Part shown: piece after piece, positions 1-64,000 of the stretch
How the letters are laid out: every line of letters starts with the position of its first letter
Position numbering within the stretch: the stretch's first letter is position 1
From: Narcine bancroftii
Taxonomy: Eukaryota
Assembly: GCF_036971445.1 (NCBI RefSeq)
Contig: NC_091471.1
Coordinates: forward strand, 261,082,001 to 261,146,000
Length of the DNA: 64,000 nucleotides
Reading direction: 5' to 3'
The notes under the pieces: generated by a model
What the model saw: the letters and a program-made list of their open reading frames with translations, nothing else
Told to the model about the DNA's origin: nothing
The model's database searches: none
Translations under genes and position numbers: made by a program

Positions 1-98
1 TTCAATGGCTATCTCTTCCAGCTTTGGACCACATTCAGCGACGAACTTGGCCAGCTTCTCTGCAGTGGTTCTTGTCTTTCTGTTACTGAGAGATTCAT
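1..98 (-). CDS. SUGP2: SUGP2 exon: N-terminal half of second SURP domain, truncated by the window edge
   Basis: Acceptor tttccgtgcag| then (D)[32 protein letters not shown], a SURP motif; phase 1 matches the exon ending at 2122. Confidence 0.85.
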
Positions 99-2121
99 CT
101 GCACGGAAACCAGATTATTAACCTCCATAGATCACAAATTACTGAGGGTCAGACGTGATTGACTCTGGAAATTTTCACAACATATCCTCAGCAAAATTGG
201 CATAATATTCTGACACCACAAGCAGGGGAATGACCACCTCCCAGAATGCAAATAATCCAAATATGACTTGGAACTGGCATAACATGAGACACTGATTCAT
301 GAGTGGCCCATATAGTTTCTTGATTTTAGTCTGCCATTCAACAAGATCACAATCAATCCTGTACTTTTCTCACCATTTCCTTAATTCCCTTAGCATCGAA
401 GGCAAATACATCCTTTCTTCTGTGAGGAGGCCAATTCTTCACACAGTACTTTAGGTGTGAATCTCAGAAAAGCTCCATAAAATTGCATCAAGACATTTTC
501 ACATTTGTATGCCAAGTTTCTTGCATTAAAAGTTGATAGACTATTCGTGTTTAAAATTGTTTGCTGTTCCTATGTTAACTTTCAGCATTTCATAAGGCCA
601 GCAATCAAAATAGGTGTACATCAAATAAAGAGACACAACAGTTTGCAAATCAGCTATCCTCTCTGTGGCCCTAATTTCAAGAAGATCAATTCTTTCCATG
701 TTACTGGCTCCCATAAATGGGAGTGAGATTGAAACTACTTCCATCAATGCTAGAACGCTAGGTATTTATAATCCAATATTCTTTTAAAATTATTCCGCAT
801 CCCAGAATGAGAACATGGGAAGTTGTCAGGCATTAATACCACTAACATCAGCATCAATAAAATTGTTATCTATGAATAAATTGACAAGAAAATACATTAT
901 TAGATAATAAACTAAATTATTGCCAATTATTCATTAGGATACAAATATTTTATTCTTACCTAGCCCCAATTTCAGCCTTAAATAGGTGCTACCCACCAAA
1001 TGTCAGTTTTCCCCCTCCCTCCCCTCAATGAATTTGTTGGGCTGAATCATCAAAAAATCCCCCCCAAAAGCACGGAATCTCAGTGGGACACATACAATCG
1101 CCAACCTCTCAGTATTCCCTTGAAGTGTACATCTATGTATGCAAACTGTGAGGTTGATACTTGGATGCCCATCTTTAATGATTATCCAAAAATCCTCTTT
1201 GGGAATTCCACACAGTGGACAGTGGCAGAGAAGTAGCAAGTCTGGATGTGAAATAGCACCCTGGTATCAGTTATTATGTAGGTGAACATTGGCCTAATGT
1301 CAAAGATACCTGAGCTCATCTGGTTTTTTTGGGCTATTTTTTGCTAAGAAAGTGAATCTTACAGCCAGGAACCATTTCAGAATGCCATAGTTGGGAGTTT
1401 TTGTTTGTAATTTATTTCTCAAACTAATAGAATTTCTAGTCATTATCTAAACATTGCAGAATAGACTTGAGGGGATTCTGAATACAAGTCATCACACATT
1501 TGGGCAAATATAAATTTGATACAATATTTACTCATACATTTTAAAAATGTGCAGAATTTGATTTGTCTACACATGTAATCATTTCCTAAACCCATAATCT
1601 CCAAAGATAGTTAAGTTTTATATATTAGTCTCACTTCTATAATGTGACATTTTATGCTATACTATCTTTAGTTTTCCCACACAAACAAGCTTTTACTTTA
1701 AATTACTGATAAAATATGCCAGACTTTTCATCTAACTACTAATCTACTGAGAAGCTCTAACTTCTGGTCTTCTTTTATTTGGAACAATGCTGTCCTAGTC
1801 AATCTGTTTCTAATCAAGTTCTAATTAAAAATTATATACACCCAGATATTCTGCCTTGCAGAAGTAACTGCACTTCCTGAATTTATTATCAATTAATTAA
1901 ATTCATGATGCAATATGTAATGTCATGTCATTAGCCTGCCTTACAAGCTCTTTACAATAATCTATGCATTTTCCTAATGGGTCTAAAAGCCAACAGTGTA
2001 AAAAACTTTACATATGACAGTTGAAATTATTGAATATCTTCATTAAGCAATTCAAAAGTTTAATTTTAAGCTTTTAGAATAGTCTGATTAAGCATTTCTT
2101 TACAGCAACTGTTATCCCTAC

Positions 2122-2309
2122 CTTTTTCTGCAGTCTCAACTTGTTCGAGGAACTCCGGTTGGAAATTCTCTGGTACATTATCCGTTCCCTCCAATGATGT
2201 TTTACACTCTGACCCAGCTTGGCTTGACTTGGAAGTATTTTCTTTACTAAACTGTGCCACTTTCTGCTTGTAATATTTGAACTCGTTGCTTTCTGCATCA
2301 TGTGAAAAT
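2122..2309 (-). CDS. SUGP2: SUGP2 exon: C-terminal half of SURP1 plus linker
   Basis: ttttaaag| (R)FSHDAESNEFKYYKQKVAQFSKENT...AEK G|gtaggg; phases 2 and 1 consistent with neighbours. Confidence 0.8.
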
Positions 2310-2971
2310 CTTTAAAATAAAGATTTTATTTTCAAAAATTAGGTCTTCCATTTCCTAGGCCGGACATTGACCAAAGATAAGAGGATAAGCAGCTATTAGC
2401 TAATATTGTACAACTTAGCTGTCAACATTAACACAATTGTCCCACTCTGCAGCAAATGTTTGGATGCTCCCCATGAGCACCAATGTGTTACTGTGCTGTA
2501 CCGTGTCCAAGTAGTTCTCATGTGTCTTTATGTTGGGACAAAATTTATCATTCTTTTTATTTTTAATAACTGAAGGCATAATAAAATGGTCGGGTTCAGT
2601 CAGAGACCCAAAAATGGAAGGGAAGTGAATTTAAGATTTTAAATGATTCTAAAGTTATAATTTTACTTTTAAAATGAGACGACGATTTAGACAAATTATT
2701 CACACAGACCCTATAATTAGTTTTCCCATTTACATTTGTAATGAGTTTAACATGGTTCGAGGATTCTGTATCATTTATATTATTATATACATTCATGATT
2801 GAGATCGATAGATTTTTCAACACCGTGGAAATCAAAAGATTGGCGGAGAGAACATCAAAAGATGGAATCAAACAGGAAAATTGAAAATACAAAATCAATT
2901 ATGATCCACCTGAACGGTACAGGAGGTGAAATGGCCGAGAAGTGATCCTTAATGTACATAATTGTGCTTAC

Positions 2972-3254
2972 CTATAATTAGGATCCTCTTTCTTGTACTG
3001 GATGACTGCTTTTTCTGCTGCCTCGCCCTTATCAGCAACAAACTTTGCCAATTTATGAATAACATTCTTGACCTGAGGATCTTCTGGGGGACAGATATTT
3101 TCTTCTCCTGCTGATGCCACATCATCTGCCATACTCTTGCTATTGCCATCAATGGATGCTGAACAGTTATCTGTCTTCTGTGTACTGCTGTCATCTGGTG
3201 CCAAAGAACCTACACCCGGCTGTGTGCCAGATTTGGAATCTGCTAAATTCAAAA
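2972..3254 (-). CDS. SUGP2: SUGP2 exon: N-terminal half of SURP1
   Basis: [43 protein letters not shown]|gtaagc; exact acceptor uncertain (three in-frame AGs). Confidence 0.8.
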
Positions 3255-3309
3255 CTTGAAACAAAAAGATAAAAATTCAAGCCAGATGTGCTTTTAATAA
3301 GGTAAACAA

Positions 3310-4030
3310 GAAAATCTGCAAATGCTCGGGTCCAGTGCAGCACAAAAGTGCTGGAGAAACTCAGTAGGTCACTCAACATCCACAGGAAGTAAAAGACAGT
3401 CGATATTTTGGGCTTGAGCCTTCCCTCAGGAGAGCAGAAAATCTGGCTGACACCTTAACAAGGTGAGGGAGGACAAGGAGGTGGAACATAGATTAACAGG
3501 TAAATGTTGGGAGGGTAGAAGAAAAGAAGCTGAGAAGTGATAGGGGGAGGAGGGCAAAGAGAAAAAGCTCTCTGATAGGAGAAAGAATGGAAGGGGGTAG
3601 GGAGCTGGAGAAAGGGAGACAGAGGGATGAAGTAAAGAGAGAAAACAGGGAAAGGGATTAATGTAAATTGGAGAAGTTGATATTGATGCTGCCTGATTAG
3701 AGACTGCCAAGCCAGAATATAACGTGTTGTTCCTCCAATTTGTGGGTGTACTCAACCTGGCAGTACATGAGACAATAGCAATTATGTGTAGAACTGAAGT
3801 GGTTTGGCCACTGGGAGATCTTTGCTGCTGCAGCAGAAGAGCAAAGGTGCACTTTGAAGCAATTTCCCAGTCTTCATCCAGTCTCCCTGATGTAGAGGCC
3901 GCACTGGGAGCACCGACTGCAGTAAAAGACCCTACAAATTCAGTGAAGTGTGGCTTCACTTGAAAAGACTGTTTGGGTCCCACAGTGTGAGGGAGGAGGT
4001 GCAAGTGCAACCGTAGCATTTCTTTCAAAG
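3310..4030 (-). mobile_element. Degenerate Penelope-like (GIY-YIG) retroelement remnant
   Basis: Decayed GPKQSFQV.. endonuclease-region peptide plus the typical aaatctgca(g)atgctg...gtgctggagaaactcag terminus. Confidence 0.55.
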
Positions 4031-4505
4031 AAGTGATTTCCCAGTCTACGTCCAGCCTCCCAATGGGAAAGCTAAAAGAGTCTCAAAACAGAAAGATCAA
4101 GGCAACAGGATATGGATGGGAAATGTCTCAGCTTTTTCAAAACAAGTGGATTTAAAATAATAAAGTAGTCACACTCTATGGGCATTCAGCCTTTTGGTAT
4201 CAAAACAGCAGGTGCAAAGGCTACATCGAGACTGTTGCAAATGTTGGAGCCACGAAGTGCCATGGAGGGCAAGAACTCGGCAAATATGGGATGAAACCTG
4301 TTCAATGACATCTGCAGCTTTGAGGGATTGCTGGATTAATGTATTTAAAAAAAAATCAAAACCATCCTCCTTAAGTTGTTATGTGATGGGATATTCAAAG
4401 TATTAAAAATCCTTCATAATAGCAATTGTGCATTGTAATCACAAATTAAATCTGTATATCTCGTTAAAAGATAGAAATTGTTACAAAATTATTTGGATTA
4501 CTTAC

Positions 4506-6446
4506 CTTTTGATGGCTTGATTGTTGCATCGTTTGTTGATTGTTCCTCTTTGATTAATGTATTGGAATTAGAAACCTGGCTATGTACAGGAGGGAGGGAG
4601 ATATGCTCCACTTGATTCCTCAGCTCATTTGTATATTTGTTCCCAAATAGCTCATTGTTTTCCAGATTCATGTAATACTCGTAGCTTGGAGCTACTGATA
4701 TCATTCCGGTTTTATTCAACAGATTCTTCCTTCTTTCTTGGCTGACAAATGCAAATGTTTGGCCAATAAATACTATTGACTGGCGGCAAGCCATGATCAC
4801 CTGCTCAAGTGTATTGGCAAGTTCATTAGGGGTCTCTGAGCTTTGCCCCTTGGAGCTCAACTCATGATTACTGCTTGCTACAAAAAGTGGGCCTACACAT
4901 TCCAATAGTCTGTTCTGAATTGCTTGCAAAAGGGGATCTTCTTGCTGTACAAGATCATCCAGCTCTTTCCTACATGTAATGATGTTCTTCTTTCTCAGCA
5001 ATGACACAAAAGAGTTATCTATCACAGGGCATGTGAGGCCGAAATGAGCTAATGACGATGACTGGCAGATATCCTGATGCTGCTGTGACATTAAGCACCG
5101 GAAAACTGAGGTTGCCTTAGAATATGTATCAGTGTTGGAATCAAACTTTTTTTTCATGGAATGATCAAGATCAACACTCTGAAAACCTGCCCATTTTATT
5201 ATTTGTTGCCCCAGTTCCATTTGATTACCTGCAGCAGTAGAAACATTTCCCAGTGATTGCAAATTAGAAGAGTCTGGGGACACATTTCTATAGGTGGCCA
5301 TTGGCACATTGGATACGGAAGACCCTGAAAAACCAGAGGGGGCTGTCCCTAGAAGCCCAGGGGCCGACTCTGTGAAAATAGGGGCTGTCCCTGGAAGGCC
5401 AGGGGCCACTCCCAGGAGCCCAGGAGCTATCCCTAGAAGGCCAGGTGCTACCCCCAAAAGACCAGGTGCTGTTCCAAGAAGGCCAGGGGCTCTCCCCAGA
5501 AGGCCACGTCGTGCAGGAAGCTTTGGACGCTTGAGCAAAGGTGCTCTTGTACTTTTAGGACCATGCAAAGAACGACCTCTTTTGGAAACATGCGTGCTTT
5601 TGTGACTACAACTCTGTTGGTTCAATTGAGGTTCATAATCCTCTGATCCTTCAAACCCAGGTGTAGATGTATCAGTCTGGTAAGCAGAAGAAATCATTTG
5701 AGCAGAGTCTCTAGATGGGTTGCTCCAGGATGCGTGAGAGGGATCATTTTTACTAGCTGCCTTACGCCGAGCATTATTAATAACATTACTTAATAACTTG
5801 TACAATTCTGCATCAGGTGCCTTTACAGGACTTCGGGATGAGGAGTGTGATTCCTGATCCCTAGTCTCATGACTAGGACTCCAGGATCGCCTGTGTGATT
5901 CTGAATGCCCTGACTTATCAGCAGGATTTTGTGACCTATTATATGAACCATGACTATCTCTGCCTTCAGGACTTTGGGATCTCCTATAGAATTGATAATC
6001 TCTTGAGTCATCAATTGCACTCTGAGATTTCCAATTATTCGAACTTCTGTACAATTCTGGTCGCTCTCGAGACTCATCAGGGCTCACCGATCTCCGGTAA
6101 ATCCCAGATCCTCTCCTAGCATCACTGTCACTTGAACTTGCCGGTCTTCCAAACAATCCTGAATCCCCACCAGATTCGGCAGAATTCCTTACTTCATTAT
6201 ATTGTGAACGCCGATTATCTCTGTCGACATGATCCGAGAAACTGTCTCGGGCTGAAGTAGAATAGGTAGCGTCATCATAATATCTTCTATTGTTTTCGGA
6301 ATGCATTTCTGCCTGATTGGACATATTCCTCCATCTCTCCGATCTGTGAGATGGAGATTCATACTCATCATAGGACAGCTCATCATACTGTGAATTTTCT
6401 TCATAAGATTCCCTGGGATATCGCCTGGATGCATAGTTGAGCATTT
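4506..6446 (-). CDS. SUGP2: SUGP2 large exon (1941 nt): RS/low-complexity N-terminus, GLLGxAP repeats, conserved helical domain
   Basis: 648-aa ORF; GQQIIKWAGF...VIDNSF...IQNRLL...CRQSIVFIGQTF...ELFG matches recalled human SUGP2 (GIEIIKWAGF...VDNEF...LQDRLL...CRKSLALLGQTF...TLFG); acceptor cattgaag|AA, donor G|gtaagt. Confidence 0.9.
5338..5505 (-). repeat. Coding tandem repeat, 8 x 21 bp (GLLGxAP heptapeptide)
   Basis: GLLGRAP GLLGTAP GLLGVAP GLLGIAP GLLGVAP GLPGTAP IFTESAP GLLGTAP. Confidence 0.95.
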
Positions 6447-9400
6447 CTTCAATGACAAAGGGAAGAAAGGAAGAAAAAAAGTGTTTAGCTTTTTTATTAA
6501 AATGGAAAAACTCTTAAAAAAAGTTGCAATCTATACTTCATGTAAAAGCTCATGTATTAGAGATCAGTTGGGCATGCTGATAACATCATTAAGATCAGGA
6601 AGACATGATGGGTTTTTTAAACCACATAATGCACCTGGCTGACTGCTTTTGGTAAATCTGGCCTAATCCAAGAGATGTAAGCAAGACAAACAGGATCATT
6701 TGTCCTAAAAATGGAGACATGTTGTCCTCCATAGGACACCAAGCAATAAGCATCCAAGAGAGAGTCGCATCTTTTCTCCATTGGGCTCAAGCGTGTATGG
6801 CGACTGCAAGTGTGAAGTGCCCTGGCATCATCCCGTTTGCTCAAACAGAGGAATGGAGCTTGGAGCAAACCAACTTTAGATAAAGATATCCACGAGTATA
6901 CTAAGCCAAGATACACTGGCCATTAGTACAAAGGATCGTTTCAGCAGACCAGATTCTGTATTTGCGCTCTCCTTTGTAATTCCCACAGGCAGCATGGTGT
7001 TGGTCCAGATGCAGAGGCGCATGTTGTTTCAACTCCAACAAGCTGATGTAGCTCAGCTTATTCTTTGACTAACAGCAGAATATGTAGCTCATGAAAGTCA
7101 TCTTCCAAACCAATCCATACAAGTAAGCCAAATTCAGGTCTGAGAAATTCATCGTCTTGAAATGCACACCAAAATTCTGCTTCCTCAAATCACTCAGTTC
7201 TTGCAATATCTCCTGGATCCACAATAAAAGCCAGATATGCTTTCAATAACATCAGTTGCATAAACAAGACCTGCATACAAGACTAACTGAAAATATAGAA
7301 TTCCAGTCTTTTGTGAGGTGGTACTCATTTACGTTTGTATGGTATTTTACATACCTCAGAATTTTTCAAAGCACTTTAGGATGAATTAATTGCTATTGAT
7401 ATGTAGGCTCTATTATAATGTGGGATCAACTGCACCAATTTTTTTCTAACAAGGCCTCAAAAACAACAAAGTGATAATTACCAGACAATTTGATTAATGT
7501 TGGTAGGATAAATAATGACCATAATTCCATTGAAAACTGCTCCAGGGATTTTTAAAAATCACTTTAGATTGCATATGGGCCTTGGATTAATATTACATTC
7601 GAAATGGCTCTTCCAATTGTACAATATCAAGGGTGTTGTGCATGAGGTCTATCAAGATCTTTGCAAAAGCTGCCATCAAGAAGGAAGACTGACTATTCTT
7701 GGCAGATTCATGTTTAGCTTGAGGAAATGTAACAATGTAGAACAAGCAAGATGAAAGAGTCAGATGAGGTACATGCAGACACGACTTCCAGAGACAAGTT
7801 ACTAGACCTTCCTGACGCCTGGAGCAAGATGTCCTTTGGGCATAAGCAACCGTCCTTCATCTGATCATTAAAAAGGACTTGAATTCAAATGGAACTTCCT
7901 TAATCTTAGGATTTTCAACAAAGTTTTGCAGACACTGAAATATTTTTAGTATAATCACTACTTTAATGAAGGTAGTCACTTCTGTAAAGAAGGAAATGTG
8001 GTAGCCATTTTGTGTGCAACGTTAACTTGCTGCACATTTAGACCAGCAATCACTTTAATGTTTCAAACTGAACATATCTGTAACAATGCATCCACTGTAT
8101 TAGTTACTTGCCTCCCCACTGTGAGCAATCAGTATCAACATATCTTGGTATATTTTCAAGGAAATCATTTGATCTACGAAACATGTTTACTGTGACTCTT
8201 TATAAATCTATCCACTTCACTGGATCACACTAATTGTAAAGTTAAGTAACTTTCCCGATGAAAACACAAACAGCCTACCTTAGCCTGTCAATAAAAGAAA
8301 AGTCTGAAGAAATAAAATAAAACAAAGAAAGTTCAACAAATAGATTAAAAATTGAAAGAGTGTGAAAAAGAAAAAAGGGAGAGGAGAGATGGGGAGGGGA
8401 GAGAAAGTTTTAAATATGACAATTGCTCCTGCCTATATAATTTGTTCCAGCAGTAAGTTTCAGACTCTTACCAACTTAAGAGTAGAAAGTTGTTTCCTGC
8501 TTTCCCTTCTAATCCTTTTACCAATAACTTTAAATATATACAGTATTTAATTTAGACCCCTCAAAATTTTCCTCTCAATCTTCTCTACACTGTTCTCAAC
8601 CTGTGGCCAAACTACTGCACACAGTTAAGGAGAATGACCTTGATTCTCTTACAATATATTCCTTGGCTAATAACATCATCATCATCCTTCCCTTTTTAAC
8701 CCATTGAACTGTCCAAGGCACCTTTGTTCCATCACACAATTATATATCCTCCCATTAATTATACATTCCCTTGCATTGTTACATCTCATGCTTCGAATTA
8801 AAATCAATTTCCCATTTTTCTCTTGAAGTGAACATCATCATTCTGCAGTCTAATGTTATCCTCAGTAGTTCATTAAAACAGACCCCTTTAAAAAATTAAT
8901 TCAGACAAAAAATTGTAAAAAAGGTGATTAAAATAAATTATTCTGAATCAATCAGGAAATCTAATTTAATCGCTTTAAAAATTGTTTCATTTTCTTGGCC
9001 TTCAGAAAAAAACATTTGGTCTCATCACTTTCATAATTTTATACACCTCAATTAAATCTCCCCTTTGCCTCCAAAGAAAACAACTCCAGCCTATCCAATG
9101 TACGCACTGATAAAACTTTCTGGTTCTTGTAACATCCTTGGAAATCTATAGACTCTCCAATATAATCACATCTTTCATGAAATTTGGTCACCAAACTGTA
9201 CACAAGCTGTCACCTAAGCTTGTTGCATACAATTCCAGCATAACATCTCTAGTCTCAGGACAAAAGTCATAACTTGTTTCCTGTCATCAAAAACTTTCAA
9301 GAAATGTATTCCTGTATTTTTTTTAAAAAAGGATATTTATCCTACAGGCACCCACCAAATCTGGCATTCTCCTCTTCAGCAAGTTGAGCCCCAAGCTTGA

Positions 9401-9669
9401 AATCAAAGGAGAAATTATTTTAAAAGCTCTCCTGTAGCTGCCTTTTTGAGGTATGGCAATGAACTACTAGATAACCAGCATGTGCTAAAAGTAAAGAATA
9501 AATCTAACAATGCGCATGTTCAAATTGAAATTTCATATAGTTCTCTAAGCAAAATATGACTTTCCTATGTTTCTTTTTAAGCACTAAATGGCAAGTACGA
9601 GACTTTTATTTTCAGGCAATTTTTTAACAAAATTTTGAGAGAAATCTTCATTTGGAAGGCATCAAGAAT

Positions 9670-9978
9670 TTCATTTACAAAAATCTACATCCCATTCAGA
9701 CCTGTTAAAAGATAGCCAAATAGGTCTGACACAAAATGCTTGCCACACTTCCCCATATAATTGTATATTATTACAATGAAAATATCAATAAGCTTTGGAT
9801 AATTTTCACTTATTTGAATTCAAGCACTGATTAAAGAGGTTCATTTTCTAAAATCCAAAACAGTTTTATTTCTAAGACCACTGGTGCTGAAATTTATACC
9901 CTAAAGGCACCTGGGCTGGTCAGTTCCACCAACCACTGTCATGAGCAAGCATCACACTCCACAGAGATCAGCTATCAA
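9670..9978 (+). repeat. Inverted repeat arm A (309 bp) in SUGP2 intron 1
   Basis: Reverse complement of 14263-14571; two mismatches seen by eye. Confidence 0.95.
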
Positions 9979-11795
9979 TGTACTGTTTCCTTTGAAAGGA
10001 AAGGATCTGGAAGAAAAACCTCATGGATAGTCTGAAAGAAAAGGCTTTCCTCTGAAAATACAATACCCACATGTCCATCTTTCATCATAGATTATTGCTT
10101 TACAAAGGAATATACTGTTCAGCAACAGGTCATTTACTTGTTAATAACCTCTTATACATCATAACCTCTCTCCATCCATCAGCACATCCTTCTTTGTTTT
10201 CCATCCATATGCACTGCTCTATCATTCCCTCAAATGCATGGAACATTTGTCTCAATTATTCTTTATGATAGGGAGTACTGGTCTCAATGAAGTGTAATGG
10301 CACATATTTCAGATTTTCAACTTGTGTCCCATTGAACTGCCAAAATGATTTGGTAATATTATTACTGCTTCTGTGTTGTGCTTGATGAAGCAATTCATAG
10401 CTGTATAAAACTGAAAATAAAGAACAGTTCCACATCAATAGAAAATACTCCAATTCCATTAACTCAATTATTGACTTTAAGACTTACAATTCATGCAATA
10501 TATTTAAACATTGGATATTAAACATCAATGACTGTACAAGTCAGGCACTGGGTGTTTTTTTGAGAGAAGTTCTTCAAGAGCATTTTTAAAATACGAAACA
10601 GTCGCAAAAAAGATAAGCCTAAATAAACATAATTTATCTTATTAAAGACTTAGATGCAACTTGATATCAATCATGGTTGAGGATATCACTACAATGGAAA
10701 CCATTTTAGCCTAAGAATAATCTTACTGCACAATGAATATATAGTGTGATAGCCTTCAACAGAGTCCAACTCCAATTTTGACTATACTGGATGTGAAATT
10801 TACATCTTAAAATAAAGTCAATGATTGCATCCATAAAACAGTTATTAGAGAAAGAATCATCCATGAAAAGAACAAAGTTTACCACACACAAAGGATTTCA
10901 TCAAATTAAGCTGCAAAACATCTTTTATATGCACAATAGATGCTAATGGTCTTAAGAGGTTTTCAATTGCTCTGTTCACCTGATTGAACATCAAGGCCGT
11001 TAACGGAGAGCATTTTAATGAAGTTCTTATAAATCCAACGATGATAATTGTATTTAATCCAGGATAAAGCATCATTTGGTTACATTTGGAATGAGTAGTG
11101 GTCTCAGGACCTTTAATCCACCTGGATTACCTTGGAGCCTTCAGGAATAGAAAATCTCCTGAATACATCTACAGGCAACCTGGGATGAAAGGTGCAGTGC
11201 TGTTTAAAATAATATAAATTATCATATTCTTTAAAGCATTTCAATTTTTAATGTTATATTGGATTTGCGAGGAAGGAAAGTGCCTTTGCAGGCAAGAGGT
11301 TATATATACACTGTAATATATATCCAAACATAATTAGCAATCCAAGTTAGTAATACGAGACCTTTCTCCAAATTGTCCCAGTCACCCGGTACAGCGTTGA
11401 GATCCTCTCCCCACAGAGACCCCAAACTAAAGGGCTGCCGGTCCTTTTGTCAACACGTGAAGCCTTCCTGGCTCGTTATTAAAAGGTCAGGAATACAAAG
11501 GACTTATTGGGCCATGTCCACCTCCGGGGCCGATAATCAAGGGTTTGCTGAGCCCTGGCTACACAGGTTTTGGCGAGCTGGATCTCTCCGCAACGCTGGG
11601 CCTCGGTTGCCCCTGATTACCATGTACAGGCCCAGCTTGTCATCAGATCCGCTTCGCAAAGATGCTGGAGAGCCAAGTCACACACAACATCCATCACAGC
11701 TGCAGCCTTTTATGACATCTTGCGTGCTAAACATGAAGCCTGATCGTTCTTCCCCAAGCACCCTCCCCCTCATCCCCCACCTTAGCCCCACAAAC

Positions 11796-11817
11796 CTGGA
11801 CAAAACCTCTCCTCCAT
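11796..11817 (-). CDS. SUGP2: Predicted SUGP2 first coding exon (MEERFCP+G)
   Basis: gcaATGGAGGAGAGGTTTTGTCCAG|gtttgt; phase 1 joins in frame to AA ATG CTC at 6446; lies in the CpG-rich promoter. Additional intervening exons are not excluded. Confidence 0.55.
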
Positions 11818-12123
11818 TGCTGTTATCACGTCACTTCCGAGACTACCGGACGTAGTCTCGAACAAATTAATATTTCAAAATGCTACTTCGTGTGTCGATT
11901 AATATAATATTAGATAATATGATCTAATACTCACAAGAACAAGTTGCTGATATTTCCATATATGAAACATAAATGGTATAGTTTTATATTCTATTTTTTG
12001 CCATGAGGGTGAATATGACCCAAACTACATTTCCCACGACCCCGCGCGGAACTTCAGCAGCTTCCGGTCGTGTGACCGTTATGCCGCTGTTATCCGGTAG
12101 TGACATCAGAGGACTATGAAGCT
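11818..12123. promoter_or_regulatory. Bidirectional promoter shared by SUGP2 and SUGP1
   Basis: CpG-rich flanks; ZNF143/THAP11-type ACTACATTTCCCA at 12024-12036; ETS-like CTTCCG at ~11834 and 12061; CRE-like TCACGTCA at ~11826. Confidence 0.75.
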
Positions 12124-12145
12124 ATGGCGATGGAAGGCGATACAG
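12124..12145 (+). CDS. SUGP1: SUGP1 exon 1 coding part (MAMEGDT+G)
   Basis: ATGGCGATGGAAGGCGATACAG|gttggt; phase 1 joins GA AAA ACT at 17034. Confidence 0.7.
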
Positions 12146-14262
12146 GTTGGTGTCGTGGTGATTGTTTGGGACGGAAAGGGCGAGTTAATTGGAATTTCGG
12201 GGTTGTTGGAGAGAGGGAGAGAAAAAACTCTCCCAGTAACCTATTTTTTTGTGATTAAAGGTGAAGGGATTATTCGGAGTTCTTATTTTGCCCTGAAAAT
12301 CCAGACAATTTGGTTAACTGCAGTTATGGAGAGGGGAGTATCAAACATATTTGATCATAATTAACAGCTAAATCTATATTCATTCGCTTAAAGTTATTTT
12401 CCTTCAGCACGCCCCCTTTTACTGAGCCTATGTTGTTGATTAGGAACTGGTCCCAGTCATTTGTTATCTTCAGAGGAGAGAGATCACGCCTGTGGTCGTT
12501 TTCTTCACAGAGAAAAAAAACATCAGCCAGTTTCACGTGAAAATGTTTTTAAATCTAGAATGCAGCTTCGTTGTTCCTCCCCACTCCCATGGTCAAACGT
12601 AGATAGCAGAGTTGGTTACATTTAATTACAGACATTTTTCCAAAAATTTTGTTTTTGCTTACAGGTTCTTGAAGGTTATATATTTTGCCGAGGTGGCATT
12701 TGCCTCTCTGTGCAATGAAACTTTGAATCTGTAACTGTTTAGACGAAGTTACATGTCCAGATTGTCAGGAGCGGGCATTTTCACTTTATAGTATCTACCA
12801 CATCGAATTTTTGTCGGATGCAAGAAAACTTGGTGTTTTACAGGCACATTGTGCTCATGCATTCTCCTTGAAAGAACTGTCTGATTAGTTGAGATTTCCT
12901 GATCAAAATCTTTTTATGTTATTTTCTTTTAAAGTCTTATCAGATTCTCTCTTAAAAGTTTCTCTTGAAACTGCATTTCAGATCACAGTTGTTTAATGTC
13001 CTCTAGGTCTTTAGACATTGTTGTAATTCTGGGGTGCTTTGATTTCTAATCTGCTTTTAAAGTAAAGAGATATAACTACAGTTCACATTTGAGACTTCTG
13101 TGAGCTTTCATCCCAAGAATACTCTCCGGCAAGGAAAACTTGACCAACTTTCCCAGTTTTTTTTATCCACTGGTGATTCCAGTAACCCTCACTTACTCCA
13201 AGGTTATTCCATTCTTCCAAAAATATGATGCTTCAAAATTAATACAGTATTCTAAGCTTTATTCAATCTTTTAGAAGCTTGGTGTGGATTCTTAACTCCT
13301 GATTCTTGAGACCTAGGTCTCATTTTGTAAAGTCTCTGACTAGTCACAAAATAGCCATAAACCACATTCTTGCATCATACTGAGAGTACCCAAAAAAGGT
13401 TGCTTCAAGGGATGTCTTTTCCTCTGTTGCTTTCTGTTACCAAATATCTACATATACATGGTGCTACATTTTTTCAGAATATAGTGTTACATCCCCCAGG
13501 AGTTTCTTGGTATACTTTGATTTCTCATTATACTCAAAACTTTGGAAACCCAATATCTGCAAAATCGTGTTCATCTACCACTATGTTCCTGCTGCTCTAT
13601 TCTGGATTATGATTAAGCAATGCCTTGACATTTTAAAATTTTCTTCATTTTCAAATCATTTTATTGTTTTACCTGTCCCTATCTTTGTAATCTCCATCAG
13701 CCCTATAGTTCTGCATTCTTGCAATTTGGGTTTCTTGGATATACATAAATTTAATCGATCCAGCATTGTTTTCAACTTCAAATGTTCTGAAATTTGAATG
13801 TCTCTTTTAAAACATCTTTGTCTCTCTTACTTCTATAAGATACTTAAAACCAGCTTTCTTTAACCAATCTTTGACAGGCATTTATCGCCCATTCTTAATT
13901 ACCTGTTACACTAACATCAAATTGGGTAAGGATTTTGAATTTCCTTATCTGAAAGTAGCCTGGTGGATTTCTATGAAACTTATTCTTTTACATTCATCAT
14001 TATTAATACATTCTTAAAGTATTTTTATTGTCTAACATATAAATCCTACTAACAAAATCTTCTAATATAACAAATTACAGGTACATATACATATCAATTA
14101 ATATAAATGTAAATGGAAAAATCTATCCATATTTGTTTATTAACAATATTTCTTAAAAATAATTCTGAATAGTAAACAACATTAGACAATCCCTTGGTCT
14201 AAACAAAGGGTAAATCCTGTCTGATGATATATGACAACATAATTAAATCCATATTTAACAAG

Positions 14263-14571
14263 TTGATAGCTGATCTCTGTGGAGTGTGATGCTTGCTCAT
14301 GACAGTGGTTGGTGGAACTGACCAGCCCAGGTGCCTTTAGGTTATAAATTTCAGCACCAGTGGTCTTAGAAATAAAACTGTTTTGGATTTTAGAAAATGA
14401 ACCTCTTTAATCAGTGCTTGAATTCAAATAAGTGAAAATTATCCAAAGCTTATTGATATTTTCATTGTAATAATATACAATTATATGGGGAAGTGTGGTA
14501 AGCATTTTGTGTCAGACCTATTTGGCTATCTTTTAACAGGTCTGAATGGGATGTAGATTTTTGTAAATGAA
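14263..14571 (-). repeat. Inverted repeat arm B (309 bp) in SUGP1 intron 1
   Basis: Reverse complement of 9670-9978. Confidence 0.95.
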
Positions 14572-15050
14572 GGTTACCGTAAAGAAAAGGATGTAAAGGT
14601 ACGAACCAAATAATGACCTTCAGAAACTAGACAGAGAATCACCGGAGTATCCAAACTTCTTAAATCTTCCAATCATGATAATATTCTATGAATGGCCCCA
14701 CATCTTTTCAAATTGAAGCTTTCTATCTATAATGTTGTGTCTCATTTTCTTCAAGTTGTAACCAATGTGTATGAGTAGGTTAAGAGTCATCTTTCCATTT
14801 CATTAAAATTGCTCGCCTGGCTATCAACGTGACAAAAGCTAAAACTTTCTCCTGAGATGCAGACAGAGATATGTCCGGTTCACTAGAAAAATCAAACAAG
14901 GCAATTAAAGGGCATGGTTCTATTTTGCTCTTAAAAGTTGTTGATAAAGTTTTGAAAATTTTTTCCCAAAATCTTCCTAAATTGGGGCACTCCCAAAACA
15001 TGTGAATCAACGAAACTTCAAAAATTTTACACTTCTCACATTTTACTTTA

Positions 15051-15975
15051 CTTTGGCTTGGCTTCGCGGACGAAGATTTATGGAGGGGGTAAAAAGTCCA
15101 CGTCAGCTGCAGGCTCGTTTGTGGCTGACCAGTCCGATGCGGGACAGGCAGACACGATTGCAGCGGTTGCAAGGGAAAATTGGTTGGTTGGGGTTGGGTG
15201 TTGGGTTTTTCCTCCTTTGCCTTTTGTCAGTGAGGTGGGCTCTGCGGTCTTCTTCAAAGGAGGCTGCTGCCCGCCAAACTGTGAGGCGCCAAGATGCACG
15301 GTTTGAGGCGTTATCAGCTCACTGGCGGTGGTCAATGTGGCAGGCACCAAGAGATTTCTTTAGGCAGTCCTTGTACCTTTTCTTTGGTGCACCTCTGTCA
15401 CGGTGGCCAGTGGAGAGCTCGCCATATAATACGATCTTGGGAAGGCGATGGTCCTCCATTCTGAAGACGTGACCCATCCAGCGCAGCTGGATCTTCAGCA
15501 GCGTGGACTCGATGCTGTCGACCTCTGCCATCTCGAGTACCTCGACGTTAGGGGTGTGAGCGCTCCAATGGATGTTGAGGATGGAGCGGAGACAACGCTG
15601 GTGGAAGCGTTCTAGGAGCCGTAGGTGGTGCCGGTAGAGGACCCATGATTCGGAGCCGAACAGGAGTGTGGGTATGACAACGGCTCTGTATACGCTTATC
15701 TTTGTGAGGTTTTTCAGTTGGTTGTTTTTCCAGACTCTTTTGTGTAGTCTTCCAAAGGCGCTATTTGCCTTGGCGAGTCTGTTGTCTATCTCATTGTCGA
15801 TCCTTGCATCTGATGAAATGGTGCAGCCGAGATAGGTAAACTGGTTGACCGTTTTGAGTTTTGTGTGCCCGATGGAGATGTGGGGGGGCTGGTAGTCATG
15901 GTGGGGAGCTGGCTGATGGAGGACCTCAGTTTTCTTCAGGCTGACTTCCAGGCCAAACATTTTGGCAGTTTCCGC
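15051..15975 (-). mobile_element. 5'-truncated RTE-clade LINE
   Basis: FTYLGCTIS...RLAKANSAFGRL...RLPKIVLYGEL...CNRCNRVC; near-identical to 45162-46722. Confidence 0.92.
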
Positions 15976-17033
15976 GATCAACATCTACATAAAAATGTGG
16001 ACATGTTTATTCTATGTACTGCCTTAAATTTTAATAAACAATGCCTTGCACAAAATGAGGAATCATTATCAAGCTAAGAATAGAGTACAATCTTCATCTA
16101 AAAATGTTATATTCCAATCACATTCTTAATTGTTCATAATTCCAGCCATTAAATCCAATAAGTCGTTATAAATGCATGATATTAATCCACCCTGAACAAA
16201 CCGTAAATTAAAAAATATATCAAGAATATTTGAGGAAAATAAGTAAGTTTAGACTGAACAAAATGTCTAACTTGTAAATATATTTTAAAAAGTCTATTAG
16301 AAAGATTAAATTTAGCTGACAATTGTTCTGAAGAGGCAAAGTTATCAAGAACAAAAAGATCTTTATAACTTTTAATACCTAATCTTTACCATTCCTTAAA
16401 GGCTGTATCTAACACAGATGGCTGAAGAAGATGATTATCTATAATGGGACTAGCAAGAGAAAAACAGTAACCAAAAATTCTAAATTTCTTTAACTCATTA
16501 GATTTGGTTATTTCTTCATACATATTGCAGGGAAAACAACCACATATAAATAAATCCCATCTTCAAAAGACTAAAAGGAATGGGGGACTATCACTTCCAA
16601 ATTTTAGATTTTATTATTAATATGATTAATATGTGTTATTTACTTTTATTATTACATTTTGATACATAATCAGTGAATCGCCCTTCTTGGGTAGAAATGG
16701 AACTGGTTTTCTAAAAAAATCATTGATGTCGGCAATTTTAACTCTTTTCCTTTTCTAATTGATACATCATTATTAATACTTATTTTTATCCAGATTTATT
16801 TATTTGCATTTAGTTTCTGTAGTGGGATTTGAACCATCTCCAGTTCATGGTTAATAGTCCAGTAACATAACTGCAATGATAGTGCACCACATGGATTGAG
16901 TTTATTGGAGGTCGGAATATTTTGCATTGTGCTCCTACTGACTGCAGAAGACTGATCAGTATTGTGCCTTTTTTTTTACTTCTTAAGTATCTTCTGCTTT
17001 TTTTTTTGGATTTTGTCTTTTTCCTCATTGCAG

Positions 17034-17235
17034 GAAAAACTGGTGGGACTCTCAAATCCAGTGGTGAGCGCTCTTTTAGTCTGGAACGTCTAGGTTCTTC
17101 CAACAGACCAAATAAACTGTATGTGAACCTAATGAAACAAGAGGAGCTGATAGCACAGAAGAAAAAAGAAATTGAGGCCAAAATGGAAAAGGCGAAGAAG
17201 GGCAGTTTTACAAAGCTGCAAACAGCACCTGTTCA
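17034..17235 (+). CDS. SUGP1: SUGP1 exon 2
   Basis: cattgcag|GKTGG...NLMKQEELIAQKKKEIEAKME...CA|gtaagt. Confidence 0.92.
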
Positions 17236-17629
17236 GTAAGTGCTAGTAAATGCTTCCAATTGTTAGTATTTGGGTCACTTCACATCTGACTAATTTATAT
17301 AATTTGCAATGGATAGAGTATTATGTCTGGAGCATTCATGGGATTCTTGAATATTTGGTAACGTGTTAAATTAGCATCACCCTTACTTTAAGGTTGTGCT
17401 GTGTGACCTGAGTTCCTTCAGCACTTTGGTGTATTGCATTACACTCACAGCATCTGCAGACTTTCTTGTTGAAATCCCATTTCCTCTTTCACACCCTCTT
17501 AGAATTTTATTCATTTCACCTCTTTTTCTAAATTCATGAGAATAGAGGCACACCCTATTCACTCTCTCCTTTGATTAACATGATATTTCAGGAACCTATC
17601 AGAATATTCCTGTAATTTTAAATTAAATT

Positions 17630-17858
17630 TTTAATTTAGACATACTGGCCCTTTTGGCTCACAAGTCCATGCCACCCCAAATACCCCTAATTGACTTACA
17701 CCCCCAGTAGCTTTTTCAACAGTGGGAGGAAACTGGACCACCCGGAGGAAACAGATGCAGATGGAGAACATACAAATTCCTTACAAACAGTATGGGATTC
17801 GAATCCCGGTTGCTGGCACTGTAACAGCGCTGAGCTAACCGCTACACTAACCATGCCA
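17630..17858 (-). mobile_element. tRNA-derived SINE
   Basis: Reverse-strand tRNA head with A/B boxes (tggcatggttagtgtagcggttagc...gggattcgaatccc) and shared SINE body. Confidence 0.65.
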
Positions 17859-18674
17859 CATATTTTTTTCAGTACAAAGACCTAGACACTAAACAATACC
17901 TTGTGTGTTGACACCAATGCCCTGTCTAATTGTAGTATGAGATCTTTACTCTGAAATCCCTTCTCCTGGGGGCTGGAAAATCCTTCTATTTCTCCATATT
18001 TTAAAGACCAAGATCAAAAGCTTCTTTGATAGATGTTACTGAATATTAAAGCTCAATAAATATTATTGATATTGCAATCTTATAGGATTTGGAGGAGGCA
18101 ATTGAGGTCAAATGGCCTAATCCTACATTCCCTTAATATTAATTTAAATTAAATCATTTTGCAATAAAAGCCAATGTGTTGTTTGCTTTCCAAATAATCT
18201 GCGGTACCTGCATATTATCCAACAGTAACTTTGAAGCAGGAGCAACCTATTCCATATATGGACACTTATATTTCTCAATCTTTTGCCAATTTTTTTTCAG
18301 CACCTGTTATTTCTACCATTATTTTTCTCCCAACTACACTGTTTTTGTCTATTTACTTTTCTATACTCTTTGAACCTGCATCTCATCATTAAATTGATAT
18401 TTTCCACTCATCTTTGTGATGTTGGCAATCTTGGAAGTATTACTTTTGGTCTCCTCATCGAGATTATTGATTTTGATTATGAACGGTTAGGTGTATGAAC
18501 AGTTATGTCCTGACCCTGATCCCTGAAGTACTCCATTGGTTACTGCCTGTCCCACATCCTCCTGGATTTTTGTCTTCTGGAAAGCATCTGCTTAATTCCT
18601 CTAGCAATTTTGTATTTGCCATTATAAATGTTCCTGTCCAGACTTGCATTTGCTCTCGATAGCATTTTAATTTT

Positions 18675-18900
18675 GGATGGCACAGTTGGTGTAGCAGTCA
18701 GCGCAATGCCAGCGACCAGGACTGGGGTTCATATCCTGTGCTATCTTTAAGGAGTTTGTACATTCTCCCTGTGTCATGTGGGTTTTCCCTAGGGCTCCAG
18801 TTTCCTCCCACCGTTTAAAATGTACTGGGGGTGTAGGGTAATTGGGTGTAAATTGGGCGGCACAGAATGAGCCGAAATGCCGTTTCCTGTATGTCTAAAT
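18675..18900 (+). mobile_element. tRNA-derived SINE
   Basis: ggcacagttggtgtagc...ggggttcatatcc...ggagtttgtacattctccctgtg...ctccagtttcctccca; same family as 17630. Confidence 0.65.
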
Positions 18901-21171
18901 TTTTAAAAAATTAAATATAAAAAATTTAACTATAGAAACTTGTATTTGCTTTGTATGTTTCTCACTCGTTTAGTCTCATTCTATTTTCTTTTTTTTATTT
19001 TTTTTCTTGGTCATCTTTTCTGAATTCTTGAAGATTTCCAGTCTATCAGGATTTTCCGGTGATTCATCGTTGGACTACTTTACCTGTTGTACATCATGGA
19101 TTACAGTATTTGTTTAAACGATAGCCCATTGTCTACTAATATTGTACCCTTCCATGTAGTTTCACAGCCTACCATAACCAATCTCCTAATTTCTATTTTG
19201 AGTCATGGTTTCCACTTAAACTACATCAATGTTAAAATTAATGTAAAATTATTTCATGTTATTGTTATGCTTTTTAATGGAGCCCCTTCGAGAAAGTAGA
19301 TTTTAGAATATCATCAAAATGTAATTTTTAAAATGATGACTGGAAGGGAAAGGGGGGCTGCATTTCTTTCTTGTCCTCAACGGGAGCTGATAAGAAGATC
19401 CTTATTTGGTAGGTGATGTGAAAATAATTGAAGATTCCTGAGAATTTTAAGGAATATATACCTGTATGGAGTAGTCTATTCAAATGTTCCAGAAACTAGA
19501 GATAAATTAGATAATTTTGTAAGATATGAGTTTTGTGGTAAATTAGCAGCTTTTGGCTGTGCTTTTTGCTGTAACGGAGTTCTCAAACTTTGCAAAGTGA
19601 TTAAAAGGTTTTTTTTTCAGTTCCATCCATATTAGCTTTGGACGAACTTCAGATCTACTTTAAAACCTGCATAACGGGATTAGCTCCAAAGTAGTTCCTT
19701 GACATATTGGCCTAAAAATCGACCTCATTTACATATTCTCAATATTATAAGTATGAATTTAATTTCCCCAATTTCTCTGTCAATTAAAGTCCCATGTGAT
19801 TACTATGTCTTCTTTGTTTCATGCACTCCAATGTATTTATACTGTCCTATATCACAACTTCTATTTTGAGGCTGATAAACAATTCCCATTTTTGATTCTA
19901 TTCCTTTTTTTCCTAAGATCCACCAAAAAATATTTTAGTTCTTCACCACGATTGCCAAAGCAATATCTTTTCTGACTACTCTACATATATATCATCTCTT
20001 ATATAAGAGTACTACCTCTCATTTTTTCATGCTCTTGCTAAATGTTGAATACTCTTCAGAACTTTTTATCTGAGTAAACAATGGAGGCTGAGTCATTGTA
20101 TAAATTCAGGATTGAGAAAAGCTCCTATCAATATACTTAAACAAAACTGCATTGGTTCTTCTTACTACACTGAGGTGACAGTTGAAGAACAATGTGCCTC
20201 TGATGGAGGCAATTTGGTTTTTTAATCATTGTACCAGTTATCTATAGATTTGCACTTCCATGCTCTTCCTCAGTTTTTTTTCCTTGTCACCTTTCAAATC
20301 CTTCATTCTCTTTTGAACATTGCTACTGCATGGGCTTCCAACGCTTTCTCAGTAGCTTGTGGTGTACAGGATAAAATCCCCATGTTGGCTCCGCCAAACA
20401 GCAATAAATAGTCTTCTCAAGATATTTTCTGAAGCTGAGAAACAAAATCTGGAGATGCTGAATCTTGAGCAAACAAAGAATTGCTGGAGGAACTCAGCAG
20501 ATCAAACAGCATCCACGATCAATGTTGTTGATTGACTGTTTCTACTCATGGATGCTGTCTGTGGTGTTCTCTAGCAATTCTTTGTCTGCTGTTCTCTTGT
20601 TGCTGGAATTAGTTCTTGATTGTTTTGTTAAAAGCATTAATTAATTTTGAACAAATCTGCCACATGATTTCCACTGCTTTAAACCACAATCCCATCTCTT
20701 CTCACCACTGAACTGAGCTCCATGATAATACCTCACGATATCAAAGACGACCATTTGCTGAATCGTAGGAAGTACTTTCTTGTGGCTCCACGTAATGACT
20801 TTTTTTTTCGTAACTTTTGGAAAATTTTCCTTTTGAATGCTCTACCATACTCTGGACCTTAGTGGCCACTGCCTCACTAAAATTTTGGTTCTGCAGATGA
20901 GTCTTTGAATTCCCCCTCCTTCAAGCTCACCGGATAAAATAAATAGCTGGAGATGGCCTACATCATATAGTCCTTTGTACAGATATTCTTTCATGGCAAC
21001 TCTTCTCTGTATTGACACTTTCTAAAACCTTCTAAGTACTATTGACTTTCAACCCATTGGGTCCAATGTTAATTCTATTGATAGCAACTTCAATGAATTT
21101 TGACGTTTGTATCAAGCCCTTGATTTTTGCAGATTAGTGTTGAATTCATTGATATTCTAACTATTCTGCAG

Positions 21172-21266
21172 GGATAGTGACCAAATAAACTCATCTAACA
21201 AATTTGCCAATGATGGGAGTTTCCTGCAGGAGTTTCTGAAGATGCAGAAAGAAAAAGCAAGTTCAG
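21172..21266 (+). CDS. SUGP1: SUGP1 exon 3
   Basis: SNKFANDGSFLQEFLKMQK; AG/GT boundaries, phases 2 and 1. Confidence 0.93.
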
Positions 21267-21656
21267 GTGAGGAGAGTTTGGAATGCAAAAAAGTTGATGA
21301 GTTCACTGTGGAGATCTGAGGCCTGCTGAAAGACCAGCATTTGGAATGCTGTGGTCACCACAGTGCCCTGATTTTTTAAAATCTCAGTAGGTCAGGCAAT
21401 GTTTGCTGGAATACTTGATTTAAGAATGAATGATGGAATTAGTCATTGTAAAATCATACATTTTCCTAGTTGTATTTCAAAGGTGGTATGATTGGGAATC
21501 GGGGAATTTACTCCTGGATTTCAAGTATAGTTAGAAATTTAACTCTTGCAGCAAAGCTTTGGCAATAAGTAGATTGGCAATTTTAAATGCAACTTCTTGG
21601 TGAGTGCTTTTGACTGCAGCAACAGATCCACTGATTTGAGACTTTTTACTGAAAAG

Positions 21657-21902
21657 GGGGTCCAACTGGTAATGGCAGCAACACCACTAGCCCTTCTGGA
21701 ACCCAGTCGCAGAAGAGACAAGTTCTAATCGGGAAGCGACCAGGCCTAGGAATGAGCTTGTTAGGCAGCACTTTAGGCCAAATGAAGAACTACACCCACG
21801 CCAAGCAAACACCAGTTGCCAACCGTCCCAGAGTTTTCCAGTCGCCAGATGACGATGATGAGGAAGAGGATGATGATCTGGAAGAGTGGGCAGAAGTAAA
21901 AG
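21657..21902 (+). CDS. SUGP1: SUGP1 exon 4
   Basis: ...[57 protein letters not shown]|gtaagt; acceptor tactgaaaag. Confidence 0.88.
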
Positions 21903-24900
21903 GTAAGTCGCAGCACTTAAACTCTAAAACTGTACATTAGATTTTAGCTGCTGTCATGCAATGAGTAAGGAATCTGGATGGAATTTGAGAAGTTTAGAAA
22001 CTTGGCAGTGCTGCAGACAAAAGTTTTTTCTTAAGGTTATTGACTTGTACCACAATTCGAGTCAGTGGACTGTGATAACTTGGCTTAAGGTTGGGATGGC
22101 AGTCAGAATTCCACTTACACATGCCATTCTCTCATCTTCTGTTGCATTCAGTTCTTTTTCCACATTGGGGTAAAATTGGTTGCTATATTTCCAAAATGGT
22201 GATGAGACAATGCTTCTGAAGTATTTCAGCCATTGTACAGTGTATTCCAGTATCCTGAAGTTTTGATCATTATATGAAAACCAATTAGATGCTCTTTACA
22301 TTAAAAGAAAAATTCTCACTGTTTCCACTCTTTTCCCATTTCCCCCTGTACATAAGCAGTGGGATCCATAAGGACACTGGGTAACATCATGCACTGCATT
22401 CAACCAAGTGATAGCAAGGACCCTTAGTAAAATTGAATCTAATAGAAAGTTCAGGGAAAAAGTCTTCTTACATGAAAATTGTCTTGTAAGAGACAAATGA
22501 TCTTAAACCCAAGCAATTACTGCATGTGCACTTTGGGACAGTCCTATGTTCAACCATTTTTAACTATCTTTAATTATCACGATTCAGAAGTGAGCAGTGC
22601 CTTTTAATTGTAATGCTCAATTTCAATTTCTGTTCCTTGGAAAATAAAACCAATCATGTCTACTTGAAACCAGGGTAACATATGAGGCATGATGCCATAC
22701 AAATGTCAATTATTATTGCCATCAAGTGAGAATTTAATCACTTCCCCTGAATATTCAACATTGTTTCCATCTCTTGCCCACATTCAGTGTCCTGAGTATC
22801 AATCATAAAGATGAAATTTTCTAGTCCAGCTTGTAAATAACATGCCTATAAATCTAGATCAGTGGCTGGTTTTCCTGAAGTCACTGACTTGCCTTCAGCA
22901 TCTCCACAGCATTTTCCCAAACTGCAAAATGCTTCACACCATTAAAGGGCAAAGGACTTGCATAATTTGCACCACAGAAGACACCTTAAATATTTATTTC
23001 CTACACTGGCTGTAGTTTGCATTGTCAAGAATGAGTACTTTAACGACTTGTGAAGGTTTCTTCGGCATTACCTCCTAGGCAGGACAGCGGTTGATTGTAA
23101 ATGCTAGCATGGTGTCGCTGGCCAATTCACATGCCACTTAAAATGGAAGTATGTCGCTTCCTTAATCATTGCTGCACTAAAATCTTGGAACTCCTCATCA
23201 GAATTCACTATGAGGTGGGCATTAAATTCTGAATTTGTTAATGATGCTGATGCCCTCTGAATTATTTAAAAATAGTTGCTGCCAGGATTTTAGTCACTTA
23301 GGAAAGCTTGCAGTAAGTCATTGTGAAAATATTCCCCAAGCACCATGTTCAAGAGCGGAGAGCATTGGCAGTGGTGGACTGGATGTGCACTTTTATTTGT
23401 AGTTGTTCAGCGGTTACATTAAGTGGCCATTTGCTTCTGTAAAATTCTCTCTCAAGACAAAGGAAAATCGACATTTGGCGAAAGTAATGTCATTGACTTG
23501 GAAAACTGTCAAAGAGCTTAGCAGCCAATTTATCATTCTCATACTATAAGGATAAAAGCGCAGTAAGGATTTGCAAATGGCATCCACCCATAAACTGCAC
23601 TGTGATCATTACTAGAATTAATGTTTACGTATTGGTTTAGGTACTGACATCCACTAAGTTAGAATATAAAGGTAGATGATCAAGAAATATAAACGTAGAT
23701 GGAGTATTTGTAGGTACACAAAAACAAAAAGATGAGTGAGGATAAATTTCTAATCTTAGAGCAACTCAGAAGGAGGCTGTTTAGATCCCCCTCCACCCCC
23801 CCCCCCCCCCATCTCATTTCCTGTGCCCTGCTTTCCTGCCTTTTATTCTCTCTCACATACGCCTGGGAACTTCATTTCCATTGTGAATGGCAATTTACAG
23901 CATCTGTTTTGGCATATGGATGGCATTTGAAGGATACAAAGCCACCTGCAAATATTCAGAGAGCACACAAGGTGCACACAGAAAACATCCAAGGTTTAGA
24001 TGAGAGAATCAAGGATCTGGCAATAATGAACTAAGGATTAGAGAAGATGGTGAGTTTGAAACCTGATAATCTCCAAGTTTTAATGATTTGAAAGAGGTGG
24101 CTTTAGAGATGGTGGGTGCTCTGGTTATCTTCTTTGAAGGTTCCATAGATACTGGAAATGTTCATGTGGATTGGAGGGTAGAAAATTAAGTCCCACTGTT
24201 TGAGAAAGAAAGATGAGAGCTACTGACTTGTTAGCCTAATGTTAGGAGCAATGCTGGAAACCATACAAAGAAATAACAGTAGAACACCTGAATTATTTAG
24301 TTATTCTTTGCGGTGGGCTGCAAATAATTCACTTTTTAAATCTGTGGAAAGAAAGTTGTCTACAGAGCCACAGTGAATTGTGGCTAAATCCAAAATGAGG
24401 AACCATTGAAGAGGTTCCCATGTCTATTATGGACAAAAGAACCAATGAATGGCAATCTCTAGTCATAACATTTGAAGAGTTAAAATTAAAAAGCAACACC
24501 AGTGTGATTTGATTTGCTATTTGGGTGATGAAAACTGAACGAATTGATGCCTTCAAACAAGAATTATATTGGCAGTAGAAATAACTTGCAGGACTACAGT
24601 GAAAGAGCAAGAGAATGCAGCTCAAGGGATTTCTCTGCAAGGAACAAGTGCTAACATTGTATGATAATGCAGCAATGAACAAAAGTTATGCCTAGTTTGT
24701 TATTCAGCCAACATCACTGACTAATTATCTAATAATTATTGCATTGCTATTTATGGGAGTTGCTGGGCATGTTGGCATTTCTTAACTTAAAAGAATTTTC
24801 CCAGATTGAGTTAATGTTCATGAAAGTACATTGAGCCTACAGATTGCTTGTGGGATTTATATCTGGAGAGCACTAATGAAAGCCTCCTTAGCTATGATGA

Positions 24901-25541
24901 GGAGCAAGGAAGTTTTATTTCCTCCAATTTTCTATCATGATTTTTTGAAGTCCGTTTCTCACTGGGCTTCAGTCTCTGAAATCCCCTTTGGTACCTCGTA
25001 AAATTGGTGGCAAAAATTAGCAGAAAATATAGGACTGGCTTTCTAAATCATTAGGAATGACTCAATGCCAAATGTTATCCTGTACTTAGTCAAAAATGCA
25101 TGCCGTGCATGCACTTATTTGCTATTCCAAAAATAGTCACTATCATGAGAAGAGGGAATATGAATTCATCACCCTTGCCCTACCCTGTTTTCTCTCAAAA
25201 TACGTGACCACTTGAACCCATTTTAAGCAGCTAATCTGGCTAAGATCAGCCATCTTTTTGGAAATCAAACTGGAAAGCTGCTGGCCTATAGGGCTGCTGA
25301 AGTCATTAACATTTTATACACCTAGACATTGAAAAAGGACATTTTTGGTGTATTTGGAAGGCAATGAGAAAACTTTACAAATGTAGTATTGATATCGAGT
25401 AGTTTAGAATGCATCTGCATCCTGCTTTTAACCCATAATCTTCCTCTATCCTGCTCTTACACATCTACGTTTGTAGACCTTGTTTGGCTGTTGACTGTAA
25501 GGTGTGTGAGTTGAACTCAAGTACTGATAGCCTGCTTAAAG

Positions 25542-25665
25542 TTTTACCCCCAGAGGACCCGGAAGTGAGGAGTGTCGCAGAGAAGCTGGCAAAATATGTG
25601 GCAGATGGGGGTCATGAAGTTGAAAAGCTTGCCATTCAGAACAACAGAGACAACCCTGCCTTCTC
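25542..25665 (+). CDS. SUGP1: SUGP1 exon 5 (SURP1 N-half)
   Basis: VLPPEDPEVRSVAEKLAKYVADGGHEVEKLAIQNNRDNPAFS|gtgagt. Confidence 0.92.
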
Positions 25666-25719
25666 GTGAGTACTGTTAGTCAATTTAGCCAGTAATGTAG
25701 CTGAAATATATCAAAAAAA

Positions 25720-38458: not shown

Positions 38459-39084
38459 CTTGCTCCCACTACTGCAAAAAGACTTACTATTTAATCGTTG
38501 GCTGTGATGTTAGTCTATTTCAATAGCACAGCAGTCAGTTGAACATACTTTGTGGGGTGAACATGAGGGTTGGATTTCCAAGACTAAACAATTCTTGAAC
38601 TTTCTGCATTACTGCCATTAGGTCACTCTGTTTTCATTTCCACACTCTGAGAGGATCCCCTTTCCCTTGTCAGGATCCAGGATGTAGCAGGAAAAGTAAT
38701 CCCTAAATCAAATGTGTTTCTTGAGTATCTTGTTCTGTTTCCAGAACTTTGAGCTGCAAAGTGTTAGCAGATTTACCCAGTGGGTTATTGATACAATGAG
38801 GAGGACTGAGCAAGTCCAGTCCTCCACTCCCTCCTATGGATAACCAACTCTAAGAGAAGACTACAGTACACTTGTTAGTCCTGACCCAGCTGATAAGTGA
38901 TTTTCTTTCACTGTAGCTGCTTAAACATTTGGAGAACAATAGTGAGGAGGTGTTACTGAGATCCTGTGTCCAACAGGTGAAGTGTCAACCATTTTGGCCC
39001 TCTCTTATAGATGTTAGATATTTTTTATCTCCAGTAGATCACATTTTCTTGCAAAATATAGGAATTGTTGCATGTTCATGCTTA

Positions 39085-39090
39085 AATAAA
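39085..39090 (+). terminator. Candidate SUGP1 polyadenylation signal AATAAA
   Basis: AATAAA about 630 nt after the stop, followed by a GT-rich tract (tttgtgtttg). Confidence 0.5.
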
Positions 39091-39584
39091 TTTATTATAC
39101 AAGGAATGTACTACAGAAACCATTTGTGTTTGCATTCTCTGCAAGGATCATGGTGGAGGTGGGAAAATTGCATGTTTCATTTTAGGACTGCCACTGGACA
39201 ACAATTTTTTTCAATAGGTTTGCTTCCTGAAAACAAATTGGAGATATGATAGATAACTTCAAGCCAAACACAAAGATAATTTCAGATTTGTTGTATCACA
39301 TAGGAAGATGGAGAAACATTAAATTAACTTTTATTGAATTTAGCATGTTTAAACATGCTGACACATTGCATTATTCAACTGACCTAAACATGTTTTGTCA
39401 CTGATTTTCACTTGTACTCAGCATTTTTACATAGTAGGGGAATCTTACTTTATCTGTAGGGGTATTGGGAAAAGGCAGGTAGGTGGAGATGGGCCTATCA
39501 TCAGATCTCATTGTATGGTGGAGCAGGCTCGACAGGTCGGATGGCTACTGCTGCTCTTAAAAATAGGTGTTACTGCATAAAGTC

Positions 39585-39938
39585 AATGTCTAACAATAGT
39601 TGGCCAGCATTGATGAATTACAGTTGCCTGGTACCACTTTTCCATGGTCACAATGTCCTGGTGAAACCTTTCTCTCTGTTCGTCACTGACTGCACCAAGA
39701 TCAGCGGGGAAGCTGTCCATGTGCGAATGCATAAAATGAATTTTCAATGACACGCTGCACTTCATGGTTTTGTAGACTTGAAGTAGACTTAAATATGACA
39801 GGAAATCACAAAAATAGGTTAGATCTAAAAAAAACAGTACGTGATAGGAAAATTCTAAGGTGAATTTTGTGATCAGCAGCTCAAAATCCATAAATACATC
39901 CAAAAGTGTTTTGGAAGCAAAATCTTTGTTGTCCAGTA
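39585..39938 (-). mobile_element. Chapaev3-like DNA transposon fragment (transposase C-terminus plus terminal region)
   Basis: SLKIHFMHSHMDSFPADLGAVSDEQRERFHQDIVTMEKWYQ motif; terminus-like tttgttgtccagt. Confidence 0.65.
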
Positions 39939-40274
39939 CTATTGATGCTAGTTCAGTGGAGAGATTTTGTGATGGCACAGCATGTTGTAAATGTAGCCCA
40001 AAGTTGGGAATCCCTTCTTATCCGTATAAAACAGAAAAATGTTAGCAGGATATTGGAGTTGGATCGGGGTGGCATCTTTGTCCATCTGACAATTCTGCAT
40101 AGATGCTTTCACTGAAAAGCAAATGGGGGCAGGGACCCAGATCTGGAAGGCATATTTTAAAAATAATTTATTTGACGAAATTTAATTAAAGTAATTTATT
40201 TGAAGTGAAATTGTTGTTTTCCTCTGAGAAATTACAGCAAGATCCCAATAAGAACAATGCATTAATATTCTTAG

Positions 40275-41230
40275 TATCCTACAAGATCCTTGATTTCCTC
40301 AACTCTGGTCCACAATCTGTGAGGATTGGCAAGAACATCTCCTCCACAATCTCCGTCAGTACCAGAGCACCACAGGGCTATGATTGTGTAGCTCGGTACG
40401 ACAAAACAACATCTACAAATTTGCTGACAATACCACAGTAGTGGGTTGTATAAGAAAGGGTGATGAGTCAGTATACAGGAGGGAGATTGAAAACTTAGCT
40501 AAATGGTGCACCAACATCAACCTTGCACCCGATGTCACCAAAACCAAGGAGCTGATTGTTCGCCAGAAAGAAAACAAGAGGTGTACAATCTACTAATTGG
40601 GGAATCAGAGGTGGAGAGGGTGAGCAAATTTAAGTTCTTGGGAGTCACTATCTCAGAGGACCCAATACATTAATACATCGTGAAGGAAGCACATCAGCGC
40701 CTCGACTTAGGAATTTCAGAGGTTGGGTATGACATCGGAAACACTGACAAATTTCTACAGATGTGTGGTGGAAAATGTGCTGACTGTCTGCGTCATGGTC
40801 TGGTAGGGGGGGACACCAATACCCCTGAGCATAAAGCCCTGCAAAAGGTAGTTTACACAGCACATCATCATTGAGAACTTCTGTCAGAGAGCAACTGTAA
40901 TCATCAAGGATCTACACCACCCAACATGCACTCTGTTCTCGTTGCTACCATGAGGAAAGAGGTATTGGTGCCACAAGACTCACACCACCAGGTTCAGGAA
41001 CAGCCGCTAACCCTTCCATCATCAGACTCCTCAACGACAAACTCATTTCAGACTCTTGCATTTTATTGTGTTTTTTCCTCTCTAATTGTAGTCAGTTTAC
41101 ATTTTTAAATGTGTGTGCTTGTTATGTAATTTTTTAATGCACTACCAATAAGCAGTAATTCTCCCACTCCTGCAGGAAAAGGAATCTCAGGGTTGTATGT
41201 GATGTCATGTATGTAGTCTGACAATAGATC
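40275..41230 (+). mobile_element. Degenerate Rex1/Babar-like LINE
   Basis: IYKFADNTTVVGCI...DESVYRREIENLAKWC...TKTKELIV. Confidence 0.7.
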
Positions 41231-41829
41231 TGGAAAAAAGTTTTGGTCAGGACCCAATAAAAACTTCAAGATGAGAAATAGAAGCAGGAATAAGATGTTG
41301 GATATTTTCTCTCAGCCATTTTCCTGCATTAACACCATGCCCTTTTATCCCTTGGATATCAAACATTCTAATATGAATATACTGAGCCTCCAGTAAATTC
41401 CAAAGATTTATCATCCTTGAATATTTAATTTTTCTAATCTCTCTGATGAGAGGCTGACTCCTTGTTTGGAAATGTAAACACCCAGAAAGAGGAAATGTTG
41501 CCTGAGCATCTATCCCCACAAGAATTTTGTTGTTTTTAATTCAATTTGCCCTTAGTTTTTTTTAATCCAATAGAATGTAGGTCCAGCTTGTTTCATCCCA
41601 CCTCATGAGAAACTCACCAACCTTGGTATCAATTTGGTCAAATCATTCATTCCCTCTATTGTAAGCATATCTTTCCTTGGGTTGGATCGGGATTGCATTT
41701 GCTGACTCAGTTGACATTTCGGGCCTCAGCCCTTCTTCGGCTCTCTTGAAAATTACTTATTACTGACATCATGATAGCTGAATACTATGTCAAAGACAGA
41801 TGTTACAAATGTGAGGACCTGGATGTAAT

Positions 41830-43030
41830 AGTGATCATTTAAGAGGGAGTACTGAGCAAATTTGAGGGTCTAAAGGTAGATAAGTCCCCTGGTCCTGATG
41901 GAATACATCCCATCTGAAAGAAATGGCAAAAGTTATAGTAGAGGCTTTGGTGATAATTTACCAAAATTCTTTGGACTCGGCAGATCTCGGTGGATTGGAA
42001 GGGAATGAATGTCACGCTACTATTCAAAAAAGGATGCAGAGAATTAGGCCATTTAGTTTAAACATAAAGGTTCCATTATTGTCACGTAATGCTACATTTA
42101 GAATGTCACGTACATGAAATTCTTTAACCTTTGCTGTAAGACGGGCAGAGAGTCGCCAGTTGGTCCAGCAGAAAACTACAGCACCTGGTGTTCCTAGGTG
42201 GTCTCCCCTCCCAAGTACTGACCAGTCCCTGTGCCTGCTTAGCTACCGAGTTCAGACAATCCCAGGTATATTCATGGTTATTTGGTGCTGTCAAACTGTG
42301 GTTGGAAAAATGCTTGAAAGCTCTCAAAGAAGAAATAGTGAGGCATCTGGAGTGAAATGAAACAATTAGCCAGATGCAGCATGGCTTCAGCTGAGGCAGG
42401 TCCTGTATCACAAACTTATTCTTTGAGCGGGGTAGAAGGAGGGGAGCAGATGGATATTTACTTGGATTTCCAGAAGGTGTTCGATGAGGTGCCGCACAAG
42501 ATTCACACATAAGGATGCATAGAGTTGGGGTTGATGTATTAGTATGGATAAAAGATTGGTTAACCAATAGATAGCAGAAAGTTGGGGTACAGGGTCTTTT
42601 TCTGGTTGGCAATCATTCATCAGGGGGTCAGTGCTGGACCTGCACCTGTTCACAATGTATATTAATGATCTAGAAGAGGGGAGCAGAGTGTAATTAGAGT
42701 TTAGCTGATGACTAAATTCAGTGGAAAAATAAATTTTGCAGAGGATATGGAGAGTATGCAGAGATAGAGGTCAAATGAATGGTCAAGGGTCTGCAAGATG
42801 GAGTCCAATGTTAGTAAATGTGAGGTTATCCACTTTGGAAGGTAAAATCGAGGATCAGATTATTATTTAAATGGAGAGTGATTGCAACATGCTGCCATAT
42901 AGAAGGACTTAGCAGCAGTCTATCAAGAAGACAAATGAAATGTTGGCCTTCATTGCTAGAGGGATTGAATTTAGCAATAGGGAGGGTTATGCTGCAATTA
43001 CAAAGGCCAGATCTGGAGTACTGCCTGCAG
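41830..43030 (+). mobile_element. Old CR1 LINE, left part (continues at 52217-52640 after the L1 insertion)
   Basis: Decayed GLKVDKSPGPDGIHP, QHGF, LDF, MLAFIARGIEF; resumes after the L1 TSD. Confidence 0.7.
42052..42290 (-). mobile_element. 5S rRNA-derived SINE (SINE3-like) or 5S pseudogene with LINE-like tail
   Basis: 42173-42288 is the reverse complement of a degenerate 5S rRNA (ctacagcacc.ggt.ttcc.agg.ggtctccc...caagtact.accag...ctgcttagct.ccgag.tcagac); ~120-nt tail with tgacaataa near its end. Confidence 0.75.
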
Positions 43031-43989
43031 TTTCGGTCTCCTTACTTTTTTTAAAAATTTTTATTTTTCACACTATAAGCCACATTGATCAAGATACATA
43101 CATTTTCCTTTTCAAATATATACAGTGTCGTTTTCTCCCCCCTCCCTCTTCCCCTCCCACCCTCCCTACCTCCCCTGCCATTCATTTAACATTCAGAATC
43201 TAAGATACATTAAACCCGTCAAACAATGTTGTCACTCAGTAAAAATAAACAAGAAATTCAACTGAGTCAGTTCTTTTCATTCTCTTCTCCGTCATTTTAG
43301 GCGGTAGATGTCCCCGATAGGTTTTCTCTATTATGTTTTATGTATGGCTCCCATATTTGTTCAAATATTTTAATATTATTTCTTAAATTATATGTTATTT
43401 TTTCTAATGGAATACATTTATTCATTTCTATATACCATTGTTGTATTCTCAAGTTATCTTCTAATTTCCAGGCTGACATAATACATTTTTTTGCTACAGC
43501 TAGGGCTGTCCTAACAAATCTTTTTTGTGCACCATCCAAATCAAGTCCAAATTCTTTGTTTTTTATGTTACTTAGGAGAAAGATCTCTGGGTTTTTTGTT
43601 ATATTGATTTTTGTGATTTTATTTAATATCTGGTTTAGATCTTCCTAAAATTTTTTCACTTTCTCACATGTCCAGATTGCATGAATTGTTGTTCCCATTT
43701 CCTTTTTACAGCAAAAACATCTGTCAGATACTGTTGGGTCCCATTTATTTAACTTTTGAGGTGTAATGTATAGCCTGTGTATCATACGTAACCTCATGTT
43801 TATTGTATTTCTCATAGTTCCAGAGCATAACTTCTCCCATGTTTCCTTCTTTATCATTATGTTTAGATCTTGTTCCCATTTTTGTTTAGTTTTACCATTT
43901 GTTTCCTCATTCTCCTTTTCTTGTAGTTTAATATACATGTTTGTTATAAATTTTTTGATTATCATTGTGTCTGTAATCATATATGATGA

Positions 43990-44938
43990 TGGTGGTGGTG
44001 AATTGGATTAGTAAATATGCAGACAATACTAAGATAGGTGGAATAGTGGATAATGAAGAAGGTTTTCAAGGATTGCAGAGGGATTTGGGCTGCTTAGAAA
44101 AATGGGCTGAAAAATGGCAGATGGAATTTAATGCTGATAAGTGTGAGGTGCTTTATTTTGGTAAGAAGAATCAGAATAGGACATACATGGTAAATGGGAG
44201 AGCATTGATGAATACAGAAGAGCAGAAAGATTTAGGAGTAACGGTACCTCGTTCCCTGAAGGTAGAAACTCACGTGAATAGGGTGGTGAAGAAGGTTTTT
44301 AGTATGCTGGCCTTTATCAATCATTGCATGGAATATAGGAGTTGGGAGGTGATGTTGAGATTGTATAAGACGTTGGTGTAGCCTAATTTGGAGTTCTGTG
44401 TGCAGTTCTGGTCGCCTAATTATAGGAAGGATATAAACAGAGTGGAGAGAGTGCAGAGAAGGTTTACCAGAATGTTACCTGGGTTTAAGCATCTAGAGTA
44501 TAGGGAGAGATTGGACAGATTAGGTCTTTATTCTTTGGAGCGTAGAAGGTTGAGAGGGGATTTGATAGAAGTATTTAAGATTATGAAAGGGATAGACAGA
44601 ATGTATGTGGATAGACTATTTCCATTAAGAGGAGGAAAGATTAAAACAAGAGGACATGAGTTAAGAATTAAGGGGCAGAGGTTTAGAGGTAACATGAGGG
44701 GGAACTTCTTTACTCAGAGAGTGGTAGCCGTGTGGAATGAGCTTCCGGGAGAAATAGTGGCGGCGGAGTCAATTGTATTATTTAAGAAAAGGTTGGACAG
44801 GTATATGGATGAGAAGAAGATGGAGGGTTATTGGCATTGTGCAGGGAGGTGGGACTAGAAAGGGGTGTTTGGTTCGGTGCGGACTAGAAGGGCCTAATGG
44901 CCTGTTTCCGTGCTGTAATTGTTATGTTATGTTATGTT
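43990..44938 (+). mobile_element. 5'-truncated CR1 LINE nested in the L1
   Basis: KYADNTKIGG...EFCVQFWSP...RRLRGDLIEVFK...FFTQRVV; (gttat)n tail. Confidence 0.9.
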
Positions 44939-45161
44939 AAAATTACTTCCCTCTGGTAACCTCAGACTGCTTCCCAATTTGTCCTTCAAGTAGGATTTCA
45001 GTTGGTAGTATGCCAACACTGTATCATGAGTCATATTATATTTATCATTCATTTGTTCAAAGGATAATAATTTATTTTCCGAAAAGCATTTTTCTATTCT
45101 ATTGATCCCTTTTTTCTCCCATTCTCTCTCTATTGTAAAAGGGATTAGCTGATTTTGAGTC

Positions 45162-46722
45162 AGGGGAATCACGTTGCTCTCCATTGCAGGCAAAATCTTC
45201 GCTAGGATTCTACTAAATAGAATAATACCTAGTGTCGCCGAGAATATTCTCCCAGAATCACAGTGCGGCTTTCGCGCAAACAGAGGAACCACTGACATGG
45301 TCTTTGCCCTCAGACAGCTCCAAGAAAAGTGCAGAGAACAAAACAAAGGACTCTACATCACCTTTGTTGACCTCACCAAAGCCTTCGACACCGTGAGCAG
45401 GAAAGGGCTTTGGCAAATACTAGAGCGCATCGGATGTCCCCCAAAGTTCCTCAACATGATTATCCAACTGCACGAAAACCAACAAGGTCGGGTCAGATAC
45501 AGCAATGAGCTCTCTGAACCCTTCTCCATTAACAATGGCGTGAAGCAAGGCTGTGTTCTCGCACCAACCCTCTTTTCAATCTTCTTCAGCATGATGCTGA
45601 ACCAAGCCATGAAAGACCCCAACAATGAAGACGCTGTTTACATCCGGTACCGCACGGATGGCAGTCTCTTCAATCTGAGGCGCCTGCAAGCTCACACCAA
45701 GACACAAGAGAAACTTGTCCGTGAACTTCTCTTTGCAGATGATGCCGCTTTAGTTGCCCATTCAGAGCCAGCTCTTCAGCGCTTGACGTCCTGCTTTGCG
45801 GAAACTGCCAAAATGTTTGGCCTGGAAGTCAGCCTGAAGAAAACTGAGGTCCTCCATCAGCCAGCTCCCCACCATGACTACCAGCCCCCCCACATCTCCA
45901 TCGGGCACACAAAACTCAAAACGGTCAACCAGTTTACCTATCTCGGCTGCACCATTTCATCAGATGCAAGGATCGACAATGAGATAGACAACAGACTCGC
46001 CAAGGCAAATAGCGCCTTTGGAAGACTACACAAAAGAGTCTGGAAAAACAACCAACTGAAAAACCTCACAAAGATATGCGTATACAGAGCCGTTGTCATA
46101 CCCACACTCCTGTTCGGCTCCGAATCATGGGTCCTCTACCGGCACCACCTACGGCTCCTAGAACGCTTCCACCAGCGTTGTCTCCGCTCCATCCTCAACA
46201 TCCATTGGAGCGCTCACACCCCTAACGTCGAGGTACTCGAGATGGCAGAGGTCGACAGCATCGAGTCCACGCTGCTGAAGATCCAGCTGCGCTGGATGGG
46301 TCACGTCTCCAGAATGGAGGACCATCGCCTTCCCAAGATCGTATTATATGGCGAGCTCTCCACTGGCCACCGTGACAGAGGTGCACCAAAGAAAAGGTAC
46401 AAGGACTGCCTAAAGAAATCTCTTGGTGCCTGCCACATTGACCACCGCCAGTGGGCTGATAACGCCTCAAACCGTGCATCTTGGCGCCTCACAGTTTGGC
46501 GGGCAGCAGCCTCCTTTGAAGAAGACCGCAGAGCCCACCTCACTGACAAAAGGCAAAGGAGGAAAAACCCAACACCCAACCCCAACCAACCAATTTTCCC
46601 TTGCAACCGCTGCAATCGTGTCTGCCTGTCCCGCATCGGACTGGTCAGCCACAAACGAGCCTGCAGCTGACGTGGACTTTTTACCCCCTCCATAAATCTT
46701 CGTCCGCGAAGCCAAGCCAAAG
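45162..46722 (+). mobile_element. RTE-clade LINE with an uninterrupted 498-aa RT ORF, nested in the L1
   Basis: LPESQCGFR...FVDLTKAFD...GVKQGCVLAP...LLFADD...C-terminal CNRC..H zinc finger; 3' gccaagccaaag. Confidence 0.95.
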
Positions 46723-49700
46723 ATTAGTTTTGGTAATTGATAATTTGTTTTATTCCTTTCTACATGAATCTTCTTCCAAATATTGAGCAGATGATGTAAT
46801 ACTGGAGAATTCCTGCGTTGTACCAATTTTTCATCCCATTTATATAATATATGTTTGGGTATCTTCTCCCCTATTTTATCTAGTTCTAATCTAGTCCAAT
46901 CTGGCTTTTCCCTTGTTTGATAAAAATCTGATAGGTATCTTAATTGTGCGGCTCCATAATAATTTTTTTAAGTTTGGCAGTTTATACCATTCTGTTAATT
47001 TATCTAATGCTATCCTCGGTTTCCCCCCTTTCCATAAAAATTTCCTTATTATTTTCTTTAACTCTTTGAAGAATTTCTCTGTCAAGTGTATTGGCAATGC
47101 CTGAAATAGGTATTGTATCCTTAGGAAAATGTTCATTTTAATACAGTTTATCCTTCCTATTAGTGTTAGTGGTAAGTCTTTCCAATGCTCTAAGTCGTCC
47201 TGTAATTTTTTAATTAGTGGATAATAATTGAGTTTATATAGATGGCTGAGGTTTTTATTTATTTGTATACCTAGGTATCTTATTTCTTGCATTTGCCATC
47301 TAAATGGTGATTTTTTCTTAAATTTTGAGAAATCCGCATTATTCATTGGCATTGCTTCACTTTTATTTGCGTTAATCTTGTAACCCAACACTTCTCCATA
47401 TTCCTTCAATTTCTCATGTAATTCTTTTATTGATATTTCTGGTTCTGTTAAGTATACTATAACGTCATCTGTGAATAAACTGATTTTATATTCCTTGTCT
47501 TTTATTTTTATCCCTTTTATTTTCTGTTCTTATCAGTTCTGCTAGTGGTTCTATGGCTAACGCAAACAATAAGGGCGATAGTGGGCATCCCTTCCTTGTT
47601 GATCTGCTTAAATTAAATTGTTTTGATATCCATTTACTGTCATTTTCGCTAATGGCCCCTTATATAATGCTTTAATCCAATTAATATATTTCTCTGGTAA
47701 GCTGAATTTTTGTAGTACTTTGAATAAATAATTCCTTTCTACTCTGTCAAAGGCCTTCTCTGCGTCTAAAGCAACCGCTACTGTAGGAGCTTTATTTCCT
47801 TCTACTGCATGAATTAAGTTAATAAATTTACAAATATTGTCTGTTGTTCGTTTTTTTTTAAATAAATCCAGTTTGGTCTAGATTTACTATTTTTGGTACA
47901 TAGTTGGCTAATCTGTTTGCTAATAGTTTAGCTATTACATTATAATCTGTGTTAAGTAAAGATATTGGTCTATATGACGCTGGTGTGAGTGGATCTTTCC
48001 CTGTCTTTGGTATTACTGTAATTATTGCTGTTTTGCATGAATCTGGTAAGCTTTGTGTTTTATCAATCTGGTTGATTACTTCCAGGAGAGGAGGAATTAA
48101 TAAATCTTTAAATGTTTTATAGAATTCTATTGGGAATCCATCCTCTCCTGATGTTTTATTATTCGGTAGTTTTTTTTATTATCTCTTGTATTTCTACTAT
48201 TTCAAATGGTTCTGTTAATTTATTTTGTTCCTCTGTTTGTAATTTTGGTAGTTCAATTTTAATTAAAAATTCATCTATTTTGTCTTCTTTCCCTTCGTTT
48301 TCAGTTTGGTATAATTGTTCGTAGAATTCTCTGAAGTTTTCATTAATCTCCGTTGGATTATATGTGATTTGTTTGTCTTTTTTCCTTGATGCCAATACCA
48401 TTCTCTTAGTTTGTTCTGTCTTAAGCTGCCATGCTAGTATTTTGTGCATTTTTTCTCCTAGTTCATAATATTTCTGTTTTGTCTTCATTATGTTCTTCTC
48501 CACCTTATATGTTTGTAGTGTTTCATATTTTATTTTTTTATCTGCCAATTCTCTTCTTTTAGTTGTGTCTTCCTTCATTGCTAATTATTTTTCTATATTT
48601 GCTATTTCCCTTTCCAACTGCTCTGTTTCCTGATTGTTGTCCTTCTTCATCTTGGTTACATAACTTATTATTTGCCCTCTGATGAACGCTTTCATTGCGT
48701 CCCATAGTATAAACTTATCTTTCACTGATTCCGTATTTATTTCAAAGTACATTTTAATTTGTCGTTCAATAAATTCTCTAAAATCCTGCCTTTTAAGAAG
48801 CATGGAGTTTAATCTCCATCTATACATTCTTGGAGGGATGTCCTCTAACTCTATTGTCAATATCAGGGGTGAGTGGTCCGATAATACTCTAGCTTTATAT
48901 TCTGTTTTCCTAACTCTGTCTTGCATGTGAGCTGATAACAGGAATAGGTCTATTCTTGAGTATGGTTTATGTCTACCCGAATAATATGAATATTCCTTTT
49001 CCTTTGTGTGTTGTTTCCTCCATATATCCAAAAGTTGCATTTCTTGCATCGATTTAATTATAAATTTGGTTACTTTGTTCTTTCTGTTAATTTTTTTCCC
49101 AGTTTTATCCATGTTTGAATCTAAATTAAGGTTGAAATCCCCTCCTATTACTATGTTCCCTTCCGTGTCTGCTATCTTCAAAAAAATATCTTGCATAAAT
49201 TTTTGATCTTCTACGTTAGGTGAAAATACATTGAGTAAATTCCAAAACTCCGAATATATCTGACATTTTATCATTACATATCTCCCTGCTGGATCTATTA
49301 TTTCCTCTTCTATTTTAATTGGTACATTTTTACTGATTAATATAGCTACTCCTCTAGCTTTTGAATTATATGAAGCTGCTGTTACATGTCCTATCCAATG
49401 AATGCTATATCAATTTTTTCTTTTTTCAGTAAATTTAGCAGTTTCTTCCTTTTGATTTGGTTTTGTATTCCGTTAATATTTAAAGTCATATAGTTCAACA
49501 TAGCCATTTCATACTTTGTTTATCATTTCTTTCCATTTCCTCATCATCACCTTTCCTTCTTATCCATTTCGGCTTTATTTTTTTGAACACTTTTTAAGAC
49601 AACATTTCTAAAACATCAAACATTCCCCTTATTCTCCTATCTAAAATTTCTTTAACCTCACTATCTCCTCCCCTTCCTGAGTTGCCCTTTATCCCTTCTC

Positions 49701-49924
49701 GGGCAACCACATCTCCCCTCTCCATTTGGATTTGCGAATTCACTCGCAAGCGTCAACTGATTTCGCAGTGACCGTACCTCCTCCCCACCCAGCCCCCCCC
49801 CCCAGAAAAGATTTTAATTTTCATATACAACAAAGGTCACTCTCTTAATTCCCTCCTTACTTCCTCTCTTCCCTTTCTTTCCTTATTAATTCTTATCTAT
49901 ACTCTATATATTTTCTCTTAAATG

Positions 49925-49955
49925 CATATATACACATGTACACACATATATACAT

Positions 49956-50010
<55 letters not shown>

Positions 50011-50022
50011 CACATACATATA
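49925..50022. repeat. (CA)n/(TA)n microsatellite in the L1 inter-ORF spacer
   Basis: Direct reading. Confidence 0.9.
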
Positions 50023-50582
50023 GTTCGTGGTCATTTTTGCTCTCGTTACATGTCTTCATCTCTCTGTCTGTTTTGTAGTTGTTCTGCAAATTTTCGTGCT
50101 TCCTCCAGATCCGAGAATAGTCTGTTTTGCTGCCCTGGAATAACTATTTTAAGTACCGCTGGGTACTTTAGCATAAATTTATATCCTTTTTTCCATAGGA
50201 TCGCTTTTGCTGTATTAAACTCCTTCCTCTTCTTCAGGAGTTCAAAACATATCTGGATAGAAAAAATTTTTTTGACCCTTGTATTCCAGTGGCTTTTTGT
50301 CTTCTCTTATTTTCTTCATTGCTTTCTCCAATATATTTTCTCTTGTTGTATATCTTAGGAATTTTACTAAAATGGATCTTGGTTTTTGTTGTGGCTGTGG
50401 TTTAGGGGCTAATGTTCTTTGTGCCCTTTCTATTTCCATTTCTTCCTGTAATTCTGGTCTTCCTAGGACCCTGGGGATCCAATCTTTTATAAATATTCTT
50501 GCCTTCTTCATCTTCCTTAAGGCCCACTATCTTTATATTATTTCTTCTATTATAATTTTCCATTATATCTATCTTCTGAGCT

Positions 50583-51440
50583 ACCATGACTACCAGTCCC
50601 CCCCACATCTCCATCGGGCACACAAAACTCAAAACGGTCAACCAGTTTACCTATCTCGGCTGCACCATTTCATTAGATGCAAGGATCGACAATGAGATAG
50701 ACAACAGACTCGCCAAGGCAAATAGCGCCTTTGGAAGACAACACAAAAGAGTCTGGAAAAACAACCAACTGAAAAACCTCACAAAGATAAGCGTATACAG
50801 AGCCGTTGTCATACCCACACTCCTGTTCGGCTCCGAATCATGGGTCCTCTACCGACATCACCTACGGCTCCTAGAACGCTTCCACCAGCGTTGTCTCCGC
50901 TCCATCCTCAACATTCATTGGAGCGCTTTCATCCCTAACGTCGAAGTACTCGAGATGGCAGAGGTTGACAGCAGCGAGTCCATGCTGCTGAAGATCCAGC
51001 TGTGCTGGATGGGTCACGTCTCCAGAATGGAGGACCATCGCCTTCCCAAGATCGTGTTATATGGCGAGCTCTCCACTGGCCACCGTGACAGAGGTGCACC
51101 AAAGAAAAGGTACAAGGACTGCCTAAAGAAATCTCTTGGTGCCTGCCACATTGACCACCACCAGTGGGCTGATATCTCCTCAAACCGTGCATCTTGGCGC
51201 CTCACAGTTTGGCGGGCAGCAACCTCCTTTGAAGAAGACCGCAGAGCCCACCTCACTGACAAAAGGCAAAGGAGGAAAAACCCAACACCCAACCCCAACC
51301 CACCAATTTTCCCCTGCAACCGCTGCAACCGTGTCTACCTGTCCCGCATCGGACTTGTCAGCCACAAACGAGCCTGCAGCTGACGTGGACATTTACCCCC
51401 TCCATAAATCTTCGTCCGCGAAGCCAAGCCAAAGAAGAAG
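50583..51440 (+). mobile_element. 5'-truncated RTE-clade LINE nested in L1 ORF1
   Basis: Same family as 45162; tail gccaagccaaagaagaag. Confidence 0.92.
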
Positions 51441-53879
51441 AAAAGATTCTTCTAATTTCTTTTTTAAGTCATCTACTTCCATTTCTATGGCTGTTTCTCG
51501 TTCTTCCACCTTGTCCACTCTTTTTCCTATATCTCACATGACCATCTCTAATCTATTCATTTTTTCTTCTGTACTTTTTATTCTCCTTTTTATTTCACTA
51601 AATTCTTGTGATTGCCATTCTTTTATTGATTCCATATATTGTTTAAAAAAAATATCCATTGTCTTGCCCTTCCCTTCATCTTCCATTTCTCTGTGTTCTT
51701 CTTCTTCTTCTTCCTCTGGGTTGGTCATCTGTTGTTTCTTTGATTTCCTTTTACTCTCTTCTTTCTTGCTCTCATTATTTTCTGTGTTTTCCTCTTGTTG
51801 TTGTGTTGTGGCTGTCATTCTCAGCTGTGGAGATCGACTCCTCAGCTGGTCCCCCTCCCGTCAGTGTCTTTTCTTTTGTCTTGCGCGGTTGCGCACTTTT
51901 GCTTGGCTCCGTGAGCCATTTTTGTAGTCCCGAGCTCGGGACTTCGACTGACCTGAGGGAGCGGCTTCTCTCTCCACAGCAGGCCTCCTCGGACGGGTAA
52001 GGCCTTCACCTTCTTCTTCCGATGACTTTTCTTCTTCTCTTCTTGCCGTTGCTTTCGACTTTTCTTTCTTCGTTGCCATTTTCTTCCCACCTTTACTTTC
52101 ACTTTATTTTAATTTTCGTGTTTGTGCCTTTGCATTTTCTCTGTTTTTTTTTAAACTTTTCCGGTTAGGGCTGGAGTTCCCCAACTGGCCACTACTCCAT
52201 CACGTGACTCCTCGTCTTTCGGTCTCCTTACTTGAAGGATACACTGGCTTTGGAGGCTGGCCAAAGAAGGTTCAACTGGTTGATTCCAGAGATGAGGAGG
52301 GTTAGCCAATGTGGAGAGATTGAATTGTCTGTGATTGTTAAGTTTTTTTTTACCATTGGTGGCGGAGACAGGGGCATAGCCTCAAGATTCAGGGTGGTAG
52401 ATTTAGGATGGAGATGAGGAACTGCTTTTCCCAGAGGGTGGTAAAGCTATGGAATTCACTGCCCAATGAACCAGCAGAGGCTACCTCAGGAAATATATTT
52501 AATGTTCGATATATTTTTACATAGTAGGGGAATCTTACTTTATTAGTAAGGGTATTGGGAAAAGGCAGGTAGGTGGAGATGAGCTTATTGTACGGTGGAG
52601 CAGGCTTGATGGCGGATTACTTACTGCTGCTCTTATAAATAGGTGTTACTGTGTAAAGTCAGATTGCATATATTGATATGCACCTGGCATTAACTACCTG
52701 GAAAAAAAACATTGGGGATAAATGGCTAATTTTTCATTGACAATAACCAATGGGGTGATGCAGGGATCAATACTAGAACCTAAACTATAATCAATATTAA
52801 TGATTTGGGTTAAGAAACTAGTAGTTGTGAAAAGGACGCAAAAGGATTATAGAAGTGATAAGTGAGTGGAGAAGGCTAAGAAAACATTACAACATGGGAA
52901 AAAGTGAGATTATTTCCTGTGGAAGAAAGAATGAATAAAACATTATTTAAATAAAGTGGGCCTACAGGGGGATTTGGGAGTTCAGTTGCATGAAACTGTT
53001 GACATGTAGTTCAAGCAAATATTTAAGGAAGGTTAATAGAATGTTCACCTTTATTGCAAAGGGTATACACTGAAAGTTGGGAATGTTTGGAGCAGCTTTC
53101 CTGTGCTCTGTTCTGACCACTCCTGGGCATGCAACAAGGTTTTGATCTCTATATTTAAGGAAAGACTGTCTGCTTTGGAGCTGCGCAGGGAGGTTCAGCA
53201 ACATGGTTCACGATGAAGAGCAGTTGAGCTGAAACTACGAGCAATACCTTTGAAGAATGGGAAATTTGAGATTCTGAAGGGCAGGCAGAGCGCGAATGCT
53301 GAGGTTTCTCCCAGTGTGGGTATCTGAAATGAAGGGGAATCGTTTCCAAATAAGGGGTGTGACCAAAGTAAGATGGAGTGGAACATTTTTTTTTGTCCCA
53401 GAGGGCTTTGGCGTTTTGGAATTTTTTTTTAAACCTTCCAGAGCTCAGGAGCCAGATCCTGCTCTTGAAATTTTTAGTTCTTGGTTATTCTACTGGTTCA
53501 GCTTCTCCCCCATATAATAGATGCTGACCGAAAAGGACCTGGTATGAATGGTATAAGTGGATCCTACATGAAGGGGAGAGGATTGGAGGGGTATGGACCA
53601 GGTGCTGGTCAGTGGGACTAGGAGGGTGGGGATTTATTCCGGCATGGACTAGTAGAGCCAGACTGGCCTGTTCTGTGCTGTATCTGGTTACATATGAAGC
53701 ACACCAAGTTTCAATTCTAGTAAAGCTATTCACAAGCGGGCAGGACACCCACCCCGGCAATCTTCCCACCTTCCATGATCTGAATCTTGATCCACCGATA
53801 AGGTAACACTGAAATGCAAACTACTCACTTCAAAGACAAACAGGAACGGGCAGTGAAAGTAGTAAGATAGAATGCATTT

Positions 53880-54430
53880 TTTAAAAAATGCTCCGAGTGG
53901 GCGCTTCGCTGTGCGAGGGGCCGAACGGAGGGCAGGCGACGTTGTTGGAGAAGAAAGGCATCCGGGCCAGCACTGCTGCAGGTGCCGACGTTCAGATGAG
54001 ATTGCATGCTAGGGGAGGGGGCGGATATAAATCATTCCATCAGACATTTCCAAAGAGTTCTCTCTGATCACACCTATCCTTCATTGTCCACAAACTTGAT
54101 CATTCTTCCTGACCCTGTCGAGATTGGCTGGCCGCTCTGCCCATGCGATCACATATTGGCTGCGAAGGGGTTGGGGAGGCGGGGAAAGACGCCAGGCTTG
54201 AGTTGTTGGACCCATTCGCCCTCCGGAGCGCTATCTCACGTTGAGTATTCCTTGCTGCTTCGTCCCGACTCAATCCGGATCCTTGTCATAGGGACTGCGA
54301 ACACCTGGGACCGGCGTCGAGGCGCAGGATTCGCGTCCCTCGTCTTGAGCGCCTGTTGGTCATGGAAAGGTGAGCAAGGGGCCTGCGGGCGAGCCACAGT
54401 TATGGAAAGGGCTTGCGGGGCCACCTTACT
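53880..54430. promoter_or_regulatory. CpG island, candidate TM6SF2 promoter
   Basis: High GC and CpG; GC boxes (~54017, ~54175); two ATTGG (CCAAT) boxes at ~54123 and ~54155. Confidence 0.55.
54362..54369 (+). CDS. TM6SF2: Candidate TM6SF2 first coding exon (ATG GAA AG|gtgagc)
   Basis: Strong donor in the CpG island; phase 2 fits the exon at 59901; canonical TM1-encoding exon 1 not found by eye. Confidence 0.3.
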
Positions 54431-55489
54431 TTGGAGGTGAGGTTGCAAGAGCATGAAAGTGATTGAAGGAGATCAGCCTTCGTCCCCTACTGAGAAGAGT
54501 ACAAGTTTTCCCTCTACATTGAAAGTCAGCCCCCTGGAGCTTCAGTACCTTGAAAAGGGAGCAAAGAAGAACGTGAGGCTCTCGAGTGAAAGCCATTCTG
54601 TGCCCACACACTGTCAAGGGACCCGAGATCCAAAGCTAGTGAGCGTGTCCCTGAAACGATCTCAATGAGAAGGCGCCAGGGGGGTCCCATGAGAGAAGCA
54701 CACCCGAGTTCCAGGGACTGAGATGATCTCGAGGGTCAACCACGATCTAATTGAATGGGGAAGCGGGCTGAGGAATGTGTGTTCTTGTGGAAACCAGAAC
54801 CAGAGGCCTTCAGTTTTAGCCAGTCACCAATAAATCCAAGAGGGGATTCAGGAGGAAGAAATGGGAATGAGCAATCACACGAGGAGAACTGGATGAATGA
54901 CTGAAGGAGAAAGGGATGGAGGAGGTCGAGCAGATCACAGGGGAGGGGGGTGAGGGGGCGGGGGGGGGGGATAGGTAGTGTGTGCTAATGTTTGTATTGA
55001 TTTCTTTCCTGAACACTCCTGACGGGCCAGATTCATTTAGCACCAGGTTCTGCAATGTTATCTCCAATATTTGCACCCTCTTTTGCTCTTTGCTCTGTGA
55101 TGTCACTTTCAGTCTTTGCTCTCTTGTTATCTGTGTTGAGTTTGACCCTTTAGCTCTGACTTGTAGTTTTCTTGTTGGTCACAGGTGTATCATTGTCTGG
55201 ATATTGAACCCAGGTCAAGTGAGGTAATCTTGGGGGGATTGTTGCCATCACAGGGAAGGAGCTGAGAGTTTACTTTCTTTCATGTTTTGGTCAACAGTCA
55301 GAAGCTGCAGTAATGAATGTGTTCACGTCCATGAAATGATGAAGATGCTTCTTGAGTCTCTATAGAACATTACAGCACAGTACAGGCCCTTCAGCCCTCA
55401 ATGTTGTGCCAACCTATATATTCCTACCAAAAAAAATGAAATCCTTTCTATCTCATAACGCTCTATTTTTCTTTAATTCATATGTCTTT

Positions 55490-55835
55490 CTTTCTTTGGT
55501 TTGGCTTCGCGGACGAAGATTTATGGAGGGGTAATGTCCACGTCAGCTGCAGGCTCGTTTGTGGCTGACAAGTCCGATGCGGGACAGGCAGACACGGTTG
55601 CAAGGGAAAATTGGTTGGTTGGGGCTGGGTGTTGGGTTTTTCCTCCTTTGTCTTTTGTATGTGAGGTGGGCTCTGCGGCCTTCTTCAAAGGAGGTTGCTG
55701 CCCACCGAACTGTGAGGCGCCAAGATGCACGGTTTGAGGCGATATCAGCCCACTGGCAGTGGTCAATGTGGCAGGCACCAAGAGATTTCTTTAGGCAGTC
55801 CTTGTACCTCTTCTTTGGTGCACCTCTGTCTCGGT
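55490..55835 (-). mobile_element. Short 3' RTE-clade LINE copy
   Basis: HRDRGAPKKRYKDCLKKSL...SHKRACS. Confidence 0.88.
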
Positions 55836-56870
55836 GAAATCTGACGTCCTCCATCATGCCTATTTAAGAGCCTCTTAAGTGCCCCATATGTTTCAATTTC
55901 CACCACCATCCCTGTAAGGCATTCCAGGAACCCACCACTCTCTCTGTATTTTTTTAAAATAAAAACATACACCTGATGTCTCCCCTAAACTTTCCTCATT
56001 CATTCTGTTGAGATGTCTCCTGGTGTTTGCTATTCCTGCCCTGGGAAAAAGGTGCTGGCTGTCCATCTTATTTATGCCTCTCAGAATCTTGTAGACTGCT
56101 ATTAAGTCTCATCTCATCCTTCTTCACTCCAAAGAGAAAATTCACAGCTCTGCTAACCTTGCCTCATAAGACTTATTTTCCAATTCAGCCAACATCCCAG
56201 TAAATCTCCTCTGCACCTCTCCATAGCTTCCACTTCCTTCTTATAATGAGGTGACCAGAAATGAAATCTCACCAGAGATTTGTAGAGTTGCAACATGACC
56301 TGTTGACTCTTGAACTCAATCCCCCTATTAATGAAGCCCAGCATCCCATAATAAGGCCTTCTTAACTATCCTATCAACCTGCATGGCAACCTTGAGAGAT
56401 GTATGAATTTAACCCCAAGGACCCTCTGTTTCTCCACACTTTTAAGTATCCAACCATTAACCCTGTACTCAGCTTTCTAGTTTGACCTTCCAAAATGCAT
56501 CACCTCACACTTATTCAGATTAAACTCCATCTACCACTTTTCCATTCAATTCTGCATCTTGCCTATATCCATTTGTAACCAAAGTAACCTTCAGTTTCAT
56601 CCACAACTCCTCCAACCTTTGTATCATCCACAAACTTGCTTGCATACCAATTCTTCTGCTTTTAATCCAGGTAATTTATTAAAATTCACAAAGAACAGGG
56701 TCTTGAAGAACTCCAATCAGCACTGACCTCCAGGGAGAATACTTTTTGTCAACTACTACTCTCTGCTTTCTACAATGAAGCCAATTTTTAAAATCCATAC
56801 AGTCAAGGTTCTATGAATCCTTGCCTCGTGACTTTCTGAATGAGTCAAATGCCTTACTAAAATCCATATA

Positions 56871-57161
56871 TAGGTAGTCCCTGATTTACAACCTATGCTA
56901 CTTACATACGATAGAATTTTTTTTAAACAAAAGAAGAATATAATATATATAAATTGCAATTTTGGAGTGAAAGTAGGGGCCTATCTATGGAAAGTAGTGC
57001 CTATGGCAGGGGTGGCCAACCTCTTGCAAGAGATAGCCTTGGTGGCTGCCATGTTGTATTTGACGATCAATAAAATGGATCCAGTGACTTTCCGACGCGT
57101 CCATTTTGAGAATTGACTGGTTGGTCAGAACGGAACACAGTCATGAGTTGAGGACTACCTG
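56871..57161. mobile_element. Tc1/mariner (Tigger-like) MITE
   Basis: TIRs taggtagtcc / ggactacctg with TA flanks, inserted in CR1. Confidence 0.65.
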
Positions 57162-57859
57162 TAGACCACATCTACTACCCTACCTTAATCAATGTCTTTT
57201 GTTGCCTCCTCAAAAAAATCGATTTGGCTTGCAAGGCATGACCTTCCCTTCACAGAGCCATGCTGACGATTCTTGAGTAGACTGTACTTCTGTAAATGCT
57301 CACAAATCCTATCCCTAAGAATCCTCTCCAATAGTTTGCACACCACTGACGCAAGACTCATCGGTCTATAATTCCCAGGATTCTCCCTATTAGCTTTTTT
57401 AAACAAGGGGACCACATTTGCCATTCTCCAAACCTCTGGCACCTCTGCTGTGGCCAAGGAAGACTCAAAGGTCATAGCTAATGCTCCAGCTATCTCTCCC
57501 CTCCTCCTTTTGCTTTTGCTGATTGCTGTATCAATTTTAATTTTGATTGGATATTTAAAAACTTTAATGGGTAGCATATTGAGCCCATATGCCAGCATTC
57601 CTGTCACCTCTTTTCATCTTGCTTCCATTCATCCAGTCCCCCTTTGAAGTCACCTTTATTAGTTGCTTCAACTGGGTCCTTGATCTAGTTTCCTTCACAA
57701 CATAGAAACATTTTTTTTTAAAGTACGGGGCGGGGGGGTGGGGGTGGAAGGTGGAATCAGATGCGGCTCCTTGAGCCTGTTCTACCATTCAATACGATCA
57801 ACAAATGAAGCATTCCATGGATTTGTTATAAGTGATCCACAGCAATGTGAAACAGATAA

Positions 57860-58555
57860 GAAGCGTAAAATCCATTTATTCGCTGATGATGTGTTAGTAT
57901 ATTTGACTGACCCAGGGGTGGGGGGGCATTGGCCAGGCTGAGGACCACACTGGAGGATTATGGCAAGATCTCTCAGTATAAAATAAATTTGGATAAGAGT
58001 GAAATTATGCCCGACAAAAGGATATTACAGACAATACCAACAAGGAGTCAATTTAAGTGACTGCAAGAGGGCATTAAGTATTTGGGGATAAGAGTAGATA
58101 AGGATTGTGCAAATGAAAGTGATGCCAAGAAAATATCTATTTCAGACCTTGCACATTCCATTTCCCCAGGGCTTCTTTAAGGTCCTCAAAAGATGTGTCA
58201 GAAAGTTCCTATGGAACGGTAAGGTGGCCAGAACCTCCATGGAAAAGTTGACGTGGGATTATATATTGGGAGGTCTGAAATTGCTGGATTAAAAAAAAAT
58301 ACTGTTGGGTGGCCCAGTCGAGGTTTAACGCTTCACTCTTTGAGGGAGGTGGTTACCCCCTCATGGGCACAAATTTGACGACATACAGTAGGAGAAGAGA
58401 TAGTAGGAGAGTTTATATATAAATGGGACATCAAATTGATATCAGAGAAAACATAACCCCATATTAAAACATATAATTCAGACTTGGCAAAGCATAAATC
58501 AATGTGTTGGACTAAAGGCGGGGATATCTCCTAAAACACCCTTTACAAAACATTC
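57860..58555 (+). mobile_element. Degenerate L1-like ORF2 fragment
   Basis: KIHLFADDVLVYLTDP; YLFQTL...KFLWNGK...GGLKL. Confidence 0.6.
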
Positions 58556-59605
58556 ATACAGATGAATAATACATGTGCAGGACAAGTATTATACCTATAA
58601 AAATAAATAAATCTTGCTTTGTCCAAAACAGTCGCAAATGTTTAGCGTGAGTAGTTCTCTCAGTTCGTGGGAAGAAGGGAGGGACGTGGAGGGACACAAA
58701 TGCTTGCAAAATTATAGAAGTTGACTCTAACTGTTGCTAGCGCAGTTGGAAGTTGTCCACTTGCATGTCGACAGCAACTCACCTTAAAGATGTACCAGGG
58801 GTGTAGGTTAATTGGATGTGAATTGGGCAGCATTAGATATGTGGTCAAACCGGCCTGTTACCGTGCTGCAAGTCTAAATTTAAATTTAAATAAACATTTC
58901 AACCCACTTAAGACTGAAAAGTAAAGGAAAGTGTGTGTATGTGTGAAATTTAAAAATGGATAGCAATACACCATTGTAGTTAACCAATGAGGGAAGTGTG
59001 TGTACATTAATAGAGCTTGTAAATGTGACTGTATTTTATACACCGAAGTACTAATCTCTGTAACATTACTGATGGGAGGTTGGAGGTTTGGACAAGTGCA
59101 CCGGATGATGAGATTCAGCGTGCTGTTGGGGATTAGAGGCAACGTGACCACGGATGAACAATGTTGTGGTGAAACCATCTCCGATTCTGATTATGTGGCT
59201 GAAATAGGCTGTCAAAGCCAAGAGAGCATGTTTTCCTATGCTTTCCCACCCCTTCATTTGATTAATTGAAAAAAGTAAAACACGAAAGTCTGCAGACACC
59301 GTGGTTGAAGTAAAAACACGACGCTGGAGAAACTCAGCAGGTCAAACTGCGTACTTGTATAGCAAAAATAAAAAATAGATAATCGACGTTTTGGGCTTGA
59401 GCCCTTCATCGAGGGATGGGGAAAAAAATGATTATGTGATTAATTGATGGAAGGAAATCTGTGATTCTTGCCCGATCTGGCTTATAGGTGGCTTCAGACA
59501 TACCCATGTGGATTATTCATAGCTGTCTCCTCAGTTCAGCGACAATTGATTGTGACGAGGACAAAGCCACTAAAATAGGAATGATTGGAAAACCGAATTC
59601 CTATA

Positions 59606-59867
59606 CAGGGGCTCCTCTACTTACGATGGGGCTTGTGTTCTGATTAAATCTATTGTGTCAAAAAAGAATGCCACACCCACTGAATATCATAGCTTAGCCT
59701 ACCTTAAATGTGCTCAGACAACTTATAGCTGGGAAAATTTATCTAAAACAAAGCCTATTATAGATTTAGATGTTGAATACCTTTTATTCCTCACCGGAAA
59801 AAAAAAACAATTTTTAATCATAAATCATACCATTGTAACTTTGAAAAATCATGTAGAGGAACACCAG
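59606..59867. mobile_element. Tigger3/Golem-like MITE
   Basis: TA-flanked imperfect TIRs caggggctcctctac / gtagaggaacaccag; internal catagcttagcctaccttaaa.gtgctcaga resembles the recalled MER7A/Tigger3a consensus. Confidence 0.6.
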
Positions 59868-59900
59868 TATAGACTAATGATTCTTCCTTCTCTTTCAAAG

Positions 59901-59998
59901 TCTCATGATGGTCTTTGGTGCTGGTGTTCTCATACCAGTGCTGGTCATGCTGTACATTTTGATTGGACGAAGTCGTCCCAAAGACCCTCTGTTTTATG
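59901..59998 (+). CDS. TM6SF2: TM6SF2 exon 2
   Basis: tctttcaaag|..LMMVFGAGVLIPVLVMLYILIGRSRPKDPLFY G|gtaagg. Confidence 0.8.
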
Positions 59999-60518
59999 GT
60001 AAGGTATCCAAGGTCTTCCAGCTTCAGAAGAATCGCTCTTAACATTTGTACATAATTTGGGGGGGGGGGGGTGGGAGTCACCAGATATTTCTTTCACACC
60101 CATGTAGAACTGAATCTACATCAACCGCATCATCAAGTCCCATGAGGGGCCATTGATCGATGAGTTGCCATGGCTAGGAGCATTGACAAACAGTAAATCC
60201 TGGCTGGTGGATCAGTCAAAGTCATGCTCATCAAATTCCATGATGTCCTGGGAATGACAGGATGTTGGAGCAGATGGGGATGGTTACAGGGGATATGACA
60301 ACCAGAGGGATGACTGGAAGGAAGGTTGCAACAGGGGAAGAGCATGTGATGATGGGGAGGAGGGTTGAAATGAAGATGGTTGTCATGGGAAAGGCTGTGG
60401 TATGATGGGAGAGTGGCTATGAGAATGAGGAGTTGTAGTAATGGGAAGAGAGTCATCGAGAAGGAATAGGGAAGAAATGATGGTGGGTTATTGAGTAATC
60501 TCTTGAATTTTGTTACAG

Positions 60519-60616
60519 TTTTTGGTGTGTTCTCGTTCACAAGTGTCATTGATTTGGTTATCTCTCTGGAGCAGGATGGTTACATCAAAGGATTCATGGA
60601 ATTTTACATGAAAGAG
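60519..60616 (+). CDS. TM6SF2: TM6SF2 exon 3
   Basis: [33 protein letters not shown]|gtgggt; TM6SF EXPERA region, GFMEFY as in TM6SF2; synteny with SUGP1. Confidence 0.88.
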
Positions 60617-61040
60617 GTGGGTTCTAAACATTTTCCTTGTGTCCAGGGAGGATTTTCCATCACATTTAGTCCATATCCTGCAGGCTTCAGCCCATTCCTC
60701 TGCCATTTCCATTAGTCTTCCACAGAAAGACTTTGATACCTTGTCCCTACACTTCACTTTCAGCCTTAATCCAGGTCAATCTTCCCAGTGCAGTATTGAG
60801 GAGGTACAGTATTGTCACTGTATTTCAGAGGAGACATTAAACCAAGGCTGCCTCAAGTGGTTGAACAAAGGATGGGAGTTGTTACGCTAGACAACAAATT
60901 TTTTTCCAAAGCTTTGTTTCCTGATAAAAAGGGGTTTATGGCAGACAACTACAAGTTGAACACAAAGGTCATTTCAGATTCGCTGTATCACTTAGGAAGT
61001 TGGAGAAGCATTAAATGAACTTTAATTTAATTTAGCATGT

Positions 61041-61290
61041 TTAATTGCCTAATGTACCACTAAGCCAAGCTCTCTGGTTGACTATACATGTCGCACAACA
61101 AATGTGAGGAACCCAGAGTTTGTCTTGGTCACCAATTTTACAACTGAAGTAGAACTCATAGGCTTTTAAAATAAGTGCAGTCATGCTGTGTCTTTGAGCC
61201 TTAAGCGTATACTCACCACAAATGTAACAGAATGTTCCGCAGCTGTTTGCAACATTGTCTGCTGTATTGAATCTTCTGGAAGACAATAAA
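61041..61290 (-). mobile_element. Chapaev3-like transposase N-terminal fragment
   Basis: FCYICGEYT...KAYEFYFSCKIGDQDKLWVPHICCATC. Confidence 0.7.
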
Positions 61291-62489
61291 TGCTATTGGT
61301 CAGTACACTCACTATGCTATTGCCTGAAGAACATGTGCATCAAGGTGCGTTCAATCAATATCAATGTAATGCACAGTGTCTGTGTATGTGATCTGCCTTT
61401 ATAGGTTGTCTGCAGCTATTGTTCTAAAGCATGCCCAGGCCTAAGAAAACATTTACATAGCACCTGCACTGAGTGAATGCCCAAGCTTGCTTGCACAGAA
61501 CCCCATTGACTCCATCTTGATGTGATGGAGAATTGCTATCATGGAGAAGGCAGTGGAGCATCTAATCTGAGAAGGTCAGAGGTGAATTGTCAGTAATGAG
61601 GCCGTAGGAAGTTTTAGATAGTTCTATGGTTGATGTGGAATTTCAGCAAGGATGGCGTGAATGTCAGAGATACACAAGGGACTAGATTCTTCTGCTCTCC
61701 CTCTCCCCCCACCCCCCTGAGCCCCATCCTTCCTTAGTTCCATGTGCTCTCTCTTGTATCACCATTGTCACCTATGATCCCAGCACTGGCAACCTTCTAA
61801 TCACCTATTCCACTCTGTATAACTTGCCTTCCTCCTCCTGACCCCTTTAATTTCCTTACCTCTATCTCTCTCTCTTAACCCCCCCCCCCCACTTTTACTG
61901 GCATCTGCCAATCAAATGCCTCTGTCTGACCTGCTTCACCTCTCCCTGGTTCACCAACCCCTGTCCCGCCTCTCCTACCCAGTTCTCTTGCCACTGGCTT
62001 CTCTTCTTCATCATTCCCAGTATTGATGAAGAGTTGCAGCCTGAAATGTCAACCATTGTTTTACTCCCACTGATGCTGCTTGACCCACATGAGTTCCTCC
62101 AGCAGGTTGTGTTTGGCATGGATGTCATTGTATTCAGGATCATGATGCCTGTTTCTGGAGTGCAGTGTGCTGCCTTCTGTTCTCCTTTGAGCTCACCTCC
62201 AGTGAGCTTGCACTTTAAGGAAAGAATGAACCATATGAATTTGAACTCACTAAAGAATAGGGATCACTTGGATGTTGAGGGGTTCTTCGCTTTCCCAGTG
62301 TGCAAAGAACTTCTGGAAAGAGTAGTTGGTAGCTGCTGTCTGCCTTCCTGACAATGTCAGAGATCGCATCGACTGGCAGCTCTCTGCACTGACGATGTGT
62401 TTCTTGGACTGGTTTGTATGGCTTGAGGAGAATGTAGAATTTTCACTTTTTGCTGCAGGTTTGCTTTGCCTCTCTCTCCCCCCATAGAT

Positions 62490-63040
62490 CAAGTCATCAC
62501 CTTTATTTATCGTTCATACCATGCTCGGGCGGTAAAGACAAGATGACGTTTCTCCAGGACAACAGAGCATATTTACATAAATATAAGTTAGAATAAAATA
62601 TTAAGATGTATACAGTAAAAGTCCATGGTTCACTATCCATATATGTTCTGGGAGTACAGGGGCCTGATGGCTTGGGGGAAAAAACTGCTGCCCAATCTGG
62701 ATGTTAGGGCCCGAGTGCTGCGGTACCTCCTACCGGATGGTAGAAAGGGACAACAGTTTATGTGAGGGGTGTGTGGAGTCCTTCACAACGTTTATTGCAT
62801 TTTGCCTGCATTGAGTGTGGTAGACGTCCTTCATGGTAGGAAGAGAGCCCCCCCAGTGATCTTTTCTGCTGATCTCACTTTCCTCTCCAGGGTCTTGCGG
62901 TCCAAGGTGGTACAACTTCCAAACCAGGCGGTGATGCATTTGTACAAGATCCTCTGAATACATCCTCTGTAGAATGTAGTGAAGATGGAGGGTGAGAGAT
63001 TAACTTACCTCAGCCTTCACAGGAAATAGAGGCACTGTGT
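62490..63040 (-). mobile_element. Degenerate Rex1/Babar-like LINE 3' end
   Basis: LPTMKDVYHTQCRQNAINVVKDSTHPSHKLLSL. Confidence 0.6.
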
Positions 63041-63267
63041 AATAGATTATGGGGGAATGGAGAGAAGTGGGTGGATGATGTGGAGAAGGGGCATCTCAAC
63101 CACCGTGGTGTGGAGCAAGCTTGATGCACCATCAAGCAAGCCTCTTAATGCCTGCCTGTGCAGGGCAGTTCCTGTACACGGTGGTAAGGGACACAGGCGA
63201 TGTGGATAAGGACAGACTTCAGAGGCAGGGTGTTCTGGCCAGTACTGATTGTACGTTCCCTTCACAG

Positions 63268-63371
63268 GGGCAGCCTTATCTCCGCAGTGCCCATGGAATT
63301 CTGATCTGTTACTGGGATGGCACAGTCCATTACATGCTCTACCTGACCATGATAGCTGCAATAACACTTGG
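63268..63371 (+). CDS. TM6SF2: TM6SF2 exon 4
   Basis: GQPYLRSAHGILICYWDGTVHYMLYLTMIAAITL GG|gtaaga. Confidence 0.9.
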
Positions 63372-63616
63372 GTAAGACACCAAATAGCAGCACACGTCAA
63401 CCATTGTTCATACATCCACAATCGGTGCAGTGAACTGGGTGTGGAGGCCATCTCAGGAGGGGGGCGTTTGTCCTTGGAAAGGTGGAGAATAGGATCACCA
63501 AAATTATATTGGGGATGAAAGGATGAGGAGAATGGGGTTTGCATTGAATCTGAAGCATGCATTGTAATAAGGATGGGAAGCGTACACGATAACCAAGCCC
63601 TGTGGTTTCCCCCCAG

Positions 63617-63699
63617 GAGGAATTATCGAACTATCGGGCTGTTTTGGCTGGGTTCCCTTGTGATGAGTCTCATCACCCTCTTACTTGGGACTTTTGTGG
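63617..63699 (+). CDS. TM6SF2: TM6SF2 exon 5
   Basis: RNYRTIGLFWLGSLVMSLITLLLGTFV G|gtgagt. Confidence 0.88.
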
Positions 63700-64000
63700 G
63701 TGAGTAACACTCAGCTCGCATTCGTGCTTGGGTGATACCTTGATGGGGGGGGGGGGTGCTTCAAGCCAAAACGTTGCTTATGTATCTTTATCTTAGTTAT
63801 ATAAAGAATCAGAATCATGATTTATTGTCGTGAACAAGTCATGAACTTTGCTCTTTCGCGGCAGCATCACAGAGCAAACGTTCATATTATAACCATCTTA
63901 CAACATTACTTTAAAAAATAAACCAATAATCGTGCAGGAAAAGTAAGGCAGTGTCTTTGGTTCATTGATTATTCAGGAATCTGATGGCAGCGGAACACTG

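What the first reader, a model, noticed from the sequence alone, without database searches (positions are those of the whole stretch)
4570..5220. SUGP2 conserved domain resembles a domesticated DIRS-retrotransposon ORF1/gag (LAP2alpha-like) domain
Seen: CPVIDNSFVSLL...EDPLLQAIQNRLLECVGPLF...CRQSIVFIGQTFAFVSQERRKNLL...NELFGNKYTNEL, all inside one 1.9-kb exon. Recalled pattern of vertebrate DIRS1 ORF1: P.iD...D..L...Q..LLd..GPL...i.llG.a...ls.ERRk.iL...LFG..f..el. Established: the LAP2alpha (TMPO) and ZNF451 isoform domains derive from DIRS1 ORF1. Inference: SUGP2 arose when a SUGP1 duplicate captured a DIRS gag exon. This lineage keeps the ERRK and LFG signature more clearly than recalled human SUGP2.
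Basis: partly seen in the sequence, partly recalled or inferred. Interest (0 to 1): 0.7.

Follow-up and report, generated by a model that had tools for sequence, protein, structure and literature searches.

The report
Jumping-gene domain inside splicing regulator SUGP2
The vertebrate splicing regulator SUGP2 carries, in one large exon, a domain related to the first protein of DIRS-type jumping genes; it was likely captured before sharks and bony vertebrates split and likely makes the protein pair up, and two other genes in this ray carry the same domain on optional exons.

Summary
Confirmed. Window 4570-5229 (-) encodes a conserved domain of about 220 residues inside one 1,941-nt exon of a ray SUGP2 gene. 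A blind search with it retrieves frog ORFs whose gene models run into reverse transcriptase or tyrosine recombinase (E 1.7e-5 to 2.5e-4 among 1.8e9 proteins). A profile built from SUGP2 alone scores them at E ~1e-15; decoys reach 4.9 bits at most. The predicted structure's best match among 48,161 PDB chains is the LAP2alpha dimerisation domain (Z 8.1, 163 residues), a known DIRS ORF1 derivative. This link is moderate: Pfam LAP2alpha is not hit. The domain occurs in SUGP2 from chimaera to mammals and was not found in the SUGP1 gene lying head-to-head in this window. Two matrin-family genes of this genome carry it on alternative 3' exons, the LAP2alpha pattern, and a coelacanth orphan gene has it too. 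Dimerisation is inferred; the complex predictor was unavailable. No searched paper reports this origin. This scan noted the SUGP2 claim twice before on other genomes; a word search of its notes for the matrin-family copies found nothing.

The parts
4506..6446 (-). Large SUGP2 exon, 1,941 nt, phase 1 at both ends, normally included
   Evidence: RNA-like contig joints in 4 of 4 runs; length and phase; P0002 maps here
4570..5229 (-). Conserved all-helical domain (residues 406-625 of the 648-aa frame)
   Evidence: 59-87% identical across 12 cartilaginous fishes, against 32-72% for the following linker; 40 SUGP2-like hits among 51; AF2 mean pLDDT 83
4603..5130 (-). Core aligned to DIRS-type ORF1 (about residues 439-614) and overlapping the part aligned to LAP2alpha 492-689
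   Evidence: hhalign 99.1%, E 7.9e-19, 164 columns; VIA Z 8.1, model residues 30-209
5341..5513 (-). PGLLG-type heptad repeats upstream of the domain (not aligned in chimaera)
   Evidence: sequence; alignment
5600..6444 (-). Arg/Ser/Asp-rich low-complexity N-terminal region in the same exon
   Evidence: translation; 47-83% identical across cartilaginous fishes
2122..3254 (-). Two following exons (2972-3254, 2122-2309) with the first SURP module
   Evidence: Pfam Surp; joints
11362..11742 (-). Upstream exon spliced to the large exon
   Evidence: joint 6446-11362 in 4 of 4 runs
16883..37666 (+). SUGP1 paralog, head-to-head with SUGP2, no hit to the domain (ends approximate)
   Evidence: SURP and G-patch exons; its G-patch exon is near-identical to the SUGP1 chain 8ejm_B shown; only 1 of 1,597 six-frame ORFs of the window hits the domain profiles

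Best explanation
The central domain of SUGP2 is homologous to ORF1 ('gag') of DIRS-type tyrosine-recombinase retrotransposons; it was likely taken into a SUGP1 duplicate as one frame-preserving exon before cartilaginous and bony vertebrates split, and it likely works as a dimerisation module. SHOWN: homology to element ORF1, single-exon anatomy, conservation from chimaera to mammals, no hit in the neighbouring SUGP1, splicing into the SURP/G-patch message, and a LAP2alpha-like predicted fold. INFERRED (about 0.88): direction from element to host. INFERRED (about 0.6): function. As in LAP2alpha, the two long antiparallel helices (model H97-126, H134-174) would pair two SUGP2 chains. That would double the low-complexity and SURP arms and give the avidity to sit on nascent introns and chromatin, where human SUGP2 is reported to repress splicing largely without DHX15. 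The same ORF1 lineage supplied optional 3' exons to two matrin-family genes of cartilaginous fishes.
For: (1), unseeded phmmer of 1.84e9 proteins, 51 hits: 40 SUGP2-like, 7 other host proteins, 3 frog element ORFs (P0062 E 1.7e-5, P0063 4.1e-5, P0064 2.5e-4) and 1 repeat artefact (P0065). (2) These ORFs behave as element ORF1. Relatives lie on at least 7 large contigs of one frog species and occur in Xenopus. P0122 continues into RVT_1 (E 5e-21). P0062 and P0129 continue into a phage-integrase-type recombinase (E 0.004 and 0.003, under the cut-off). P0124 holds a YAFPP stretch matching the Dam-like region of ray elements. P0129's recombinase part finds 59 degraded copies in this genome, and 18 of the 20 fetched have RT upstream. 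(3): an HMM of 44 SUGP2 domains scores 11 of 14 element proteins at E<1e-4 (best 1.4e-15, Z=1.8e9). The 3 misses are models cut or broken inside the domain. 1,428 reversed or shuffled decoys reach 4.9 bits at most. A bony-vertebrate-only HMM gives 1.2e-13. The reciprocal element HMM scores 28 of 44 SUGP2 domains at E<0.01. (4) hhalign 99.1%, 164 columns. (5) The AF2 model (pLDDT 83) has 2V0X at rank 1 of 48,161, Z 8.1, rmsd 5.0, 163 aligned, the only Z>=8; the next is 6.2 over 69 residues. (6) ESM Atlas: the SUGP2 domain is nearest to unnamed arthropod clusters (0.95) and a LAP2alpha-25% cluster (0.91, 179 features). The Atlas model of frog P0063 matches a LAP2alpha-77% cluster at TM 0.77. (7) SUGP2 domains form one side of the tree, 100/99, split into cartilaginous and bony. 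(8) No RT or recombinase remnant lies near any of the three host copies. (9) LAP2alpha needs C-terminal dimerisation for chromatin association (PMC11417337, passages). SUGP2 is chromatin-associated, binds deep introns and LINEs and represses splicing (10.64898/2026.06.30.735655, passages).
Against: Pfam LAP2alpha (PF11560) was hit by none of the host or element proteins scanned. Profiles found no LAP2alpha chain among PDB sequences. Foldseek ranks 2V0X first but weakly (E 0.94, TM 0.36), and Z 8 for a helical model can be a common arrangement. Only one element family (frogs) matches significantly. ORF1 of this genome's own DIRS-like copies lines up on the same motifs but scores 18.3, below the best of 60 shuffled controls (21.0). 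With one element family the tree cannot give direction or the number of captures (basal polytomy). The frog element's domains are known from spliced gene models, not from a read element.
Confidence: 0.8

Rival explanations
1. Second-hand capture. The ORF1 exon was domesticated once, in a matrin-family gene or in SUGP2, and then copied to the other genes by exon shuffling. SUGP2's domain is still element-derived but was not taken directly from an element.
For: All host copies (SUGP2, ZNF638-like, matrin-like, coelacanth orphan) share an insertion of about 10 residues after the P-x-I-D motif and an upstream WA motif that the frog ORF1s lack. The host paralog and SUGP2 profiles are closer to each other (E 8.7e-38) than SUGP2 is to the elements (7.9e-19).
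Against: Exon anatomy differs: internal and phase 1/1 in SUGP2, near-terminal and alternative in the matrin-family genes. One extinct element family captured several times would give the same shared insertion, as happened twice for TMPO and ZNF451 (PMC4495291). The tree is unresolved; one clade for the two matrin-family genes is not rejected (p-AU 0.38).
Confidence: 0.3
2. Reverse transfer: the domain is an old host domain that one frog DIRS family picked up as its ORF1.
For: Only the frog family matches significantly; this genome's own elements do not. The tree is unrooted.
Against: The frog ORF sits in the normal ORF1 place before RT. The fold resembles LAP2alpha, independently traced to DIRS ORF1 (PMC4495291). 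Host copies are single exons in unrelated gene families, and SUGP1 shows no hit.
Confidence: 0.05
3. Element origin is right, but the domain is kept for nucleic-acid or partner binding (a gag-like RNA packaging surface, or lamin/hnRNP binding) rather than for self-pairing.
For: All identifiable host carriers are RNA-binding proteins (SURP, RRM, zinc finger). SUGP2 binds deep introns and LINE RNA. The LAP2alpha C terminus also binds lamin A/C and has residual chromatin binding.
Against: No basic or CCHC RNA-binding motif is evident in the domain. The best structural match is a dimerisation domain.
Confidence: 0.3
4. Chance likeness between helical, coiled-coil-like regions.
For: Identity to the elements is only 17-30%; the Foldseek match is weak.
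Against: E 1e-15 at Z=1.8e9 with decoys at 4.9 bits or less. Invariant P, Q, P, Q, N, L are spread along 130 residues.
Confidence: 0.01

Closest known systems
LAP2alpha domain of TMPO isoform LAP2alpha and of ZNF451-L2a (Pfam PF11560, PDB 2V0X; Abascal et al. 2015, PMC4495291)
   Same: Derived from DIRS-type ORF1, coded by one large exon, fused to a host nuclear protein; similar predicted fold (Z 8.1, 163 residues). The matrin-family copies found here repeat the alternative 3'-exon pattern.
   Different: SUGP2's exon is internal, frame-preserving and normally included, not an alternative terminal exon. It is shared by cartilaginous and bony vertebrates, not confined to mammals. It comes from a different ORF1 lineage (no PF11560 hit, 9% identity to 2V0X).
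ORF1 of amphibian DIRS-type elements (P0062, P0063, P0120, P0122)
   Same: Profile match E ~1e-15; shared F..P.iD, Q..l...v.PL, GQtF...s..R and apk...fPN.e.s.LFG..f pattern.
   Different: Host copies are single-copy, conserved, spliced into host messages, carry an insertion of about 10 residues, and have no RT or recombinase beside them.
SUGP1 (SF4)
   Same: Two SURP modules and a C-terminal G-patch; adjacent, head-to-head, in this window.
   Different: No hit to the ORF1-like domain; reported to work with DHX15 near branch points, whereas SUGP2 acts largely without it.

Membership tests
SUGP2 | Two SURP modules plus C-terminal G-patch; orthologues named SUGP2 | tested here: met
DIRS ORF1-derived host exon | Significant similarity to ORF1 of a tyrosine-recombinase retrotransposon | tested here: met
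DIRS ORF1-derived host exon | The matching ORFs lie in multi-copy elements with RT and tyrosine recombinase downstream | tested here: met
   From gene models: RVT_1 in P0122, Phage_integrase (under cut-off) in P0062/P0129, many contigs; the recombinase part finds RT+YR elements in G000
DIRS ORF1-derived host exon | Donor is DIRS proper (inverted terminal repeats, methyltransferase) rather than Ngaro/PAT | tested here: inconclusive
DIRS ORF1-derived host exon | Coded by a single large exon, absent from the host paralog | tested here: met
DIRS ORF1-derived host exon | Purifying selection | tested here: inconclusive
   Open frame and conservation from chimaera to mammals imply it; dN/dS not computed (no orthologous DNA)
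Pfam LAP2alpha (PF11560) | Score above the curated cut-off | tested here: not met
   No hit at E<=10 or E<=0.05; so not filed as a member
Pfam LAP2alpha (PF11560) | Fold of 2V0X | tested here: met
   Rank 1 of 48,161, Z 8.1, rmsd 5.0, 163 aligned; moderate strength; Foldseek E 0.94
Pfam LAP2alpha (PF11560) | Forms a homodimer | not tested
   The complex predictor was not available

The most novel reading that the evidence does not exclude
One DIRS ORF1 lineage was recruited in early jawed vertebrates into at least three intron-binding RNA proteins (SUGP2 and two matrin/ZNF638-family genes). There it serves as a shared homo- and hetero-dimerisation code that assembles repressive complexes on retrotransposon-rich introns: a retroelement packaging protein turned to policing retroelement RNA. 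Only the SUGP2 copy is known so far to persist into mammals.
Probability: 0.2. Interest if true: 0.85.

Novelty: new member of a known kind. Interest (0 to 1): 0.63.

Why it matters
A 2018 Repbase review names only LAP2alpha and ZNF451 as DIRS-derived domains in humans (PMC5753468, passage). SUGP2 would add a third and much older case, as a normally included internal exon. It names and gives a fold to the unannotated middle of SUGP2. It offers a testable reason why SUGP2 departs from SUGP1: chromatin-bound, deep-intron and LINE binding, largely DHX15-independent. The extra copies in matrin-family genes suggest that DIRS ORF1 capture is recurrent in vertebrates.

Tried and rejected
Pfam scans for LAP2alpha: no hit. 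PF11560 in the own genome: nothing, and nothing in the controls either, so uninformative. PDB sequence searches with the domain or profiles: no LAP2alpha chain. Viral structure library: nothing under E 0.44. AF2 model of frog P0063: poor (pLDDT 53); its VIA second look listed no 2V0X among 50 rows, which is inconclusive. ORF1 of this genome's own DIRS-like copies: 0 of 20 loci hit the domain profiles, and the profile-profile score is within shuffled controls; it also fails to match the frog ORF1, so it is uninformative rather than contrary. A profile search with alignment A4 found no new element families, being limited by the word filter (24 hits). No run was on record as RNA; the four laid runs are guessed RNA, from one study, though they show canonical exon joints. 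P0065 was dropped as a repeat artefact. Trees used 43 and 23 selected rows, not all hits. Names were obtained for 22 of the 51 hits, so absence from lampreys or invertebrates, and presence in ray-finned fish, is not shown. Literature: SUGP2+DIRS 0 papers; SUGP2+LAP2alpha 0; SFRS14+retrotransposon 0; ZNF638+DIRS+retrotransposon 0; SUGP2+transposon+domesticat 2. One of these two (10.1101/628875 = PMC7499964, passages) lists SUGP2 once among genes with an HMM-predicted 'ERV-ORF', without naming the domain and with no mention of DIRS. I recall that retroviral protease profile sets include G-patch, which would explain it, but the table naming the hit was not in the one supplement held, so this remains a possible earlier hint. 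The other paper (PMC10839656) was seen only as a listing.

Full report
Observation. This is the large exon of SUGP2 of a ray. The full product P0002 has two SURP modules and a G-patch, the 12 other hits are named SUGP2-like, and its exons map downstream on the minus strand. Contigs of four runs (guessed RNA, one study) join 6446 to an exon at 11362 and 4506 to the SURP exon at 3254 with canonical ends. The exon is 1,941 nt and phase 1 at both ends. One run also has a weak joint that skips it. The domain (residues 406-625) has no Pfam match. It is 59-87% identical across 12 cartilaginous fishes, against 32-72% for the linker behind it.

Relatives. An unseeded phmmer search of 1.84e9 representatives gave 51 hits. 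Forty are SUGP2-like; those named are from chimaera, shark, coelacanth, amphibians, turtle, gecko, bird and pangolin. Names were obtained for 22 of the 51. Seven hits are other host proteins, one is a repeat artefact, and three are frog ORFs: P0062 (E 1.7e-5), P0063 (4.1e-5) and P0064 (2.5e-4). These belong to a multi-copy family. Its gene models run on into reverse transcriptase (P0122, RVT_1 E 5e-21), a methyltransferase-like stretch (P0124) and a tyrosine recombinase (P0062, P0129; Pfam E 0.003-0.004, under the cut-off). The recombinase part finds 59 degraded copies in this genome, and 18 of 20 fetched have RT upstream. This is the order ORF1-RT-MT-YR expected of DIRS elements (the MT step is recalled; PMC4495291 gives ORF1, RT, RNase H, recombinase). 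Terminal repeats could not be read.

Strength of the homology. An HMM of 44 SUGP2 domains, with no element sequence in it, scores 11 of 14 element proteins at E<1e-4 (best 1.4e-15 at Z=1.8e9). The three misses are models cut or broken inside the domain. 1,428 reversed or shuffled decoys reach at most 4.9 bits. A 37-sequence bony-vertebrate HMM gives 1.2e-13. The reciprocal element HMM scores 28 of 44 SUGP2 domains at E<0.01, at 39-54 bits for cartilaginous fish and 19-49 for bony vertebrates. hhalign gives 99.1%, E 7.9e-19, over 164 columns. Six columns are invariant across 12 host and element sequences.

Link to LAP2alpha. By sequence there is none: PF11560 was not hit and no LAP2alpha chain appeared in PDB sequence searches. 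By structure there is a moderate one. The AF2 model (pLDDT 83, pTM 0.77; two long helices, 97-126 and 134-174) has 2V0X first in Foldseek, though weakly (E 0.94, TM 0.36). It is also first of 48,161 chains in VIA-align (Z 8.1, rmsd 5.0, 163 aligned; the only Z>=8; next 6.2 over 69 residues). The ESM Atlas places the domain near unnamed arthropod clusters and a LAP2alpha-25% cluster (0.91), and its model of frog P0063 near a LAP2alpha-77% cluster (TM 0.77). My own model of P0063 was poor and gave no such match. So the domain looks like LAP2alpha and shares its kind of origin, but I do not file it in PF11560.

Direction and age. SUGP2 domains form one side of the tree (100/99), split into cartilaginous and bony vertebrates, so the domain was in SUGP2 before these lineages parted. 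SUGP1 lies head-to-head with SUGP2 in this window (about 16.9-37.7 kb, plus strand), and only 1 of 1,597 six-frame ORFs of the window hits the domain profiles. No RT or recombinase remnant lies near the three host copies. Element-to-host is inferred from the normal ORF1 position in the elements, the LAP2alpha-like fold, single-exon coding in unrelated host families and the lack of a hit in SUGP1. The tree itself cannot show it: there is one element family and a basal polytomy. ORF1 of this genome's own elements aligns on the same motifs but not above shuffled controls (18.3 against a maximum of 21.0 in 60), and matches frog ORF1 no better.

Further copies. The own-genome search found two more places among 8 candidates scored, and frog P0063 found the same three. 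At C8:2953994-2955047 the domain is a near-terminal exon of a ZNF638-like gene. The preceding exon splices into it in 4 of 4 runs and also leaves by a second route in 4 of 4. At C21:56504769-56505674 it ends an unnamed matrin-family gene, one annotated isoform of which skips it. A coelacanth orphan gene has it too. All host copies share an insertion of about 10 residues that frog ORF1 lacks. This means either one domestication followed by exon copying or repeated capture from one extinct family; the tree does not decide (p-AU 0.38 for joining the two matrin-family genes).

Mechanism. I commit to dimerisation (about 0.6), by likeness to 2V0X; it was not tested because the complex predictor was unavailable. 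LAP2alpha needs C-terminal dimerisation for chromatin association, and an artificial dimeriser restores it (PMC11417337, passages). Human SUGP2 is mostly chromatin-associated, binds long introns, is described as LINE-binding, and represses splicing largely without DHX15 (10.64898/2026.06.30.735655, passages). Mouse knockouts are fertile with many splicing changes (PMC8558236, passages). A dimer would double the low-complexity and SURP arms and favour coating of nascent introns. The rival is direct RNA or partner binding.

What is known. Abascal et al. 2015 (PMC4495291; main text read; 3 supplementary files searched, one not searchable, no SUGP2, SFRS14, ZNF638 or shark) found homology in placental mammals only in TMPO and ZNF451. 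PMC5753468 (passages) names only those two as DIRS-derived in humans. Searches for SUGP2+DIRS, SUGP2+LAP2alpha, SFRS14+retrotransposon and ZNF638+DIRS+retrotransposon returned 0 papers; the library lacks most subscription papers. One paper lists SUGP2 among genes with an HMM-predicted ERV-ORF, domain unnamed; the relevant table was not visible (bioRxiv supplements are closed) and may bear on novelty. PMC12129022 cites LAP2alpha only in its references. Two earlier notes of this scan make the same SUGP2 claim on other genomes; they were read after my own sequence tests and are not counted as support. A word search of the notes for the matrin-family copies found nothing.

Verdict. A real and probably unreported domestication: a new member of a known kind, older than the known ones and normally included, with recurrent copies in cartilaginous fish. 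Interest 0.63.

Noticed in passing
G000:C8:2900186-2955051 (L002 1214-2267): ZNF638-like gene with the same ORF1-like domain on a near-terminal exon. The preceding RRM-region exon splices into it in 4 of 4 runs and also shows a second exit to another exon in 4 of 4 runs, the LAP2alpha/beta pattern. It is the host copy closest to frog ORF1 (36%, E 2e-19).
   Followed up: yes
G000:C21:56485464-56530734 (L003, L008, L009): Unnamed matrin-family gene (zinc finger, RRM, Arg/Ser/Glu-rich exon; P0060) ending in the domain. Annotated isoform P0078 skips the domain exon for another last exon. Orthologues in sharks and rays.
   Followed up: partly
P0052 / P0090 (coelacanth, by source label): Stand-alone uncharacterised gene with the domain on a long branch; a possible further domestication.
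   Followed up: partly
ESM Atlas structure row 2: A chordate cluster auto-named 'ZNF326 isoform X1' in which 77% of 56 members carry PF11560: possibly another ORF1 capture by an RNA-binding gene, or a mislabel.
   Followed up: no
window 11362-37666: SUGP2 (-) and SUGP1 (+) are adjacent and head-to-head, consistent with origin by local inverted duplication.
   Followed up: partly
window 3254-10980: Low-depth joint skipping the whole 1.9-kb exon in 1 of 4 runs (depth 15 against 594).
   Followed up: no
L043-L062: The genome holds at least 59 degraded recombinase-bearing retroelement copies; 18 of 20 fetched have RT upstream, one has a Dam-like stretch, and their ORF1 is of a different family.
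   Followed up: partly
window 5341-5513: PGLLG heptad repeats vary in copy number among sharks and rays and are absent in chimaera.
   Followed up: no
window about 14800-16000, 25800-28100, 33600-34600, 43300-52200: Numerous LINE fragments in the SUGP1 introns and downstream (reading frames; class assigned from recalled motifs).
   Followed up: no

What the first reader, a model, noticed from the sequence alone, without database searches (positions are those of the whole stretch)
9670..14571. 309-bp near-perfect inverted repeat brackets the SUGP2/SUGP1 promoter and both first exons: potential invertible cassette
Seen: 9670-9978 and 14263-14571 are reverse complements (2 mismatches), centred at ~12120. 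One arm lies in intron 1 of each gene, in the same orientation relative to each transcript. The arm is not recognisable as a transposon, and arm B interrupts an old L1 remnant, so it looks like a recent templated copy. Both predicted first coding exons are 22 nt, phase 1, with similar donors (CAG|gttggt, CAG|gtttgt). Inference: recombination between the arms would flip the 4.3-kb spacer and swap promoter halves and first exons between the paralogues while keeping both in frame.
Basis: partly seen in the sequence, partly recalled or inferred. Interest (0 to 1): 0.7.

Follow-up and report, generated by a model that had tools for sequence, protein, structure and literature searches.

The report
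Recent inverted copy beside shared promoter
In an electric ray, a 309-letter piece of one gene's first intron was recently copied backwards into its neighbour's first intron, so the DNA between them could in principle flip and swap the two genes' starts, but no flip was seen and it looks like an ordinary repair accident.

Summary
The inverted repeat is real: 9670-9978 and 14263-14571, 309 bp, 2 mismatches. In a DNA run the arm is one 309-nt contig at 1.9x flank depth, with contigs breaking at its ends: two copies, not an artefact or a repeat family. SUGP2 and SUGP1 are head to head, and both 22-nt phase-1 first exons are confirmed by annotated proteins of this species (Narcine bancroftii by protein label) and are conserved across rays and sharks. 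A related organism (about 92% identical) holds arm A once, with its present flanks. Other copies of the LINE around arm B join across it. So arm B is a recent local templated insertion, and the assembled orientation is the ancestral one. A flip would keep both genes in frame but change only about 7 N-terminal residues and the promoter side. No flipped allele or swapped transcript was seen, and the contig data could not have shown one. The longest perfect match is 156 bp, the window holds longer young inverted pairs, and an exon-1/promoter swap between divergent paralogues is already known (human CTRB1/CTRB2). Verdict: neutral insertion creating a weak, untested inversion substrate.

The parts
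9670..9978 (.). Arm A: the original, ancestral intron-1 sequence of SUGP2 (donor of the copy)
   Evidence: in organism C one contig spans 9030-10621 across the arm and both flanks at single depth
14263..14571 (.). Arm B: recent inverted copy of arm A, inserted in the 3' untranslated part of a LINE in SUGP1 intron 1; possible 2-nt and 6-nt junction microhomology, no target-site duplication
   Evidence: (joints 14264->14566, 14222->14615)
9979..14262 (.). 4284-nt spacer that would flip; carries the shared promoter and all known 5' exons of both genes
11796..11817 (-). SUGP2 first coding exon part, 22 nt, phase 1
   Evidence: own isoform P0025; same peptide type in 27 of 53 scorable SUGP2 proteins
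12124..12145 (+). SUGP1 first coding exon part, 22 nt, phase 1
   Evidence: P0013; same peptide type in 25 of 27 scorable SUGP1 proteins
11818..12123 (.). CpG-rich bidirectional promoter with a THAP11/ZNF143-type motif at 12024 and ETS- and CRE-like motifs at 11833-11839 and 12101
   Evidence: CpG o/e 1.0-1.4 at 11801-12300; motif matches; THAP11 motif from PMC3627581 passages; ETS/CRE names recalled
11362..11755 (-). Probable alternative non-coding 5' exon of SUGP2, donor at 11362
   Evidence: inferred from contig ends in run X5 (11362-11755 depth 24.7; exon-2 contig ends at 6449); GT donor; no in-frame ATG
10138..11013 (-). Further annotated alternative 5' coding exons of SUGP2 (donors 10980, 10366, 10138), all phase 1
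   Evidence: isoforms P0023, P0001/P0026, P0027/P0028 mapped; not seen as breaks in run X5
4506..6446 (-). SUGP2 exon 2 (acceptor 6447/6446, own in-frame ATG at 6444)
17034..17236 (+). SUGP1 exon 2
14000..16700 (-). Degraded L1-type LINE 3' end (ends approximate), interrupted by arm B and by a young RTE-type copy at 15051-15975
   Evidence: repeat depth; C-terminal Cys/His stretch resembles a zf-RVT-bearing ORF at 43648-44007 (blastp E 0.002; Pfam); no Pfam hit of its own; L1 and RTE labels recalled

Best explanation
Arm B is a one-off, recent, local templated insertion. During repair or restart of DNA synthesis inside an old LINE in SUGP1 intron 1, the polymerase switched to the opposite strand 4.3 kb away, copied about 300 nt of SUGP2 intron 1 and switched back (FoSTeS x2 / MMBIR or end-joining with a templated patch). 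Shown: two copies, arm A ancestral, arm B inside a LINE whose halves flank it, assembled orientation ancestral, recent age. Inferred: the template-switch mechanism (microhomology is tentative) and neutrality. As a by-product the locus now has a short inverted repeat around a bidirectional promoter. Ectopic recombination could flip it at a low rate and, because both introns are phase 1 since before rays and sharks split, the product would be in frame, exchanging about 7 N-terminal residues, the 5' UTRs and the promoter sides. It is not a switch with a function.
For: Two-copy depth and contig breaks at arm ends in X1; same break at 9699 in X5, another sample code. Organism C: one contig over 9030-10621, arm bin depth 20.6 vs contig 21.3; a 3744-nt contig colinear over 10915-13873 with no listed piece beyond it. 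LINE copies join across arm B: 14264->14566 (2 contigs, X5) and 14222->14615 (X5, X10). Arm divergence 0.65% vs 8.0% to organism C, ratio 0.08 (95% range 0.01-0.29). No duplication of target longer than 3 nt, no poly(A) tail. Longest perfect stretch 156 nt, between the 134 and 232 bp over which mouse intrachromosomal recombination fell 20-fold (PMC2583991 passage). 4 longer inverted pairs at 96-99.7% lie in the same window (7 pairs of 200 nt or more at 90% or more in all). Only 6 of 319 human inverted duplication pairs not flagged before showed both orientations (PMC13629690 passage).
Against: Microhomology rests on 2 contigs of diverged LINE copies with 27 nt on the short side and unknown letters between, and aligners overextend. 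Only one outgroup was informative. The X1 arm contig carries arm A letters at both mismatches and its depth fits 0, 1 or 2 real differences about equally given noise (26.3, 24.8, 23.4 expected), so the arms may be more alike than assembled. Close repeats recombine with little homology (alpha-globin, 5 kb apart, under 50 bp), validated human inversions have repeats down to 140 bp, and repeat-mediated ones recur often. The 6-of-319 figure excludes pairs already known to invert, so it is biased low. The arms sit almost symmetrically about the promoter (1818 and 2118 nt from the donors), which this account treats as chance.
Confidence: 0.8

Rival explanations
1. The origin is as above, but the segment has since flipped at least once and both orientations segregate (or recur), giving alleles with swapped first exons and promoter sides, as with human CTRB1/CTRB2.
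For: 99.4% identity at 4.3 kb; swapped joins are in frame, 5 of 5, so a flip could be tolerated; precedent and recurrence of repeat-mediated human inversions; short close repeats can recombine.
Against: Assembled orientation is ancestral; repeat is short and young; the 24 repeat-mediated inversions of PMC6748972 had repeats of 654 bp or more; low base rate for unflagged pairs. No direct test was possible.
Confidence: 0.09
2. The repeat is the scar of a past inversion made by staggered breaks, which duplicated the 309 nt at both breakpoints and has already swapped the first exons in this lineage.
For: Inverted duplications at inversion breakpoints are a known scar (recalled; only search listings touch it); the geometry would fit.
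Against: Organism C has the outer flank, arm A and the inner flank on one contig; both halves of the LINE flank arm B; each gene keeps the first-exon peptide its orthologues have across rays and sharks.
Confidence: 0.03
3. The arms are an old remnant of the inverted duplication that made SUGP1 and SUGP2, kept alike by gene conversion or repeated flipping.
For: The genes are paralogues (31% over 278 aa, 50% over 78 aa), head to head, with matching first-exon length and phase.
Against: Single copy in organism C; arm B lies inside a LINE; no similarity outside the arms; promoter halves align no better than shuffles (53 of 300 reach the score); exon bodies share 5 of 17 nt.
Confidence: 0.03
4. The arm is a young transposon or the second copy is an assembly artefact.
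For: The window is rich in young repeats; X1 may be the source sample and is not independent.
Against: Depth in the arm A bin is 25.1 at an 80% likeness threshold, against 268-9990 in LINE bins; contigs break at the arm ends in X1 and at 9699 in X5; no Rfam match; no unusual fold (z 0.67). The tool warns that contig depth is not a copy number, so this is a within-run ratio only.
Confidence: 0.03
5. A regulated, recombinase-driven somatic switch that selects which promoter half drives which splicing factor.
For: Symmetric layout around a shared promoter; in-frame products.
Against: Lineage-specific and very young; the arm is ordinary intron DNA, with no conserved short crossover site recognised; neighbours are SURP/G-patch genes and LINE remnants; products would differ by about 7 residues.
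Confidence: 0.01

Closest known systems
Human CTRB1-CTRB2 inversion (HsInv0030; PMC6145291, PMC6748972, PMC4591017, passages read)
   Same: Divergently transcribed paralogues; a flip exchanges promoter and exon 1 and rebuilds complete genes; main effect expected on expression ratio.
   Different: There the genes are 97% identical, the segment is 16.6 kb and both alleles are common and typed. Here the paralogues are distant (31-50% protein identity in the aligned parts), the repeat is a new 309-bp intron copy, and no flipped allele is known.
Class 2 templated sequence insertions (TSIP; PMC5110952, part 1 of 4 and passages read)
   Same: Few-hundred-bp copy of non-repetitive DNA, donor intact, no target-site duplication or poly(A), microhomology-type junctions; experimental sizes 73-414 bp.
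   Different: TSIP donors are described as distant and the insertions as polymorphic; here the donor is 4.3 kb away and polymorphism is untested.
FoSTeS x2 / MMBIR / serial replication slippage (PMC2583991, passages read)
   Same: A segment from nearby is incorporated in inverted orientation with 2-5 nt microhomology at the joins.
   Different: No further complexity or copy-number change is seen here; junction microhomology is only tentatively placed; end-joining with a templated patch cannot be told apart.
Repeat-mediated (NAHR) polymorphic inversions (PMC6748972, PMC13629690, passages read)
   Same: Inverted repeats over 90% identical bracket a unique segment.
   Different: 309 bp is at the short end (654 bp-24.2 kb in one set, from 140 bp in another), and the defining feature, both orientations, has not been observed.

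Membership tests
Local templated insertion (FoSTeS x2 / class 2 TSI-like) | Donor copy intact and ancestral | tested here: met
   organism C contig spans arm A and both flanks at single depth
Local templated insertion (FoSTeS x2 / class 2 TSI-like) | Acceptor flanks were contiguous before the insertion | tested here: met
   other LINE copies join 14264->14566 and 14222->14615; paralogues, not an empty orthologous allele
Local templated insertion (FoSTeS x2 / class 2 TSI-like) | No target-site duplication of 5 bp or more and no poly(A) tail | tested here: met
   best duplication 3 nt; no A tract at either end
Local templated insertion (FoSTeS x2 / class 2 TSI-like) | Microhomology at the junctions | tested here: inconclusive
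   2 nt and 6 nt implied by one joint row from 2 diverged contigs; chance estimate 0.002 or less ignores aligner overextension
TSIP in the strict sense | Donor from a distant genomic region | tested here: not met
   donor is 4.3 kb away
TSIP in the strict sense | Presence/absence polymorphism in the species | not testable with these tools
   one further sample code (X5) shows the same contig break; no population data
NAHR polymorphic inversion, CTRB1/CTRB2 type | Inverted repeats over 90% identical at both breakpoints | tested here: met
   99.35%
NAHR polymorphic inversion, CTRB1/CTRB2 type | Breakpoints in introns of divergent paralogues with exchangeable first exons | tested here: met
NAHR polymorphic inversion, CTRB1/CTRB2 type | Both orientations exist | not testable with these tools
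   all 10 listed runs are short-word contigs, which cannot phase a 309-nt repeat; neither short first exon was covered in the RNA-like run
NAHR polymorphic inversion, CTRB1/CTRB2 type | Uninterrupted identity long enough for efficient recombination | tested here: inconclusive
   156 nt longest run against 134-232 bp (mouse), 300-500 bp (human meiosis) and under 50 bp (alpha-globin)
Transposable element (SINE/MITE/LINE fragment) | Many related copies in the genome | tested here: not met
   arm bin depth 25.1 vs 13 unique and 268-9990 in LINE bins; no third copy in the window
Site-specific invertible DNA switch | Dedicated recombinase and short conserved crossover sites | tested here: inconclusive
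   neighbours are SURP/G-patch genes; longest stop-to-stop frame in the spacer 173 aa, not scanned against Pfam; an enzyme acting in trans was not sought

The most novel reading that the evidence does not exclude
A single repair accident turned an ancient head-to-head pair of splicing-factor paralogues into a flippable unit, and electric rays now carry both orientations (recurrent or balanced), with SUGP1 and SUGP2 exchanging first exons, a set of alternative 5' exons and promoter sides while staying in frame: a natural case of a promoter-swap inversion being born from a 309-bp templated insertion rather than from paralogue homology.
Probability: 0.08. Interest if true: 0.6.

Novelty: new member of a known kind. 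Interest (0 to 1): 0.22.

Why it matters
As it stands it is a clean, datable example of how a short inverted repeat arises from unique DNA, and it happens to sit where a flip would be tolerated. If both orientations were found, the locus would let one measure how short and how young a repeat can be and still drive inversion in a vertebrate germ line, and would give a natural test of how each side of a bidirectional promoter sets the expression of two essential-looking splicing factors. The outcome itself (promoter and exon-1 exchange between divergent paralogues) is already described in humans.

Tried and rejected
No whole genome is held, so no genome-wide count. Rfam: 0 matches in 6000-18000 at E up to 1. 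Arm fold not better than shuffles, 77 of 100 fold as well. No listed run is on record as RNA; 4 of 10 listed runs were laid, on 5600-15040 only, so SUGP1 exon 2 was outside the stretch. Run X9 gave only low-depth pieces nearly identical to the window and was uninformative. The joint table was filled by LINE rows (15 shown, 100 hidden), so no splice joint was displayed. Two joints linking the LINE to the arm A side (X10 14699->9520; X5 9337->14614) were set aside as chance matches of LINE copies to AT-rich DNA: the first agrees with the LINE's own continuation in the loose-end table, the second conflicts with an unbroken X5 contig 8962-9398; not tested further. No swapped N-terminus in 0 of 80 scorable proteins (11 of 91 lacked the anchor motif), but genome-based annotation cannot show one. 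Pfam gave nothing for the LINE remnant frames. Earlier findings of this scan: nothing. Paper searches 'SUGP1, SUGP2, paralog' (3 papers, 2 listed, unrelated by listing) and 'SUGP1, SUGP2, head-to-head, shark, bidirectional promoter, Narcine', 3 of 6 terms (10 papers, none mentioning SUGP1/2) found no description of this locus; the library lacks most subscription papers, and no supplements were read.
Full report
Observation. The repeat is as described: 9670-9978 and 14263-14571 are reverse complements over 309 nt with two mismatches (9742/14499 and 9899/14342), sharp ends and a 4284-nt spacer. No third copy lies in the window. It has no Rfam match and no unusual fold. It is not the only such pair: 7 inverted pairs of at least 200 nt and 90% identity lie in the window, 4 of them longer and 96-99.7% identical, made by young retroelement copies; the best (15051-15975 with 45798-46722, 925 nt, 99.7%) brackets all SUGP1 exons after the first.

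Genes. The minus-strand gene is SUGP2-like and the plus-strand gene SUGP1; the SUGP1 protein matching the window 100% over the 67-aa query is labelled Narcine bancroftii. The SUGP2 type of peptide precedes exon 2 in 27 of 53 scorable SUGP2 proteins and the SUGP1 type occurs in 25 of 27 scorable SUGP1 proteins from rays and sharks; 11 of 91 proteins lacked the anchor and were not scored. In 11 of 11 species with both accessions listed the two genes share a contig length, and in 8 of 11 their accession numbers are adjacent, so the pairing and the exon phases are far older than the repeat; orientation in those species was not seen. Contig ends in run X5 point to a further, non-coding exon with its donor at 11362 (inference). 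The 306 nt between the start codons are CpG-rich and hold a THAP11/ZNF143-type motif at 12024 (motif from PMC3627581 passages), an ordinary housekeeping bidirectional promoter.

Is it real and two-copy? Four of 10 listed runs were laid on 5600-15040 at 80% likeness; all are contigs. In X1 (DNA, possibly the source sample) the arm is one contig of exactly 309 nt at depth 24.8, the flanking contigs are at 13.1-13.2 and stop 30 nt inside the arm, and the arm A bin totals 25.1 while LINE bins reach 268-9990. In X5, a different sample code (RNA is a guess; whether it is another animal is unknown), a contig also ends at 9699. The tool warns that depth is no copy number; used as a ratio within one run, together with the break points, it indicates two copies, neither an artefact nor a repeat family.

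Which arm is new, and has the segment flipped? Organism C (run X10, about 92% identical) has one contig over 9030-10621, crossing arm A and both of its present flanks, with the arm bin at 20.6 against 21.3 for that contig: one copy, same order. A second contig is colinear over 10915-13873 and has no listed match beyond it. Arm B sits in a degraded LINE 3' end: flanking bins are deep, and contigs of other family copies join 14264 to 14566 (X5, 2 contigs) and 14222 to 14615 (X5, X10). The L1 label is recalled; its support here is a Cys/His stretch resembling a zf-RVT-bearing frame elsewhere in the window. So both halves of the LINE still flank arm B, and arm A keeps its ancestral neighbours. Arm B is therefore a plain insertion and the assembled orientation is the ancestral one; a past inversion with staggered breaks is contradicted. 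Arm divergence is 0.65% against 8.0% to organism C, a ratio of 0.08 (0.01-0.29) if no conversion occurred.

Mechanism. There is no target-site duplication beyond 3 nt and no poly(A) tail. The joint row implies 2-nt and 6-nt overlaps between LINE and arm ends, which would be unlikely by chance (0.002 or less), but it comes from two diverged contigs with 27 nt on the short side and should be taken as tentative. The pattern fits two template switches to a nearby inverted template (FoSTeS x2 / MMBIR, PMC2583991 passages) or a templated patch at a break (class 2 insertions, PMC5110952 part 1 of 4 and passages). These cannot be told apart here. It fails strict TSIP membership because the donor is local and polymorphism is untested.

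Could it flip? All 5 coding first exons tested join both second exons in frame, so a flipped allele would make near-normal proteins differing by about 7 residues, with exchanged 5' UTRs, alternative exons and promoter sides. Against a meaningful rate: the longest perfect run is 156 nt, where two mismatches cutting 232 to 134 bp lowered mouse recombination 20-fold and human meiotic estimates are 300-500 bp; the 24 repeat-mediated inversions in PMC6748972 had repeats of 654 bp or more; 6 of 319 unflagged human inverted pairs showed both orientations (PMC13629690, biased low). For it: repeats 5 kb apart recombined with under 50 bp of match, validated inversions have repeats from 140 bp, most repeat-mediated ones recur, and the two mismatches are not confirmed by the X1 contig, whose depth fits 0-2 differences. 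No direct test was possible: short-word contigs cannot phase a 309-nt repeat, neither short first exon was covered in X5, the joint table was cut (100 rows hidden), and 0 of 80 swapped N-termini in genome-based annotation is a weak negative.

Comparison and novelty. [quoted passage not shown] It is not a member of that class until both orientations are seen, and it differs in that the repeat is a new intron copy rather than paralogue homology. Two paper searches found no description of this locus (open-access library only, no supplements read), and the scan's earlier notes held nothing.

Verdict. Observation confirmed; interpretation partly supported. Best reading (0.8): a recent neutral templated insertion that incidentally makes a weak inversion substrate. 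A segregating flipped allele is not excluded (about 0.08) and would deserve about 0.6. New member of a known kind; interest 0.22.

Noticed in passing
window 15051-15975 and 45798-46722: Two copies of a very young RTE-type retroelement form a 925-nt, 99.7% inverted pair 29.8 kb apart that brackets all SUGP1 exons after the first; a longer and purer inversion substrate than the reported repeat. Further copies at 33757-34497, 50583-51444 and 55487-55836.
   Followed up: partly
From recall only, in human they are not neighbours and each shares a promoter with another gene (MAU2, ARMC6), which would imply an old inversion that exchanged bidirectional-promoter partners. Not checked.
   Followed up: partly
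window 10138-11959 (- strand): SUGP2 has at least five alternative 5' exons in the spacer, several with phase-1 coding starts; one annotated isoform (P0001) starts at about 11959, inside the intergenic promoter. The 11362-11755 exon holds 7 ATGs, none in frame with exon 2.
   Followed up: partly
window 5338-5506: A 21-nt tandem repeat (about 7-8 copies) inside SUGP2 exon 2 encodes a heptapeptide Gly/Leu/Pro-rich repeat.
   Followed up: no
window 6446-6449: The SUGP2 exon-2 acceptor is an AAG, the less common form (recalled), and is followed at once by an in-frame ATG that 11 of 53 scorable homologues use as their annotated start.
   Followed up: partly
run X9 on window 5600-15040: A run labelled as another organism holds low-depth pieces almost identical to the window (0-1 differences in 151-210 nt), which looks like carry-over rather than a relative.
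   Followed up: no
window 43059-52000: A near-complete, degraded L1-type element on the minus strand (endonuclease, reverse transcriptase and zf-RVT hits) is interrupted by several younger insertions.
   Followed up: partly
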